A stretch of 56,247 nucleotides of DNA from a virus (IMGVR_UViG_3300049433_000067:1-56247); one strand, 5' to 3'; shown: positions 1 to 56,247, counted from the stretch's first letter. Numbers and translations: made by a program. Notes: a model not told the origin generated them from the sequence alone.

Positions 1-1393
1 CGGGGATCAGCAGCAGCGTCGGCACGCCGGGCGCGTTGAGGTTGAGGAGCTGCGTACCCCAGTCGGTGTACGGGGACCACACGCCGGGGTAGGTGTAGGT
101 GCGGACGAGGACGTGGAACAGGCCGGCCTGCGCGACGCCGTTGGCCTGCAACGCGACCGTGGCCGACGTCGTGGCGCCGGGGACCACGGTGTCGCTGTAG
201 ATCGTGGTGAGGTCAGGCGCTCCGGCGTTGTCGGCGCACAGGACCAGCTCATAGGCCGACTGCGCACCGGACGGCGTCCACTGGTAGGTGGTTGGGTCGG
301 CGATGGCAGCAGCGCCCGCGGCCGGCGCCACGATCCCGGGCGCGGCTGGCGGGGTGCGGGGGGTGAAGAACGACGACGCTGACCAGTTGGAGACGGCGCC
401 GGTCTGGTCGTAGGTGCGGACCTGCCACTCGTAGGTGGTGCCCGCGACCAGCGGGCCCGGGAGCGTGTAGGTGCCGGCCGAGGATGCGGCGCCGGTCACG
501 ACGGTGAAGCTGTCGCCGATCGCCCGGTACTGCACGTCCGCTGAGGACTGCGAATCGGACGGATCGGGGTCGGAGAACTGCCACGACAACGTAGGCGCGA
601 CAGTGGCGTCGACGGCGCCATTCGTGGGCGGCGCTGTCGGTGTCGGGGTGTTCGGGGGGACGTTGAACGTGAACGTGATGACACCGTTCACCGCGACCAG
701 CGAGCCAGTCCCTGCCGTGGTTACACCGGAGGTGACACCACCGATGTAGGAGGAGCCACCACCCCCGCCGCCGTAGTTCGCGCCAGTGGTCGTGGTGTAG
801 CCGCCACCGCCGCCACCGTAGTAGCCGCCGCCGCCGCCACCACCACCGAAAACGGGCGACAGGTTACGGCCAGCGCCCCCCACCCCCAGCGACCCGGCGG
901 TCGCTCCGGACCCGGCCGCGCCGCCTGCGGACGGGGTGCCGCCGCCACCACCGAACCCGCCAGCGGTTTGCCCGCCAGCGGTGCCGGTGGTGCCGCCGCC
1001 CTGACCGCCGGCGACAGCTGTGCCGCCGATCCCGCCGCCGGCACCGGCCGCGACGATCTTCCGGTTCGAGAGGGCCTGCCCGCCCTGGCGGACATCTGAC
1101 GCGCCGCCGCCGCCTGAACCGCCGCGGCTGTCGCCGTGGCCGCCGGTGCCGCCGCCGTTCCAGCCGCCCGGGCCGGAGTTCGGCCCTCCTGATGACTTGC
1201 CGCACCCGCCTACGTACACCCACAGCGTCTCCCCGGGGGTGACCGCGAGCACCCCGGCCGCGTAGCCGCCTTTCGATGCGGTGCCTGCCCCTCCACCGGC
1301 GCCTTTCGCGGTGGTGCTGATCGAGGTGACCCCGGCCGGGACGGTGAACGGCTGCGCCGCGCCGGTGTAGTTGAACGCGACTGTTTGCGTCAC
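1..1393 (-). CDS. Minor tail protein with glycine-rich domain and FN3-like repeats (N-terminal part; runs off the window)
   Basis: Not in the ORF track because it has no stop in the window. GTG at 1393 overlaps the upstream TGA (GTGA). Reads MTQTVAFNYTGAAQPFTVPAGVTS...GGGGGYYGGGG...LSWQFSDPD...YEWQVRTYD...PTLLLIP, open to base 1. Confidence 0.8.
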   Translation of the reverse strand, partial: MTQTVAFNYTGAAQPFTVPAGVTSISTTAKGAGGGAGTASKGGYAAGVLAVTPGETLWVYVGGCGKSSGGPNSGPGGWNGGGTGGHGDSRGGSGGGGASDVRQGGQALSNRKIVAAGAGGGIGGTAVAGGQGGGTTGTAGGQTAGGFGGGGGTPSAGGAAGSGATAGSLGVGGAGRNLSPVFGGGGGGGGYYGGGGGGYTTTTGANYGGGGGGSSYIGGVTSGVTTAGTGSLVAVNGVITFTFNVPPNTPTPTAPPTNGAVDATVAPTLSWQFSDPDPSDSQSSADVQYRAIGDSFTVVTGAASSAGTYTLPGPLVAGTTYEWQVRTYDQTGAVSNWSASSFFTPRTPPAAPGIVAPAAGAAAIADPTTYQWTPSGAQSAYELVLCADNAGAPDLTTIYSDTVVPGATTSATVALQANGVAQAGLFHVLVRTYTYPGVWSPYTDWGTQLLNLNAPGVPTLLLIP

Positions 1394-1596
1394 TGCGTCA
1401 CCTTGCACACGATCAGCAGTTGCGCGCCGACCTGCACCACGAACACCCGGTCACCGGCGACAGCGGTGTAGCCGTCGTTGCGGATCGCGGGCGCCGGGGT
1501 GTCGTCGCCGTCGAGGATCACCTGGACGGGGGGGCCGGCCGCGTAGACGGTCGCGAACCACGCTCCGGGGGCCCGGGCGCTGGTGGGGGCACTCAC
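1390..1596 (-). CDS. Small minor tail protein
   Basis: GTGA-coupled start at 1596 (MSAPTSARAPGAWFATVY...GDRVFVVQVG); position in the tail operon. Confidence 0.65.
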   Translation of the reverse strand: MSAPTSARAPGAWFATVYAAGPPVQVILDGDDTPAPAIRNDGYTAVAGDRVFVVQVGAQLLIVCKVTQ

Positions 1597-2819
1597 GCGA
1601 CGGCCTCCCAATCCCAGATCATGTCCGTGCCGTCCAGCGGCAGGTTCCAGCCGGTGGCTTGCAGCTTGCGTTGCTTCAACTCGTCCGCGTCGGGGAGGTA
1701 CGGGTCGGTGTAGGTGGCGACGTCGTAATGCCCGGCGATCGGCAGCGGGAACGTCGGGAAGTGGATCGTCTCGGCGAGGGTGGTGTCCGAGGTGACGATC
1801 GCGTCGCCCTGGGTGACGAGGTCGGCCTGGGATGTGGCCTGCAGGTACTGCACGGACCGGATCAGGCGGCCCACCGTTTCCGCCGAGAGTTCCGCGACCG
1901 GCGACTTGTCCACCGTGTACTGCCCGCCGCCCTCGACCGGGGTGTAAGGCAGGTTGTCCTGGATGAACCTCCACCAGTTCGGCACCCCGTAGGTGTCCCT
2001 GGTCCGTCGGCGGTCGGCCGGCGAGACGATGACCTTCGACTGCCAGTCAGGATCGGTGGAGCGGGCGAGGAACGTGTCGCCGGCGACGAGCAGGAACTCC
2101 GGTGCCCGGTCGGCTGGTTTCACGTACCGGTCGGCGCGGTAGTTGCCGTTCTCATCGGCCCACAGCCCGCGATATCCGATCGACGCGAGCAGGTCGTTGA
2201 TGACGGTCAGGTAGTTGGTGATCGTCCCGGACGCCAGCGGCCAGACCATGTCGTTGACGGTGACCGCGTCGGCCTTGGTCTGGTCGGCGATCAGCACCCC
2301 GGCCCACGCGAACCCGGCGGCGGTGATGGCCTGCTGCACCGACGCGAGGACGTTCGCACCGACGGCCACAGTGTAGGTGGCGCCGATAGGGACTTGCAGG
2401 AACACCAGCGGGTCGTAGCCGGTGATCGAGTAGGTCGACCCGAAGGTGAGGGTCTGGTCGGGTGAGGTCGCGAGGTAGCAGCCCAGGTTGAACCGGGCCG
2501 TGCCCACTCTCGGGGCGGTGAGCAGCATGTACGGCCGGACCAGGTCCACCCCCCACGCCAGGGCCTGATCCAGCTGCAGCGTGCAGGTGCCGTGCACCGT
2601 GGCGGCGTTGTTGCGCTGCACGCTCGACCCGGGCCGGCGGAACACGTCGCTGAGGTCGTCGAGCACGACAGGCTGCCCGGTGGCGGCTTGCTGCGTCCCG
2701 CCGTCTGCGGCGAGCAGATCGAGCCCGGCGTCGACCTGCACCGACGGTTCCGTCGCGAGCAGCGCCATGATCTGCGCCGCGGTGAACCCGTCCCGGGGCG
2801 GCGCCGTCAACAGCTGCAT
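1593..2819 (-). CDS. Minor tail / baseplate hub-like protein
   Basis: 408 aa, second gene after the tape measure, translationally coupled. Confidence 0.7.
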   Translation of the reverse strand: MQLLTAPPRDGFTAAQIMALLATEPSVQVDAGLDLLAADGGTQQAATGQPVVLDDLSDVFRRPGSSVQRNNAATVHGTCTLQLDQALAWGVDLVRPYMLLTAPRVGTARFNLGCYLATSPDQTLTFGSTYSITGYDPLVFLQVPIGATYTVAVGANVLASVQQAITAAGFAWAGVLIADQTKADAVTVNDMVWPLASGTITNYLTVINDLLASIGYRGLWADENGNYRADRYVKPADRAPEFLLVAGDTFLARSTDPDWQSKVIVSPADRRRTRDTYGVPNWWRFIQDNLPYTPVEGGGQYTVDKSPVAELSAETVGRLIRSVQYLQATSQADLVTQGDAIVTSDTTLAETIHFPTFPLPIAGHYDVATYTDPYLPDADELKQRKLQATGWNLPLDGTDMIWDWEAVA

Positions 2820-3229
2820 CAGACGGCCTCGAGAAAGGTGGTTTCCTGCCAGGCGAGGGTGACGTCAGCGAGCGGCGGGTCGGTGATGCCGGTCAACCAC
2901 GATTCGGTCATCGACAGGTACATCCCGAACTGGCGTTGCCCGGTCCCGTCCCGCAACAGCAGCACGGTTCCTTTCCATCCGCGGAGTTGCCGGACCTGCG
3001 CATCGGTGCACACCCCCAGCGGCACGGAGGATGTGCGGGCGACCGCGGGGCCGGTGACTCCCCGGAACCGGCCGGCGGCGTACGCGCGGACTTCGCCTTC
3101 CATCTGCTCGGACAGATTCAGGGGGGTGAACTGCCCGGTATACGTCCCCACCCCGGCCACCACCTGCACGGACGGATTCGCTGGGTCGATCAGCCAAGCC
3201 CAGTCGAACTGCACCGTGGCCGTGTACAT
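2819..3229 (-). CDS. Minor (distal) tail protein
   Basis: Directly follows the tape measure with TGATG overlap. Confidence 0.6.
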   Translation of the reverse strand: MYTATVQFDWAWLIDPANPSVQVVAGVGTYTGQFTPLNLSEQMEGEVRAYAAGRFRGVTGPAVARTSSVPLGVCTDAQVRQLRGWKGTVLLLRDGTGQRQFGMYLSMTESWLTGITDPPLADVTLAWQETTFLEAV

Positions 3230-6200
3230 CAGTGGGCTCGCCTTGCTGCGAGAGCAAGCGCGGCCTGCTTCTTCACAGCCTTGTCCAGGGCAACGTCCAG
3301 GGCATGCCCCACCCGGGTGGAGATCACGTCACCGAGGTGGTCGATCTGCTTGGTGAGCTGATGCGACTGCGCGGTCAGGGCGTTGACCTGCCTCGTCCAC
3401 GCTGTGATAGCCGGGCCGAACTCGGCCCCCGCGACGGTCTTCCCCGCCGCGCCTGCGAACGTACCGGTCTGCTTGAACAGGGCGTTGATCTGCGCGATCT
3501 GCGCCTTGCTCGCACCGGCGAGGACCGACGCGTTGACACCCCCACCGGACACCCCGGCTTCACCCAGTTGGGCGAGCAGTTTCGGGTCCAGCCCGACCGA
3601 CTTCAGCGCACCGAGGTTCCCGGCGAATTTCCCCGCAGCGTCCTTGTTCTGGGTCAGGTTCGCCAAGATGCCAGCGATCGACCCGTTCCCGGCGCTGGCG
3701 ACGTTGAACTCACCCAACACCCGGTCAGAGACGGTCGACTGTTCCTGCGCGGACTGCTGCTGCAGGCCCGACAACGTCCCCCGAGCGGACGTCAGCCGCG
3801 TATTCACGGCGTCGCGGCGATTCGCTAAACCAGCCAGCCTCGACTCGAGCCCACCCAACCCGGCCACGCCCGTGCCGGCGGATTTCAGATCCGCGTTGAA
3901 CGTCCGCGCGGCGGCGAGAATCCCCGCCGACCCACCCTTCATCGCCTTCTCGAACCGGGTCAGGTCCGTGCGGTCGAACCGGATCACCAGCGCCTTATCC
4001 GCCTTCGCGGTGCTGGTCGCAGCCCGCAACTGGGCGGCGATCGCGGACTGCTGCGCCCGGACCTGCGCATTGTGGTAGGCGACATCCGTCGTGTACTGGA
4101 TACCGCCGACGGTGCCGCCCGCGAAGCCCGGCATCTGCCCGAACTGCGCACCAGGCGCAATCTCCTTCGACTGCGCGTTGGAGAAGATCTGCACATCCGA
4201 GCCCTGCTTGTGGCCGAGCTCCCACGTGTTCGGGTTGCCTTCACCGACGGTGAACCAGCCGTCGTCGACCCCACCCGCGCCGCTGCCTTTGGCGTAGCGT
4301 CCACCGCCGGCAACCCCGATCTGCCCGGACGCGTTCACCGACACGCCCACACTCCTAGGGAGGCTGGCGAGCGCGTCCCGGATCCGATGGATCACCCCTG
4401 ACGCGTTGTCCTGGGCATTGATCCGAGCCAACCACGCCGGGTCGGCGATGCCATGCAGCCACGTTTCCATCCGCTTCAGGATGGTGATGACAGGGTCGGC
4501 GCCTTCCTGCTGGATCTTCGTCTTCACGTCCGCCGGAACACCGAGATATTCCCTCGCGAGTTTCTGCGCCGCGGTCGAGTTCAACCCCAACTTCGTCAAC
4601 TGGTCAACCAGTTGCGGGCCGGTGCGAGCCACATATTGGTTGTAGGCGTCAGCACCCGCTACGGTGCCGCCCTTGGTGGCGACCTCATGCTGGTAGGTGG
4701 CCTGCGCGGCAGCGATCTGCGCGTCCTGAATGGACTGCAAACCTGTGATGAGAGGGGCGGCAGCGGCGTTGTTGTAGTCGATCACCCCGGTTTTCAGGTT
4801 CACGATCGAGTTCAGGTACGCCTGGGTCGACTCGCCGCCCTTCCCAGCCTGGGATGCGGCGGTTTTGATGTTGTCGACGAACGTTTTCTGCGCAACCGCA
4901 GCGCTGCTGAGGGTGCCGGCGTAGCCGAGCGCGTCACCACTGGCAGCGCGGAGCGTGGCGCCTATCAACGCCGCCCGGTCCGCAGCAGTGCCAGCCGATT
5001 GGGAGAACGCCTGCAGCGCACCGAGGAACGCGTTCCCCGACTGGTCAGCGTTGTTGTAGGCGTTCGCGATGAGTTGCACAGCGTGGCTGTAACTCGCGGC
5101 AGAGACGGTGCCGGCCTGCACTTTCTCCTGCGTGACACCGAGGACGTCGGCGTAGGACTGCACCTGCGCCGCGGTGATCCCGTACCGCTTCGCGAGCCCG
5201 TCCTGGGTGCCCATCAGTTCGAAGTTGGTGGCGATCTCCAACTTCTTCAGATCGTCGGCGGCCTTGTCCTTATCCTTCGCCTTCGTCAGCGCGTCGCTGG
5301 CGTTCAGGTACTCATACGCAGTCAGATGCGCTGTCTTAGCTGCCTTCGCCTGCGCGTCGGACAACCCCAGCTGGGTTGCGGTGGCGCCCTTCGCGGCGGC
5401 CTGCTGCTTCGTGAACTCCTGCCGCAGCAACGTCATCGCGAGCAGCGTGTCCCCGGACGGCTTACCCGACTTCTTCCACGTGTCGATCAGGGCGTTGTAC
5501 TGCTCGTCGGTGCCGGTGATCGCGGTCGTCAACTGGTCCTGGGTGATACCAGCCTTCGCGGCCTTCCCGACCAGCTTGTCCTGCTCCAACTGGTAGGACA
5601 CCGTCGACTTCACACCGTCGTTGATCACACCGTTGGATCGGGTCAGGGCGTTGAAGAACGTCGACTGCGCGTTACTGGCGTTGTCGAGGGCCTTCGCCGC
5701 CGCGTTGTTGCGTTCGAGGTAGTTCGAGATCGCGGTGCCGACGGCGTAGATCGCGACGCCCGCAGCGGCAGCCGTACCAGCGAACCGGGCGACACCCGCC
5801 GCTGACGCAGCGAACCTCCCCAACCCGGTGGAGGCTGCGGCACCTTCTGCGCCGACCTTCCCGAGCGACACCGCGAACTTATCGAACGGCGCCGACACAA
5901 GCTTCGCCGCGTTGATAGCGACGATCGTTGTCGCGATCGCCTCCAACACCGGCACCGGGATCGCGTTTATCGCCTTCGCGAGCCCATCCACAATGTGCAG
6001 CACAGTGCCGCCGACCGGCGCGAACGCCGCCACGACATGACCGACCGCCGCAGCGATGTCCTCCAGCGCCGGCAACGCCTGATCCAGGGACCGGCCGAGC
6101 GCGTCAGCGAACTTCGCGCCACCCGGACCGGATGACCATTCCGCGAACTTCGACGACAGGACCGCGACGTCCTCACCGGCGTGCTTGATCAGCGGGGAGA

Positions 6201-7083
6201 AGGTGCGGAACCCGTTGACGAGCCCGGTGACGGTGTTCGCGCCGATCTGGCCGAGTTGGGAGCCGAGGACACCGACGTCTTTGCTCAACGCGGGGATCGC
6301 GGCATGCAGGGTGACCACTGCGGCCTGGAACCCCGGCAAGGTAGCTTTCGCCGCGACCGACGACAGGCCACCGAACTCGCTCTTCAGTTGGTTGATGCCA
6401 AGCTTGTACTGCAGGCCGGTGGCTGTGCCGGCTTTCATCTCCCGCTGGATGCCCTTGAACGCGAGCACACCTGTGCCGCCGAGCCCCACCACCCCAGCGC
6501 CTAGGCCGAGGACCGCGCCCGTGATCGGGATCAGCGCAGGGCCTAGCGCGAGGATCGAGGTCTGGAGCGGCTTGAACTCCTTTTGCGACTTCTTCACCTC
6601 GTCGGGGATCAACCCGAGCTCACCCTGCAGCGCAGCGATCTCCGCGAGAGCTGCCTTAGCGTCGACCTTCACCCGGATATCAGGAGATTCCCGCGCCAGG
6701 ACGTCGAGTTTCCCCTTCAGATGGTCGATCGCAGCCAACGCGGCCTTGTCGGTGACGTGGACACCGAACGTCTTACCGACCGTCTCCAGCTGCCGGCGGA
6801 TCTGATCGATGCTGCGCTGCGCCGACGTCGAATCGGCGGTGATCTTCGCTGCCGGGATGTTCCTCAACGCCGCCGACAGCCGTCCGGATACTTCCCGCCC
6901 GAACCGGTCCCCGGCGGCCCGCATCCCGGGCGACGTCCGAGTTTCGAAGTCCTTCGCGAACCCGTCATCCGGCCGGATCTTCACCTTCAGATCCCCGAGG
7001 GACTTCAACTGCGCGCGGAGCTTCTCAGGGAACCCGCGAGCGTCCGGAACAACCTCAACCGATACGGAGCCGACTGTCGCCAT
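3229..7083 (-). CDS. Tape measure protein
   Basis: 1284 aa, Ala/Gly-rich helical; N-terminus MATVGSVSVEVVPDARGF; YAKG...FTVGEG..ELG motif; follows the tail chaperones. Confidence 0.93.
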   Translation of the reverse strand: MATVGSVSVEVVPDARGFPEKLRAQLKSLGDLKVKIRPDDGFAKDFETRTSPGMRAAGDRFGREVSGRLSAALRNIPAAKITADSTSAQRSIDQIRRQLETVGKTFGVHVTDKAALAAIDHLKGKLDVLARESPDIRVKVDAKAALAEIAALQGELGLIPDEVKKSQKEFKPLQTSILALGPALIPITGAVLGLGAGVVGLGGTGVLAFKGIQREMKAGTATGLQYKLGINQLKSEFGGLSSVAAKATLPGFQAAVVTLHAAIPALSKDVGVLGSQLGQIGANTVTGLVNGFRTFSPLIKHAGEDVAVLSSKFAEWSSGPGGAKFADALGRSLDQALPALEDIAAAVGHVVAAFAPVGGTVLHIVDGLAKAINAIPVPVLEAIATTIVAINAAKLVSAPFDKFAVSLGKVGAEGAAASTGLGRFAASAAGVARFAGTAAAAGVAIYAVGTAISNYLERNNAAAKALDNASNAQSTFFNALTRSNGVINDGVKSTVSYQLEQDKLVGKAAKAGITQDQLTTAITGTDEQYNALIDTWKKSGKPSGDTLLAMTLLRQEFTKQQAAAKGATATQLGLSDAQAKAAKTAHLTAYEYLNASDALTKAKDKDKAADDLKKLEIATNFELMGTQDGLAKRYGITAAQVQSYADVLGVTQEKVQAGTVSAASYSHAVQLIANAYNNADQSGNAFLGALQAFSQSAGTAADRAALIGATLRAASGDALGYAGTLSSAAVAQKTFVDNIKTAASQAGKGGESTQAYLNSIVNLKTGVIDYNNAAAAPLITGLQSIQDAQIAAAQATYQHEVATKGGTVAGADAYNQYVARTGPQLVDQLTKLGLNSTAAQKLAREYLGVPADVKTKIQQEGADPVITILKRMETWLHGIADPAWLARINAQDNASGVIHRIRDALASLPRSVGVSVNASGQIGVAGGGRYAKGSGAGGVDDGWFTVGEGNPNTWELGHKQGSDVQIFSNAQSKEIAPGAQFGQMPGFAGGTVGGIQYTTDVAYHNAQVRAQQSAIAAQLRAATSTAKADKALVIRFDRTDLTRFEKAMKGGSAGILAAARTFNADLKSAGTGVAGLGGLESRLAGLANRRDAVNTRLTSARGTLSGLQQQSAQEQSTVSDRVLGEFNVASAGNGSIAGILANLTQNKDAAGKFAGNLGALKSVGLDPKLLAQLGEAGVSGGGVNASVLAGASKAQIAQINALFKQTGTFAGAAGKTVAGAEFGPAITAWTRQVNALTAQSHQLTKQIDHLGDVISTRVGHALDVALDKAVKKQAALALAARRAH

Positions 7084-7084
7084 G

Positions 7085-7459
7085 TCAGCCTCCGTCCTGG
7101 TGTCGTTGAAGTCGGGCTTTCATGGCGCGGGCGCGGGCACCCATCTTGTTGTCGAGTTCCTTACGGCGCCGGTCATCCCCCGGCCGGGGGTGGGCCGGTG
7201 GGCGGGGTGCGTCTTTATCGCCGGAGCGTTGCCAGTTCGCCGAGGCGAGGATGTCGGCGATGTCGGCGAGAATGTCCCGCTCACTTTCGTGGGGGCCGCC
7301 GACAGCGGCCCGCCACGTCGCGGACGTGGTGTCCTCACGGAGCCCATCCACCCGCACCGACAGCGCCCGCAACGTCATGTCGCCGCGCCAGAAGTCGAGG
7401 AGATCCCAGCCGCGGCACGCGAAGTCGAACTCCACCTGACGGTGATGTTCGGCGATCAC
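7085..7459 (-). CDS. Tail assembly chaperone, post-frameshift (gpT-like) portion
   Basis: In the -1 frame of the upstream chaperone, open from the slippery site at 7483-7477. Confidence 0.8.
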   Translation of the reverse strand: MIAEHHRQVEFDFACRGWDLLDFWRGDMTLRALSVRVDGLREDTTSATWRAAVGGPHESERDILADIADILASANWQRSGDKDAPRPPAHPRPGDDRRRKELDNKMGARARAMKARLQRHQDGG

Positions 7460-7464
7460 CGCGA

Positions 7465-7914
7465 CTAGGATGGGGAGTTTGGGGCCCCCACCGCCTCCCC
7501 ATACGCGCTGAGGAACCCCATCAGCAGGTCGTCGAGGTCGTCCTCAGCGTGACGTTGGATGAACCACTTGAACTCCTCCGTGCCGAGGAGCCCTTGCACG
7601 ATGAGGCCGGCGTCGTTGACCTGCCACCCGGCCCTTACTGCGGCGCGGCGGATGTTGCTGCGGTCGATGTTGAACCGTTCCGTCTTGTACACGAACCGGA
7701 GGGTCTTGTCGTCGCTTTCGGTGGCCTCGTCGGCGGCCTGCGTGGCGTCGTTCTTCGGTTCGTCGACCGGCTCGTCTGTGGTCGCTTCGGCCACTACCGG
7801 TGGCTTCTCTTCGACGGCTTCGGCCACCTCGGGGATCGGCTCGTCCACCGGGGGGAGTTCGACGTCCACAACAGGCGGTTCAGCCTTCGGGACGGTTTTC
7901 TTCGGTGCGGGCAT
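7465..7914 (-). CDS. Tail assembly chaperone (gpG-like)
   Basis: Between major tail and tape measure; ends with a C CCA AAC slippery heptamer. Confidence 0.8.
   Translation of the reverse strand: MPAPKKTVPKAEPPVVDVELPPVDEPIPEVAEAVEEKPPVVAEATTDEPVDEPKNDATQAADEATESDDKTLRFVYKTERFNIDRSNIRRAAVRAGWQVNDAGLIVQGLLGTEEFKWFIQRHAEDDLDDLLMGFLSAYGEAVGAPNSPS
7477..7483 (-). promoter_or_regulatory. Programmed -1 ribosomal frameshift site C CCA AAC
   Basis: X XXY YYZ heptamer in frame; a -1 shift gives PKLPILVAVIAEHH, continuous with ORF 7085..7459. Confidence 0.8.
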
Positions 7915-7952
7915 GCGCAGCTACCTCTTCCTGGTGCGCAGAAGGGATGAGA

Positions 7953-7992
7953 GGTGGGGGCCGGGGGTCTGCGCGTCCGACCGGCCCCCACC
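7953..7992 (-). terminator. Stem-loop downstream of the major tail gene
   Basis: 12-bp perfect inverted repeat ggtgggggccgg / ccggcccccacc; no U-tract. Confidence 0.55.
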
Positions 7993-7995
7993 CGT

Positions 7996-8874
7996 TTAGG
8001 TGAACAGCCCCGAACCGACCACTGGGTTGTTGGTGAGCTCGGTGAAGAAGTTCCCGGACGAGTCGACGAAGACGTTGAGGTTGAACTGGTAGACGGTGAG
8101 GGCGTCGGCCTTGTAGACGATGTCGCCGGCTGAGGTGACTTCCGCCGACTGGGCCAGGAACCGTCGCGAGACTGACCCGTCGACGAGGTCGATACCGAAC
8201 TGGCGCAGGTTCCTGGACACGAACGGCTTCACCGGCCACGACGTGGTGCCGTTCACGCCGGGGGTGGTGTTCACGACCGCCACCGTGGGGGTGGTGCCAC
8301 CGGTCAGCCCGGACGCAGCGCTCATGGCCGGGACGTTGCCGAGCGTCGACGGGAACGTGACCACGTAGGAGGTGCCGGCGGTGCCGGTGACGGTGACCGT
8401 GCCGCCGACGATGGCCGACAACGCCGCGGCCAGGGTGGCAGTAGGCACGTTGTAGGTGGCGGTGTAGGACGCGGCGCCGTAACCGATGTTGTTGAGCGTG
8501 AACGTGCCACCGGTCGGGGAGCCCGTGATGGTGATGGTCTGCACGTCGGCGGTCGCGCCGGTCGTCGTCTGCGTCGTCCCTGGCCGGAACAGCCCCAGCA
8601 CGGCGGCGGTCTCCTCCAGGCAGTTGAACTTGAACGAATGCTCAGCCTGGCTGCGCAGCACCCGCAGCAGCGAGGCGCCCTGCCAGCCGTACACCTTCGT
8701 CTCCTGGTAGGTCTGCGACTCGGTCACACCGCCGTCGTCGACCCACCCCAGCTCCGACCAGCCAGCCGGGTATACGGCGGTCGGGGTGGCGGGGCTCGCG
8801 GTGCCCAGCGGTGAGGTCCAGATGGCCTGGGTGATGTCGCCGTAGGCGTGGACGTTGTTGACGTTCTTGGTCAT
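7996..8874 (-). CDS. Major tail (tube) protein
   Basis: 292 aa; WSELGWVDDGGVTE and YGWQG motifs typical of actinophage tail tubes, with an inserted Thr/Gly-rich Ig-like segment; synteny. Confidence 0.88.
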   Translation of the reverse strand: MTKNVNNVHAYGDITQAIWTSPLGTASPATPTAVYPAGWSELGWVDDGGVTESQTYQETKVYGWQGASLLRVLRSQAEHSFKFNCLEETAAVLGLFRPGTTQTTTGATADVQTITITGSPTGGTFTLNNIGYGAASYTATYNVPTATLAAALSAIVGGTVTVTGTAGTSYVVTFPSTLGNVPAMSAASGLTGGTTPTVAVVNTTPGVNGTTSWPVKPFVSRNLRQFGIDLVDGSVSRRFLAQSAEVTSAGDIVYKADALTVYQFNLNVFVDSSGNFFTELTNNPVVGSGLFT

Positions 8875-8965
8875 GTCTGCGCTCCCAAGGATGGGTTTGG
8901 GGTTGGGTGTTGACCCGTACGAGGTGGGCGCAGACCACCAGGACGGGCAGGGTGTTGTTGGGGTG

Positions 8966-9346
8966 TTAGAGGGGTTTCACATGCAAGGTGTAGGAAGCGT
9001 TGAAACGGCGCACGCTTGGGTTGTCGTAGGGCGTCCAGATCGGGCCGGTGGTGCATTCGACCTTGCTGATGTACAGGCCGCCTGTCCTCGCCCCGGACAG
9101 CTTGTACAGCCACGCATCCCGCACCTGTTCAGCCAGGATGCGGGAGTCGTCACGGGACAGTTGGAACGTGTCGACCGACATGCGGACCTGGTCGAGGATG
9201 AGCCGGTTCCCGCCGCCGACCCGCCACACCTTGATCAACGGCAGGTTCCCCGACACATCGAAATCAGCCGGGGTCTCCGTCACCACCCGCGCAGCGGGGA
9301 AGTAGTCGTCGGTCCACTGCCGGGTGACCTTCTCCACCGAGATCAT
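8966..9346 (-). CDS. Tail terminator
   Basis: LPLIKVWRVGG motif; directly upstream of the major tail gene. Confidence 0.75.
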   Translation of the reverse strand: MISVEKVTRQWTDDYFPAARVVTETPADFDVSGNLPLIKVWRVGGGNRLILDQVRMSVDTFQLSRDDSRILAEQVRDAWLYKLSGARTGGLYISKVECTTGPIWTPYDNPSVRRFNASYTLHVKPL

Positions 9347-9348
9347 GT

Positions 9349-9672
9349 CTAGCCGGCCGCGTCGAGTGCTCGCCGCAGCACGGCCTGCTCAGCCATTTCG
9401 CTGGTACCGAACTCGACCCACACCGCGACCCGGTTATCGTTCGTGACCCGGGCCCAGGCACGGTCGTGATGGATGCCGCCTTCGGTCCCGGATTCCACTT
9501 CGAAGTCGTCGATGTAATGGCCGTATGTGTCGTCTGTGGATACGTGCTCGGCAGCGATCCCGATCGCAGCCTCTTTGACGCGTTCCGCTCGAGCGTGCAT
9601 CTCGGCGACCATCCACGGCGCGTTGAGCATTTCCCGACCGCCGGCGTAGTTCCATCTGAACGTGTTGCTCAT
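9349..9672 (-). CDS. Head-tail component (HK97 gp10-like)
   Basis: ATGA-coupled start 9672 (MSNTFRW...); AVWVEFGTSEMAEQAVLRRAL motif. Confidence 0.75.
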   Translation of the reverse strand: MSNTFRWNYAGGREMLNAPWMVAEMHARAERVKEAAIGIAAEHVSTDDTYGHYIDDFEVESGTEGGIHHDRAWARVTNDNRVAVWVEFGTSEMAEQAVLRRALDAAG

Positions 9673-10001
9673 CCTGTGACTCTCTTCAGGGGCACCACGA
9701 CGCCGGCCGTCCAGCCGGTGAAAGGCGAATTCCACACGTTCGCGACCCCGTCGACCTCATATCGCATCCCCCGGACCATCACGGCGTCGACGGACCCGAC
9801 GACAGTGCCGGCGGGGAGGAGCACCTGCGGCTGCGTCGAGACTTGATCCATGCCGCCGATGCGTTCGAACCCGATCGCCGGGTCGAACGCACCGGTTACG
9901 ACGGTCGGCACGTCGTGGTAGACGTCGTTGCCGTCCACGTCCGGCGTCGGGTCAAGCACACGGCGCAGCAGCGTGACCGGCTCCCCATACAGGAAGCTCA
10001 T
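9669..10001 (-). CDS. Head-to-tail stopper
   Basis: D.DGND, VRGMRYEVDG, W.SPFTG motifs; synteny. Confidence 0.8.
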   Translation of the reverse strand: MSFLYGEPVTLLRRVLDPTPDVDGNDVYHDVPTVVTGAFDPAIGFERIGGMDQVSTQPQVLLPAGTVVGSVDAVMVRGMRYEVDGVANVWNSPFTGWTAGVVVPLKRVTG

Positions 10002-10543
10002 TCCGCGCCCGCATCAGGATCGACATCCGGGATGATGATCGGCGGGAACCCGATCGGGATCCGGCCGACAACCCGCCCACCCTGCGGGATGAGGATCTTC
10101 GGCCGCGGTATCCCCACCCGGAAACTGCTGGCTACCGTAGCCGGGACAGCCGGCCGCAACTGCTCAATGTCCGCCTCGGTGACCTGCAGCGAACCCCGCA
10201 CGTCGGTGCCGGTCTTGTCATACCGGTTGACGTAGGTGCCGGACCGGCTGAACGGGCCAGCGGCCTCCGATGCCGACGCGAACCCATCCGGGTTGACCAG
10301 GAACCGCTTCACCACCGTCGCGACCACATCAGCGACGATCAGCGGATCCAGCGCCGCCGGATCCGTCGAGTCGGCCTGGAACAACGCGATCCGCGCATCG
10401 AGGTCGAATGGGCACTTCTGGATGAGCCGCGCCGCGGCCTTATCGATCAGGTTCGAGACACGGACCCGCTCGTCCGTGGTGAGGGGCCGCCAAATGTCGG
10501 CGACGTCGTCCGGGTCAGCGAACGGATAGTCGCTGCTCGACAT
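9998..10543 (-). CDS. Head-to-tail adaptor (Gp19/Gp15/Gp42-like)
   Basis: FADPDDV..WRPL, VKRFLVNPDG, GPFSRS motifs; synteny. Confidence 0.8.
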   Translation of the reverse strand: MSSSDYPFADPDDVADIWRPLTTDERVRVSNLIDKAAARLIQKCPFDLDARIALFQADSTDPAALDPLIVADVVATVVKRFLVNPDGFASASEAAGPFSRSGTYVNRYDKTGTDVRGSLQVTEADIEQLRPAVPATVASSFRVGIPRPKILIPQGGRVVGRIPIGFPPIIIPDVDPDAGAE

Positions 10544-10557
10544 GGCGGCCCCCTACC

Positions 10558-10881
10558 TCAGTCGCCGGGCGAGCCGGCGTCGCCCGTGCCGCCGTCGGGA
10601 GCGTCCGACCGCGCGGCTTCGAGCATCGCGACGATGTCAGCCTTCTTGGTGGCGTCGCCGAGGTCGACGCCGAACGCATCTGCGCGCGCCCGCAGCTGCT
10701 TCACGGTGAGCTCATCGAGCGGCTTGCTCATGTCGTCACCCGCGTACGGGTGCTCGCCGTCCTCGAAGCAGTGCGCACCCATCTTGCGGGCCGCCCACTC
10801 CGGGACCTCGTCGTCCGGCCCGAACGCGACCATCCCGTCCGGGCCTTCCACGTGCACGTAACTGACGAGGCGCCCCATCAC
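10558..10881 (-). CDS. Capsid-associated small protein with HeH/Rho-N-like C-terminus
   Basis: LDELTVKQLRARADAFGVDLGDATKKADIVAML resembles HeH/Rho-N; follows the capsid gene. Confidence 0.55.
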   Translation of the reverse strand: MMGRLVSYVHVEGPDGMVAFGPDDEVPEWAARKMGAHCFEDGEHPYAGDDMSKPLDELTVKQLRARADAFGVDLGDATKKADIVAMLEAARSDAPDGGTGDAGSPGD

Positions 10882-11930
10882 GCCACCGTCGCAACGAGCA
10901 ACGCGCGGGGGTTGGTGAGCAGCGGCATCCCGACCGCGTCGACGAACGTGTACTGCCGGAACGGCGGGCCGTCCTTGACGACGACACCGACGATGCCCGG
11001 CGCGTTCTCGAACGACAGATCTGCCTCAGTCGAGCTGACCAGCTCGAGCCCGGTAGCGGTGAGCCCCCACGCGGTGAAACCGAGGTTGTTCACCGGGTCC
11101 GGCGGCGTGAAGAACACCTTGTTGTCCGGGGTGACCCGGGTCGCAGTGCCGTCCACGTCGACCTGCGCGTCGTACACCGGCTCGATCGCCGGCAGGCCGT
11201 AGTCGGTGAGGACGCTGTTCACAGCGGCCGGGGTCAGCCGCGACGGCGTACCCGCGAGCGTCGAATACAGCAGCCGAATCTTCACGTTCGACAGCAGGTA
11301 GTTCAGCACCCGCAGCGACGTCGTCATCGACGCCGGCCGGAACCCGTTGCCGAGAGTGGTGGTGTAGGACTGCACCCAGGCCGTGATGTCGCTGACGGGG
11401 TCGGCGTTGGTGGTGTCGGACCACAACGTCGCAGCGGTGACACTGTTCCCTGCGGGCAGCCCGAAGTCGGCCTCGAGCAATCCTTCCGAGGACAGCATCG
11501 TGAACTTGCCGTCGTTGAGGACGTCGCCCTTGGCGAGGACCATGCGCCGCCGAGTGTTCTGCGTCAGCGTCTCGGCGTCGTTGTAGATGGCGTTGATGAA
11601 CTGGTCGGTGTTCGTGCCGCCGGTGCGGGCGAACTCGATCTGCAACCGCTCCAACTCACCCATGGACAGTGAGTCGGACAGCGGCGGCAGTTTGACCTGG
11701 CTGACGGACACGGTGTCGCGCTGCGCGACGTGGATCGGCCCGTCGAACATGCGGAACCGGGCCACCCGGCCGGTCTTGGTGTAGTTCGCCATGTCGACAC
11801 GGTTCGTGTCGACGGTCTTGTCCGGCAGCAGCTGGGACAGCCCGTCGCCGAGCTCGGCGGGCAGGGGGACCTGCCGCACGAACTCGATCAGATCTCGGGG
11901 CAGGATCGGGCCGTCGAGGACGATAGCCAT
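10878..11930 (-). CDS. Major capsid protein (lambda E-like family)
   Basis: 350 aa after scaffold and decoration genes; KLPPLS, ADFGLP, W.D...DP..DI, AVGMP motifs. Confidence 0.88.
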   Translation of the reverse strand: MAIVLDGPILPRDLIEFVRQVPLPAELGDGLSQLLPDKTVDTNRVDMANYTKTGRVARFRMFDGPIHVAQRDTVSVSQVKLPPLSDSLSMGELERLQIEFARTGGTNTDQFINAIYNDAETLTQNTRRRMVLAKGDVLNDGKFTMLSSEGLLEADFGLPAGNSVTAATLWSDTTNADPVSDITAWVQSYTTTLGNGFRPASMTTSLRVLNYLLSNVKIRLLYSTLAGTPSRLTPAAVNSVLTDYGLPAIEPVYDAQVDVDGTATRVTPDNKVFFTPPDPVNNLGFTAWGLTATGLELVSSTEADLSFENAPGIVGVVVKDGPPFRQYTFVDAVGMPLLTNPRALLVATVA

Positions 11931-11951
11931 GATCGTTTCCTTCCTCGGCCC

Positions 11952-12374
11952 TTATGCCGCGAAGTAGATGAGCGGGAGGTCGGCCTGGCCGGGGGCGTCG
12001 AGATACCCACCGAGGGCCTGGTTGGTGGAGTTGAACGGCAGCTTCGCCACCGAAACCGGCCGGTACGCGACCCAGAGGGCCACACCCACCTTCGCCTTGA
12101 GAGTGCCGTTGTCGTTGACGACTTTCACCGAAGCCTTGAGGATGCCGGCGGCGGTCTGCCGCGTGCCCGACGCGTTCAGGTAGGGGCCGAGCAGCCCCGA
12201 CGCGAGCCCGAGGACCGCGCCTGACGGGATGAACCCGTTGGCGAAGTGCTGCGCCTGCGTGAACGCCGTCACGTCCAGGGTGCCGTTGATGGCGTATCCC
12301 TGATCTTCGGTGCCGAGGTCCCACGACAGGTTCTCAGGCAGCAGCGACTGCGTGTAAACAGCAATGTCAGTCAT
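11952..12374 (-). CDS. Head decoration protein
   Basis: 140 aa between scaffold and capsid; TLDV..F, GFIPSG.VLG motifs. Confidence 0.75.
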   Translation of the reverse strand: MTDIAVYTQSLLPENLSWDLGTEDQGYAINGTLDVTAFTQAQHFANGFIPSGAVLGLASGLLGPYLNASGTRQTAAGILKASVKVVNDNGTLKAKVGVALWVAYRPVSVAKLPFNSTNQALGGYLDAPGQADLPLIYFAA

Positions 12375-12429
12375 TGGAGATGCCTTTCATCGTTGGGTAT
12401 CTGGTGGTCCGAAGCGTCAGGACCGTGGC

Positions 12430-13107
12430 TCACGCAGTGCGTTTGCCGTACCGCTTCTCTGCTTCCGCCCGTCCGCGGGCGCCCGGGTCGTCCGCGGCGG
12501 GCTTGCGATTGCCCTGGCCGAGGTCGAGCGGGGTCTTCGACCCGCCGCCGTTGCCGGAGAACGCGCCGATCTTCTTCTCGATCTTGTCCTCGTCCGGGTC
12601 GCCCTTGTCGGTGACGTACTTGGACAGGTCCAGATCCTCCAGCAGGGCGTCGAGTTGATCCTTGGACAGGACGCCCTTCGCGGCGGCTTTGAACTCGGCG
12701 CGCACGACGCGGGGTGCCCATTCGCCGCGCACTTTGCCGCTCTCTTCGTCGCGGGCGGCCTTCACGGCTTTCTCGCCATCGGAGGCGAGTTCGGCCTCGA
12801 GAGCGTCGTGCTTCGCGGCCTTCGCCTTGACGTCGTCGTAGTCGGCGAATTTCGCCCTCTCGCGGGCGAGTCGGGACTCGATGATCCGGTCCAGGTCGGC
12901 CTGGCTGCCGGGCGGTGTGTAGGCGGCGTCGGCTGCGGCTTTGGCTGCAGCGTCAGATGCGGCCTTCGCCGCGGCTGCCTGAGCGGCTGCGTCCGCGCTT
13001 TCCTCACCCCCGAGGATCGGCCATACCGGGCGGCCTTTGACGATCCCGACAGCATGCAATCCGGTGCGGGGATGGGTGGGCAGGGTGCAGTGCAGTGCGT
13101 GATGCAT
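12430..13107 (-). CDS. Scaffolding protein
   Basis: SQADLDRIIESRLARERAKFADYDD..AKA motif; Ala/Lys/Glu coiled coil. Confidence 0.85.
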   Translation of the reverse strand: MHHALHCTLPTHPRTGLHAVGIVKGRPVWPILGGEESADAAAQAAAAKAASDAAAKAAADAAYTPPGSQADLDRIIESRLARERAKFADYDDVKAKAAKHDALEAELASDGEKAVKAARDEESGKVRGEWAPRVVRAEFKAAAKGVLSKDQLDALLEDLDLSKYVTDKGDPDEDKIEKKIGAFSGNGGGSKTPLDLGQGNRKPAADDPGARGRAEAEKRYGKRTA

Positions 13108-13180
13108 GTGGTGTCTCTCCCGTGAGCCCGTCGGCGTGAATCCGGCCTTGGACGCGGCCGTAGCGTTCCGTGCAACCCGC

Positions 13181-14287
13181 CTAGGCGGCGGTGGTCAGGT
13201 CGACAGCGAGCTGCTGTCGCAGGTCGGCGATCCGCGCGTCGAGGGAGTCGGCGTACCGGCTCCACTTCTTCGGGTCAGCCCCGGCGAGCGCGTGCGCCTT
13301 GTCTTGGGCGCTCAGTTCGCCAGCAAGGACCCGTTCGATGTCTTGCCGGGTCCGCTCCAGGCTCTTCGGTTCCGGCCGTCTGGTGGCCCGCTCAGCCTGT
13401 TTCGCGGTGCGGAACTTCCCATCGGTGAGCACGGGTCCGAGCTCACCATGCTCGTCGATCTTGTATCGGGTGCGTTTCAGGTCCACGGCGCCGGTTGAGC
13501 CGGCCCGGTTGTAGAGGGTCTTCAGGTCGAGGTTGTTCAGCCCTGACCCCGGGTCGAGGCTGCCGACGATCGGGAGGACGGTGCATTCGCAGCGGCCGTG
13601 GATCGCTTTCAGATCCTCGACGTGGTAGATCCGGTCTGATGCAGCGATGCACAGCCCGCACGTGCCGCCCTTGGACAGTTCGGGGTGGATCACCCGCCGG
13701 TACCCGCGGATGTCGCGGCGGTCCTGATGCTCGGTGAGCACCTGGTGGGTTTGGGCGCGGTCCGCGAGTTGCATGTCCATGTCGGCGACCGCGGTGACCC
13801 GGTTGACCGCCGCGTCACCGGGAACGATCAGGGCGTCGGGGTTCAGCGGCGCCCCGTCGACCAGGGCCGTGGCCCCGTCGACCAGCGCTGTGGCGAGGCT
13901 GCGGGCGAACGCGTCGAGTTGGGACTGCTGCCACCGGTACGTGTCCGCCGCCCGCCCGTAGGCGCCGGCATGGGTGATACCGGTGCGGAGGTCCGCGACG
14001 TTCACCCGCCCGATCGGGCGGACCCGGCCGCCGACCATCAGCGACAGCGCCCGGGCGAGGTACGCGTCGGTGGATTGGGCCTGGGCCCGCTGCAACGCCT
14101 GCAGCCGTTTCGCGAGGTCGGTGGCCCATTCGGTGATGCGGCCGTGGTCATACCAGGCGGTGAACGACCGTGCTGCCTGGCTGGCGAGCGCCTTGGCCTG
14201 CCCGGTGAGGGCCGCCCGAGCGGCGGCCTGCGCCGCGACCAGCGCAGCTACCTGCGCCGCGGCCTGCTCATCCGCCTGGGTTGGCAT
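13181..14287 (-). CDS. MuF-like minor capsid / capsid maturation protein
   Basis: GYRRVIHPELSKGGTCGLC...IH.RCECTVLP motif; follows portal. Confidence 0.8.
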   Translation of the reverse strand: MPTQADEQAAAQVAALVAAQAAARAALTGQAKALASQAARSFTAWYDHGRITEWATDLAKRLQALQRAQAQSTDAYLARALSLMVGGRVRPIGRVNVADLRTGITHAGAYGRAADTYRWQQSQLDAFARSLATALVDGATALVDGAPLNPDALIVPGDAAVNRVTAVADMDMQLADRAQTHQVLTEHQDRRDIRGYRRVIHPELSKGGTCGLCIAASDRIYHVEDLKAIHGRCECTVLPIVGSLDPGSGLNNLDLKTLYNRAGSTGAVDLKRTRYKIDEHGELGPVLTDGKFRTAKQAERATRRPEPKSLERTRQDIERVLAGELSAQDKAHALAGADPKKWSRYADSLDARIADLRQQLAVDLTTAA

Positions 14288-15713
14288 TCGCGGTCACGCT
14301 CGCTAGCCCGTACTGCTGGTCGAGGACGAAGTCGTCGGTCAGCTCCGACATGGCCCGGTCAGCCTGCGCCGGGTCCATACCCCAAATCTCGGTCAGCTGC
14401 TGATACCGGGGCACGACACCCTTCGTCTGGGCGATCGCCGATGCACGTTCGGTCATCGACCACCGTTCCGCCGGCGCCCAGATGACCTCGATCGTGCCCG
14501 GTTCGGCGCGCTGGTCATCGCCGAGCATCCGGAACATCAACTGCGCGGCGAGCTCATGGGAGGGCTCGAACCGGTCCTGCCGGTCCTCGACCTTGAACGT
14601 GGTCTGCTCCCGCTGCAGCGACGCGGACTCCGCCGACGCGTTCGCCGCGTCCGGCGACGCGAGGTAGGCCGGTGTGCCGGACGTGCCGTAGAGGTCTTTC
14701 ACATCGTCGCGGATCGCGGTGAGGATCCCGGACAGGTCGACCTGCCCCGACTCCCAGATCTCAGCCGACTCCGGGATGTTCCACACCGCGCCCGGGTCGG
14801 CAACGAAGATCGAGTCATAGTCGATCAGTTCACCGGTGTCGGGGTCAGTCTTCGGGAGACCCTTGAACGCCCGCTGCTTGAACGCCTGGATCGTCGCGAT
14901 CGTCATCCGCTGCAGGATCTGCTGGTTTATCCGGTCGATCTGCGACAGGAACGGCTCGAACTCGGCCATGCCGTCCTCGTTGACGAACGGCACGACACAC
15001 ACCAGACCCTCGATCGCGCCGTCCTCCTTGGTGGCATCGACCAGTTCGTCGATGTTGCCGGACGCGACCCCGCCAAGGCTGGCGAGGATCTGCTCATCCC
15101 AGAAGAACGCCTGCGGGTTGAACCGCGGGTCCATCGACCCCGGGCGCCGCTTCCGTGGATGCTTCGCGACCCGCACCCGGCCCGGCAGATACAGGACGGC
15201 GACGTCCTCATCAGTCGTGTCGTCGTGGTACAGCTTCAACGCCGCGAGAACCTTGTACGGGTCCGCCGGGTCGGTGATCGCGGTGACCAGCCGCGGGTCC
15301 TCAGCGGTGACCAGCAGCGACCCGTCGGGCTTCTTCCCGACGATCAGGTAGGACAGCGACATCGCGAGCGCCATCTTGTGCGCGTCGCGGGTCCACAACT
15401 TCCCGCGGGCTTTCCGCCACGTCGTGAACGCGTCAGCGTCGCCGCCCTCATCGGAGTCGACCGCGGTGCGGATGCCCCGGATCCGCAGACGCGACAGCAC
15501 CGCGTTGACGATGACCCGCTCGAAGTTCGTCCGCGACTTCTCCACGAACCACTTCACCGCGGACCGCTGGATGTCGGACACGAACGGCAGCGGCGAATTC
15601 CCCTCGTACCGCTCCTGCAGCGCCTGGCACCGCTTCTGCTGCACCCGCAGCTGGTCATAGAGCCGCTTCAGCCACCAGCCATCGGTGTAGGGCTCGCTGG
15701 TGTCGATCGCCAC
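14268..15713 (-). CDS. Portal protein (SPP1 gp6-like)
   Basis: 481 aa directly after TerL; RYEG, IQAFKQR, ANASAES motifs. Confidence 0.9.
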   Translation of the reverse strand: MAIDTSEPYTDGWWLKRLYDQLRVQQKRCQALQERYEGNSPLPFVSDIQRSAVKWFVEKSRTNFERVIVNAVLSRLRIRGIRTAVDSDEGGDADAFTTWRKARGKLWTRDAHKMALAMSLSYLIVGKKPDGSLLVTAEDPRLVTAITDPADPYKVLAALKLYHDDTTDEDVAVLYLPGRVRVAKHPRKRRPGSMDPRFNPQAFFWDEQILASLGGVASGNIDELVDATKEDGAIEGLVCVVPFVNEDGMAEFEPFLSQIDRINQQILQRMTIATIQAFKQRAFKGLPKTDPDTGELIDYDSIFVADPGAVWNIPESAEIWESGQVDLSGILTAIRDDVKDLYGTSGTPAYLASPDAANASAESASLQREQTTFKVEDRQDRFEPSHELAAQLMFRMLGDDQRAEPGTIEVIWAPAERWSMTERASAIAQTKGVVPRYQQLTEIWGMDPAQADRAMSELTDDFVLDQQYGLASVTANANPGG

Positions 15714-15722
15714 GCGCGCTCC

Positions 15723-17390
15723 TCACCTGATTCTGTACGGGACGAACTGGGCCTGCTTGCGGGGCTTCGCGTTCGTGCGGATCGCCTCGAGCCGCGCCTG
15801 CCAAGACAGGCAGCCGGCCATCGCATTGTCGAACTTGCGGTCCTGGTGGATCTTCTGCAGGACGAACAGCCGCCTGCCTTTGTCTTTGTCGGCGTCGTCG
15901 TAGATCTCGACGTTCTTCCGTCCCGCCGCGGCGATGTGCCGGTCGAACGCCGCGTCGAGATCCAGAACCTCACCACGCTCGTCTGCGCGGACGACGTGGG
16001 TGACGCTGCGGGTATCCATCGCCTCGTGATACTCGCGGACCGCGATCGCCATGGCCCGGAGCCGGTTCGTCCACCACTCCTCGAACTGATCCGGCCACCG
16101 CGCAGACCACGAGCCGTAGGTTTCCGTCCAGTGCGGCGGATCACCGAAGCACACCCACATGTCGAACGTTTGGGTGATCTGCTCGAACGCCGCCGTGACC
16201 TCAGCCTCGTCGATCTCCCACACCTCGACGTCGACGGGCCGCTCCCACGTCGCCCACAGCTGCTGCTTCCCAGTCGGGATGTCGGTGAGCACGATCCCGG
16301 TGGAGTCACGGAACCGCGCGCCGTCGAATCCGGCGGTGACGAACGACCCCGGGGCGATCGGCTCGGCCACCGCCAGCTCGGCCCACCGTTTCACGTCGAA
16401 CGCCTGCGCACCGGACCGCAGCCACCGATTCAGCCACACCCGCTCGAGGTAGTTCTTATCGGCCTTCGGGCGGTCCCACTGCTTCGCGATCGAATAGAAC
16501 TGGCCAGGGCCGTACTCGCCGGCCGCCCCGGTCGCTTCCTTCACCGCCGCGACCCGGCCCTCGATGCTCACCAGGTCGTGCCCCGGGGAGGCGTCACGGT
16601 GAAGGTAGAACAGCTGCGGATCGTCGATCTCGCCGCGGTGGATCAGCTCCGCCTCGTGATGCAAACCCTCCGCGACGCTGTCCTGCCCCGGCTCCCCCGC
16701 GGTGCCGACATACATGCCCCACGGGTCTTCCAGGACCCGCTTCTCAAGGTTCGCGACCATCGTCTCGTGCGCGCTGACCTGCCTCGGCAGATACAGGCGG
16801 TGCGGCTCGTCGAACCCCTGGAACGTGGTCCGGGCGCCGTCCCGCGCGCCGGGCGAGTTCGACAGCGGCACACACTTCCCGTCCGCCGCCCCCGTCGGGC
16901 CGAGCCGCACGATCCGATCCAACGTCGCATCGAACAGGTCAGCGTCCGGGCCCTCCGTGCAGAACACGTACAGCGCGCCGTAGGCCAACTCCTCGACCTG
17001 CTCCACCGTGACCGCGAGCAACGGAATGTACGGGTCCCGCACCGGCCGGCCGACCGGGTTACCCGACGCGTCGAACCCGTCGCACCGCACCGGGGCGTCC
17101 GGATGCAGCTCAGCGAACGCGACCTGCCCCAGCTTCTCCGTCTTCGCCAGGCCCTTCCGGACCGAAATCCCGACCCGCTTGAACCGCCTGCGGCCGGCCC
17201 ACTGATGCCCCCGCGGGTACACCTCATACGCCCGGTACAGCGACGCCCGGAACTCCGAATCAACCTTGTACGGCTGACCCTTCAACGACCCCGGCCCGAA
17301 GATCGACCGCTCCTCCAACAGATCCACGACCTGCGGCCCGAGCGTCGGCCACGGCTCCTCATCCAAAGTCGGGACAACCAGCACCGACAT
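15723..17390 (-). CDS. terL: Terminase large subunit
   Basis: Walker A-like RKGLAKTE, Walker B FQGFDEPH, VGTAG coupling motif, nuclease GFDG...DST, C-terminal KFD. Confidence 0.93.
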   Translation of the reverse strand: MSVLVVPTLDEEPWPTLGPQVVDLLEERSIFGPGSLKGQPYKVDSEFRASLYRAYEVYPRGHQWAGRRRFKRVGISVRKGLAKTEKLGQVAFAELHPDAPVRCDGFDASGNPVGRPVRDPYIPLLAVTVEQVEELAYGALYVFCTEGPDADLFDATLDRIVRLGPTGAADGKCVPLSNSPGARDGARTTFQGFDEPHRLYLPRQVSAHETMVANLEKRVLEDPWGMYVGTAGEPGQDSVAEGLHHEAELIHRGEIDDPQLFYLHRDASPGHDLVSIEGRVAAVKEATGAAGEYGPGQFYSIAKQWDRPKADKNYLERVWLNRWLRSGAQAFDVKRWAELAVAEPIAPGSFVTAGFDGARFRDSTGIVLTDIPTGKQQLWATWERPVDVEVWEIDEAEVTAAFEQITQTFDMWVCFGDPPHWTETYGSWSARWPDQFEEWWTNRLRAMAIAVREYHEAMDTRSVTHVVRADERGEVLDLDAAFDRHIAAAGRKNVEIYDDADKDKGRRLFVLQKIHQDRKFDNAMAGCLSWQARLEAIRTNAKPRKQAQFVPYRIR

Positions 17391-17402
17391 CGGCGCCGGC
17401 CC

Positions 17403-17861
17403 CTAACTCACGGCACGGAAGATACTGCGAGGATCAGCGTCCGCCGCCGGCTGCTCAACACCCTGCCGCGCGCGCCGCGACGCCCCGCGGTCCTTCGAAT
17501 CCTCCGCCAACTCAATCGTCCACTCAAGCTTGCGCCGGTCGTAGGGCGTCATCCCGAACGCAGTCCGATGCTGCCGGATCTCCGCCGAGATCGTCGTCCG
17601 CATCGTCCGCGACTCCGCCGTGAAAAAGTCATCCATCAGCATCGCCAACACCACGATCTGATGCCGATCCGAATCGTGGTACTCCGACGACATCGGCGAC
17701 CGCCACAGATCCGTCCACCACGCCAACGTCAACGGCGACCACTCCCGGATATCCGGGAGTTTCTTGATCGCGCCTGACCGGCGGGCCGATGACAGAGTCG
17801 CCGCGCTCGACGCAGTATTCGCGCGGGCCCTCGTAGAGGGATGCTTCTTGTATGCAGGCAT
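17403..17861 (-). CDS. terS: Terminase small subunit
   Basis: Start 17861 (MPAYKK); WW..LWRSP, EIRQ...FGMTP.DRRKL motifs; directly upstream of TerL. Confidence 0.82.
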   Translation of the reverse strand: MPAYKKHPSTRARANTASSAATLSSARRSGAIKKLPDIREWSPLTLAWWTDLWRSPMSSEYHDSDRHQIVVLAMLMDDFFTAESRTMRTTISAEIRQHRTAFGMTPYDRRKLEWTIELAEDSKDRGASRRARQGVEQPAADADPRSIFRAVS

Positions 17862-17920
17862 GATCGAACTCCCCTGGCGGGTGGCCGCCCAAAGCCCGGG
17901 CGTAGGGCGTCGAACCCACC

Positions 17921-18010
17921 CCCCGGACACCCTCCGGGAACCGTAGAGGTGGAAATGATCAGAACGCAGTGGTGTCCGGGGTGAGGGGGTGGGGGGGTTG
18001 TACCCCTGGG
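17921..18010. other. Candidate cos/packaging region
   Basis: 11-bp inverted repeat (17921-17931 / 17971-17981) and G-runs between HNH and terS. Confidence 0.4.
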
Positions 18011-18363
18011 TCCGTTTTTCCCGGCTTGATTCCGCGCGCTTGGAGGGCCTCGCCCCGTGACTTCTCGGCGTGGCAGTTGTGGCATGCGCCTTGCCGATTG
18101 GCCAGGTCGTGGAGGTCGCCGCCTTGGGACAGCGGGGTGATGTGGTCGTCTTCGGTGCTGATGCGGGTGCAGTTGGGTCCGTTGATGCGGCAGTGCGGGT
18201 CGCGTGCGAGCACGATCTCGCGTTCGGTTCGTGACTGGCGTGTGCTGCCGCGTCCCCACGTGCCCGCTGCACGCTGCTCTGCTGTGTGCTCGGGGCAGTA
18301 GGTCTGGGCTACCACGCGGGTCTGACAGTGGAGGCGTCCGCACTTCTTCGGGGCGCGTGGCAT
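17959..18363 (-). CDS. HNH endonuclease (packaging-associated)
   Basis: RD..C...C...DHITPLSQGG...NRQGACHNCHAEKS. Confidence 0.9.
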   Translation of the reverse strand: MPRAPKKCGRLHCQTRVVAQTYCPEHTAEQRAAGTWGRGSTRQSRTEREIVLARDPHCRINGPNCTRISTEDDHITPLSQGGDLHDLANRQGACHNCHAEKSRGEALQARGIKPGKTDPGVQPPHPLTPDTTAF

Positions 18364-18474
18364 GACGTTATGTCAGCCTGCCCGGGCGAGGTCGGGCTTC
18401 CACCATGCGGGCAGTGGGTGACGCAGCAGCGTGTCGTGCCACCCGTCGAGGCAGAGCTCGGTGACAAACAGTCA

Positions 18475-18699
18475 TCAGGCAGCCGCCGGCAGCGGCACGC
18501 CGCCGTCAGGCCCGCCGTGGTACGTCCACCAGTGGCGCTCCATGTACGGCCGGTCCAACGTGATAACAGCGCCCAGTTCGGTCAGGGCAGCGGCGGTGCC
18601 GGCCATGCCCTGTATCGGGGCTGGTGCGGTCACGGTGTAGGGGATGCGCAGCGGCCGCGCGCACAACGGGCAGTCGACGGGGAACGTGAGCTCGCTCAT
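18475..18699 (-). CDS. Hypothetical protein (CxxC)
   Basis: ATGA-coupled to the upstream ORF. Confidence 0.5.
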   Translation of the reverse strand: MSELTFPVDCPLCARPLRIPYTVTAPAPIQGMAGTAAALTELGAVITLDRPYMERHWWTYHGGPDGGVPLPAAA

Positions 18700-18965
18700 C
18701 CTGGGCCGACCTTCTTCCCTCTGATCTTGCCGCCATGCTCGAGGCGGTAGACGTCAGAGCCGGTGTGCTGGTGGAACACCTCGTAGTGCCACTTGGAGAC
18801 GGTGGCGTCAAGCAGCTCCGGGTTGCTGATGAAGCGGGCCAACTCGCGGTGCAGCGCTTCCCATGGATGCGGCGAGCCGGCCCAGCGCGCCAAGCCTGGT
18901 CCGGTCACCCAGTACGCGTGGAGCTTGGCTGCGCCCTTCGCGCCCTCAGGAGACTTGACGACCAT
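18696..18965 (-). CDS. Hypothetical protein
   Basis: GGAGGTGA RBS; L.AYW..G.G.ARW...P pattern. Confidence 0.65.
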   Translation of the reverse strand: MVVKSPEGAKGAAKLHAYWVTGPGLARWAGSPHPWEALHRELARFISNPELLDATVSKWHYEVFHQHTGSDVYRLEHGGKIRGKKVGPG

Positions 18966-18984
18966 CGGCGCTCACCTCCGGGTG

Positions 18985-19548
18985 TCAGCCTGCGCGTTGC
19001 ATCGCGCGGTAGACGGTGGCGCGGGCCACGCCGAACATCTCGGCTAGCTCGCTCGTGGTGTGTCGGCCCTCGCGGTGCAGGTCGACCAGATGCTTCTCCT
19101 GGACCGGGCGCAGCTTCGGCTGCTTGCCGCGGAGCCGGCCCTTCGCCTTCGCCAGCTGCATGCCCTCTCGGGTGCGCATCCGGATCAGGTCGGCCTCGAA
19201 CTCGGCGACCATGGCGAGCGCGTTGAACAGCAGCCGCCCGATCGGGTCGTGGGGGTCGTGGAGGGAGCCGCCGATGTTGAGTGTGACGCCGGCTGCGGTG
19301 AGTTCCTCGACGATGTTGCGGGCGTCCGGGACGGAGCGGGCGAGCCGGTCGAGTTTGGTGACGGCGAGGGTGTCGCCTTCGCGGCAGGCGGCGAGCGCTT
19401 CGCGTAGGCCTGGGCGGGCGCGGTTGGTGCCGGTGAGGCCGTGGTCGACATAGATGCGGTCTGGGTCCACCCCGAGCCGGGTGAGGGCCTCACGTTGGAT
19501 GGTGAGGTCTTGCTCGTCGGTGGAGACGCGTGCGTAGCCGATCATCAT
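18985..19548 (-). CDS. Serine recombinase (resolvase/invertase family)
   Basis: IGYARVST (catalytic Ser), VTKLDRLARS, AEFEADLI..RT.EG, C-terminal HTH FGVARATVYR. Confidence 0.95.
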   Translation of the reverse strand: MMIGYARVSTDEQDLTIQREALTRLGVDPDRIYVDHGLTGTNRARPGLREALAACREGDTLAVTKLDRLARSVPDARNIVEELTAAGVTLNIGGSLHDPHDPIGRLLFNALAMVAEFEADLIRMRTREGMQLAKAKGRLRGKQPKLRPVQEKHLVDLHREGRHTTSELAEMFGVARATVYRAMQRAG

Positions 19549-19552
19549 GCCT

Positions 19553-19682
19553 CTGAGTGTACGTTTAGCGGCCCGTCACCGGGCAGTTTCGCGGGCAGTG
19601 TTAACGGGCGCGTGTCGCAGCTGTGGAGGCGCCCCTTAGGAGCATCGCCAACAGTGCCCGTTAGACGAACCCCTTACGGGCG
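19553..19682. promoter_or_regulatory. res-like recombination/promoter region of the resolvase
   Basis: Non-coding; repeated half-sites cgttta, cccgtca, ttaacggg, gcccgtta...ttacgggc; -10 TACACT (19561-19556) 7 nt before ATG. Confidence 0.55.
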
Positions 19683-19735
19683 CCCCGACGGCCGGCCAAG
19701 ATTGGTGTAGCAAGCGCCGCTAACCTTGATCATCG

Positions 19736-19765
19736 CCCCGGGCTCGTGTCGCGCCGGGCCCGGGG
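19736..19765 (-). terminator. Stem-loop after the MerR-like gene
   Basis: ccccgggc / gcccgggg inverted repeat. Confidence 0.45.
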
Positions 19766-19769
19766 TCCA

Positions 19770-19994
19770 TCATGCGAGGCGGTTCTTACCGATCGCGCGC
19801 TGCCGGGTGTCGCGGGCCGCGCGGAGCACGTCGATCATCTTGTACAGCCGGTGGCCGGACGGGTCGATGTCGGACGGTTCCAACAGGCCGCGGTGGGCCC
19901 AGCCGTGCACGGTGCTGACGGCGACACCGCAGAGGCTGGCGGCCTCACGGACCGACAGCAGGTTGTCCAACGTTTCGGGGACCAGTTCCGGCAT
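19770..19994 (-). CDS. MerR-type HTH DNA-binding protein
   Basis: Start 19994 with GGAGGAG RBS; LLSVREAASLCGVAVSTVHGWAHRGLL...GHRLY. Confidence 0.85.
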   Translation of the reverse strand: MPELVPETLDNLLSVREAASLCGVAVSTVHGWAHRGLLEPSDIDPSGHRLYKMIDVLRAARDTRQRAIGKNRLA

Positions 19995-20025
19995 TGTCGA
20001 CGCTCCTCCGGGGGCCTGGCATGAA

Positions 20026-20112
20026 CGAGCCCGGGCCACGTAGAAGGTGGTCCGGGCTCGGGGCGTACCTCTGGCACTGATTTGACTATAAAGGTCAAAC
20101 TCCGACCGGCAA
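20026..20112 (-). promoter_or_regulatory. Candidate promoter (TTGCCG-16-TATAGT) with overlapping palindrome and downstream hairpin
   Basis: -10 at 20090-20085; tttgac-N7-gtcaaa at 20081-20099; hairpin 20026-20060. Confidence 0.45.
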
Positions 20113-20772
20113 CTCTAGGGTGATCTTCCGCGTGTCGTAGGCGGTGATCAGTTCATCGATGACTAGCCGGGTGAGGAACGGGTAGTGCTCTTCCCTGATC
20201 ACCGTTGCGCAGTTGGCGCATTCGATGCGCCCTGTTGTCCGCAGGAGGCCGGCGACGTCGCAGTTGGGGCAGGGGGTTGGGAGGCGTTGCGTGAACCGGG
20301 TCAAGCCGAGCGTGCGGCGCACCTGGGCGTGGAGGTCGACCAACTCGATCGCGGTGTCGCGGGCCGCGCTGTACGTGCACAAGGCGTTCATGCGGACGGT
20401 CAGGTAGTGGTAGGCGGCGGCGACGCGGTGGGCTTCGACCGCTCGGGGGTGCAGTGGGGGTTCGTCGCCGAGTTCGTCGCGTAGCCCGTCTTCGACCCAG
20501 CCGAGGATGTCGGCGATCCATGAAGCTGTGTCGGATGCCCATTCTGCGGGGTGGCCGAAGGATCGTGCTCGGGTGGTGGCCAGTTTGCTGTTGCTGCTGG
20601 TCCGGGTGGGTGCAGGTAGGGCGGTTTTGACGGTGGCGTAGTCCTCGACGATCCAGTCCAACAGGCGGCGGTATCGGCGGCGGCACGCGCTGCAGACACA
20701 GTCCGAGGTGAGTTCCGGCTGGTCGTGGCCGTCGTCGCATCCCGGATACAGGCACGGGCTGACCAGGCTCAC
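20095..20772 (-). CDS. Cys-rich conserved phage protein, possible late-gene regulator
   Basis: Zn-finger-like CxxC pairs at both ends; last gene of the early operon. Confidence 0.55.
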   Translation of the reverse strand: MSLVSPCLYPGCDDGHDQPELTSDCVCSACRRRYRRLLDWIVEDYATVKTALPAPTRTSSNSKLATTRARSFGHPAEWASDTASWIADILGWVEDGLRDELGDEPPLHPRAVEAHRVAAAYHYLTVRMNALCTYSAARDTAIELVDLHAQVRRTLGLTRFTQRLPTPCPNCDVAGLLRTTGRIECANCATVIREEHYPFLTRLVIDELITAYDTRKITLELPVGV

Positions 20773-21134
20773 GGTGTCTCCCCACGGGCAACCCGGGCGG
20801 CGACGGGCGCCAATACGGCGGTGTGAGCGTCGCGGATGCCCTCAACCCACGCAGCCGCGATCGGGTTCACGCTGCCGTCGTAGCGCAGTTCGCAGTTGGG
20901 CGATACGAGCCCTGCGATTTCGTCGGCAGCCTGCTGGCGGGTGGCTTGCTGTAGCACCGGCAACGCAGCGACGAGGGAACGGGCACAGCTGTCACGCCAT
21001 GCCTGCTTCACCGACTCCCCGGCGTCCTCCCAGTACGCCTCGATCTCCCAGTGCTTGAACTCGAACGCGTCCTTCGCTGCTGCTTCTACGGCTTGCTGCC
21101 ACAGCCCCGGGTCAACACCGGCAGGGACAGTCAC
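20769..21134 (-). CDS. Hypothetical protein
   Basis: Coupled ORF in the early operon. Confidence 0.6.
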   Translation of the reverse strand: MTVPAGVDPGLWQQAVEAAAKDAFEFKHWEIEAYWEDAGESVKQAWRDSCARSLVAALPVLQQATRQQAADEIAGLVSPNCELRYDGSVNPIAAAWVEGIRDAHTAVLAPVAARVARGETP

Positions 21135-21427
21135 GAGACCGCCCCGAGACTCGTCAGGTACGCCTGGTAGCAGCGTTCATGCGCATAAACCCAGCGGTCA
21201 GTGTGGAATGGTGAATGCCAGTGCTGCTCCTGGATGTGGCGGACCCGGTACTCGGTGCCGACGATCGGCTCGGAGCACATCTCGCACGGCCCGATGGAGG
21301 TTCGCGCATCCTCCAGCGCCCGCTGCCGGATGAACCGGCTGATCGGCTCCCCGGCCGCCAGCCGTTGCAGTTCGTCGACCTCTTCGGCTGTGAATCGGAC
21401 GCTGACGACGTGTTCGAGTTTGCTCAC
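21131..21427 (-). CDS. Ribbon-helix-helix (CopG/MobC-like) protein
   Basis: VVSVRFTAEEVDELQRLA...ISRFIRQRALE. Confidence 0.65.
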   Translation of the reverse strand: MSKLEHVVSVRFTAEEVDELQRLAAGEPISRFIRQRALEDARTSIGPCEMCSEPIVGTEYRVRHIQEQHWHSPFHTDRWVYAHERCYQAYLTSLGAVS

Positions 21428-21753
21428 GGGGTCTCCTCTGGTCCAACCACAGGGTCAGATGGCTTGCCGATCCGGACGTTGAACGTGTCGTCGCGGCCGT
21501 CCATGTACACGTCCAGCGACAGGCCGTAAGCGTCGGCCTGATCGCGGTCGGTCAACGCGACGGCGCCGCCAGCCTTCTGTACGAGTGCGGCGATGAGCCA
21601 GCGGCGGCGGTCCAGCTCCTGCTGCTGATCACCCAATAACCGCGTCAGCCGGTCGTTGTCGCGCTTCGTCGCGTTGTAGCGGCGTTCGAAGTCGCATGGC
21701 CAGTGGCCGAACCGCGATAGCCCGATCGTTCGGTCGTAGTTGATCTCAGCCAT
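21424..21753 (-). CDS. Hypothetical protein
   Basis: Start 21753 with GAGGAG RBS (MAEINYDR). Confidence 0.6.
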   Translation of the reverse strand: MAEINYDRTIGLSRFGHWPCDFERRYNATKRDNDRLTRLLGDQQQELDRRRWLIAALVQKAGGAVALTDRDQADAYGLSLDVYMDGRDDTFNVRIGKPSDPVVGPEETP

Positions 21754-22057
21754 GCTGCTGTGTCTCCTCTGGTTGGACCGGGGCAGCGATCTCGACGAGA
21801 GCAGCAGACGCAGCGGCCAGCAGGTCATGGTCGACAGCGTGTGCAGCGCGAGCGATCCGGAGTAGTCGCCGCGCAGTCGTCGCCTCGTGGACGGCTACAG
21901 CCAAGTCACCCTCCAACCGCTCGATCTCCGTGAGCATCGCGTCGTCGTCGAGGGCCAAGCAGCGCCCGCACACGTACCGCTGCTCGATGGGTGTGTCGAC
22001 GTTGCCTGCGTACTGATGCTCGCTGAACTCGCCGTTGTACGAGATGCATGCGCTCAC
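21746..22057 (-). CDS. Hypothetical protein
   Basis: GTGA-coupled start 22057 (MSACISYNGEF). Confidence 0.6.
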   Translation of the reverse strand: MSACISYNGEFSEHQYAGNVDTPIEQRYVCGRCLALDDDAMLTEIERLEGDLAVAVHEATTARRLLRIARAAHAVDHDLLAAASAALVEIAAPVQPEETQQHG

Positions 22058-22428
22058 GTCTGTCCCCCTTGCTGCTCTCCAACCCCAGCAGCCCCCAAAG
22101 CGACGAGGAATTCGCGCGCTTCCACACGCCACATCTGCCGGTCGCCCCCATGGGAGGCGTGGTCCCAGTCCCAACTTCGCACCGAGGACGACAACTGCCG
22201 GGCCGCGACTTCGAGCACGGCCGGGTCGTTGGTGTCGACGCGTACTACGCCTGCCACCCGATCGAACTCATCGGCAGCAGCGATGGCTCTACGGGCGTCG
22301 GTCAGGTACAGATCGCGGTCGGCGCGCGCCATCTCGTCATACGTCGCGCTCCAGTTCGTGTCAGCGCGGTCATGCTCGAAGCACGCTTTCGCTGCTGCTT
22401 CTACCCGGTCTCTACTGTGATCAGCCAC
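22054..22428 (-). CDS. Hypothetical protein
   Basis: GGAGG RBS inside a junction repeat. Confidence 0.65.
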   Translation of the reverse strand: MADHSRDRVEAAAKACFEHDRADTNWSATYDEMARADRDLYLTDARRAIAAADEFDRVAGVVRVDTNDPAVLEVAARQLSSSVRSWDWDHASHGGDRQMWRVEAREFLVALGAAGVGEQQGGQT

Positions 22429-22656
22429 GGCCGACCTCCTGAGCTACGTGAGCGGCGTGTTCGTGGTCGTACGGCCTGCGGCAGCGGGTGTGGTTACGCG
22501 CATCGTCCGGCGGGTCACACAGGTAGAAACCGACCTCGTTCAGCGACGGCGGGACGAAGTGCGGCCGGTCGCCGTAGGTGCAGTTCGGGTGGTCCCGCTT
22601 GTGCTGCTCGCGGATGACCTTGATGGCACTCATGTGATCAGCCACGGCCGACCTCC
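22416..22656. repeat. 24-bp perfect direct repeat at gene junctions (22416-22439; 22633-22656)
   Basis: tgtgatcagccacggccgacctcc twice; on - strand = GGAGG RBS + GTG GCT GAT CAC. Confidence 0.9.
22421..22645 (-). CDS. Hypothetical protein (Cys/His-rich)
   Basis: Bounded by the 24-bp repeats. Confidence 0.6.
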   Translation of the reverse strand: MADHMSAIKVIREQHKRDHPNCTYGDRPHFVPPSLNEVGFYLCDPPDDARNHTRCRRPYDHEHAAHVAQEVGRG

Positions 22657-22681
22657 CCGGCGTTGAGCTTGACGTCAGGCG

Positions 22682-22900
22682 TCACCGGAACCTCCGTTGG
22701 GCTCGACACATCCGGAGCGTGAGCAGCGTCCAAGACCGGCCTTCGAGCACTACGCACAGGACGTCCTCGTCGTACAACTCGGCCCGACGCTTCCCGTTGG
22801 GCAGTCGGCGGACTTCCCAGTCCAGACCGCCTTGCCAGCCGAGCGGCTGAGCGGGACTCCACGACCCGTCGGGGTTCTGCTGCTGCAGTCCATCAGGCAT
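22682..22900 (-). CDS. Hypothetical protein
   Basis: GGAGG RBS; QQQNPDGSWSPAQP. Confidence 0.6.
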   Translation of the reverse strand: MPDGLQQQNPDGSWSPAQPLGWQGGLDWEVRRLPNGKRRAELYDEDVLCVVLEGRSWTLLTLRMCRAQRRFR

Positions 22901-23360
22901 CGGTACCTCCCCGCTTCACGAAGTCGGCTGCCCCGAGCACTGCGCTCTCCTCGGCGCCGTACCACGGGTGCCGGCCGTTGCGTGCGTACTCGACCAGCTC
23001 GTCTGCGATCTGTGCCCGCAGGAGAGGCAGCGCAGCAGCGAGAGTGTTGTCGATGATCTCCCTAGCGGTGAGGCTCGCGCCGTACTGGGTCAACTCGTTG
23101 TGGACGGCGAACGCTGCCCGTCTGGCTTCGGCGATGGCGGTCGCTGCCCGGTAGTCGTCGGGTGTCGGCTGCTCAGCGCGCCGCATCGAGCCGTGTCGAG
23201 TCGCAGCCCACGCGGCCACACAGTCCGGGTCGGTGCACTCGGAGAACCAGCCGTCATGCTCACGGCCATGACGGACCCCCGCAGCGCCACGCCACGCAGC
23301 TAGCTCAGCGTCGGAGTAGGTGATCAGGTGGCCCTTGGGTGTCGGCTGCTCAGTGGTCAC
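22893..23360 (-). CDS. Hypothetical protein with internal duplicated EQPTP
   Basis: Coupled ORF; 17-bp repeat at 23160-23176 and 23337-23353. Confidence 0.6.
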   Translation of the reverse strand: MTTEQPTPKGHLITYSDAELAAWRGAAGVRHGREHDGWFSECTDPDCVAAWAATRHGSMRRAEQPTPDDYRAATAIAEARRAAFAVHNELTQYGASLTAREIIDNTLAAALPLLRAQIADELVEYARNGRHPWYGAEESAVLGAADFVKRGGTDA

Positions 23361-23836
23361 GACGAAGCCCCCAACGCGACCAGGACAGCGTCAGCCCGGA
23401 GCCAGTAGCAGCCGTCGTCCTTCCAGTCGCCGCCGTTGACGCACAGGTCGAGCACGGCCTGCCGCTGAGCCCGCAGCACGACAAGCTCAGCGGCCATGAG
23501 CGCCCGCCCCGTCAACTGCTCCGTGACGTCCGAGACGACCGCCTCAGCCTCGGCCAGCTCGCCCCGCAGCCGCTGCACCTCGGCGAGCAGGGCAGGCACG
23601 TCGGTACGGGCAGCAGCGATGAACTCGGCGTCAGGAATCGACCGCAACCCGACCAGCCCCTCATCACTCAAAGCTGGCGTTGTGGCGATAGTCCACACCG
23701 CGCTCCCGCGACGGCGAAGCACCCGCCGGGCGTCGTGGTCCCACGGCCCGGGTGTCGCGTTCTCCAGCCGCGCCCGGAGCATGTCGAGGTCCAGTCCGCC
23801 TGCCTCAGTGGTCACCGGGGGAAGTTGATCAGCCAT
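23357..23836 (-). CDS. Ead/Ea22-like protein
   Basis: ATPGPW...DAEFIAAARTDVPALLAEV.RL motif; start 23836 (MADQ). Confidence 0.75.
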   Translation of the reverse strand: MADQLPPVTTEAGGLDLDMLRARLENATPGPWDHDARRVLRRRGSAVWTIATTPALSDEGLVGLRSIPDAEFIAAARTDVPALLAEVQRLRGELAEAEAVVSDVTEQLTGRALMAAELVVLRAQRQAVLDLCVNGGDWKDDGCYWLRADAVLVALGASS

Positions 23837-24026
23837 GATCAGACTCGATTCGCTCGACGAACTCCAACAACTCAGCGACACGGCCAGTCCGGATCATCTC
23901 GGCCGGGGTGCCGCGCAACCCGTTGATGTGGGCGTTCAGGTAGATCAGGACGCCTTCGTCGGTGTAGGTCTCGCGCAGCACCCGCACCACATCGACGATC
24001 GTCGGTCCTTCGGGCTCAGTGGTCAC
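23829..24026 (-). CDS. Small protein resembling the Xre/MbcA/ParS antitoxin C-terminal domain
   Basis: GTGA start 24026; YTDEGVLIYLNAHINGLRGTPAEMIRTGRVAELL. Confidence 0.5.
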   Translation of the reverse strand: MTTEPEGPTIVDVVRVLRETYTDEGVLIYLNAHINGLRGTPAEMIRTGRVAELLEFVERIESDHG

Positions 24027-24382
24027 CGGTCCCCCCGAGGAGACGCAGCGAGGCCAGCACGCTCGAACACCTCGGCCACCTTGTGCGCGAACGCGTCCAT
24101 CGACACGCCTTTGTTGCGGCTCAAATGCTCGACGGCGCACAACGCGGTCAGCGCCACATCGAGCAACTCGTCCTCGACGTCGACCATGCAATGCGTGACG
24201 CCCTTGCGTGGGTTCTGCCCGGTCGCGCCGACCAAAGCCGCGATGACTTCGCCGCACTCCTCGCTGACCTTCGCGACACGCCCCCACAGCGCGGCCTCGC
24301 GGTCTCGGCCCGCGTTGGCCGGGGCGGTGTCGACCCATTCCGATAGCGCGGCGAGCTTTGCCGCTGTCTCGTCGGTGATCAT
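24023..24382 (-). CDS. MazG-like nucleotide pyrophosphohydrolase
   Basis: Start 24382 with GAGGAG RBS; KVSEECGEV...GQNPRKG...EDELLDV. Confidence 0.8.
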   Translation of the reverse strand: MITDETAAKLAALSEWVDTAPANAGRDREAALWGRVAKVSEECGEVIAALVGATGQNPRKGVTHCMVDVEDELLDVALTALCAVEHLSRNKGVSMDAFAHKVAEVFERAGLAASPRGDR

Positions 24383-24708
24383 TTTTGGTTCTCCTCGTGA
24401 GGGGCAGAAACAGCAGCGACAGGGGCGACTGCAAGCGCGGCGGTGACGGCACGCGGGGCGAACTGCCAGAACGAATCCCGCGCCTTCACCGCTGCGTCGT
24501 AGGCCGCAAGCGACGCGAGCAGGTAGTCGGCCAGCACCCAGTCCGGGGTGTCGCTGCCGTTCTCCCGGCTGTGGTAGTTCAGCAGCGACTTCAGCTCTGT
24601 GCGGAACTCGTTGTCGGCGGGCATTGGCTCGGTCATTTGGTTTTCCTCCGGTGGTGGGTTGAAGACAGGTGCTACAGGGGTCGGAACGACGACGGGTGAC
24701 GGGGTCAC
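24379..24708 (-). CDS. Hypothetical protein (start 24708 or 24636)
   Basis: FRTELKSLLN.HSRENGSDTPDWVLADYL. Confidence 0.65.
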   Translation of the reverse strand: MTPSPVVVPTPVAPVFNPPPEENQMTEPMPADNEFRTELKSLLNYHSRENGSDTPDWVLADYLLASLAAYDAAVKARDSFWQFAPRAVTAALAVAPVAAVSAPHEENQK

Positions 24709-25244
24709 TGGTCGTGCTCCGCTCTCGATCTCCAGTCGGCGGCCCACTCGAAGTCGAAGCTGGCGCTCGCCGCGCACTGCTCGTCCTCGGGCCGGTCACC
24801 CACGAACAGCCCCATATAGGGCGGGTAGTACTCGTCAGGGTGGAGTTCTTTCAGCCCGTGGATCGCCTCCACCACGGCGCCAGCGGAGGGCTTGCGGCAC
24901 CAGCAGCGCGCCATCTCCGGCGTCGATGCGGACGGGTGGTGCACGCAGAAACAGATCTTGTCGAACAGCCCGCCGGTCTGTCGGTGGGTCTCCAGCATCG
25001 CCGCAGCGACGTCGACGTAGGAGACGATGCCCAGCGCGATGCCGCCCTGATTGGAGACGCCGACGATGCGGCCGCCACCGTCACGCCAGCGGCGCATCAT
25101 CACGACCGCCTCGGGGAACACGCGAACGTCGCCGGGGCCGTTGACGAACCGGCCGATCGGGTCGTCTTTCCCTTCGCGGACGGTGCCGTCCAGGTCGAGG
25201 CAGAGCACCGGCGTCGCGCGTTCGCTGACGATGTCCGTGGTCAC
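24705..25244 (-). CDS. HAD-IIIA family phosphatase (GmhB / polynucleotide-phosphatase-like)
   Basis: DLDGT, VSNQGGI, CRKP..G, FVGDRPED motifs; GTGA start 25244. Confidence 0.88.
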   Translation of the reverse strand: MTTDIVSERATPVLCLDLDGTVREGKDDPIGRFVNGPGDVRVFPEAVVMMRRWRDGGGRIVGVSNQGGIALGIVSYVDVAAAMLETHRQTGGLFDKICFCVHHPSASTPEMARCWCRKPSAGAVVEAIHGLKELHPDEYYPPYMGLFVGDRPEDEQCAASASFDFEWAADWRSRAEHDQ

Positions 25245-25441
25245 GAGGCCACCGCCGTGCGGGTCTCGACAACGACACGCACCTGCTCGACGCACTCCGG
25301 GCACAGCACCACGTTGTGCACCGGCCGCCCCGAGATCGTGACCGTCGACCAGCCCTCGGGCATCTGCCGGGCAGCACCCCGGAACGCGGTCACCCACTCG
25401 GCGAACGCCGGGCAGCGGGTGCAGCTGACAAGGTCGGTCAT
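25241..25441 (-). CDS. Hypothetical Zn-ribbon protein
   Basis: CTRC...PEGW...LCPEC. Confidence 0.6.
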   Translation of the reverse strand: MTDLVSCTRCPAFAEWVTAFRGAARQMPEGWSTVTISGRPVHNVVLCPECVEQVRVVVETRTAVAS

Positions 25442-26691
25442 GCTTCCTCCCAGGGAAGTCGGCGCCCAGCAGACAGGCGCTTAGGCCATTCGCGTTGCGC
25501 CCGCGGCCCACGCCACGGGGTGAACAGGGACTCACGCATCACCTGCTGAATGTGGCGTTCCTCCGCTGTCGGCTTCCCGTCGAACGGGACGGGGTGCAGG
25601 CAGTAGCCGAACTCGGGCCACCGCTTCCACAGGGACGCACCGAAGGGACGTAGCAGGTTGCCGTGCGGGCCGTCGGAGTGGGGCGTGTGCGCCTCCGTGA
25701 CCAGGGCGGCACCGGAGATGGCACGCATCCGGTCCAACACCCCCGCCAACTTCCTAGCCGGGCCCTCGTCGTTGGGGTTGTCCTCATGCAGCTGGTAGAT
25801 GGGGCCGATCAGGATCAGGTCCGGCTTCACCCGTTCGATCTGCGCGTACCTCGCTGCTGCCTCGCGGGGGTCGAGCAGGTTCGTCGGCCCGAGTTGCTCG
25901 AGGATCAGCATCCCCGGCTTCGGTAGGTGCCCGATCTGGTCGAGGGTGTCGAGCAGCTTCGTGTACTCGTCCTGGTTGATCTCTTCCGGGTTCTCCGCGT
26001 CGAGCACCAGCACCCGGACGGAGGGGATGCCTTCGGGGCGGAACGGGTGCAGCCCGCCGGCGGCGCAGCACGCGATCTGCCGCAGCAGCGTCGACTTCCC
26101 GTACCCCTCCGGGGCGGTCAGGATGATCCGGTTCTTCCTCGCGAGCAGACCGGGGATGACGTACTCGGTGTCGTGCCTCTTGCGGCGCACGAAGTCCAGG
26201 ACGTCGACCTCGGTGACGTCGCTCGACTGCATCCGCTGAACGACACGCAGCTTCGCGATGATGCCCTCAGCGTGGGCCACCGGTTCGGGGGTGGTGGGCT
26301 GGTCATGCTCGGCGATGGCCCGGACCAGCGTCTGCCGCAACGCCCGCGCTGTGGCCGCTTCGATGATCAGACCGCAGTGGTAGGACACCGACTCGGCGTC
26401 GTGGGAGTACGGGCCCGTCGCGAGTGCCATCACCGCATCGGAGTGGTCCCGGCCCAGCTTCACCGCACGCGACCCGACCGCTGCGGGTTCGATCTTCGCC
26501 CGCGCCTCGTCCAAGCTGCGCATGATCGTCCACAGGTCCGCGTGGATTCCCCAGTACCAGTCGCCGTCGGACAGCACCCGGGCCGCCGCCCGGTAGGCGT
26601 CCTCGTTCCACATCGCAGCGGCGAGCACAGCCCGTTCCGACGTGACCGCCTGCGCCGGACGTACCTCGTCGACATCGTCGGGCATCGTCAC
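25438..26691 (-). CDS. Replicative helicase (DnaB N-terminal domain + RecA/AAA ATPase)
   Basis: ERAVLAA N-domain; APEGYGKST Walker A; RPFGASLW. Confidence 0.85.
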   Translation of the reverse strand: MTMPDDVDEVRPAQAVTSERAVLAAAMWNEDAYRAAARVLSDGDWYWGIHADLWTIMRSLDEARAKIEPAAVGSRAVKLGRDHSDAVMALATGPYSHDAESVSYHCGLIIEAATARALRQTLVRAIAEHDQPTTPEPVAHAEGIIAKLRVVQRMQSSDVTEVDVLDFVRRKRHDTEYVIPGLLARKNRIILTAPEGYGKSTLLRQIACCAAGGLHPFRPEGIPSVRVLVLDAENPEEINQDEYTKLLDTLDQIGHLPKPGMLILEQLGPTNLLDPREAAARYAQIERVKPDLILIGPIYQLHEDNPNDEGPARKLAGVLDRMRAISGAALVTEAHTPHSDGPHGNLLRPFGASLWKRWPEFGYCLHPVPFDGKPTAEERHIQQVMRESLFTPWRGPRAQREWPKRLSAGRRLPWEEA

Positions 26692-27473
26692 GACGCATCA
26701 CCCGGCATCGAATGCATCCACGACGTGTTGTCGGCGGCGGCGCGCGGCCCAGCTACCTCATCGTCCCAGCGGCCCTGATGCAGCCACGTCGATGGATGCA
26801 CGGTGAACTTTGGGTCACCGTCTCGGACGCTCGACGCGTACCGGCGCATGCCTTCGAGCAGCACTGACGACGGGACGGCAGCCCGGATCGCGGCTTGGTA
26901 CTTCCGGAACGCGTCAGCCTTGGCGATCTTCTTCGGGCACATCATCCAGAACTCAGCGAAGCGGGAGTCGGCCGTGGACGTCGGCGCCTTCTCGGGCTTC
27001 GGCTTCGGACGGTCATCCGGAGCTTGCGACGTCTTTGAATGACTCTCTTTAAATGACTCTCCTTCTGCTCGGTCACCCTGACCTAGGGTGTCGGTCTCAC
27101 TGACCGGGGGGGTAGGTCCCTCAGACCCTGGCCCGGGTTCTGTAGGACCCCGGGGTCTCACAGACCCATGCTTGTTTCCTCGGCCGGAGTTGCTTCCAGC
27201 CAGCAGGACATATTCGTTGGTGATCCGCGCGTCGTTGTCGCCGATCCGCGACTCCCACGAGATGAAGCCGTGGTCCCGAAGCCACCGAAGTTGCCGCTTC
27301 ACGGTGCTCAACGACATGCCGAGAAGGTCCGCCAGACGCTTGTGCGACGGCCACGCCGACCGGTTCCCACCGACGTGGGAGGACAGCACCAGGTAGACGA
27401 GCTTGGCGTCGCGAGGGACTTCCGGGTCGTGAAGCATCGACCGCGGAATGGTGGCGAACCCCTGCTCGCTCAC
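26688..27473 (-). CDS. Replication initiator (N-terminal wHTH, lambda O-like layout)
   Basis: Start 27473; AKLVYLVL...AWPS..RLA..LGMS.STVKR; C-terminal F.EFW..CPKK...HPSTWL.Q.RWDDE; upstream of the helicase. Confidence 0.82.
   Translation of the reverse strand: MSEQGFATIPRSMLHDPEVPRDAKLVYLVLSSHVGGNRSAWPSHKRLADLLGMSLSTVKRQLRWLRDHGFISWESRIGDNDARITNEYVLLAGSNSGRGNKHGSVRPRGPTEPGPGSEGPTPPVSETDTLGQGDRAEGESFKESHSKTSQAPDDRPKPKPEKAPTSTADSRFAEFWMMCPKKIAKADAFRKYQAAIRAAVPSSVLLEGMRRYASSVRDGDPKFTVHPSTWLHQGRWDDEVAGPRAAADNTSWMHSMPGDAS
27031..27166. promoter_or_regulatory. Candidate replication origin (iterons + AT-rich tract) inside the initiator gene
   Basis: GGTC-N5-GACC at 27071, 27093, 27115, 27137 (1 mismatch) and 27154; AT-rich 27031-27060. 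Confidence 0.7.
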
Positions 27474-27501
27474 AGCAGTTTGGCTCCCTTCTGGACCTGG
27501 C

Positions 27502-27687
27502 TCATTCCGGTATCCCTTCTCGCAGCTCGTCGATGGTTGCTCCGAGCAGGGCCATCCGGGTGTCGTCGGCGTCGCTGCGGCAGTCTGGGCACCAGTGCCG
27601 ATGCCCCAGGATTGACAGGGCGAGCACGATCCGGGCGTTCGCCTGCCGGAACTCGTGGCGGGCTTCGACCTCGGCACCGGAGGTCAT
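27502..27687 (-). CDS. Hypothetical protein
   Basis: Coupled ORF with CxxC. Confidence 0.55.
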   Translation of the reverse strand: MTSGAEVEARHEFRQANARIVLALSILGHRHWCPDCRSDADDTRMALLGATIDELREGIPE

Positions 27688-28253
27688 GACGGCACCTGCG
27701 GGGTTGAGACGCGGCGGCGTTTGGCTTCACCGGTCGGGACGGCGCCGAGCAGCTGCCCTTCGGTGCTGACGGCGAGGGTCCAGTCGTACGCCCACACTGC
27801 CCACCATTCGTGCGCGGCCGCGCCGTAGTGGGTTTGGCCGCCGGGGTGGGGTGTCCAGCCGCTGCAGTCGCAGCCGGGGTCGGGGCATTTCTTGCCGCGT
27901 TTCCCGTGGGTGATTTCGGGGCGTTCGGCGTAGGTGGCGAGCCGGCCGGCGACCATCGGGCAGGCCTGCTCGGCGTAGGTGGCGCACCACGGATGCAGCG
28001 GTGGTTCGGTGAAGTAGGTGTCCAGCTGGGTGGGTCCGCCGAGGAACACGACCGGGCGGAGCTTCAGCGGCTCGCCGCAGGTTTGGCAGATGCCTTGGGT
28101 CCAGGCCTGCATCCATTTGGTGTGGTGGGTGGTGCGGAAGTCGACGCCGCCGTCGGCGAGGGGGACGTTAACCCACGGTGCGACGAGGCCGCCGATGGTG
28201 GGGCGGTGGGCGAGCGTGACCGGGATCGGTGGCCGGACCTCGGGCTGGCTCAT
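27684..28253 (-). CDS. Hypothetical Cys/His-rich protein
   Basis: CQTCG, EPPLHPWC...CPMV pattern. Confidence 0.7.
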   Translation of the reverse strand: MSQPEVRPPIPVTLAHRPTIGGLVAPWVNVPLADGGVDFRTTHHTKWMQAWTQGICQTCGEPLKLRPVVFLGGPTQLDTYFTEPPLHPWCATYAEQACPMVAGRLATYAERPEITHGKRGKKCPDPGCDCSGWTPHPGGQTHYGAAAHEWWAVWAYDWTLAVSTEGQLLGAVPTGEAKRRRVSTPQVPS

Positions 28254-28609
28254 GTCGTCGCCCCTATGTGCTTCACGACGGGGTAGGAGATCTCTGCCCA
28301 GGTCTTCTCGCCGGGCTCTCCGAACCAGCGGCCGTCGACGGTCCGGACGTACAGGTCACCGGTCACGTGCTCCTCGACGACAGCGCCGATAAAAGTCGGC
28401 TCGCGGCGGGTCGGCACGAGCGACGGCCCCTCGATCAGGAGGCGTATCGGTGACGGGTCGTCGCACGGATACCATCCGGCTTCCTTCTGCCAACCGTGCT
28501 CAGCGGTCCACCGGTGAAGGCCGGCGGCGCTGCGGTAGATCACGCCTTCGACTGGGCGGGTGACGATCTGGTCCTGAATGGGCATCTCAGCCTCGCGCGA
28601 TTCGGTCAT
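28250..28609 (-). CDS. Hypothetical protein
   Basis: Coupled ORF. Confidence 0.6.
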   Translation of the reverse strand: MTESREAEMPIQDQIVTRPVEGVIYRSAAGLHRWTAEHGWQKEAGWYPCDDPSPIRLLIEGPSLVPTRREPTFIGAVVEEHVTGDLYVRTVDGRWFGEPGEKTWAEISYPVVKHIGATT

Positions 28610-28818
28610 GCCGGCTCCTCGAATAGGTCAGGCTGCTGGTCGTCGATCTCCACCCGCTCCGCGAACCGGGCGAGCGCGTCCTCATCCCGTGCCGACCCGG
28701 CCGGATGCAGATCCGCGCAGGGGCATTCGCTGCGGCAGGTGCAGTAGTCGCCGGGCTGCCCGCACTGGGCGCAGTGGCCTGTGCGGTTGAACCAGGCGGT
28801 CGGGTCGACGGTCGTCAC
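28606..28818 (-). CDS. Hypothetical Cys-rich protein
   Basis: GTGA start 28818 (MTTVDPTAW). Confidence 0.55.
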   Translation of the reverse strand: MTTVDPTAWFNRTGHCAQCGQPGDYCTCRSECPCADLHPAGSARDEDALARFAERVEIDDQQPDLFEEPA

Positions 28819-29093
28819 GATGTCCCCTCCGCTCGTCCGTGGCTGTCCCAGTCCTTCGGTCGCTGCGCCGTCCAGCACTTCAACGGACTGCCCATCTCGC
28901 GCGGCGGTACGCCTGCGTCCCAGCAGCGCCCACGATGGCCGACAGCGCGGAAGCAGGCGTGGCCGAACATGCAGGCACAGGACGGCGGCCCCCAACCCCA
29001 CAGGCAGCGCGGGTCGTCGGCTAGCCGGTAGTCGTTGACGGCGGGGTCGTACCTGCTCGCTGCTGCGTCTTGATCGTTCTTGCCGGCCGTCAT
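28815..29093 (-). CDS. Hypothetical Cys-rich protein
   Basis: ATGA start 29093 (MTAGKND). Confidence 0.55.
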   Translation of the reverse strand: MTAGKNDQDAAASRYDPAVNDYRLADDPRCLWGWGPPSCACMFGHACFRAVGHRGRCWDAGVPPREMGSPLKCWTAQRPKDWDSHGRAEGTS

Positions 29094-29689
29094 GAAACAG
29101 CCCCCCAAATCAACAGGCAGCAGCCGAACGGAGGCCGCTCTTTGGGGCCGATCTCCGTTTGGCCCTTGCGTAGGAACCGCATCCGGCCGGGTAGGAACTC
29201 GACGCCGAACTCAGGCCACCGGCCGCGGCATGCCGGCTCGACTAGGTCTTGCCACCACGCCTGCTCGGTGCGGTTCGCGGGCAGTAGCATCACGATCAGC
29301 TCGGCGCGCTCGTTGTTCCACGCGTACCACGCCTTCTCGAGCCATGGCCGGATGTTGCTGTAGGGCGGGTTGCACCAGACGCGTTCGCCGGCCCACGGCT
29401 GCGCTAGCCCGTCGTCCTCGATCGAGTAGAACCGCTCGCACTTCGCGTTGTGCGCAGCAGCAGCCACGTCCACCGTGAAGCCGAACCGCTCGTGCAGCGG
29501 GCCGAACTCCTCCGGTACGGTCGCCCGGTCGTCGATCTCGTCCGTCGCTGCCGCCCTGAATCGGGTCGTCTGCTTGGGGTGACCCACGCCAACTTGCAAT
29601 AGCAGGATCCCGGTCGCCTCCCGGGGTGGCAGCGCTGCCTCGTTGATCACGAGTCGCGCCTTCCCTGCTGGGGTTGGGTCACCCATCAC
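29090..29689 (-). CDS. Phage DNA N6-adenine methyltransferase
   Basis: FTVDVAA, DGLAQPW, VWCNPPYS, LLPANRTEQ.WW, GRMRF. Confidence 0.9.
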   Translation of the reverse strand: MMGDPTPAGKARLVINEAALPPREATGILLLQVGVGHPKQTTRFRAAATDEIDDRATVPEEFGPLHERFGFTVDVAAAAHNAKCERFYSIEDDGLAQPWAGERVWCNPPYSNIRPWLEKAWYAWNNERAELIVMLLPANRTEQAWWQDLVEPACRGRWPEFGVEFLPGRMRFLRKGQTEIGPKERPPFGCCLLIWGAVS

Positions 29690-30561
29690 GACACCGCCCC
29701 GAGATCAGCAGCGGAGAAGAGGTGCTCATCCCCGAGTGTCCGGTTAGACCAGAGGACTTCGGTTCGGTTGGCCCACGTGCCGCCCTGCCCGGTCGATGCG
29801 GCGAAGGTGTGCCTGTGCCAGTCCGCGTACAAGTCGGCGTCGTATAGGTCGGACGGGTACCCGGACAAGACGACCGCAGCCCGGGCCGCATGCAACGCGT
29901 CGGCGAGCTCGCGGTGCTCGGTCTCGGTGCGCATCTCGTGGACGTAGCCGTCCCAGCTGCGTGAGCGGGTGCCGCCGAGATAGGGCGGGTCGACGTACAG
30001 CAGCACATCCGGCTTGGCGCCGTAGGTACCGATCAGGTCCAACGCGGGCGCCGATTCCAGCGACACCGCCGATAGCCGCTCAGCGGCCGGGAGCATCCGC
30101 TCGAGATAGCCCAGGAGATAGTCCGGCATCGACGTGCCGCCGGCGGGCTGGACGTAATGCCGCCACCCAGTGCGGCGGCGTGTGCCCGCCCGGCCTTGCG
30201 TCAGTTGCACCCAGACGCGGCGCGCTACCTCGAGCTCAGCGCAGTCGTCGAGGTCGTAGGCGCCGTGGTGCTCGGCCCGGGAGTGCGGGGTCAGAGCGCA
30301 CACGCGGGCGAGCTCGGCGGGCTGCTCGCGCAGCACCCGCCAGAACGTCATCAGGTGCCCGTCGAGGTCGTTGACGGTCTCCATCGCGCTCGCCGGCTTG
30401 GCCAGCAGCACCGCGAGCGAACCGCAGTACGGCTCGACGTAGTGGGCATGCTTCGGGAGTAGCGCTGCGATCATCGGCGCCGCTGTCGTCTTCCCACCGA
30501 AATACGAGATCGGCGGCTTCACCTTCCCTGCTGGGGTTGGGTCACCCATCACGACACCGCC
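29659..30561. repeat. 40-bp perfect direct repeat (29659-29698; 30522-30561) bracketing the D12 methylase
   Basis: ccttccctgctggggttgggtcacccatcacgacaccgcc twice; both downstream genes start MMGDPTPAGK. Confidence 0.95.
29686..30552 (-). CDS. DNA adenine methyltransferase (D12/Dam class)
   Basis: YFGGK, YVEPYCGS, ETVNDLD, LYVDPPY, RTEVLWSN. Confidence 0.93.
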   Translation of the reverse strand: MMGDPTPAGKVKPPISYFGGKTTAAPMIAALLPKHAHYVEPYCGSLAVLLAKPASAMETVNDLDGHLMTFWRVLREQPAELARVCALTPHSRAEHHGAYDLDDCAELEVARRVWVQLTQGRAGTRRRTGWRHYVQPAGGTSMPDYLLGYLERMLPAAERLSAVSLESAPALDLIGTYGAKPDVLLYVDPPYLGGTRSRSWDGYVHEMRTETEHRELADALHAARAAVVLSGYPSDLYDADLYADWHRHTFAASTGQGGTWANRTEVLWSNRTLGDEHLFSAADLGAVS

Positions 30562-31226
30562 AGCGCTAGATGATCAAGCAACTGCGCACCGACGAAGCGC
30601 GAATAGGCAGGCGGGATAGCTTCCGCGATCTCGTCGTTGGTGGCCCAGTCGATGCCCATCGCCGCAGGCCATTCATGCTTGCCGCCGGCGTTGCCGTACA
30701 CCTGCACCACCGTGGACAGTCGGTGCTCACCGTTCGGCCGCCAGCCCGTCCAGTACTTCGGCTCAGTGAACCGGCCGTGGGCACAGGCGACGCCCTCGAG
30801 GGGGACGCTGGACTCGAACAGTCGGTGCCTGCGGAGCGGCAGACCGAACGCCGTCCCGCACAGCCGTACCGGATCGATCAGAGCCAGGCGCGCGTCGGGC
30901 ACGTTCTCGATGACCCACGGCCGGTGCAGCAACCTGAGCGCATCGCGGACGCGGCCGATCAGCAGTGCGTGATCCACGCGCCGGCCCATCGCTCGGTTTT
31001 GCTTGGAGAGGTTCAGATACCCCTGGCATGGAGGGGATGCGTGGATCACGTCGGCCTCGCTGGCGAGGTCAAAGAGCGCGTCCCACCAGTCGCCCTGATG
31101 GAACTCGAACGGGTAGTTGGGTTGCGGCGCGATGTCCACCCCGACCACGTCGAACCCGGCCCGGTTGTAGCCAACTGCCGCCCCGCCGGCGCCGGCGAAC
31201 AGGTCAAGGAGTCTCGGCCGCGTCAT
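30549..31226 (-). CDS. DNA cytosine-5 methyltransferase (short form)
   Basis: DLFAGAGG, SPPCQ, IENV, RHRLF motifs. Confidence 0.9.
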   Translation of the reverse strand: MTRPRLLDLFAGAGGAAVGYNRAGFDVVGVDIAPQPNYPFEFHQGDWWDALFDLASEADVIHASPPCQGYLNLSKQNRAMGRRVDHALLIGRVRDALRLLHRPWVIENVPDARLALIDPVRLCGTAFGLPLRRHRLFESSVPLEGVACAHGRFTEPKYWTGWRPNGEHRLSTVVQVYGNAGGKHEWPAAMGIDWATNDEIAEAIPPAYSRFVGAQLLDHLALAVS

Positions 31227-31585
31227 GACTCCCCCACCGGGCCGGAGCGGGCAGCGTCAGGTGACAGACTCGGCTCGCCCCATTCGTGTTTACGGCAACC
31301 CGGCCACCACGCCCGCACGTCCGACGCCGCCGAATGAGACACGTGTGCGCCGTCGTCAATGACGCACTTCGGGTAGGAACGGTCGTGGTGACGCCACAAC
31401 TCCCGGAACCGGCAGTTACCGCAGCGGGCGTCCGGATGGTCGGCGAGCGGCGGACCCATGAGCGGATGCCGGCCGGCGTCGATAGCTGCGCGTTGCCGCA
31501 GCGTCCGCCGTCGGTCCGCTGACAGCCCCGGGTCACGCTCGGGATGGTCGATGCGGGGCACGTCGAAGTCGGGGAACAGACTCAT
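31223..31585 (-). CDS. Hypothetical protein
   Basis: ATGA start 31585; LSADRRRT.RQ, CGNC, YPKC, DVRAWWPGC. Confidence 0.7.
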   Translation of the reverse strand: MSLFPDFDVPRIDHPERDPGLSADRRRTLRQRAAIDAGRHPLMGPPLADHPDARCGNCRFRELWRHHDRSYPKCVIDDGAHVSHSAASDVRAWWPGCRKHEWGEPSLSPDAARSGPVGES

Positions 31586-32040
31586 CCGGCCCTCCGCAGA
31601 GGTATCTCGTCGTCCTGACGGCTCAACTCGTCGAGCCGGTCCCGGACATCGCGGTACTGCTCGTAGGAGATGTCGAGTTCGGTCATGGTCCGCAGCACCG
31701 GCCACCGACGTGCGATGGCCTGTTCGACGCGGCGGCGTAACTCAGCTTCTGGTTGGGCGGTTCTGAATTGGGCGGTCATGGCTGGTCCTTCCCGATGCGA
31801 CGGCTGCCGTGTACCGGTACGCGGCAGGGCGTGCAGGTCGGTGGTGACGTCGCTGGCGGTGCCGGCGCTGGAGCCGCCGCGATGGTCGACGATGGTGTGG
31901 TCCTGGGTGGCGACGAGGTCGCCCCCGGGCCGGTCGCCGCGGCCGAAGCGGGTGATGGTGGGGCGGCACCAGCAATGCTCGAACTGTTCGTGCGCGGGCT
32001 GGCCGGGCAGGGCACGAGCGAAGATGTGGGTGGTGATCAC
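31582..32040 (-). CDS. Hypothetical protein (possible second start at 31779)
   Basis: CWCRP N-terminal part; internal RBS GGAAGGA before MTAQF. Confidence 0.5.
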   Translation of the reverse strand: MITTHIFARALPGQPAHEQFEHCWCRPTITRFGRGDRPGGDLVATQDHTIVDHRGGSSAGTASDVTTDLHALPRTGTRQPSHREGPAMTAQFRTAQPEAELRRRVEQAIARRWPVLRTMTELDISYEQYRDVRDRLDELSRQDDEIPLRRAG

Positions 32041-32291
32041 GACACGCTCCGCTGCTGCGCTGTCCGGGCGTGCTCCGTGTGCGCGGCGAGCACATCCTCG
32101 ATCGGCGTCCCCGTCTCGATCTCACCGAGCGGCGCCCGCAGTGGGCAGCTGCGACGCGACCGGGACGTCGGCTGGCAGGTGCAGGACCAGTTCAGGTGCC
32201 GGCCGGGGCCGTACTGGATTCGGATCTGATGCGGCGCGGTCTCGTCGGCCAGCATGTGGCCCAGCCAGACGATAGGCTGCAAGTCGGTCAT
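32037..32291 (-). CDS. Hypothetical protein
   Basis: Start 32291 with GGAGG RBS. Confidence 0.55.
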   Translation of the reverse strand: MTDLQPIVWLGHMLADETAPHQIRIQYGPGRHLNWSCTCQPTSRSRRSCPLRAPLGEIETGTPIEDVLAAHTEHARTAQQRSVS

Positions 32292-32677
32292 GCTGGCCTC
32301 CTGGCTGCTTGCCCGGCGGTGAGCACCGGGATGATCAGCGGCTCCCAGTCGTCCGGGCGCCACACGTCGAACAGTGCCGTGGCGCGCTCGCTGAGCCGGG
32401 CGGTGAAGCGCTGTTCGGACCAGTGCGGTTCGCCGCTGATCTGCCGCGCCCAGTCCGCCTGCTCAGGCGCCAGCCGGCCCTTCGGCCCTTTCAACTCGCG
32501 GAGAAGCACCACGCCGGCGCGCGCGAGCACGATGTCGGGGAATCCGATGTGGCCTTGGATGGCGGTGCGCCAGCCTGAGCGTGTCTTGGCCGGCCGGAAG
32601 TGGCAGACGGCCCACCGGTTCAGCTGGGCGAGCTTTATCGTCTGGTCGAGCAGCTCGGCCTCGTCGCGGGGGCTCAC
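32288..32677 (-). CDS. VRR-NUC domain nuclease (Holliday junction resolvase-like)
   Basis: GFPDIVL...RELK..KGRL..EQ..W...VWRP.D. Confidence 0.85.
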   Translation of the reverse strand: MSPRDEAELLDQTIKLAQLNRWAVCHFRPAKTRSGWRTAIQGHIGFPDIVLARAGVVLLRELKGPKGRLAPEQADWARQISGEPHWSEQRFTARLSERATALFDVWRPDDWEPLIIPVLTAGQAARRPA

Positions 32678-32946
32678 GCTGCCACCTGTTCGCGGCAGCA
32701 GATCCCGAACGTCGCCTCATGATCAGGCGAGTAGGCGGCGAGTTGGCCACGGTCGAGACGCCGGTTGCAGCCCTCGCAGTCGAGGCGCTCATCCAGCGGT
32801 AGCCACTTCAGCCGGGGCGCCGTCTCCTCGGTGGCCAGCTGCGGTTCGAACTCGGCCAGCAGCGGGCTGGGTGGGTTGTACGGCAGGCCCTTGCAGATGC
32901 TGCACTGGCCGGTGAGCATCTCGTGCTGGCAGCGGGTGGTGGTCAT
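32674..32946 (-). CDS. Hypothetical Cys-rich protein
   Basis: Start 32946 (MTTTRCQHEM..GQCSIC). Confidence 0.6.
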   Translation of the reverse strand: MTTTRCQHEMLTGQCSICKGLPYNPPSPLLAEFEPQLATEETAPRLKWLPLDERLDCEGCNRRLDRGQLAAYSPDHEATFGICCREQVAA

Positions 32947-33104
32947 GACTGGCCTCGGATCGCAGCGGTGATCACTTGCGCGGTCAGGTACAGCGCCTGC
33001 TGCTCGCTGAACCCAGCGGCGATGTACGCAAGGAAGACCTCGTGAGCCTGTGCCGCACCCTCGGCGAGCACGGTTATCGGGTCCTGCGGTGATGGCCCGG
33101 TCAT
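32943..33104 (-). CDS. Hypothetical protein
   Basis: HEVF.AYIAAGFSEQQAL. Confidence 0.65.
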   Translation of the reverse strand: MTGPSPQDPITVLAEGAAQAHEVFLAYIAAGFSEQQALYLTAQVITAAIRGQS

Positions 33105-33424
33105 GACACATCGCCTAGGGCGTAAGCGATCCACGGCCGGACGGGGATCTCGGCGGGGTCGTTCCATCTGTCGACGATCAGCCCCAGCGCGCGGGACCGG
33201 GCGATGTGCGCGTGGACCGCGTCATGGCACCGGCCGTCCAGCCACACCAGGTTGGGGAGTTCATCGCGGCCACCGACTGAGCGCTGCTTGCGGTGGTGGA
33301 CGTGGCCGTCGGCGCAGGGCAGTTCGCAGGCCTGGCAGCGGCCGTACGCTGCCGCGCAGACCGCGGCGCGCAGCTTCGGGTCTATCCGATGCGGCCGGCT
33401 GCGTTTCATCGGTGAGCGCTTCAC
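33101..33424 (-). CDS. HNH endonuclease
   Basis: RCQAC...HVHHRKQRSVGG...NLVWL...CHDAVH. Confidence 0.8.
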   Translation of the reverse strand: MKRSPMKRSRPHRIDPKLRAAVCAAAYGRCQACELPCADGHVHHRKQRSVGGRDELPNLVWLDGRCHDAVHAHIARSRALGLIVDRWNDPAEIPVRPWIAYALGDVS

Positions 33425-33780
33425 GGGTGCTCCTCGTATCCGATGGTGCGAAGCTCGGCCCGCACCGTGGCGCCGTACGTGCGGCCGACGTCGATGCGGG
33501 TTTCGATGGCGCGGATCTCCTGCCGCAGCACCCGGACGAGCGCTTCAGCGACGAGCGCGGCGCCTTCCTTGTCGTCGGCTGCGACCCGCGCCGTGTGTTT
33601 CCGGATGTCCATCGGGCCGTCGGCGGAGAGGAACGCCCGCGACTCCGCCATATCTGCGACGTGGCGCTTCACGGCGGCGTCCTGCTCGGCGACGCGCAAC
33701 GCGGTCGTGTTGTTCCGCAGCTCCTCCGTCAGCCGGGACAGGTTCCGCACTACCTCGACGGGAGTGGACGGGGCGGTCAC
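33421..33780 (-). CDS. Hypothetical coiled-coil protein
   Basis: Coupled ORF in the recombination cluster. Confidence 0.65.
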   Translation of the reverse strand: MTAPSTPVEVVRNLSRLTEELRNNTTALRVAEQDAAVKRHVADMAESRAFLSADGPMDIRKHTARVAADDKEGAALVAEALVRVLRQEIRAIETRIDVGRTYGATVRAELRTIGYEEHP

Positions 33781-34466
33781 TGTCGGCCTTCGATCGCGAG
33801 GCCGAGGCGGGACTCGATCGCGGTCTCGTCACGCATCTCCGCGACGAACTGAGCGGCCAGCGTCGGGTCTTTCGTGGCGGTGATGTACGCCTTGCCGGGC
33901 GCGGAAGTGACCTCGATGCCGGCGGGGATCAGACCGTCGGGGGTGACCGGCTCGCCGGCTTCCTTGGAGAAGTTCAGGACGAGCGTCTCGTAGGCGGGCA
34001 TCACCACTGTCCGCTCGGGCTGCTCCTCAGCCCGGGTCAGCGTCCAGCCCGCATCGCGGAGGGCACGCCACATCGCGCCGGGATAGTCCGGCGCGAACCG
34101 CCCCGCCTGCGCCTCCGTCGCCTTCAACGCGGCGCTGAGCGCGTCCGCCTCGTCGAGGCTGGGGCTGTCGTTGACGGTGTAACCGGCGGGCTGGACGACG
34201 ACGTTGTGCGGGGAGTTCTCCCGCGCCCACGTCTCCCACAGCGCCCGGTCCCGGACCACGGCGACGGTGGCGCCCTTGTCGAGGCGGACCTCGCCGACCT
34301 TCAACGGCCGGTTCGGGTGGTCAGGGTTGGGAAGATTGATCACCTGCTTCGACCCGACCGACCACTGCTCGACCTCGGCGCGGCGGGCCTCGGTCTCTGC
34401 GGTGACGCGGTCCTTGAACAGCCGCAACAACAGCAGCTCCCGGGCCGTCTGCTCCGGTTCGGTCAC
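33777..34466 (-). CDS. Hypothetical protein
   Basis: GTGA start 34466 with AAGGAGG RBS. Confidence 0.65.
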   Translation of the reverse strand: MTEPEQTARELLLLRLFKDRVTAETEARRAEVEQWSVGSKQVINLPNPDHPNRPLKVGEVRLDKGATVAVVRDRALWETWARENSPHNVVVQPAGYTVNDSPSLDEADALSAALKATEAQAGRFAPDYPGAMWRALRDAGWTLTRAEEQPERTVVMPAYETLVLNFSKEAGEPVTPDGLIPAGIEVTSAPGKAYITATKDPTLAAQFVAEMRDETAIESRLGLAIEGRQ

Positions 34467-35179
34467 GGGGTCGCCTCCTTCACGGTGGACTGCGGCATCT
34501 GGTGGAAGTACCCGGTCAATTCGGCTGCGGTCGTGTCGGCGCCGTCGATGGTCTTGTCGCCCTGCGCCCACGCAGCGAAGTCGTCACGCATCTGCTGCTC
34601 CGACATGCCCGCCGCGAGGCCGCGCTTGTTGATGTCGTTCCACAGCGCCTGCCGTGGGTCCGGACCGGTTTCCGCAGTGGGTTTACCGGGGCGTTCGATG
34701 TAGTCGTCGCGTTCCTTCGACCACAGATCCAGAGCCAGGCCGAACCGCATCGCCGCGTTGCGGATCGCGTCGCCGATCGCTTCCTTCACCGCGTTAGGCC
34801 CGCGCTTGCCCTGCGCATCGCCGTAGCCGAGGCGAGTCACCCCGCCGACGGTCAGGCGGATCCACAGCCCGCCGTTGTCGTCCACCGCAGGTAGTCCCTG
34901 CCCGTTCAGAGCTTGCGGCTCCCAGTTCCATTTCGGGTCGACGTCGAGCAGACGCCTCGTGGCTTGGGCGTGCCCGACGTAGTCCAAGTGCAGGTGGGCG
35001 GTGGTGATGTAGTTGCCGCAGTCCCGGCACTTCTTCATGGAGTGCTGGCCGCACGCCCCCTGGTGGTTCTTCGCCTGCTCGGAGCACGCCTTGCACGTGA
35101 TCCGGGGCAGCTTCCCCACCAGCTCAGGCGGGAACGGCTCACGGAGCTTCGCGAGGATGCCGTTCAGTTCGGGGGTCAT
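34463..35179 (-). CDS. Rad52/Sak-like single-strand annealing protein
   Basis: LREPFP, LDYVGHA...RLLDVDP.WNW, VTRLGYG, KEAIGDAIRNAAMRFG.ALDLW; start 35179. Confidence 0.85.
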   Translation of the reverse strand: MTPELNGILAKLREPFPPELVGKLPRITCKACSEQAKNHQGACGQHSMKKCRDCGNYITTAHLHLDYVGHAQATRRLLDVDPKWNWEPQALNGQGLPAVDDNGGLWIRLTVGGVTRLGYGDAQGKRGPNAVKEAIGDAIRNAAMRFGLALDLWSKERDDYIERPGKPTAETGPDPRQALWNDINKRGLAAGMSEQQMRDDFAAWAQGDKTIDGADTTAAELTGYFHQMPQSTVKEATP

Positions 35180-35511
35180 CGGGCCAACACCACCGCGGTG
35201 AGCAGGAGGGCTGCGAGTGCAGCCGGGAACACCAGCGGACTGACCCACTCGCGCACACCGAGGACGCGTCGATCAGCCCACTCCGAGCGGAGCGTGTGCG
35301 CGAACCGCCGCACGATCAGTTCGAGGTCTCCGTTGCCGGCGTTCTGCAGCGGGATCGCCTCCGCGACGTACTCCCGTAGCAGGTGGGTGGGCATCCACTC
35401 GAACTCGTCGTGCAGGACGTCCACAGCTGGGGCTGGGCCGGCCAATGCGGTGAGGGCGGTCTGGGCGAGCGCTGCTTCGTCGAGCTCGCGGGTTGGGCGC
35501 AGGGTCATCAT
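35176..35511 (-). CDS. Hypothetical membrane protein
   Basis: C-terminal hydrophobic helix. Confidence 0.55.
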   Translation of the reverse strand: MMTLRPTRELDEAALAQTALTALAGPAPAVDVLHDEFEWMPTHLLREYVAEAIPLQNAGNGDLELIVRRFAHTLRSEWADRRVLGVREWVSPLVFPAALAALLLTAVVLAR

Positions 35512-35705
35512 GAGGCGTCGTCTCCGGGCGGGTTGTCGTTCCCCAGCCGCTCACGCGCGGCGAGCATGGTTTTGACGAGTTCGTCTCGCTGGCGTTTCTG
35601 GTCGGCCGCTACGGCTTCGAGGTCGCGTCGGATGCCGCGGGCGAGCACGACCAGAGCGGCGATGCCGACGAGCATCAGGACGCCGAAGACGATCAGCAAG
35701 GTCAT
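35508..35705 (-). CDS. Small membrane protein
   Basis: Start 35705; N-terminal TM helix. Confidence 0.55.
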   Translation of the reverse strand: MTLLIVFGVLMLVGIAALVVLARGIRRDLEAVAADQKRQRDELVKTMLAARERLGNDNPPGDDAS

Positions 35706-35815
35706 GAGTCCTTCGCCTTCGCCTTGGCCTTGGCGACGTTCCACGCCAGCACGATCGCGACGTCTGCGCCGACCCAGGCAATCGCCAGCCACGCCCACCA
35801 CGGCAAGGCGCTCAT
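35702..35815 (-). CDS. Very small membrane peptide (37 aa)
   Basis: Not in the track; MSALPWWAWLAIAWVGADVAIVLAWNVAKAKAKAKDS, ATGA-coupled at both ends. Confidence 0.55.
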   Translation of the reverse strand: MSALPWWAWLAIAWVGADVAIVLAWNVAKAKAKAKDS

Positions 35816-36501
35816 GACGCACCGCCCTGCAGCACGTCGGCGTCCTTGTCCGACTGGTACAGCACCCCGCCGGACATCACCATCGACCCGAGGCTGTAGC
35901 CGCTGCGGACAAGCGCCTCAGCGGAGGCGCGGCGCATCGGCTCCTGATCCCAGTCCTGCCCAACGGTGGACCGGTGCTCAATCAGTTCCTCCGCGGTGGC
36001 GAACACCGGCGTGACCGGGCTGCCCTCGCTGACCGTCTGGTAGAGGCACCAGCCCAACTCGTCCTCAGGAACGTCGAAGACGGGCATGTAGTCGGCCGGG
36101 TCGGGCTTCTCGCTCCGCTTCTGAGCGACCGCTAGCTCTTGCAGGTGATCTTCGTCCCGGACTGGCGTTGACGTCTCGGTCATGCCGTCCTCGGTCCAGC
36201 CGTACCACGGGTGTACGACCGGCGCGTCGTCCTCGCGGCCCTGGTATCCGGTCAGGTGGTATTCCACAGCGAACGTCCACCCGTGACCCGTGCGGCTCTC
36301 CAACTCGCGTAGTTCTTCCTCCCACCGTGCGATCGCTTCCGGGTAGTCGCCGCAGAGCCCGACGAACCGCTCGGTGGGACCGTGCAGGCGTGACGGGACG
36401 TGCGGCTTCCCGAGGAACGGGCGGGACTGCGCAACCCAGTGCGGGTTGTGCTCGGTCGGGTGCTGCCAGTCCAACGGCACACGCCGCACTTCCCGGCTCA
36501 T
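35812..36501 (-). CDS. Conserved hypothetical phage protein
   Basis: Start 36501; MSREVRRVPLDWQHP...LYQTVSEGSPVTPVFAT.EEL. Confidence 0.75.
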   Translation of the reverse strand: MSREVRRVPLDWQHPTEHNPHWVAQSRPFLGKPHVPSRLHGPTERFVGLCGDYPEAIARWEEELRELESRTGHGWTFAVEYHLTGYQGREDDAPVVHPWYGWTEDGMTETSTPVRDEDHLQELAVAQKRSEKPDPADYMPVFDVPEDELGWCLYQTVSEGSPVTPVFATAEELIEHRSTVGQDWDQEPMRRASAEALVRSGYSLGSMVMSGGVLYQSDKDADVLQGGAS

Positions 36502-36806
36502 CGGTCGACCTGCGTGATCGTTTCCGGCGTCTTGGGCTCGTCTGCTGCTCTCGTCTTGTCGAGGTTGTCGGCGAGGTCGCTGGCCAGCTCTGCGAGACGC
36601 CGCAGCGTGTCCGAGTCGTCGACCATCAGGACGAGGTCGGCGCCGATCCGCAGCTGAGTGGACCAGTCGCCCGAGTTGCCGATCACAACGGATCCCATCT
36701 GCAGGTCGAGCGGCAGAGTGGTCTGGTAGTTGTGCCCCGAGGCCCTGTAGACGCTGCCCGATTCGGCGCGGTGCAGGTGCGTGTACTTGCTCATCGGTCG
36801 ACCTGC
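36496..36806. repeat. 18-bp direct repeat at gene junctions (36496-36513; 36789-36806)
   Basis: gctcatcggtcgacctgc twice; both upstream genes end QVDR*. Confidence 0.85.
36498..36794 (-). CDS. Hypothetical protein
   Basis: Bounded by the 18-bp repeats. Confidence 0.6.
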   Translation of the reverse strand: MSKYTHLHRAESGSVYRASGHNYQTTLPLDLQMGSVVIGNSGDWSTQLRIGADLVLMVDDSDTLRRLAELASDLADNLDKTRAADEPKTPETITQVDR

Positions 36807-37015
36807 ACAATCGCGTCAGCACCAAGGTGCTGGACGAAGTCGGGGAACTCGTCGGTGACGAACGCGACCCCGCCCCCGGTCTCGACGTCGACCCGCTTGA
36901 CGTGTTCATCCCAGTTGGGGCGGTGCATCAGGTCGTGGGCGTGGAGTTCACCGGCCGGGATCGTGATCCGCGCGGCGATGTTCGCGTGCTGGGCTTTGAT
37001 CTGCTGTACTTGCAT
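36791..37015 (-). CDS. Hypothetical protein
   Basis: GAGGAAGG RBS. Confidence 0.6.
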   Translation of the reverse strand: MQVQQIKAQHANIAARITIPAGELHAHDLMHRPNWDEHVKRVDVETGGGVAFVTDEFPDFVQHLGADAIVQVDR

Positions 37016-37081
37016 CTGACTGGCCTTCCTCGATGGGTCTGGTCGTGGCCGTCCGGGTTCTGGTCCACCCGGGCGGCCCTT

Positions 37082-37297
37082 CTATTTCGGGGTTGCTCCG
37101 GTGGCGGCGGGCTCGGGGGGAGAACCCACCGCCACCGGACCTTTCGGGGGCGCCGCGTGCGCGATGAGGTGTTCCGCGCAGTAGCGGGTCATTGGGATGA
37201 CGGGTTGGTCGCAGCGCACCGAGACGCGTTGGCCGTGGTCGATCCAGGGAAGTCGGCCGACGCACTGGTCGAAGTGGCCGAGGGGCATCGCGCTCAT
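37082..37297 (-). CDS. Hypothetical protein
   Basis: ATGA-coupled to the HTH gene. Confidence 0.45.
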   Translation of the reverse strand: MSAMPLGHFDQCVGRLPWIDHGQRVSVRCDQPVIPMTRYCAEHLIAHAAPPKGPVAVGSPPEPAATGATPK

Positions 37298-37539
37298 GAC
37301 GCTCGCCGCCTGACGCCGGCCGGGCGCAGGTCGCCGGGGTTGGCTGGTGTGTGCGTGTGCATCTGGACGATCTGTTCGAGCTGCGCATCACTGAAATGGA
37401 TCTTGTTGGCGATGCGGGTATACGGGATACGCGACTTCTGCACGTTGTCCTGAAGCCACCTCGCGGTGAGCTGCAGACCGTGCTCGGTCAGCAGTGCCGC
37501 GGCCTCGTGGAGGCTGTGGAAGATCGGCAGGTTCGTCAT
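37294..37539 (-). CDS. Excisionase-like HTH protein
   Basis: Start 37539; HSLHEAAALL...RWL...IPYTRIANKIHFS; second gene of the early lytic operon. Confidence 0.7.
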   Translation of the reverse strand: MTNLPIFHSLHEAAALLTEHGLQLTARWLQDNVQKSRIPYTRIANKIHFSDAQLEQIVQMHTHTPANPGDLRPAGVRRRAS

Positions 37540-37784
37540 GCGACCGGCTCGCAGGTCTTCGCCGCCGGATAGGTGCACAGAGCCGCGACGGTCGTGTCGA
37601 GCGCCGCCGCGATCCGTTCCAAGTCGGTTAGCGAGAAGGGAACCTCGCCGCTGAGTCGCTTCGACAGCGCCGATTCGTGCTTGAACCCGGCACTGCGCAC
37701 GAGGTCGCGCTGCGCCCACCCGCGAGTCTTCAGCTCGTCGCGGATGATGCTGACGACGTGCTGCGTGATCGGGACTTCCTGCAT
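37536..37784 (-). CDS. Cro-like XRE HTH regulator
   Basis: Start 37784; WAQRDL..SAG...SALSKRLSGEVPFSLTDLERIAAAL; divergent from the repressor. Confidence 0.82.
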   Translation of the reverse strand: MQEVPITQHVVSIIRDELKTRGWAQRDLVRSAGFKHESALSKRLSGEVPFSLTDLERIAAALDTTVAALCTYPAAKTCEPVA

Positions 37785-37795
37785 GACGTGAAGAC

Positions 37796-37904
37796 TTCCT
37801 GTTTTAGGAAAGTCTGTCAAGTCAAAGAGAACACTTCCTTTCACGGGAAGTACTCTTAACGCCGAGTTGCCAGTTCCCGTGAGGGGAACCTAGGCTGGCC
37901 AGTA
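37796..37904. promoter_or_regulatory. Lysis/lysogeny switch: three TTCC-N7-GGAA operators and divergent promoters
   Basis: Operators at 37796, 37835, 37874; rightward TTGCCA(37867)-18-TAGGCT(37891); leftward TTGACA (37820-37815). Confidence 0.8.
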
Positions 37905-38198
37905 ATGGGCACCGAGCAGGCGCCGGCCTTGCCGGACAGCGCGGAGTTCCGGGCGGCATTGGCCGACGAACTCCGCGTCCTACTCGTCCGAAAAAAGATG
38001 ACGCAGCGCGTCGTCGCGCAACGGTTCGGCTGGCATGAGAACGCGGTGTCGAAGCGCCTGAGCGGCGAGGTGCGGTGGGACGTCTACGACCTGCTGGCCC
38101 TGTGTTACATGCTGGGTACGGACATCGGCACGGTGACCGAGGCCGCGCGGCGAGCTGCCGCCGCAGGATCCAGCGAGGACGACGCTGCCGCGCTCTAA
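37905..38198 (+). CDS. Immunity repressor (CI-like XRE HTH)
   Basis: MTQRVVAQRFGWHENAVSKRLSGEVRW; recognition helix SKRLSGE shared with the Cro-like protein. Confidence 0.8.
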   Translation: MGTEQAPALPDSAEFRAALADELRVLLVRKKMTQRVVAQRFGWHENAVSKRLSGEVRWDVYDLLALCYMLGTDIGTVTEAARRAAAAGSSEDDAAAL

Positions 38199-38285
38199 AG
38201 TGCGCGTTAAAAACCTGATTAGCGATCTTCGTCAGTGTCGTGTTAGGTCTGTAAGTTCACCTCAGCCGATCATGACGAAGGGGCG

Positions 38286-38585
38286 ATGCGTATGCGGCCG
38301 GTGAATCCATGGATAGAGCGGACGGGGACAGCAATAGCCTCGGTCGCCGGAGGGATCGGGCTACTCGTGGCCAGTTTCGCCGTCGACAACCAACCCAGCC
38401 ACGCGCTAAGCACCGCCGGCTGGGTCCTCTACATCGGCGGCGGCGGACTGTTCCTGTTTCAGGCCCTGCTGCACCACGACCGCAACTACTCACGCGGTCA
38501 CCGCGACGGCTGGCGGCTCCGCCATAAAGCCGACTCGCACCTGTCCATCGTTCCTGACGAGGACAGGCAGCGCGCCCAGCATTAG
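38286..38585 (+). CDS. Membrane protein (2 TM)
   Basis: Two hydrophobic helices; AAGGGG RBS. Confidence 0.6.
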   Translation: MRMRPVNPWIERTGTAIASVAGGIGLLVASFAVDNQPSHALSTAGWVLYIGGGGLFLFQALLHHDRNYSRGHRDGWRLRHKADSHLSIVPDEDRQRAQH

Positions 38586-38761
38586 TCTCGGCGTGCGAGG
38601 AGCCGGGCGTTCGCCCCGCCCGGCCCCCTCTCGCAGATCAACGAACACACACCGTAAATGTGACGGTCGATCTTGCCGACGTTTTCCGATCGGATCAGCA
38701 CGAAGCGGCATTTAGCGTGTCCCCTACGCCTTCATGATCACCAACCGGGCAGTCTGCGGCC

Positions 38762-39100
38762 GTGGAGGACTGGTCGCGCGTCGGCGGGCAGATCCGCGCC
38801 GCACGCCGCCGCCTCGGCTACACCGTCAAAACCCTCGCCGAAGCGACCCACCTGTCGACCCGGACCATCAACAACCTCGAACACGGCCACCAGCACAACT
38901 ACGACGACGACACCCTCGCCTTCGTGGAGGCTGCGCTCGGCTGGGACGACGGCGAGATCCGAGCCCGCGCGACCGGCCAGCGCCCCCGCCGCACCCACCC
39001 CGAGGATCTACGCCTCGTGATCAGCGCCTGGCCGAGGCTGTCCGAAGCCGATCGGCGGCTGATCGTGGCGATGGTCAGGGAGCGCCGCGGCCGCGGATGA
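38762..39100 (+). CDS. XRE-family HTH regulator
   Basis: IRAARRRLGYT...LAEATHLSTRTINNLEHG...VEAALGW. Confidence 0.85.
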   Translation: MEDWSRVGGQIRAARRRLGYTVKTLAEATHLSTRTINNLEHGHQHNYDDDTLAFVEAALGWDDGEIRARATGQRPRRTHPEDLRLVISAWPRLSEADRRLIVAMVRERRGRG

Positions 39101-39157
39101 CTGGACGCCCACCCGGGGGCGGTGGACACTGGCGCGCCAGACCATCTGGGGGGAACC

Positions 39158-39634
39158 ATGCTGGCCAAACTCGCCATGACCGTCGTCGTGCTCGCCATGG
39201 CCGCCGCGTGCAGCTCCGGGAAGCACACCGCCGCGAGCACACCGACACCCAGCCCGAGCAGCGCCTCGTCGACGCCCATCACGGACACGCCGACAGCTGA
39301 GCCCTCGCCGGCCATCGACGAGACCGGCCGCACCACCTGCGGCATGTTGAAGGCGAACCGCACACTGCAGTCAACGGTGGGGTTCATCATCGTCGCCGGG
39401 GTCGTGAACGAAGGCGACGTCCTGCCCACCGTCGACGAGTTGCAGCTCGAAGCGTCCGAGGCACCGGCCGAGTTCCAGCACGGCTTGACCAGCCTCGCTG
39501 CCGTGTTGCAGGAGATCGACGACTCGCTCGCGGCCGGCGGCGGGGACAGCATCGACACGTCATCCGTGCAGCCCAACGTGAACCTGCTGGTCGGGATGTG
39601 CCGCGCGCGGGGCGTGCCGATCCCTATGGAGTAG
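39158..39634 (+). CDS. Lipoprotein, possible superinfection exclusion
   Basis: Signal peptide with lipobox-like AAAC, then a Ser/Thr/Pro linker; lysogenic-strand location. Confidence 0.65.
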   Translation: MLAKLAMTVVVLAMAAACSSGKHTAASTPTPSPSSASSTPITDTPTAEPSPAIDETGRTTCGMLKANRTLQSTVGFIIVAGVVNEGDVLPTVDELQLEASEAPAEFQHGLTSLAAVLQEIDDSLAAGGGDSIDTSSVQPNVNLLVGMCRARGVPIPME

Positions 39635-40940
39635 CCACCCGCCGGAACGCCACCACCACATCGCTGTCGGTGTCGTCGAGCCACTCCAGGGACCGCTCGA
39701 CCGCATCGTTCACCGCGTCGTCCATCTCGGGCATCTCGTGCCCGTACCGGTCGACGGTGACCTGGATGGAGGCGTGCCCGAGCCGCTTCGAGATCACCGG
39801 CAGCGACAGGCCCTCGGCGATGAGCAGCGACGCGTAGGAGTGCCGCAGGTCATGCACCCGCGGCTCCTTCGTCAGCACGCCTTCGCACTGGCACGGGCGC
39901 GCGGCCGGCGGGCGGATCCGTTTACCGGTCTCGGCCTGCCGGGCGAGTCGCTTCGCCTTCTCCCCGACGGTCTCACCGCCTGCCTCGACGTGCTCGTCGC
40001 AGACGGAGGCCCGGGCGACGGCCGGGATCCACGCGTTGTCGTGGAACGTCGAGTTCAGCAGCTGCCCACCGAACCGGGCCGGGAACACCAGATCGTCCGC
40101 CCGGCGGCCACCGGCCAGGGGGCGTAGCGCGGCAACCAGCCGCGGGGAGAGGGTGAGCTTGCGCCGCGCACGGCGGGTCTTCGGCTCACCGACCGAGTAG
40201 GTGCCGTCGTCCTGCCGCTTCCACGCCCGCACCACCCGCGCCGCCGGCCGTTTCCCGTCGAGGACCAGGTCACCGACCCGCAGCGCGGTCGCCTCGCTGT
40301 ACCGCAGCCCCGTCGCCCACAGCAGCAGCGTCAGCGGCCGGTAGAACTCCGGGACGTGCCGGTAGATGAGCGCGAACTCGGCCGGGGTGAGGAACACCAT
40401 CTCCTCGGCCTTCACGTCGGGCAGCTCCCGCAGCTTCGACGCGAACGGGTTGTGGTCACACACCGGCGGCCGGTGCGTCATCCCGTCGGACATGATCGAT
40501 GACACCAGTCCGTGGACGTTCTGGATGGTTTTCGCGGCGAGCTCGGCGGCGATCAGCTGGTCGAGCCAGGTCGCGACGTGGGTCGCGGTGATGCCGTCGA
40601 CGGGGAGATGCCCGAGGTGCGGGTGGACGTGCCGCTTGAGGTCGCGCCGGTAGTCGGCCTTGGTGCGGTCGTTGGCCTTGGTGCGCAGGCTGATGGCTTG
40701 CTCGGCCCATTCGCGGAACGTGATGCCGGCGCCGGTCTTGGCTTCGCCGGTGTAGCCGTGGCCCTTGATCCAGCCGTGCGGCCACCGGTTGCCGGACCCT
40801 TCGACGAGTCCCCTGAACCGGTCGGCCTCCTGTGCGGTGACGAACAGTTCGGTCTGCCGGTCGGCGCGGTCGGCTTGGCGCCAGTACACCCGCCACGTCG
40901 GGCCGGTGGTCTTGTTTTCCCGCTTCTGGATTCCCGCCAT
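39624..40940 (-). CDS. int: Tyrosine integrase
   Basis: Start 40940 (MAGIQKR); TGLRYSE, HDLRH, LGH, DRYGH catalytic motifs; adjacent attP. Confidence 0.95.
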   Translation of the reverse strand: MAGIQKRENKTTGPTWRVYWRQADRADRQTELFVTAQEADRFRGLVEGSGNRWPHGWIKGHGYTGEAKTGAGITFREWAEQAISLRTKANDRTKADYRRDLKRHVHPHLGHLPVDGITATHVATWLDQLIAAELAAKTIQNVHGLVSSIMSDGMTHRPPVCDHNPFASKLRELPDVKAEEMVFLTPAEFALIYRHVPEFYRPLTLLLWATGLRYSEATALRVGDLVLDGKRPAARVVRAWKRQDDGTYSVGEPKTRRARRKLTLSPRLVAALRPLAGGRRADDLVFPARFGGQLLNSTFHDNAWIPAVARASVCDEHVEAGGETVGEKAKRLARQAETGKRIRPPAARPCQCEGVLTKEPRVHDLRHSYASLLIAEGLSLPVISKRLGHASIQVTVDRYGHEMPEMDDAVNDAVERSLEWLDDTDSDVVVAFRRVATP

Positions 40941-40997
40941 ACCGGGCATGCTAGCGCGAGGCCGGTTCCGTGGTGGTTCCGCGACTCCCCTGAGACG

Positions 40998-41028
40998 CTT
41001 ACAGCCCCCGGAAATCGGGGGCTGTAAG
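40998..41028 (-). terminator. Terminator-like hairpin following the att core
   Basis: 13-bp perfect stem cttacagcccccg / cgggggctgtaag, loop gaaat. Confidence 0.75.
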
Positions 41029-41030
41029 AG

Positions 41031-41055
41031 TGGAGGTGGCGGGAATCGAACCCGC
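41031..41055 (-). other. attP core = 3' end of tmRNA (ssrA)-like RNA
   Basis: - strand GCGGGTTCGATTCCCGCCACCTCCA: T-arm plus acceptor 3' strand with U70/A73 (Ala identity); no 5' half present. Confidence 0.8.
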
Positions 41056-41130
41056 CTGAACGGCCCGCGAACGCTCGCCTCCGTCATATCAGCCCAGCAA
41101 ATACGGGCAGTGCAGCACGGCGCCCGACAG

Positions 41131-41150
41131 CCACAGACACCCACAGACAC
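41131..41150. repeat. Tandem ccacagacac x2 in the attP arm
   Basis: Perfect 10-bp tandem repeat; candidate Xis/Int/TraB binding site. Confidence 0.5.
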
Positions 41151-41209
41151 GCGTTTGGTGCCGCATGGAACCAGGATTCTCGCGGTCGCGCGCGCAATTC
41201 GCGCGTAGT

Positions 41210-43123
41210 TCAGCCGGCGAGCTCGGCCGGGTCCTCTGTAGCCGACCACACACCGTGCCGGACCTGCACCGCGAGGCCGTCCTGTTCGAGGCGGCGCAGC
41301 GTGGACGACACGGTCGGCAGCGGCGCCCCGACCCGCTCGGCCAGCGCCCCGGTGCGGATCTGGGCGTGCTCACGGAGCTGGGCGAGGATCGCGTCGCGGG
41401 TCGACCGTGCGACGTCGTCAATGGGGGCGAGCTCGATGACGGCGGCCGGTTCCCGTTCGTCGTCGTCGCGGCGGGCGCGCCACGACGTGTAGTCCTCCCC
41501 GGCGTCCTCGGCTGCCGCCTGGTCGAGCGTCACCGACGGCGCCGGGCAGGTCGCCCAGTAGTACGGGTCCTCGACGTACTGCCCGCGCATCGGCGACACC
41601 CGGCCACCGGCCGACGCGACATACCCGAGCCCAGCCGTCGACGTGCCGTCGGGCCACTGCTCAGGCAGGTTCACCGGGTCGACCGGCAGATCCTTCGGCA
41701 TTCCCATCTTCCCCGACAGCCGGTCCGACGTGCGGAACATGACGATGTTCATCGACGACACCATCGACCGGATCGTGACGTTCCCGCCGAGCTCCCCCAC
41801 CGACGGGACCTGCGCGACGACGTCGACGGACACCCCCAGCTTGCGGCCCTTCTTCGCGATCAGGGCGATGATCCCCACACAGTCAGGGTCGTTCATGACG
41901 TCCGGGGATTCGTCGATCACGATCGTCAGCTGCGGCTCGCCCGGGGTCGGGTCGAACGCGGCGAGGCCACGCCGCTGCCGGCCCTGCTCATCGGTCCACA
42001 CGCGGCGGGCGCGGCGCTTCTTCCGCCCGTTCATGACCCGCTCGGCGGCCTGCAGCATGCGGCGGATCTCCGGCACCGACGGCGCGAACCAGTCGGCGGC
42101 GTCCTGCCAGTCGGGGACGGAGACGCCTTCCTCCGGGTCGGCGAGCCACAGCACGACGACACCGGAGTGGCGGATCTCGGTGCACAGCAGGTTGATGAAC
42201 GTCGACTTCCCGGAGCCGGTGGTGCCGGCGATCAGCCCGTGGCAGGCGCCCGAGCCGGGGGTGAACAGCCGCCAATAGGCGGTGGTGCCGTCGGCGTACA
42301 CGCCGATCGGGAACTGCCCAGTAGCGAGGTCGAGTTGCGGGCCGGTGAACATCTGCGTCGTCTGCAGAGGGTTACGGGTCAGCACGAGCAGCCGCGCCCG
42401 GTGTGCTTCCCCGGTGGCTGGTGCTTCGATGACGACCGATGTGCTGGGCACGCCGTAGGCGGAGGCGATGCGGCCGGCGGCGCTGATGGCCTCGATCGTG
42501 GTCTGCTTCCCGCCGACCAGCGCGATCGACGCGGACCAGCCGGTCGCGACCGCCGCGACGTCGTACAGCCGCGAACCGGGCAGCGCCCCGCCCGGGCCAG
42601 CGACCCGCTGCGCCCACACCTCGAACCGGTCGTCATCGTCGGGGATCTGCGTCCGGATCCGGTGATGCCACCACCACGGCACCGCGGCGGCGATGAACAG
42701 GGCGGCGAGCCAGCCCGGCATCGGCGGCCCGAACCCGATGACCGCGGTGGCCTGCAACCAGCCGAAACCGCCGAGGAACACGCCGGCGGCGTAGACCCGC
42801 TCGGCCGTCCGCCAGCCACGCCGGTGGGCACGCCACCAGGTGAGCAGCCCGAGCGGCAGCGTGAACAGTACGACGGTGTTCGGGCCGTGCGGGCTGACCG
42901 CGAACACCACACCCGCGACATACAGCAGCCCGGTAGCGACGAACGGGGCTAGCGGCCGGCGGCGGGCGAAGGAATGCCGGGCGAGCGCGCGGCTGGCCCG
43001 CCACGTCACCCGGGCTACCCCCCGCTTCCGGCCCGGCGTGCGGGTCAGGGCACGGTTCTGGGCGTGCAGCGCTCGGCGCACTGCAGCGTCGATAGCCGGG
43101 TCGGGGGCTGGCTGGCTGTGCAT
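41210..43123 (-). CDS. traB: FtsK/SpoIIIE-family conjugative DNA translocase (TraB-like)
   Basis: N-terminal TM helices; HGLIAGTTGSGKS Walker A; IVIDE Walker B; KKGRKLGVS...AQVP; C-terminal winged helix. Confidence 0.85.
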   Translation of the reverse strand: MHSQPAPDPAIDAAVRRALHAQNRALTRTPGRKRGVARVTWRASRALARHSFARRRPLAPFVATGLLYVAGVVFAVSPHGPNTVVLFTLPLGLLTWWRAHRRGWRTAERVYAAGVFLGGFGWLQATAVIGFGPPMPGWLAALFIAAAVPWWWHHRIRTQIPDDDDRFEVWAQRVAGPGGALPGSRLYDVAAVATGWSASIALVGGKQTTIEAISAAGRIASAYGVPSTSVVIEAPATGEAHRARLLVLTRNPLQTTQMFTGPQLDLATGQFPIGVYADGTTAYWRLFTPGSGACHGLIAGTTGSGKSTFINLLCTEIRHSGVVVLWLADPEEGVSVPDWQDAADWFAPSVPEIRRMLQAAERVMNGRKKRRARRVWTDEQGRQRRGLAAFDPTPGEPQLTIVIDESPDVMNDPDCVGIIALIAKKGRKLGVSVDVVAQVPSVGELGGNVTIRSMVSSMNIVMFRTSDRLSGKMGMPKDLPVDPVNLPEQWPDGTSTAGLGYVASAGGRVSPMRGQYVEDPYYWATCPAPSVTLDQAAAEDAGEDYTSWRARRDDDEREPAAVIELAPIDDVARSTRDAILAQLREHAQIRTGALAERVGAPLPTVSSTLRRLEQDGLAVQVRHGVWSATEDPAELAG

Positions 43124-43165
43124 GGTTCCTCCGGCTCGTTCCAGCGATGGGGCTGTCGACTAGGC

Positions 43166-43205
43166 CACCGGCGGGGACCGCGGGGGGTCGGTGGCCCCGC
43201 CGGTG
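43166..43205 (-). terminator. Stem-loop between the Spd-like gene and traB
   Basis: caccggcgggg / ccccgccggtg 11-bp inverted repeat. Confidence 0.5.
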
Positions 43206-43222
43206 ACGTACTCGGCAGCCGC

Positions 43223-44074
43223 TCAGGCCTGGTAGAACGACTTGTCGGCTGCGTGCGGGGTAGCGGCGTGCGCCTCCTGCATCAGGGAATGCCGGGACTG
43301 CACACCCTTCAACGCGGTCTCGGCCTGCGCGAGCTGCGCGTCGGCCGCGGACGCCCGCAGGTCGGCGGCCTTGGCGCGCTGCCCAGCGGTCTCGGACAGG
43401 GCACCCACGTCGGCGATCGTCGCCTGGTCGAGGTCGAGCGCCTCCAGCGAGGAGACCATGTTGTCGAAGCGGGTGACGTTCTCGGCGGCGCGTTTCATGT
43501 CGGCCTGCGCGTCCTCGAGCTCGGAGGCGGCGTCGGTGGCGATGTCGTTGAGTTCGCGGAGCAGCTGGTCCATGGTGAGTACTTCTCCGCCGGTGCTGCT
43601 GGTGATGGTGGCCATCGGTTCGGTTCCTTCCGTAGTGGTGTCGATCGGGTCGGTGTACGGGGTGCTGTCCCGGTCCGGTCCGGGGTCGGTGAAGGCCTCG
43701 GTCCCGGCTGGGCGGGACACATCCGGGACCGAGACGTCTGAGGCCGGCTCGCGCCGGATGTACGGGAGCGGGCCTGTCTTCTGCTCCGCGAACTGGGCGG
43801 CGTCGCGGTGCCGCTGGCGAGCCTCGGCCCACTCCGGCCACTTGCCAGCCAGCCACCGGCCGCCCGCGACGCCGGCAGTGACGCCAAGGCTGACGCCGCC
43901 GATCACGCCAGCTACGACACCACCGACCAGCCCCGCGGCAACACCGGCCACGACTCCCGCGGCGAGGCCGGCGGCGGCGCGGAACGGTGCGATCGCGTCC
44001 GGTTGCCGCTTCATCCAGCGGGAGATCGCGTACGCGGCCGCGGCCACGATCAAAATGCCAATGACTGCTTCCAT
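43223..44074 (-). CDS. Membrane + coiled-coil protein (Spd/Tra accessory-like)
   Basis: Start 44074 with AAGGAG RBS; TM helices with GxxxG repeats, then a coiled-coil C-terminus. Confidence 0.65.
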   Translation of the reverse strand: MEAVIGILIVAAAAYAISRWMKRQPDAIAPFRAAAGLAAGVVAGVAAGLVGGVVAGVIGGVSLGVTAGVAGGRWLAGKWPEWAEARQRHRDAAQFAEQKTGPLPYIRREPASDVSVPDVSRPAGTEAFTDPGPDRDSTPYTDPIDTTTEGTEPMATITSSTGGEVLTMDQLLRELNDIATDAASELEDAQADMKRAAENVTRFDNMVSSLEALDLDQATIADVGALSETAGQRAKAADLRASAADAQLAQAETALKGVQSRHSLMQEAHAATPHAADKSFYQA

Positions 44075-44088
44075 CGGGATCAAGCTCC

Positions 44089-44568
44089 TTATGCGAGGCC
44101 GAAGGCCTGGCTGATGCCCCACGCAACTACCGCGACGAGGGCTGTGACTGCGGTGTAGGCGGCGTGGCCGAGCGGGCCGGGAATGGTGCTGACGCTGACC
44201 GGGACGAGCACAGCGAGCAGCAGCGTCCAGTTGTCGACCTTGCTGTCCTTCAGCCGCACAATCAGCACGAACGTCGCGATGCCACCGAGCAGCCCGGTTA
44301 CGGCTGTGCCGGTCCATCTGGTCGTCACGTTCGCGGCGGCCTGGTTGGCCCAGTCGACGACCGAGCGGAGCCAGGCGCCGACCGGCGTGCCGAGCATTCC
44401 GGCCGCACCAGTCATGAGCAGCAGCACGGTCAGCCGTGGGGCGTGGTGGCCTGTGAACCACAGGCTGCCTGCGACGGCCAGGGCGACCAGGCCGATCAAG
44501 GCGGACACGGTGCCGTTCAGGTGCAGGCTGTTCAGGTCGGGTGCCGTGGCAGCGGCCAATTGGATCAT
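44089..44568 (-). CDS. Multi-pass membrane protein (Spd-like)
   Basis: About 5 hydrophobic helices; AAGGAG RBS; in the traB operon. Confidence 0.65.
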   Translation of the reverse strand: MIQLAAATAPDLNSLHLNGTVSALIGLVALAVAGSLWFTGHHAPRLTVLLLMTGAAGMLGTPVGAWLRSVVDWANQAAANVTTRWTGTAVTGLLGGIATFVLIVRLKDSKVDNWTLLLAVLVPVSVSTIPGPLGHAAYTAVTALVAVVAWGISQAFGLA

Positions 44569-44912
44569 GATCGTGCTCCTTCGGGGTGGGCCGCCTCGCG
44601 TACGCGTGCGCGCGGGTCACGTCCGCGCGCGCCGCCTGTGTGCGTTGGGGCCTCGAAATTGGCAGACGGTCGTGCGAAATTTGCATGCGAATATGGGTCG
44701 GGGACCAGCCCGTCTAGTAGCCCCGTGAGCAGGCGCCACGCTGCGACCTGCTCGCTGGCGGGCAGCTTCCGGATGCGTGTCCGGACGCCTTGATAGGCGA
44801 GGTGCGACTGCGCGGACGGCGTCGTCGCCGCGGCCCTACGCTCAGCCCAGAATTCGGCTTGCCGCTGGTCGCGGCGCTGAGCCCGCTCCTCGCCTCGGGT
44901 CGGCTTGGTCAT
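44565..44912 (-). CDS. Hypothetical protein in the transfer operon
   Basis: ATGA-coupled start 44912 (MTKPTRG). Confidence 0.6.
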   Translation of the reverse strand: MTKPTRGEERAQRRDQRQAEFWAERRAAATTPSAQSHLAYQGVRTRIRKLPASEQVAAWRLLTGLLDGLVPDPYSHANFARPSANFEAPTHTGGARGRDPRARVREAAHPEGARS

Positions 44913-45649
44913 CGCCCCGCCTCCACTGCGGCCGACTGCTCGGCCGCGTTCCACCGGCGGATCAGCTTGCGGCCGTAGCCGTCCTTCGTGCCCCCGACCC
45001 GGTCAAGGTCGGCACCGGTGGGTGTCCGGCCAGCGGTACGTTCCCGGTCGTAGTGCTCCCGCATGGCCCGCTCCGCCCCGCCGCGTCCGGCCGGGACCAG
45101 CTCGAGCCGACGGGCGGGACTGGCTGGCACCGCATGGCGGGCTTCGGGGCGGGCCTGCGGCCGGGACTGCGTGCGGGCCTCAGCCCGGGCCGTCGTCCGG
45201 GACCGGTCCGCGCTGACCAGTACCGCCGTGTGCACGACCGCGCCGAGCATCAACGGCGGGACAGCCGCGACCGCGACGACTACCCAAGCCCGGGCCGAGG
45301 ACGGGTCGACGTGGTAGACGGCGTTGCCGGCCATCGACGCGGCGATCGCGGCCAGCGCGTTCGCCCGCGCCCAGTCTCGGGTGCCTTTGCTGGTCCCGGA
45401 CCGCAGCCACACCCGGGTCGCGGTCGCCGCGTAGGCGTCCACCGCGATCGGGAACAGCCACGCCAGCCGCAGCGGGCCGACTTCGCCGCGCACACCGGCG
45501 AGGGCCGCGAGGCCGGCGAGGGCCGCGAACGACATGACTGCGGCCGCCGCGCCGACCACGAGCAGGCCGGTCGCCGTGGCCCGGTCACCGTGCCGGGACT
45601 GACCAGTTCCCTCACTCGGGGATACCCTTGCGGGCACAGAGGTTGTCAT
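44909..45649 (-). CDS. DUF2637 / SpdA-like membrane protein
   Basis: SFAAL..LA..AG...LAWLFPIAVD...S.AGNA..H...VAAVPP; C-terminal HTH-like segment. Confidence 0.78.
   Translation of the reverse strand: MTTSVPARVSPSEGTGQSRHGDRATATGLLVVGAAAAVMSFAALAGLAALAGVRGEVGPLRLAWLFPIAVDAYAATATRVWLRSGTSKGTRDWARANALAAIAASMAGNAVYHVDPSSARAWVVVAVAAVPPLMLGAVVHTAVLVSADRSRTTARAEARTQSRPQARPEARHAVPASPARRLELVPAGRGGAERAMREHYDRERTAGRTPTGADLDRVGGTKDGYGRKLIRRWNAAEQSAAVEAGR
45091..45204. repeat. 8-bp motif SCGGG(A/C)CY array, candidate clt/TRS
   Basis: Copies at 45137, 45149, 45161, 45173, 45185, 45197 (12-bp period), plus 45114 and 45091. Confidence 0.55.
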
Positions 45650-45725
45650 ACCGGCGACGGTATGTAGCCGCTGGCGCGGGCGGGACTGACCAGAAGTGCC
45701 GCTCTAGTCGAGGAGACGTGACGCG

Positions 45726-46781
45726 GTGGCCACATCCGGGCGTAAACCACTCACCGGGGGTGAGGCCCTGTCCGGACGGATCGCCGGAACGGTACTTCAG
45801 GCGGTCCGGCAGGCCGCCGGGCTGACCCAGGCGGACCTCGCCGAGCACGCCGCGACGGGCCTCACCACGGTGCAGGGATGGGAGTCGGGACGCCGCCCGC
45901 TGATCAACGTCCGGCACGCGGAACTGGGCCGGCTCCGGAGGCTGCTGCAGACGAGCGGCGCCGACCCGAAGTTGCTGCGGCTCCTCGACCCGGCGCTGAC
46001 CGCCGACACGATCCTCGCCGAGATCAGCACCCCCGACCCGGAGCTGCATCCGCTCGCGCTGCTCGTCCCCGACCGCACGCTGACCGAGCTGCTGGCGTGG
46101 CCAATCACCGGCACCCCACCACGGCAGCTCCGCGACACCCGCGCACACCTACCAGTCGGCGCCGGCGTACGTGAGCATCTCGTCGCCCAACTGCGGGAGC
46201 TCGCCGAACGCGCCCCCGCCTCCACGACGGCCGGGGCGATGCTGCGCCGGCAGGCCCAGTTCCTCATCGCCAGCCACCCCGGGTTCCGGGAATGGGCCAC
46301 CGACGCGATCCGGGCAGACCTACGCCGAGCCAGCCTCGGCGACTGGTCCGTGCAGTGGCCAGTCGCCCGCTCCCATGCCGTCTCATCGGCGATCGCCGGC
46401 GACCTTGAGCCGCTGCACCGGTTCGCCGACGAAGGCCTAGCCACCGAGCAGGGCACCGCAGCGAACCTCACCTACTGGGCGTACTGGGTCGGTGAGATCA
46501 GCGGTCAGTGGGCCAACGACTCGGAGATGCTCCGCGACCAGGCCTGGTCTGGTGAGACGCTGCTGGAATCGCTCACCGAGGGCATCGTCAACGCGCCGTA
46601 CCGGGAGCTGTGCGCGCACACGTTGTGGGCTTTGATCCGGGTCAAGCGTGGACTGGTAGCTAGCCCGGGCGCGGCCGCGAAGATCGGAACAGCGATCGAC
46701 GCTGCCCTAGCTGACGGTATGGTCCCCGAAGCGGCCCGCCGGAAGCTGGAGCAGGTCGACTACCTCGTGAGGAGCCGCTGA
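45726..46781 (+). CDS. XRE-family HTH regulator with a large C-terminal domain
   Basis: VRQAAGLTQADLAE...TTVQGWESGRRPL; GAGGAG RBS; divergent from the transfer operon. Confidence 0.82.
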   Translation: MATSGRKPLTGGEALSGRIAGTVLQAVRQAAGLTQADLAEHAATGLTTVQGWESGRRPLINVRHAELGRLRRLLQTSGADPKLLRLLDPALTADTILAEISTPDPELHPLALLVPDRTLTELLAWPITGTPPRQLRDTRAHLPVGAGVREHLVAQLRELAERAPASTTAGAMLRRQAQFLIASHPGFREWATDAIRADLRRASLGDWSVQWPVARSHAVSSAIAGDLEPLHRFADEGLATEQGTAANLTYWAYWVGEISGQWANDSEMLRDQAWSGETLLESLTEGIVNAPYRELCAHTLWALIRVKRGLVASPGAAAKIGTAIDAALADGMVPEAARRKLEQVDYLVRSR

Positions 46782-47380
46782 TGGACGACGCCGCGATCAT
46801 CGGGTTCGCCTACGAGGCCGGCTACCTGAAGCGGCTCCCCCGCGCTGGGTGGCTGCTCGGCGGTGTCCGTACGCCGGAGTCCGTCGCCGAGCATTCGTTC
46901 CGGGTCGGGGTGATCGCGTACGCGCTGGCCGTCCAGGAGGGCGGCAACCCGGACCGTGCCGCGGCTCTCGGCCTGTTCCATGACCTGCCCGAGACCCGGA
47001 TCGGTGACGTGCCCTCCGTCGGGCGCGGCTACGTCACCACCACCCGGCCGCACTCGATCATCCTCGACCAGGTCGCAGGCCTCCCCGACGAGCTGGCCTC
47101 GCATATCGTGGCGCTCGTCGACGAGCATGAGTCGGCGAAGACGGCGCAGGCGACCCTCGAAGCACGCTGCTCACGCGACGCGGACAAGCTCGACTGCCTG
47201 CTGCAGGCACGGGAGTACGAAGCCGAGGGGTACCGGCAGTTGGGGCCGTGGGTGTCGACGATGGTGAGCGCGGTGACGACCGAGACCGGTAAGCGGCTCG
47301 CTGTCGCGGCGCAGGAGATCCCGTCGAGCGTCTGGTGGGACCGGTTCGCCGCCTCCTACGGCATGACCCGGGAGGGCTGA
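46781..47380 (+). CDS. HD-domain hydrolase (YfbR/HDDC2-like 5'-deoxynucleotidase)
   Basis: LKRLPRAGW, ESVAEHS, FHDLPE.RIGD, DADKL; TGATG-coupled to the XRE gene. Confidence 0.9.
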   Translation: MDDAAIIGFAYEAGYLKRLPRAGWLLGGVRTPESVAEHSFRVGVIAYALAVQEGGNPDRAAALGLFHDLPETRIGDVPSVGRGYVTTTRPHSIILDQVAGLPDELASHIVALVDEHESAKTAQATLEARCSRDADKLDCLLQAREYEAEGYRQLGPWVSTMVSAVTTETGKRLAVAAQEIPSSVWWDRFAASYGMTREG

Positions 47381-47383
47381 GCA

Positions 47384-47632
47384 GTGGCTGCGAAACGCGT
47401 GACGCTGCGCCTGTACTGGCGGAAAACCAAGCAGGCCGAGGTCGACACGAACATCGACCTGGGCGACGAGAAGTACCTGCGGGAGAAGCTCGAGGAGATG
47501 GTGCTGGCGAAGCGCGGCACCCTGAAGCTGGACCTGTCGGAGTATTCGATGGTGGTGCATAAGCCGGGTGGCGGTGCGATCCAGCGGCGTGTGCTGGTGT
47601 TGCCGTCCGGCGCTACGCAGATCAAGCGCTGA
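47384..47632 (+). CDS. Hypothetical basic protein
   Basis: GGAGG RBS; third gene of the + strand operon. Confidence 0.6.
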   Translation: MAAKRVTLRLYWRKTKQAEVDTNIDLGDEKYLREKLEEMVLAKRGTLKLDLSEYSMVVHKPGGGAIQRRVLVLPSGATQIKR

Positions 47633-47653
47633 CCTTAGGCCGGACACACTGAT

Positions 47654-47697
47654 AGCGCCCCACCCAGATCCTCGCGAGAGGACCCGAGTGGGGCGCT
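47654..47697. terminator. Bidirectional terminator between convergent operons
   Basis: agcgccccac / gtggggcgct 10-bp inverted repeat. Confidence 0.65.
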
Positions 47698-47728
47698 TAA
47701 GTGTGTGTGGTGGGTCAGAAGTAGCTGA

Positions 47729-49471
47729 TCACGAGAGGGCCGCCCAATGGCAGAACGTATTGTCTAACGCCAGGGTGCCGAGAGTGCCCGGCATCGTCGT
47801 CGTCCGGCCGGTGTTGACCGAATCGCGCGTGAACCTAGCTGATGCGGCAGCGGCCTTGCCATTGGCGCTGGCGCCCGACAGGGACCGCAGGAACGCCGGG
47901 CCCGTCGTCCCGTTGTAGAACACGGCAACCCACAGATCGCCGCCGCCCCATGAGATCGCGCCGCCGCTGATCGCCATCGTCTTGGAGCCCGCCACCACCC
48001 ACGCGGCTGCCTGATCAGCGGTTGTGCCGAGCAACGCTCCCGTGGCCACGCTGTACAGGGCCGCGAAGTTCTGTCCTGCTGTGAGCGTCGCGCCGATGGT
48101 GACGACGCACATCTCGATGTTGGTGATCGTGCCCGCCGGCACTCGTATCAGCCTGGTCAGCTGTACACGGCCGGCGGTGGTGAGCGCGGAGTTGTCCCGG
48201 CACGAGTTCGGGTCCTGCGTCCACGCCGAGTAGCCGAGATCTGCGGGAAGGTACGTCGAGGCGATGGGGACTTTCGCCGCGAGGTCGGCGACGAGGTTCG
48301 TGATCTGGGCTTCGGTCAGTGTCTTCGCCGAGTCCGCGGTGTTGTCGACGTTCCCGAGCCCGACGTCGCCCTTCGTGAGGACGAGATCCGTCTTCACCTG
48401 CGCCGGGGTGCGGACAGACCACGCGGACGCCTTGGCCTGCATGATGCCGTCAGTGGTGGCCGTGAGGCTCGCGATGGTGGTCAGGTCCGAATCGAGGGGT
48501 TGCTTGGCGGCCAGGTCGCTGACCAAGCCAGTGATCTGCGATTCGGTGAACGTCTTCGATGCGTCGGCCGTGTTGTCCACGTTGCCGAGGCCAACGTCGG
48601 CTTTCACGAGGCCGAGCGCGGTCTTGAACTGGGCGTAGGTTTTCTTGATCCACCCGGCCCCGTCAGACGCGATCGACCCCGCCGTGGACGCATCCAGGGC
48701 GGCGATCGCGGTCAGGTCAGAATCGAGCGGCTGCCGCGCCGCAAGATCGGCCGTGAGGCCGGTTACCTGCGACTCAACGAGCGTGACCGGGTCGCCCCCG
48801 GCCACCGCGTGCGTGGATGCGTGCGCGGTCGGCGTGCGGGCATCTGAGAGACGCGCGTCGTTACCGGCCGCAGATGTGGTGCCGGTCGAGCCGTAGGCCA
48901 CCGTGAGAGTCCGGTCCGCGGCCAGCGTGCCGCCGCCCGTGAGGCCCGTGCCGGCGATGACCTGCCGCGTCGTCGGGACCTTGGCCGCCAGGTCGGCGAC
49001 GAGGCTCGTGACGTCGCTCTCGGCATGCGTGTGGACCATGGTTGCCTTACCTGCGAGATCCGCAACCAGGCTCGTCACGTCAGACTCGGCGTGCGCGTGG
49101 ACCGTCGACGCCTTGCCGGCTAGATCGGTCGTCAGGTTCGTAACCTGCGACTCGGCCAGCGTCACCGGATCAGACCCCGCCGCCGCGTGGGTGGCCGCAT
49201 GGCTGGTCGGCGTACGCGCATCGGACAGCCGCGAGTCGCCGGTACCTACCTTCCCGGCCAGATCACTCGTGAGTCCGGTGATCTGCGACTCCGACAAGGT
49301 GACCGGGTCGGAGCCGGCGGCAGCGTGCGTGGCCGCGTGCGGGCCCCCACCGGACGGACCGGCCGGACCCGTCGCGCCGGGCGGGCCATTCATCGTGACG
49401 ACCACCGTCTCGGTGGTGTCCGACCCGACGCCGAGATCGGCAGCGGAGAGGGTGACCGTTACCGTGTCCAT
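47729..49471 (-). CDS. Tail fibre protein with internal repeats
   Basis: Repeated HAATHAAAGSDPVTL.ESQ.T.L..DLA.K, HxHAESDV, and K.DVGLGNVDNTAD fibre repeats. Confidence 0.8.
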   Translation of the reverse strand: MDTVTVTLSAADLGVGSDTTETVVVTMNGPPGATGPAGPSGGGPHAATHAAAGSDPVTLSESQITGLTSDLAGKVGTGDSRLSDARTPTSHAATHAAAGSDPVTLAESQVTNLTTDLAGKASTVHAHAESDVTSLVADLAGKATMVHTHAESDVTSLVADLAAKVPTTRQVIAGTGLTGGGTLAADRTLTVAYGSTGTTSAAGNDARLSDARTPTAHASTHAVAGGDPVTLVESQVTGLTADLAARQPLDSDLTAIAALDASTAGSIASDGAGWIKKTYAQFKTALGLVKADVGLGNVDNTADASKTFTESQITGLVSDLAAKQPLDSDLTTIASLTATTDGIMQAKASAWSVRTPAQVKTDLVLTKGDVGLGNVDNTADSAKTLTEAQITNLVADLAAKVPIASTYLPADLGYSAWTQDPNSCRDNSALTTAGRVQLTRLIRVPAGTITNIEMCVVTIGATLTAGQNFAALYSVATGALLGTTADQAAAWVVAGSKTMAISGGAISWGGGDLWVAVFYNGTTGPAFLRSLSGASANGKAAAASARFTRDSVNTGRTTTMPGTLGTLALDNTFCHWAALS

Positions 49472-49797
49472 TCGCCGCTCACCGCAATCTGGCCCCTCAG
49501 CAACGTCGTCGCCGTATCGGTCGCCTGAACGTCGAACCCCAACCCGCCTGGCATCGCCGCCGTGACGACGTCGGTCAGGGACAACACGAGGCGCCCTGTC
49601 ACCGCGTCACTGGCGTCCACCGCGAACTCGAACGCGGTCTCCGACTTCCGGGTCGTGCGAGCCTCCGCTTTCCAGGTCGAGCCGTACACGGTCAGGTCGA
49701 CCGCTGTCAGGTCGGGCTTGTTGAACTGCACCGCAACGCTGTATCTGTCGCCGCGGTACACCTGTAGCGGCGTCGGCAGCACGACGGGCAGGCTCAT
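49459..49797 (-). CDS. BppU-like / fibre adaptor protein
   Basis: Start 49797; YRGD..., DLT..., G.L.LSL, FDVQ...LLRG.I.V motif. Confidence 0.65.
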   Translation of the reverse strand: MSLPVVLPTPLQVYRGDRYSVAVQFNKPDLTAVDLTVYGSTWKAEARTTRKSETAFEFAVDASDAVTGRLVLSLTDVVTAAMPGGLGFDVQATDTATTLLRGQIAVSGEWTR

Positions 49798-50672
49798 CGG
49801 TAGCCGTTCGCGGTCTTCCACGCGTCAAACGCGCCCCGCAGTCGCCCGGCCTTCGTCAGGTGAGAGAAGATCGTCTTCTCCCATGCGTCACCCGCAGCGA
49901 CGAGCGCCGCGTCAACCGCGCTCCCGGGTATCGGGACGGGCGCCGGTGCGGGGGACGTGATCGGCACGAACTGGGTGGCGTCGCCTTCTTCGCTGAGGAG
50001 CCGGTCGTAGTCGCCGTACTCAAACGTGAAGTACCCGGCATCCCCGTAGGTGTCGCCCCACGAGTTGACGGCGCGGAACGTCTTGTCGGCGACGTCGACA
50101 CCGACGAGCTCGAACTCGTGGCCACCGCGGACGGTCGCGTCCTTCGTGATCGACACGTATCCGGACGCGTCCGGGGAGTCGAACGAGTCGTACCAATTCA
50201 CGCCAGTGATCACAGGCCCGCTCTGTAGGGCGGTGATGACAGCGTCGAGGGACATCGCGTGCTGGTACCCGGAGATCAGGCCGGCGTTCTTCGCGGCCTT
50301 CGCGACGGACAATCCGTCCGAGCCCGAGTCGGTCGGGGGATATGTGCCGGAGTAAGAATCGAGCTTCGTGGCCGCGCTGTACAGCAGCACGGCCTCGGCC
50401 TCGTCCAGCGTCATCCCGACCTGCACATCCGCCTGCAGCGACGTCCAGAACGGGTCAGTGCCGAGCACCCCGCACGCCGCGTTGCCCGTGCACGAGCCGA
50501 GGTTCCCCTGGTCGAGCACGGGTGTCTTGCGGTCCCACACGACCGACTGAGCGAGCGCCGCGCGCGGCTTCACCTGATACGCGCGCGAACGCGGGTCGTG
50601 GTGGACGTGGCGGCCGAGGCGTTTCCCGTCGACCTGGAACTCGACGATGACCCGCCGGTGCAGATCGATCAC
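49794..50672 (-). CDS. Papain-like (C1) cysteine peptidase
   Basis: DQGNLGSCT (Gln/Cys), GGHE (His), NSWG (Asn). Confidence 0.88.
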   Translation of the reverse strand: MIDLHRRVIVEFQVDGKRLGRHVHHDPRSRAYQVKPRAALAQSVVWDRKTPVLDQGNLGSCTGNAACGVLGTDPFWTSLQADVQVGMTLDEAEAVLLYSAATKLDSYSGTYPPTDSGSDGLSVAKAAKNAGLISGYQHAMSLDAVITALQSGPVITGVNWYDSFDSPDASGYVSITKDATVRGGHEFELVGVDVADKTFRAVNSWGDTYGDAGYFTFEYGDYDRLLSEEGDATQFVPITSPAPAPVPIPGSAVDAALVAAGDAWEKTIFSHLTKAGRLRGAFDAWKTANGYR

Positions 50673-50673
50673 G

Positions 50674-51120
50674 TCAGGCAGCCAGTGCGTGATCGGCGCG
50701 GGTGGGGAGCAGAGACGCGCCTTCCGACCACGGCGCCGCGAGCGACGCGAGGGACTTCAACAGGGCAGCGATCATCGTCGGCAACGCCACCGCGAGCGCA
50801 GCTTTCCAGTCGGCGTGCACCACGGAGTGGGTCATCGTGTCGGCGGCGAGCACCGCGAAGAACGACTGCAACCCCGTCTTGATCGTCCGCCACGCCACAT
50901 CAGCTGCGACGGGAAGTTTCGGGACGGCGAAGGTGAGGATCGAGGTGATCAGCGACAGGATCGCGGCGAACCCCGCCACATCGGCGGCGAGCCCCCACTG
51001 CTGGTAGGACACGAGCCCAGCGGAGCCGGTGGCGAGGAGCAGCACCACGAACTGCTGCACGAACGTCGACCCTGCCCGCTCGAGCGGGTCGAGCACGTAG
51101 CTCTGCACGAACGGTGACAT
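50674..51120 (-). CDS. Holin (tandem r1t-like domains)
   Basis: LERAGSTFVQ and WRTIKTGLQ halves; directly after the endolysin. Confidence 0.8.
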   Translation of the reverse strand: MSPFVQSYVLDPLERAGSTFVQQFVVLLLATGSAGLVSYQQWGLAADVAGFAAILSLITSILTFAVPKLPVAADVAWRTIKTGLQSFFAVLAADTMTHSVVHADWKAALAVALPTMIAALLKSLASLAAPWSEGASLLPTRADHALAA

Positions 51121-51129
51121 GCCGGTCTC

Positions 51130-51966
51130 CTAGGGGGTGTTGTCGACGGAGCCGAGCACCGTGCGGAGCGCGGCCTCGAGCTCGGCTTGCGGGATATTCA
51201 GGTTCGGCAGAGCGGCGACGAGCAGCGGCGTCAACGCGGCGGCGAACCCGGCCGGGGTGAGCGCGCCGACCCGCTGCGCGACCGTCGCGGTTTGGGTGGC
51301 GGCGGCGACGACCCGGCCCCGGGTGTCGTTCAGGATCTCGGCGAGGGTGCCGTTGTACGGGCTGACACCGCGGGTGATCACAGCTGTCGCCACGTCCTTG
51401 GCGAGGGCGTCCTGGTCGGCCTTCGGCCAATCGGTGTAGGGCATGTCGTCGTCTCCTCCGTTAGGTGGGGTTCCGTGGGCGGCGGCGAGCATCGCCGACC
51501 GCTGGTCGCGGCGGACACCTGGGCACGCCGAGTGGCCCCAGTCGAAGCCATGCGCCGCGCCCATGCCGTGCCAACCAAAGCCGCGCTGGCCGGGGACCTC
51601 GGCCAGCTGTAGCGGGATGTCGTGGGTGGCTTTCGCCCATGCGAGGATCCCGCCGATAGCGGCTATCTGCGCGGGAGTGGCTAGCTCCGATGCGAGGCCC
51701 TGCGACTCGATCGACAGGTAGGTGTCGTTGCCGTCTTTCTGGCACCACGACGAATACTGGGTGTCGATGTACTGCCAGACGGTGCCGTCCTTCGCGACCT
51801 GGAAGTGGCAGGACATTCCGTTGTCGCCGGTGATCCACCCGTACAGGTCGCGGGACTGAGCGTCGTTGACGTGCAGTACGACACCGAGGTGGGCTTGCAT
51901 CACGCCGTTGCTGAAGTTCCCGGGCGCGCCGACGTCACGCCAGATGGCTTTCGGGTATCTGGCCAT
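51130..51966 (-). CDS. Endolysin, N-acetylmuramoyl-L-alanine amidase
   Basis: Start 51966; VVLH, SCHFQV..DG...QY, SIES, GWH, HSACPG. Confidence 0.9.
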   Translation of the reverse strand: MARYPKAIWRDVGAPGNFSNGVMQAHLGVVLHVNDAQSRDLYGWITGDNGMSCHFQVAKDGTVWQYIDTQYSSWCQKDGNDTYLSIESQGLASELATPAQIAAIGGILAWAKATHDIPLQLAEVPGQRGFGWHGMGAAHGFDWGHSACPGVRRDQRSAMLAAAHGTPPNGGDDDMPYTDWPKADQDALAKDVATAVITRGVSPYNGTLAEILNDTRGRVVAAATQTATVAQRVGALTPAGFAAALTPLLVAALPNLNIPQAELEAALRTVLGSVDNTP

Positions 51967-52688
51967 CAGGGGCTTGCCGGTGGTGAGGTGCAGATGATCA
52001 CGGAGCCTCCGTCGAGTTGCGGCTGAGCGGTGGGGGTGTAGCCGGGCCCGCATTCGGGGCCTGCGGGTCCGGACGGCCCGCTCGGTCCGGGGTCGCCCTG
52101 CGGCCCTGTCGCGCCGTCGGTTCCGTTGGTGCCGTCTTTCCCATCAGCGCCGGCCGGCCCGGTCGGGCCTTGGGCGCCTTCAGGGCCGGTGACGGACGAG
52201 CCCGACGGGCCGGCTGGCCCGGTGACCGATGTGCCGTCGGCGCCACGCACGCCGGGCAACCCCTGCGGACCGATGTGGCCGGTGTCGCCCTTCGGGCCTT
52301 GCGGACCCTGCGGCCCGACGAGCGGCACCGTCACGGTCTGCGTGACGGTCGGCACCGGCACCTGCGAACTGGGCGTCGGCACTGGTGGGAGGTTGTTCGC
52401 CTTCAGCCGGCCGTTGGCTTGGTTCGCGACGCCCTGCGCCTGCGCGGCGGCGACGCATCCGGCGCGTTTGTCGTCCACCTTGCACGGTTCGTTCACGGCA
52501 CGGTCGGTCGCCTTCGACGCTGACTGCAGATATACGACGATCCCGGCGAGCACCACGGCGAGGATGATCAGCGCAATCCACACGGCCCGGTCCCGCCAGA
52601 ACGGCTCGGCCGGCCCGGTGTGCTTGCCGCCGATACGGTCCAGATCCTCGGGCGGCAGTGATTCCGGGATCGGGGGGAACTCAGTCAT
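51966..52688 (-). CDS. Membrane-anchored collagen-like protein
   Basis: TM helix followed by Gly-X-Y repeats. Confidence 0.8.
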   Translation of the reverse strand: MTEFPPIPESLPPEDLDRIGGKHTGPAEPFWRDRAVWIALIILAVVLAGIVVYLQSASKATDRAVNEPCKVDDKRAGCVAAAQAQGVANQANGRLKANNLPPVPTPSSQVPVPTVTQTVTVPLVGPQGPQGPKGDTGHIGPQGLPGVRGADGTSVTGPAGPSGSSVTGPEGAQGPTGPAGADGKDGTNGTDGATGPQGDPGPSGPSGPAGPECGPGYTPTAQPQLDGGSVIICTSPPASP

Positions 52689-53007
52689 GGGGGGCCTTCG
52701 GCAGTTGCGGCAGCCGCTGCTGCTCGCATTCGTCCCACCGTTTGCGGAACATCTCGGCCCGGTTCTCTGCGCGGGTCACCCGCGACTGGAGCCGCTCCAT
52801 CTCCGGGACGACGAACTTCTCGCGGTACTCCTGGATGGCTTCCTCGGACGTGGCCCGGTTGTGTTTGCGCTGCGTCGCCTTCGACGGCTTCGCGCGCCGT
52901 GTCGTGATCAACGCGACCAGCACCCCGCCGAGCGCGGTGAACAGTGCACCTATCGCGATCCACAAGCTTCCCGAGTTCGCGTCGAGAGCAGCGTCGGCTA
53001 GCCACAC
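52681..53007 (-). CDS. Membrane protein (lysis cassette)
   Basis: N-terminal TM + coiled coil. Confidence 0.6.
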   Translation of the reverse strand: MWLADAALDANSGSLWIAIGALFTALGGVLVALITTRRAKPSKATQRKHNRATSEEAIQEYREKFVVPEMERLQSRVTRAENRAEMFRKRWDECEQQRLPQLPKAPHD

Positions 53008-53041
53008 TGGTCACCCCTGCCCGCTCTGTGCTGGTCGGTGC

Positions 53042-53347
53042 TCAATGGACGAGGACCAGGGCGACGGCGAGGCAGGCGGCGACGAGCCAGCCGACGAGGC
53101 CCACGAGGCGGACGATGTGAGACCACTTCGTCTCGACCTGGTCGCGGCGTTCCTGGTCGGCTTCCTTCACGCCGGCAGCTGTAGCGTCTCGTGATGTCAC
53201 CGCGCGAGTCAGCTCGTGCATCTCCGTGGCGAGGTCCGCCAGGTGACCGTTGATCTTGTTGAAGTGCTCGTCGTGGCCCTTGAGCCGTTCGAGGATGCCG
53301 CCGGCTTCGACGCCGCGCCCGTACTCGTCCTGCGGGGACTCAGCCAT
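53042..53347 (-). CDS. Coiled-coil membrane protein
   Basis: Coiled coil + C-terminal TM. Confidence 0.6.
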   Translation of the reverse strand: MAESPQDEYGRGVEAGGILERLKGHDEHFNKINGHLADLATEMHELTRAVTSRDATAAGVKEADQERRDQVETKWSHIVRLVGLVGWLVAACLAVALVLVH

Positions 53348-53351
53348 CGGC

Positions 53352-53681
53352 CTAGTCCGTGGTGGTCAGGGCGTAGTGGATCACCGGGGCTTCGGGGTTG
53401 TCGGTGACGCGAGCGTAGACGGTGTTGTCGCCGGTCACGAGCGGCAGCGACAGCCCGGTCGGCCAGTTGGGGCCGGCCTGCACCCGGAACCAGTACAGCC
53501 CGGCTGTGTGCCGTGCCGCTGCGCTCGGGGGCAGCGCGCCCGGCGCGACGTAGGTGCCGGGTACGCCACCGCCGGTGGCGAGGGTGTTTCCGTCGAGCGC
53601 GAACTTCACGACGTCAGCGGAAATGTCGAAGTCCGCCGCGACGGCGAAATACCAGTAGACCTGGCTGATGGACAGCGCCAC
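53352..53681 (-). CDS. Virion structural protein
   Basis: VYARVTDNPEAPVI motif; tail operon position. Confidence 0.6.
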   Translation of the reverse strand: MALSISQVYWYFAVAADFDISADVVKFALDGNTLATGGGVPGTYVAPGALPPSAAARHTAGLYWFRVQAGPNWPTGLSLPLVTGDNTVYARVTDNPEAPVIHYALTTTD

Positions 53682-53696
53682 GGCCGGCCGCCTTCC

Positions 53697-55373
53697 CTAG
53701 GTGGTGGCCGGGCCGGCCGCGTATCGGGTCAGCGCGGGGCCTGGCGTGATCGTGATGTCGCGGACGAGGGTCGTTCCGCCGGTCCCAGCCACGACGACGA
53801 CCGTCCGAACGCTGACCGGAACGGACGCTGTTGCTGTGCGGCTGGGAGTGACGCCGACGGTGACGCCGACAACTACGGGGATCATCGCGCCGGCACCGAC
53901 CTGCGGCACGGCTTCCAGCACCCCGGACACCATGAGCCCGTTGGCGCCCTTGCCGAGCGCGGTCGTCTTCCCTGCAGCGTCGGGGATGATGTGCCCGAGC
54001 ACCGGCTTGCCGTAGGACAGCACCGACGCCCAGGCCGCGCCGGATGCGGTGTAGTCCATGCCGAGCAGATCCCACGACGCCTGCGTGGAGGGGAGGCTGG
54101 GCACGTCGGCCTCGTAGTAGTAGCCCCACGTGGTGTACCCGCGGGCGTGCGCCGCCGCGCCGATCGACGTCCCCGACTGGAACGACTTGATCACGAAGCG
54201 GGTGTTGCCGCCGTAGGAGTCGAGCAGCACGTAGAGAGCCGTGGGGTTCTGGTTGCCTTTGTTGTCGATGAACAGAACCCGGTTGCCGCTCGCGTAGGCG
54301 GCGAGGACCGCGTCGAGCCGCGCGATGGGCTGGTTCCCGACGGTGGTTCGCAGCGTGGACAGCGTCGACCACGGGGTGGTCGGGATGTCGTAGCTGGTGC
54401 CGAACACGCGGGCGGTGGTCTGGTCGTGGGAGCACACCCACACGCCGTCGGAGCTTTGCCAGACGGAAATCTCCAGCGCGAGCCTCGGTGACCATGCTGC
54501 GGCTTGGCCGTAGGCGTAGAGCGTCTCTTCGGGCCAGTCGGCTGACCCGCCTCGGTGCGCGGCCATCGGCACGGTGTCGCGCAGCCACGCCTGCACGGGG
54601 GTAGCGGGGGTGACGGCGGCCGTGACCGCGACGGCCACGGGGATGGTGGCTGTCTTCGCGCCGGGGATGACCAGCGACACGTCGACGCTGATCGCGACCG
54701 GGACGGAGGCTGTTCGCACGGGCAGCGCGGCGATCGCGACGAGCCACGCGTGCCCGTTGACGGGCGTGTAGGAGCGGGTGACGGTGGCGGTGCCGGACGC
54801 GCCGGCGGTGGTCGCCACGATCGCGGACACGTCGATTGCCGACGTGGACCCGGACGGGGTTTGGCCCTGGTAGATGTCGGTGTAGCCGGACGGTTGCGTG
54901 AACGTCCCGGTCTGCGCGGTCGAGTCGTTGATGAACGTGCCGCACAGCACCAGCGAGCCGTCGCGGGTGGTGGTGATCGACGCGGCGGTCGCGGACGCGC
55001 TGCTGTAGGTCGCCTGGGTTGACGACACGACGTCGACGGGGTTGGTGAGGTCGGCGCCGGTGACGCGGAACAGGACGTTCACGTTGCGGGCGCTGACGGA
55101 GAAGGTGAACGTGTAGCTGGTCGCTGTCTCGGCCGCTGCGGACGGGATCGGCTTGTAGTACCAGCCGCATGTGCGGGGTGAGGAGAAGTCCGCCGACAGC
55201 AGCGCCCACCCGGCCGGCGGGGTGACGGTTCCACCGGAGGTCTGGTTGTAGATGAACGCGACGAGCAGGTCGCCGTCGGCGACGTTGGCCGGCTTGTTCA
55301 AGACGGCCGACGCAGACCCAGTGCTGATCGAGGTGGTGAAGTCACCAGCCGCGGAATGCGCTGCGATGCTCAC
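53697..55373 (-). CDS. Minor tail protein with glycerophosphodiester phosphodiesterase (GDPD) domain
   Basis: N-terminal P..VADGDLLVA..., PAGW beta-domain; AHRGG...PEET..AY, LEISV..SSDGV.VCSHD. Confidence 0.85.
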   Translation of the reverse strand: MSIAAHSAAGDFTTSISTGSASAVLNKPANVADGDLLVAFIYNQTSGGTVTPPAGWALLSADFSSPRTCGWYYKPIPSAAAETATSYTFTFSVSARNVNVLFRVTGADLTNPVDVVSSTQATYSSASATAASITTTRDGSLVLCGTFINDSTAQTGTFTQPSGYTDIYQGQTPSGSTSAIDVSAIVATTAGASGTATVTRSYTPVNGHAWLVAIAALPVRTASVPVAISVDVSLVIPGAKTATIPVAVAVTAAVTPATPVQAWLRDTVPMAAHRGGSADWPEETLYAYGQAAAWSPRLALEISVWQSSDGVWVCSHDQTTARVFGTSYDIPTTPWSTLSTLRTTVGNQPIARLDAVLAAYASGNRVLFIDNKGNQNPTALYVLLDSYGGNTRFVIKSFQSGTSIGAAAHARGYTTWGYYYEADVPSLPSTQASWDLLGMDYTASGAAWASVLSYGKPVLGHIIPDAAGKTTALGKGANGLMVSGVLEAVPQVGAGAMIPVVVGVTVGVTPSRTATASVPVSVRTVVVVAGTGGTTLVRDITITPGPALTRYAAGPATT

Positions 55374-55410
55374 GCCTGCCCCCTTCTCGGTGCCCCTTGC
55401 GAGTAGGTGG

Positions 55411-55833
55411 TCAGGTGCTCGTTGCGCTGAGTTGGTTGATCGGGATGCTGAGGATGTCGCCGGACACGAACGTCTTGCCGAGGTCGGTGGTCGGCGCGAA
55501 GATCACGCGTTTCGGGGTGCCGGTGGCGTCCCAGATCTCGATGCCGTTCCAGGTGCCCGACGCGGTTGTGGTGATGGAGATGACGCTGTCGTTGGTTTTC
55601 GTCGGCACGTTCGCGACCGATGCGGACGCGGTGGCGACCTTGCCGTTGAGGCCGGTGGTGGCGGTGCCGGTGATGTTGGTGCCGTTGGTGCCCGCCACGC
55701 CACGCGTGGATTGGAACCGGACCTGGAACGGCAGCGTCAGTGTGACCGCGCCGATCGTGACGGTGCCGGATGCGGCGTTGGGGAACAGCGCGTCGTTCAG
55801 CGCATTGCCGATCACCTGGTCGAGTGCAGCCAT
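55411..55833 (-). CDS. Minor tail protein
   Basis: Thr/Ala-rich; IWDA.G...KT..SGD.L.IP...L motif. Confidence 0.65.
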   Translation of the reverse strand: MAALDQVIGNALNDALFPNAASGTVTIGAVTLTLPFQVRFQSTRGVAGTNGTNITGTATTGLNGKVATASASVANVPTKTNDSVISITTTASGTWNGIEIWDATGTPKRVIFAPTTDLGKTFVSGDILSIPINQLSATST

Positions 55834-55836
55834 CGG

Positions 55837-56022
55837 TCAGATCTCCTTCGGTAGGGCGGCCTTGGCGGCGTCGATCTGGTCGCCGTGCTGCGCGCGGTGC
55901 GCGGCCTCCAGATCAGGCGGCATGCACGCGAGGTGATATGTGGTGTCCCAGTGGTGGATCACTGGGTGACGGACACCGTCGATTTCGGGCGGGCGGTGGC
56001 ACGTTGCGCACACGTCATCCAC
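55837..56022 (-). CDS. Hypothetical protein
   Basis: AAAGG RBS; CxxC...HxxC. Confidence 0.55.
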   Translation of the reverse strand: MDDVCATCHRPPEIDGVRHPVIHHWDTTYHLACMPPDLEAAHRAQHGDQIDAAKAALPKEI

Positions 56023-56045
56023 TGGATGGCCTTTCGGGTTGGCGG

Positions 56046-56247
56046 TCAGTTGCTGCTGGCGATGCCGCCGGCCGCCGAGTAGGCCAGCGCGCGGTAGCGG
56101 TACTCGTGCCCGGACGCGGGGGTCGCGTCGGTGACGCTCGACCCTGGGGCGAGCCCGGTCTGTATGCGCATCTCCGGGTCGCCGGTGGTGTTGTCGGTGC
56201 GGTACAGGTCCACCGAGCTCGTCGGGTTCGGTCCGGTCGGGTTGGTG
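56046..56247 (-). CDS. C-terminal end of a minor tail protein (likely the continuation of 1..1393)
   Basis: Open from the window end: TNPTGPNPTSSVDLYRTD...TDATPASGHEYRYRALAYS...SSN*; FN3-like. Confidence 0.7.
   Translation of the reverse strand, partial: TNPTGPNPTSSVDLYRTDNTTGDPEMRIQTGLAPGSSVTDATPASGHEYRYRALAYSAAGGIASSN

Follow-up and report, generated by a model that had tools for sequence, protein, structure and literature searches.

The window analysed here is a 56,247-nt soil metagenome contig (IMGVR_UViG_3300049433_000067:1-56247), classed in its record as linear and 80% complete, and belongs to a temperate phage of filamentous actinobacteria with an uncultured host. Positions 41189-47632 form a single block between a tail-fibre gene and the attP/integrase region. 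A minus-strand operon of five genes encodes a DUF2637 protein, a small basic protein, two membrane proteins and a TraB-like pump, and a divergent plus-strand operon encodes an XRE regulator, an HD hydrolase and a small protein. The features of the block and its surroundings are as follows.

39624..40940, minus strand: tyrosine integrase (Pfam Phage_integrase 1.2e-15; phrog_1 4e-56)
40995-41031, minus strand: replacement terminator hairpin after the attP core (whole attP feature 40995..41057)
41031-41057, minus strand: attP core, equal to the tmRNA 3' end
41186..41207: GC-rich hairpin at the left block edge, directly past the traB stop
41210..43123, minus strand: TraB-like dsDNA translocase, 637 aa (Pfam, NCBIfam, trees, AF2, Foldseek)
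43223..44053, minus strand: 276-aa membrane-anchored protein (hydrophobic segment 20-65)
44089..44559, minus strand: 156-aa polytopic membrane protein, Spd-like (BLASTP to L006:6573-7040)
44565..44954, minus strand: 129-aa basic soluble protein with no hydrophobic segment; overlaps the end of the DUF2637 gene
44909..45649, minus strand: DUF2637 membrane protein, first gene of the operon (Pfam PF10935)
45594..45693: divergent control region, candidate operator, with two perfect 13-nt direct repeats
45726..46781, plus strand: XRE-family regulator, 351 aa, plasmid/AICE type (Pfam HTH_31 1.9e-7)
46781..47380, plus strand: HD-domain metal-dependent phosphohydrolase, YfbR-like (Pfam HD_3 4.4e-25)
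47399..47632, plus strand: 77-aa protein with no family assigned, last gene of the block (G001 94%, G002 71%)
47654-47697: hairpin with 20-bp arms that separates the 77-aa gene from the tail-fibre gene (47729-49471) converging on it

The block and the phage that carries it

Gene calls rest on GC3 frame analysis together with ORF calls. The initial annotation had described a five-gene operon, divergent from an XRE and HD operon, that ends about 150 bp from attP and has intact ORFs. ORF calls and Pfam bear out both operons, all eight genes are intact and conserved in relatives, and 153 bp separate the traB stop (41210) from the attP core. Two further phage genomes, G001 (an IMG/VR contig) and G002:C233, carry the block in the same position. 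The homology block common to the window and G001 has its right end at 47632 and is interrupted at 41177/41189; in G001 and in sequencing run X2, a 2.2-2.3 kb Ro60 insertion lies directly beyond the 41186-41207 hairpin. The hairpin at 47654-47697 was missed by a simple terminator scan because it has no T-run. The 13-nt direct repeats of the control region (45594-45606 and 45681-45693, spacing 87) are kept in G001 and not in G002.

Outside the block, a PHROGs scan of the 87 proteins names a siphophage set consisting of TerL, portal, protease, scaffold, major head, connectors, major tail, tape measure, lysis, a repressor pair, an Xis-like protein and the tyrosine integrase, and it also names a DnaB-like helicase. 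The phage has a helicase, integrase and Xis-like gene of its own, as had been claimed. The scan, which uses general models, named no plasmid Rep among the 87 proteins, in agreement with the reported absence of RepSA/RepAM, and no partition genes in the window. The attP core is identical to the 3' end of Pseudonocardiaceae tmRNA genes, which confirms the earlier proposal that the phage targets tmRNA. Among 61 genomes of the family of G002, the core matches the tmRNA 3' end at 26 nt and 100% in three, and at E <= 0.001 in 54.

A TraB-like pump and its partner genes

The pump has the domain layout that had been recognised as that of TraB, namely an N-terminal helical membrane anchor, an FtsK-type motor and a C-terminal winged helix (575-628). 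The anchor contains hydrophobic segments at 56-79 and 127-146 within AF2 helices 59-156. The motor matches Pfam FtsK_SpoIIIE (PF01580, 1.3e-7), with Walker A around G300-S307 and an acidic Walker B at E405, and residues G300, G305, K306 and E405 are invariant in alignment A1. The winged helix matches HTH_24 (1.3e-6) and MarR in Pfam at 578-617, where AF2 places helices at 575-614 followed by two strands. The AF2 model has a pLDDT of 86, and its best Foldseek match is 6t8b, the FtsK motor with dsDNA, at E 9e-14 over about 400 columns of alignment.

Whether this ATPase belongs with TraB, FtsK or EccC had been raised as a check, and profile and tree comparisons place it with plasmid TraB, not with FtsK or EccC. 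The best NCBIfam family is plasmid_TraB (NF041214; 1e-24 over residues 56-546), where the score of 87.1 bits falls below the equivalog cut-off of 800, so that this is the best-scoring family and not an equivalog; EccC matches at 3e-7, against 1e-24 over 490 residues for plasmid_TraB. With a domain profile, canonical TraB reaches 86 and 79 bits across the full domain, compared with 48-54 for EccC, 49 for FtsK and 40 for pIJ101 Tra. A careful IQ-TREE of 43 rows, leaving out P0007 (a duplicate) and L022 and pIJ101 Tra (long branches), separates 39 family and TraB rows from four FtsK/EccC rows with support of 99/96, and a quick tree of all 45 rows gives the TraB grouping an SH-aLRT of 90. Monophyly of the phage trio is weak in the careful tree (86/45). 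Within the TraB side the pump forms a separate clade that has no characterised member and about 25% identity to annotated TraB.

It is very unlikely that the ATPase is part of a HerA/FtsK-ATPase-type anti-phage or anti-plasmid defence carried on the prophage. PADLOC gives weak matches over the P-loop core (mad8 1.1e-10, 39.5 bits; HerA 1.1e-5), and HerA defence complexes appear in Foldseek with E near 1e-5, but these matches are confined to the ATPase core common to such proteins and fall far short of that to TraB. The 276-aa protein has one weak LeoBC match in PADLOC (1.1e-4) and the other six genes have none, and the synteny is that of plasmid transfer operons.

Relatives of the pump occur in 205 of 72,556 plasmid records, 179 of them from Streptomyces, and a tblastn search of 50,697 GenBank phage records gives one weak partial match. 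On Streptomyces and Kitasatospora linear plasmids the gene order is DUF2637, a small gene, a gene of about 155 aa, one of about 400 aa, a small gene and the pump. A 13.5-kb Streptomyces plasmid carries a regulator and then a divergent DUF2637-TraA-TraB set, with the DUF2637 gene upstream of traA-traB. The initial annotation had named DUF2637/Spd proteins as companions of TraB, and the operon order in the window matches that of transfer operons on Streptomyces plasmids.

The DUF2637 protein is assigned by Pfam at 2.4e-11 (44.2 bits against a gathering cut-off of 22.8; 5.7e-13 in a whole-record search) and has hydrophobic segments at 24-55 and 117-147. The 129-aa protein is conserved in G001 (91% aa) and G002 (50% aa, E 8e-26), with a Ka/Ks of 0.21. 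The 156-aa protein has six overlapping hydrophobic windows, consistent with 4-5 segments, and matches L006:6573-7040, at the corresponding operon position on a Streptomyces linear plasmid, with 34% identity (BLASTP, E 3e-19). The C-terminal helical domain of the 276-aa protein, about 125 aa long, is conserved beside every close TraB-like gene and forms a stand-alone 133-aa protein in two chromosomal loci. The 276-aa protein was also considered as a canonical TraA and rejected (hhalign probability 0.1).

The XRE protein is a candidate Kor-like repressor of the transfer operon. Its relatives occur in 37 of 72,556 plasmid records and none of 50,697 phage records, and the XRE-HD pair is also found on a Saccharothrix plasmid. 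The module contains no Nudix gene.

Integrity and conservation of the block

The initial annotation had named two ways in which its reading could fail at this level, an assembly chimera at the module borders and a separate att site or integrase delimiting the module. The record is a linear metagenome contig that is 80% complete, the borders are sharp, with G001 homology ending at 47632 and interrupted at 41177/41189, and accreted phage-ICE tandems are known in streptococci, according to a passage of PMC13651849. We nevertheless give almost no credence to the idea that the juxtaposition is an artefact or a passenger, either as a chimera or as an independent AICE that sits inside the phage or has accreted to it. 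In run X1, Logan contigs made by another assembler span 39851-41709 and 41692-50000 with 0 differences, and a second sample (X2) and G001 carry the block too, again with its right border at 47632. With both borders bridged and shared in this way, a chimera is ruled out. The att core has one match in the whole window at up to three mismatches, so there is no second core; no direct repeat of at least 9 bp is common to both borders (shuffled expectation 0.5 shared 9-mers), and Pfam and PHROGs scans place no recombinase inside the block or on its flanks. Besides the integrase, the window encodes just one recombinase, a small serine invertase at 18985-19548, some 22 kb distant. Bridged borders, a single att core and no flanking recombinase therefore indicate neither a chimera nor a nested element.

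The recurrence in two other contigs, with the same borders, points the same way. The TerL of G001 is 99% identical (aa) to that of the window. In G002:C233 the TerL, portal and head proteins belong to other families and the integrase is of the serine type, yet the block is kept. All eight module genes are under purifying selection, with Ka/Ks against G001 of 0.05-0.24.

Among more distant TraB-like genes, eight of 15 IMG/VR records tested also carry a large terminase. Some of the distant TraB-like records carry GntR and NUDIX partners, as in AICEs. In two Jatrophihabitantaceae MAGs the pump and its 133-aa partner alone lie among ordinary chromosomal genes, and the pump family is therefore not bound to mobile elements.

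Proposed role and relation to known transfer systems

We hold with moderate confidence that the block represents the regulatory and transfer portion of an actinomycete conjugative plasmid or AICE, fixed and selected in a tmRNA-integrating siphophage and serving transfer of the phage genome. The identity of the pump, its plasmid provenance, the operon synteny and a block that is integral to the phage count for this reading, as does the experimental precedent that conjugal transfer of pZL12 needs its tra gene (as stated in part of PMC3583192). Counting against it are the failed NCBIfam cut-off, the missing clt, the chromosomal pump pairs, the weak monophyly of the phage trio, a regulator of the XRE type and not the usual GntR, the lack of a Nudix gene, and a position near the prophage end from which the pump could just as well act for the lysogen. 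On this reading the host of the phage would be Pseudonocardiaceae-like.

The identity, synteny, conservation and position of the block are established here, and the mechanism that we infer is of the following kind. The XRE regulator with the HD hydrolase would repress the divergent operon from DUF2637 to traB in the manner of a kil-kor pair. After derepression, a TraB-like hexamer would occupy the membrane where hyphae touch or at a septum, bind phage DNA through its winged helix, and drive the double-stranded phage genome, excised or replicating, into the adjacent compartment or hypha, with the DUF2637, 156-aa and 276-aa membrane proteins as putative Spd-type spreading partners. The arriving genome would integrate through Int/attP or grow lytically. 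The phage may thus spread its genome free of virions, and would have two routes, virion and contact.

The clt locus is a cluster of direct 8-bp repeats recognised by the TraB pump (PMC4447253). Near traB there is no exact 7-9-mer cluster, and genome-wide no 8-mer is enriched (z at most 3.2). The pSVH1 motif is not enriched over the window as a whole, where it occurs 13 times against 11.3 under codon-order shuffles, a number reached in 96 of 300. Five copies lie inside the module (reached in 1/300 shuffles), and the post-hoc word CCGGGAC is weakly enriched there, with 10 of its 31 copies (9/300 shuffles). A convincing clt repeat array was not found on the phage, only weak post-hoc clusters.

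The lack of a clt array would fit a moron that helps the lysogen or prophage, by excluding or competing with incoming AICEs or plasmids or by mobilising host chromosomal DNA, and does not move the phage genome. The attR-proximal accessory position is typical of lysogenic-conversion genes, orphan pump and partner pairs occur in chromosomal contexts, and AICE transfer mobilises chromosomal DNA, as described in a part of PMC11571958. We consider this role unlikely, however, since purifying selection maintains the complete transfer operon in three phages whose integrases differ, exclusion would not need a five-gene translocation set, and the factor known to confer conjugal immunity, a Nudix protein (PMC2440964), is absent here.

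A role restricted to one mycelium is decidedly unlikely. In lytic growth or soon after infection, the module would then carry replicating phage DNA through the septal cross-walls to adjoining compartments and raise the yield per infection, with no transfer between mycelia. Three of the five operon genes encode Spd-type membrane proteins, which counts for such a role. The operon, however, has its own divergent regulator and lies at the accessory genome end beside attP, not among early or late genes, which fits control independent of the lytic programme, and TraB by itself is enough for transfer between mycelia in the case of plasmids (PMC4447253).

The proposed transfer of the phage genome has counterparts in several known elements. 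As in the TraB/Spd systems of pSVH1, pCQ3, pIJ101 and pSAM2, the pump combines an anchor, an FtsK-type motor and a winged helix, small and hydrophobic Spd-like genes including DUF2637 precede it, and a regulator is divergent. Unlike those systems, the module has a pump of a separate clade, XRE in place of GntR, no TraA homologue and no identified clt array, and its carrier is a 56-kb tailed phage, not a plasmid or a 9-24 kb AICE. As in AICEs, the tyrosine integrase (39624-40940) adjoins an attP directed to the 3' end of a tRNA-like gene, and an XRE regulator (45726-46781) is divergent from the transfer operon, a GntR- or XRE-family regulator with transfer genes being part of the AICE description in PMC2440964. 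A small AICE would have about 9-24 kb, a plasmid-type Rep (RepSA, RepAM or Prim-Pol) and no virion genes; this genome measures 56 kb and encodes all of the head, tail and lysis functions together with a DnaB-like helicase.

The Mdp-Nud-XRE cassette described on the AICEs pMEA100 and pSE211 (te Poele et al. 2008, PMC2440964) is similar, as compared by description, in that XRE adjoins a metal-dependent (HD) phosphohydrolase, transfer genes and int-attP in Pseudonocardiaceae hosts, and differs in its Nudix gene.

The plasmid-phage pZL12/phage ZL12 (GQ919031) is likewise a tailed temperate actinophage genome with an FtsK-like tra gene, adjacent large and membrane proteins and a divergent regulator. 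Its transfer requires the tra gene and two neighbours (Zhong et al. 2010, as reported in passages of PMC3583192 and PMC7157519). However, pZL12 is a 90-kb extrachromosomal plasmid-prophage with ParAB, whereas the present phage has 56 kb, an Int/attP directed to tmRNA and no partition genes named by the PHROGs scan. No profile or BLASTP match links pZL12.71c to the pump of the window, and the lack of detectable relationship between the two suggests independent capture. Phages phiC31 and VWB have SpdB2 homologues, proposed to aid the spread of phage DNA (Thoma et al. 2015, PMC4447253); according to that paper the Spd homologue stands alone there, whereas here a full operon with a pump is present. 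Transfer functions on such phages are thus already known in kind, from the functional tra of pZL12 and the SpdB2 homologues of phiC31 and VWB. It is possible, though we put this more tentatively than the role of the block itself, that integrating phages of Pseudonocardiaceae have permanently joined AICE regulation and transfer modules to a full virion programme, so that the excised genome would move both by capsid and by receptor-free, lysis-free TraB pumping between hyphae.

Phage spread is usually modelled as virion- and receptor-limited. If the proposed role is true, contact transfer would escape receptor-based resistance and extracellular decay, and lysogeny would spread through the mycelium without killing, blurring the boundary between prophage and AICE. 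This bears on host-range prediction, on cargo transfer in antibiotic-producing actinomycetes and on the origins of AICEs, and the question is general because three phage genomes have the block and at least eight further IMG/VR terminase records have distant TraB-like genes. Phage-AICE intermediates of this kind would be a living link behind the long-noted phage-like integration modules of AICEs, and contact transfer would be a general, overlooked route for temperate phages in mycelial bacteria.

The transfer block and its place in the phage genome

The window, an entire IMG/VR virus record of 56,247 bp, carries a complete siphophage gene set. PHROGs matches include the portal, protease, scaffold, connector and major tail genes and a DnaB-like helicase, and there is a tape-measure-sized gene of 1259 aa. 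CheckV puts the completeness at 80%, with the class linear, and GC3-based gene calling gives 87 genes. The transfer block occupies 41189-47632, and the gene calls confirm both the arrangement described in the initial annotation and its coordinates, which are exact.

Features of the phage and of the transfer block (window coordinates; phage genes assigned with PHROGs)
10878-11930: major head
15723-17390: large terminase
37294-37539: excisionase-like gene
37536-38198: divergent repressor pair
39624-40940: tyrosine integrase
41210-43123, minus: 637-aa TraB-like protein (the pump), with hydrophobic helices at the N terminus, an FtsK/SpoIIIE domain and a winged helix at the C terminus
43223-44053, minus: 276-aa membrane-anchored protein
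44089-44559, minus: 156-aa polytopic membrane protein
44565-44954, minus: 129-aa basic protein
44909-45649, minus: DUF2637 protein
45726-46781, plus: XRE regulator, divergent from the transfer operon
46781-47380, plus: HD phosphohydrolase
47399-47632, plus: 77-aa gene
47654-47697: hairpin dividing the 77-aa gene from the convergent tail-fibre gene
47729-55373: tail-fibre and lysis genes

In the divergent control region a 13-nt sequence is directly repeated without mismatch (45594 and 45681), and the sister phage G001 keeps both copies. A sigma-70 promoter scan gave 0 sites, and a terminator scan gave nothing useful at the block borders.

G001 is a 57,168-bp IMG/VR contig and a close relative (large terminase 99% and major head 74% identical in amino acids). 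Its ends correspond to window positions ~17850-17972, beside the HNH and terS genes, and this site is probably the physical genome end (cos region). This makes the window a near-complete, permuted copy, closed at attP as well as at the terminase-proximal junction. We infer that free or replicating phage DNA was sequenced and not an integrated prophage. The window has no terminal overlap of at least 12 nt, and the cut tail gene would stay open for 77 more codons across the hypothetical circle junction.

The attP core (41031-41057) matches the 3' end of the tmRNA gene and lies 153 bp from the traB stop. A 26-nt stretch of the core is 100% identical in 3 of 61 sampled genomes from the family of G002, a Pseudonocardiaceae MAG, and 54 of the 61 have a match at E <= 0.001. 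ARAGORN called a tmRNA at 4/4 matched places checked, which bears out the proposed targeting of tmRNA. In the window itself ARAGORN found no tRNA or tmRNA gene, only the tmRNA 3' fragment at attP appearing (E about 3e-4), and an Rfam gathering scan of the window and of loci L002 (from G001) and L003 returned nothing.

A small serine recombinase/invertase (phrog_125, 5.8e-55; 18985-19548, minus) and a MerR-like regulator (19770-19994, minus) adjoin the HNH/terS end region. Three consecutive DNA methyltransferase genes (phrog_111, phrog_56 and phrog_363; 29090-31226, minus) lie in the early region and probably serve anti-restriction. At 38899-39576 the GC3 caller chose an ORF on the minus strand whose product is oddly rich in Ser and Ala. 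The corresponding stretch of G001 has two genes on the opposite strand (window 38734-39100 and 39122-39634, plus), one with an HTH_3 domain, and the plus-strand pair is therefore probably the real one.

The block could owe its position to an assembly chimera, or it could be an independent element nested in the phage. Logan contigs of the probable source run span 39851-41709 and 41692-50000 with zero differences, bridging both module borders. The block also recurs. In G001 it is 93.8% identical in nucleotides over 41189-47632 with the same right border, the difference being that G001 has 2.2 kb of inserted Ro60/TROVE sequence separating the traB hairpin from the attP arm. A second sample agrees with G001: it carries 2320 additional letters between 41073 and 41189 and diverges at 47632. 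In contig C233 of G002 (53,990 bp) the same eight genes (pump 61%, XRE regulator 83% and HD protein 82% identical in amino acids) are placed between collagen-like tail-fibre/lysis genes and a serine integrase, and the terminase, portal and head genes belong to PHROG families other than those of the window. The window has a single attP core, no repeat of at least 9 bp is common to both block borders, and no recombinase lies within or flanking the block, the only other one in the window being the small serine invertase about 22 kb off. For each of the eight block genes Ka/Ks against G001 lies in the range 0.05-0.24. Both the chimera and the nested element are therefore very unlikely, and the block is an integral part of the phage. 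An integrase scan of IMG/VR for close relatives without the block found nothing beyond G001 and two distant proviruses.

The G001 insertion (L002 11900-13891, between positions matching window 41189 and 41177) encodes a Ro60/TROVE and vWA gene (Pfam 6e-63). Upstream of it are about 380 non-coding nt in which a unit recurs in three similar versions and a tRNA-like T-arm is present. This region looks like Y-RNA-type partners, and the Rfam gathering scan gave nothing there.

Relationships of the pump and provenance of the block

The best family match of the pump by far is the NCBIfam plasmid_TraB equivalog (1e-24), over residues 56-546 and model positions 26-510 of 639, at a score of 87 bits that is far under the 800-bit cut-off of that family. 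The next family is EccCa (3e-7). A motor-domain profile, built from window residues 195-520 of an alignment of pump relatives (A1), matches near the whole domain of the annotated TraB of pCQ3 (86.5 bits) and of the TraB of a 13.5-kb Streptomyces plasmid (79 bits); three EccC proteins score 48-54 bits, one FtsK 49 and the Tra protein of pIJ101 40. In a quick tree of all 45 rows the family and TraB fall together (SH-aLRT 90). A careful tree of 43 rows, leaving out the duplicate P0007 and the long-branch rows L022 and pIJ101 Tra, splits the 39 family and TraB rows from the four FtsK/EccC rows at 99/96. The ATPase thus groups with TraB as against FtsK and EccC, as had been expected of it.

In the AlphaFold model (pLDDT 86) the pump begins with a helical anchor, continues with an alpha/beta motor and ends in a winged helix. 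The model's top Foldseek matches are dsDNA-bound FtsK motor domains (E 9e-14, about 400 columns), followed by EccC and then the pCW3 coupling protein TcpA. By sequence and model the pump would thus be TraB-like in working, closer to TraB than to anything else, and it is assigned to a distinct, uncharacterised clade near TraB. A weak PADLOC match of the P-loop core to mad8/HerA counts against a role in transfer. The family of the 276-aa protein has no relation to canonical TraA by hhalign, and an uncontrolled complex prediction of the C-terminal domain of the 276-aa protein with the pump scored 0.00.

Relatives of the pump are found by tblastn in 205 of 72,556 plasmid records, 179 of them Streptomyces, and in 18 the match extends over 80% or more of the query. 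The same search of GenBank phages (50,697 records) gave only one weak partial match. Among the 61 sampled genomes of the G002 family, 13 have a relative at E <= 1e-40. Linear plasmids of Streptomyces microflavus and Kitasatospora carry the order DUF2637, small gene, ~155-aa gene, ~400-aa gene, small gene and pump, and the gene in the same position there encodes a protein with 34% identity (E 3e-19) to the 156-aa protein. On the 13.5-kb Streptomyces plasmid a GntR regulator is followed divergently by a small gene, DUF2637, TraA and TraB, and this layout is the archetype of the transfer operon. The XRE regulator has relatives in 37 plasmid records and 0 phage records, and the XRE-HD pair is adjacent on a Saccharothrix plasmid too. 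Against GenBank phages, the block has no match by megablast and neither the DUF2637 nor the XRE protein has one by tblastn.

[quoted passage not shown] According to te Poele et al. 2008 (PMC2440964), the AICEs pMEA100 and pSE211 have a common cassette of Mdp (metal-dependent phosphohydrolase), Nud and XRE genes, and every AICE has an integrase, a regulator of the GntR or XRE family, and attP beside int. Pump kinship, plasmid synteny, the plasmid-type XRE regulator and the AICE cassette together identify the whole 6.4-kb block as the regulation-plus-transfer part of an AICE or plasmid.

An Amycolatopsis plasmid (hit H25) has a gene named 'sigma-70 family RNA polymerase sigma factor' under the TraB-like match. 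On the Saccharothrix plasmid CP091383 (L109 1-875) a gene of about 725 aa that bears the same annotation ends the operon divergent from the XRE-HD pair. It seems that the winged helix misleads automatic gene naming.

Candidate cis sites and a proposed mechanism

On plasmids TraB recognises clt, a cis site of direct 8-bp repeats. Exact 7-9-mer clusters near traB and genome-wide 8-mer enrichment were both absent. The motif GACCCGGA, which we take to be the 8-bp clt motif of pSVH1, occurs 13 times in the window against 5.5 in dinucleotide shuffles, every copy in coding context, and it is not enriched against codon-order shuffles (11.3, with 96 of 300 reaching 13). Post hoc, the copies cluster, with four in 46035-47000 (2/300 shuffles) and five in the module (1/300), which is a lead. 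An unbiased word, CCGGGAC, also found post hoc, is strongly clustered in the module of G002 (20 of 46 copies; 0/300 shuffles) and weak in that of the window (10 of 31 copies; 9/300 shuffles; no cluster excess). The word is concentrated at two places, the DUF2637 gene and the stretch of the 276-aa gene that encodes the linker, and its copies there fall in all three frames. The searches yielded no array of clt-like repeats, which makes the cis site the weakest point of the mechanism.

The XRE protein may act as a Kor-like repressor (of the kil-kor type), with the 13-nt repeats as candidate operators, and the HD hydrolase could correspond to the nucleotide hydrolases that accompany AICE regulators. 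Upon derepression, a TraB-like hexamer and the DUF2637, 156-aa and 276-aa membrane partners would act together, with the hexamer moving double-stranded phage DNA, either excised or in replication, into the hypha or compartment next to it. The cycle would then be completed by Int/attP or by lytic growth. Of the initial reading as a phage-borne conjugation module, the anatomy stands, backed by synteny, the pump tree and conservation; the function is a proposal.

TraB-like genes in other phages and in chromosomes

Searching IMG/VR with A1 gave 583 pattern matches, of which 253 were confirmed as relatives; 80 loci were kept, and the 15 with the longest matches were examined. Two proviruses in IMG/VR, G005 and G013, derive from isolate genomes and have both a terminase and TraB-like genes of this family. 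The phrog_9 large terminase is present in 8 of these 15 records, some with direct terminal repeats. DUF2637 occurs in 7 of 17 records (the 15, G000 and G001), five above the Pfam cut-off. Five loci were annotated in detail. In three the regulator is a divergent GntR/UTRA protein, in one a serine recombinase directly follows the pump, and in one there are two NUDIX genes on the upstream side and terS/TerL 3 kb downstream. On these finds, an AICE-style transfer set has entered several actinophage lineages. The phage copies of the pump in the window, G001 and G002 form a group with strong support in the quick tree (99) and weak support in the careful tree (86/45).

Two Jatrophihabitantaceae MAGs (L004 9487-11605 and L005 9566-11677) each pair a TraB-like gene of reduced length (555-569 aa) with a partner of 133 aa, amid ordinary chromosomal genes. 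The 133-aa protein is the counterpart of the 276-aa protein's C-terminal domain. Neither integrase nor Spd genes lie in the 10 kb upstream of the pump or in the downstream span, which is ~0.2 kb in L004 (contig end) and ~1 kb in L005. The occurrence of the pump with no more than this partner counts against the transfer reading, and the orphan pairs may be domesticated or remnant copies.

The plasmid-phage pZL12 (GQ919031), which PMC7157519 describes as a singleton extrachromosomal actinophage, is the experimental precedent: its conjugal transfer reportedly requires its tra gene and two neighbours (PMC3583192). It is 90 kb and has ParAB, a divergent GntR regulator and the FtsK-like pZL12.71c. 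Its pump has no detectable relation to that of the window, so the two captures look independent. Phages phiC31 and VWB have SpdB2 homologues, and Thoma et al. 2015 (PMC4447253) proposed that such a membrane protein aids the spread of phage DNA. Full-text literature searches turned up no account of a tailed phage that integrates and carries a TraB operon. On the sequence evidence, the element is an integrating, tmRNA-targeting siphophage with an AICE-type XRE-Mdp and TraB/Spd block of a distinct pump clade.
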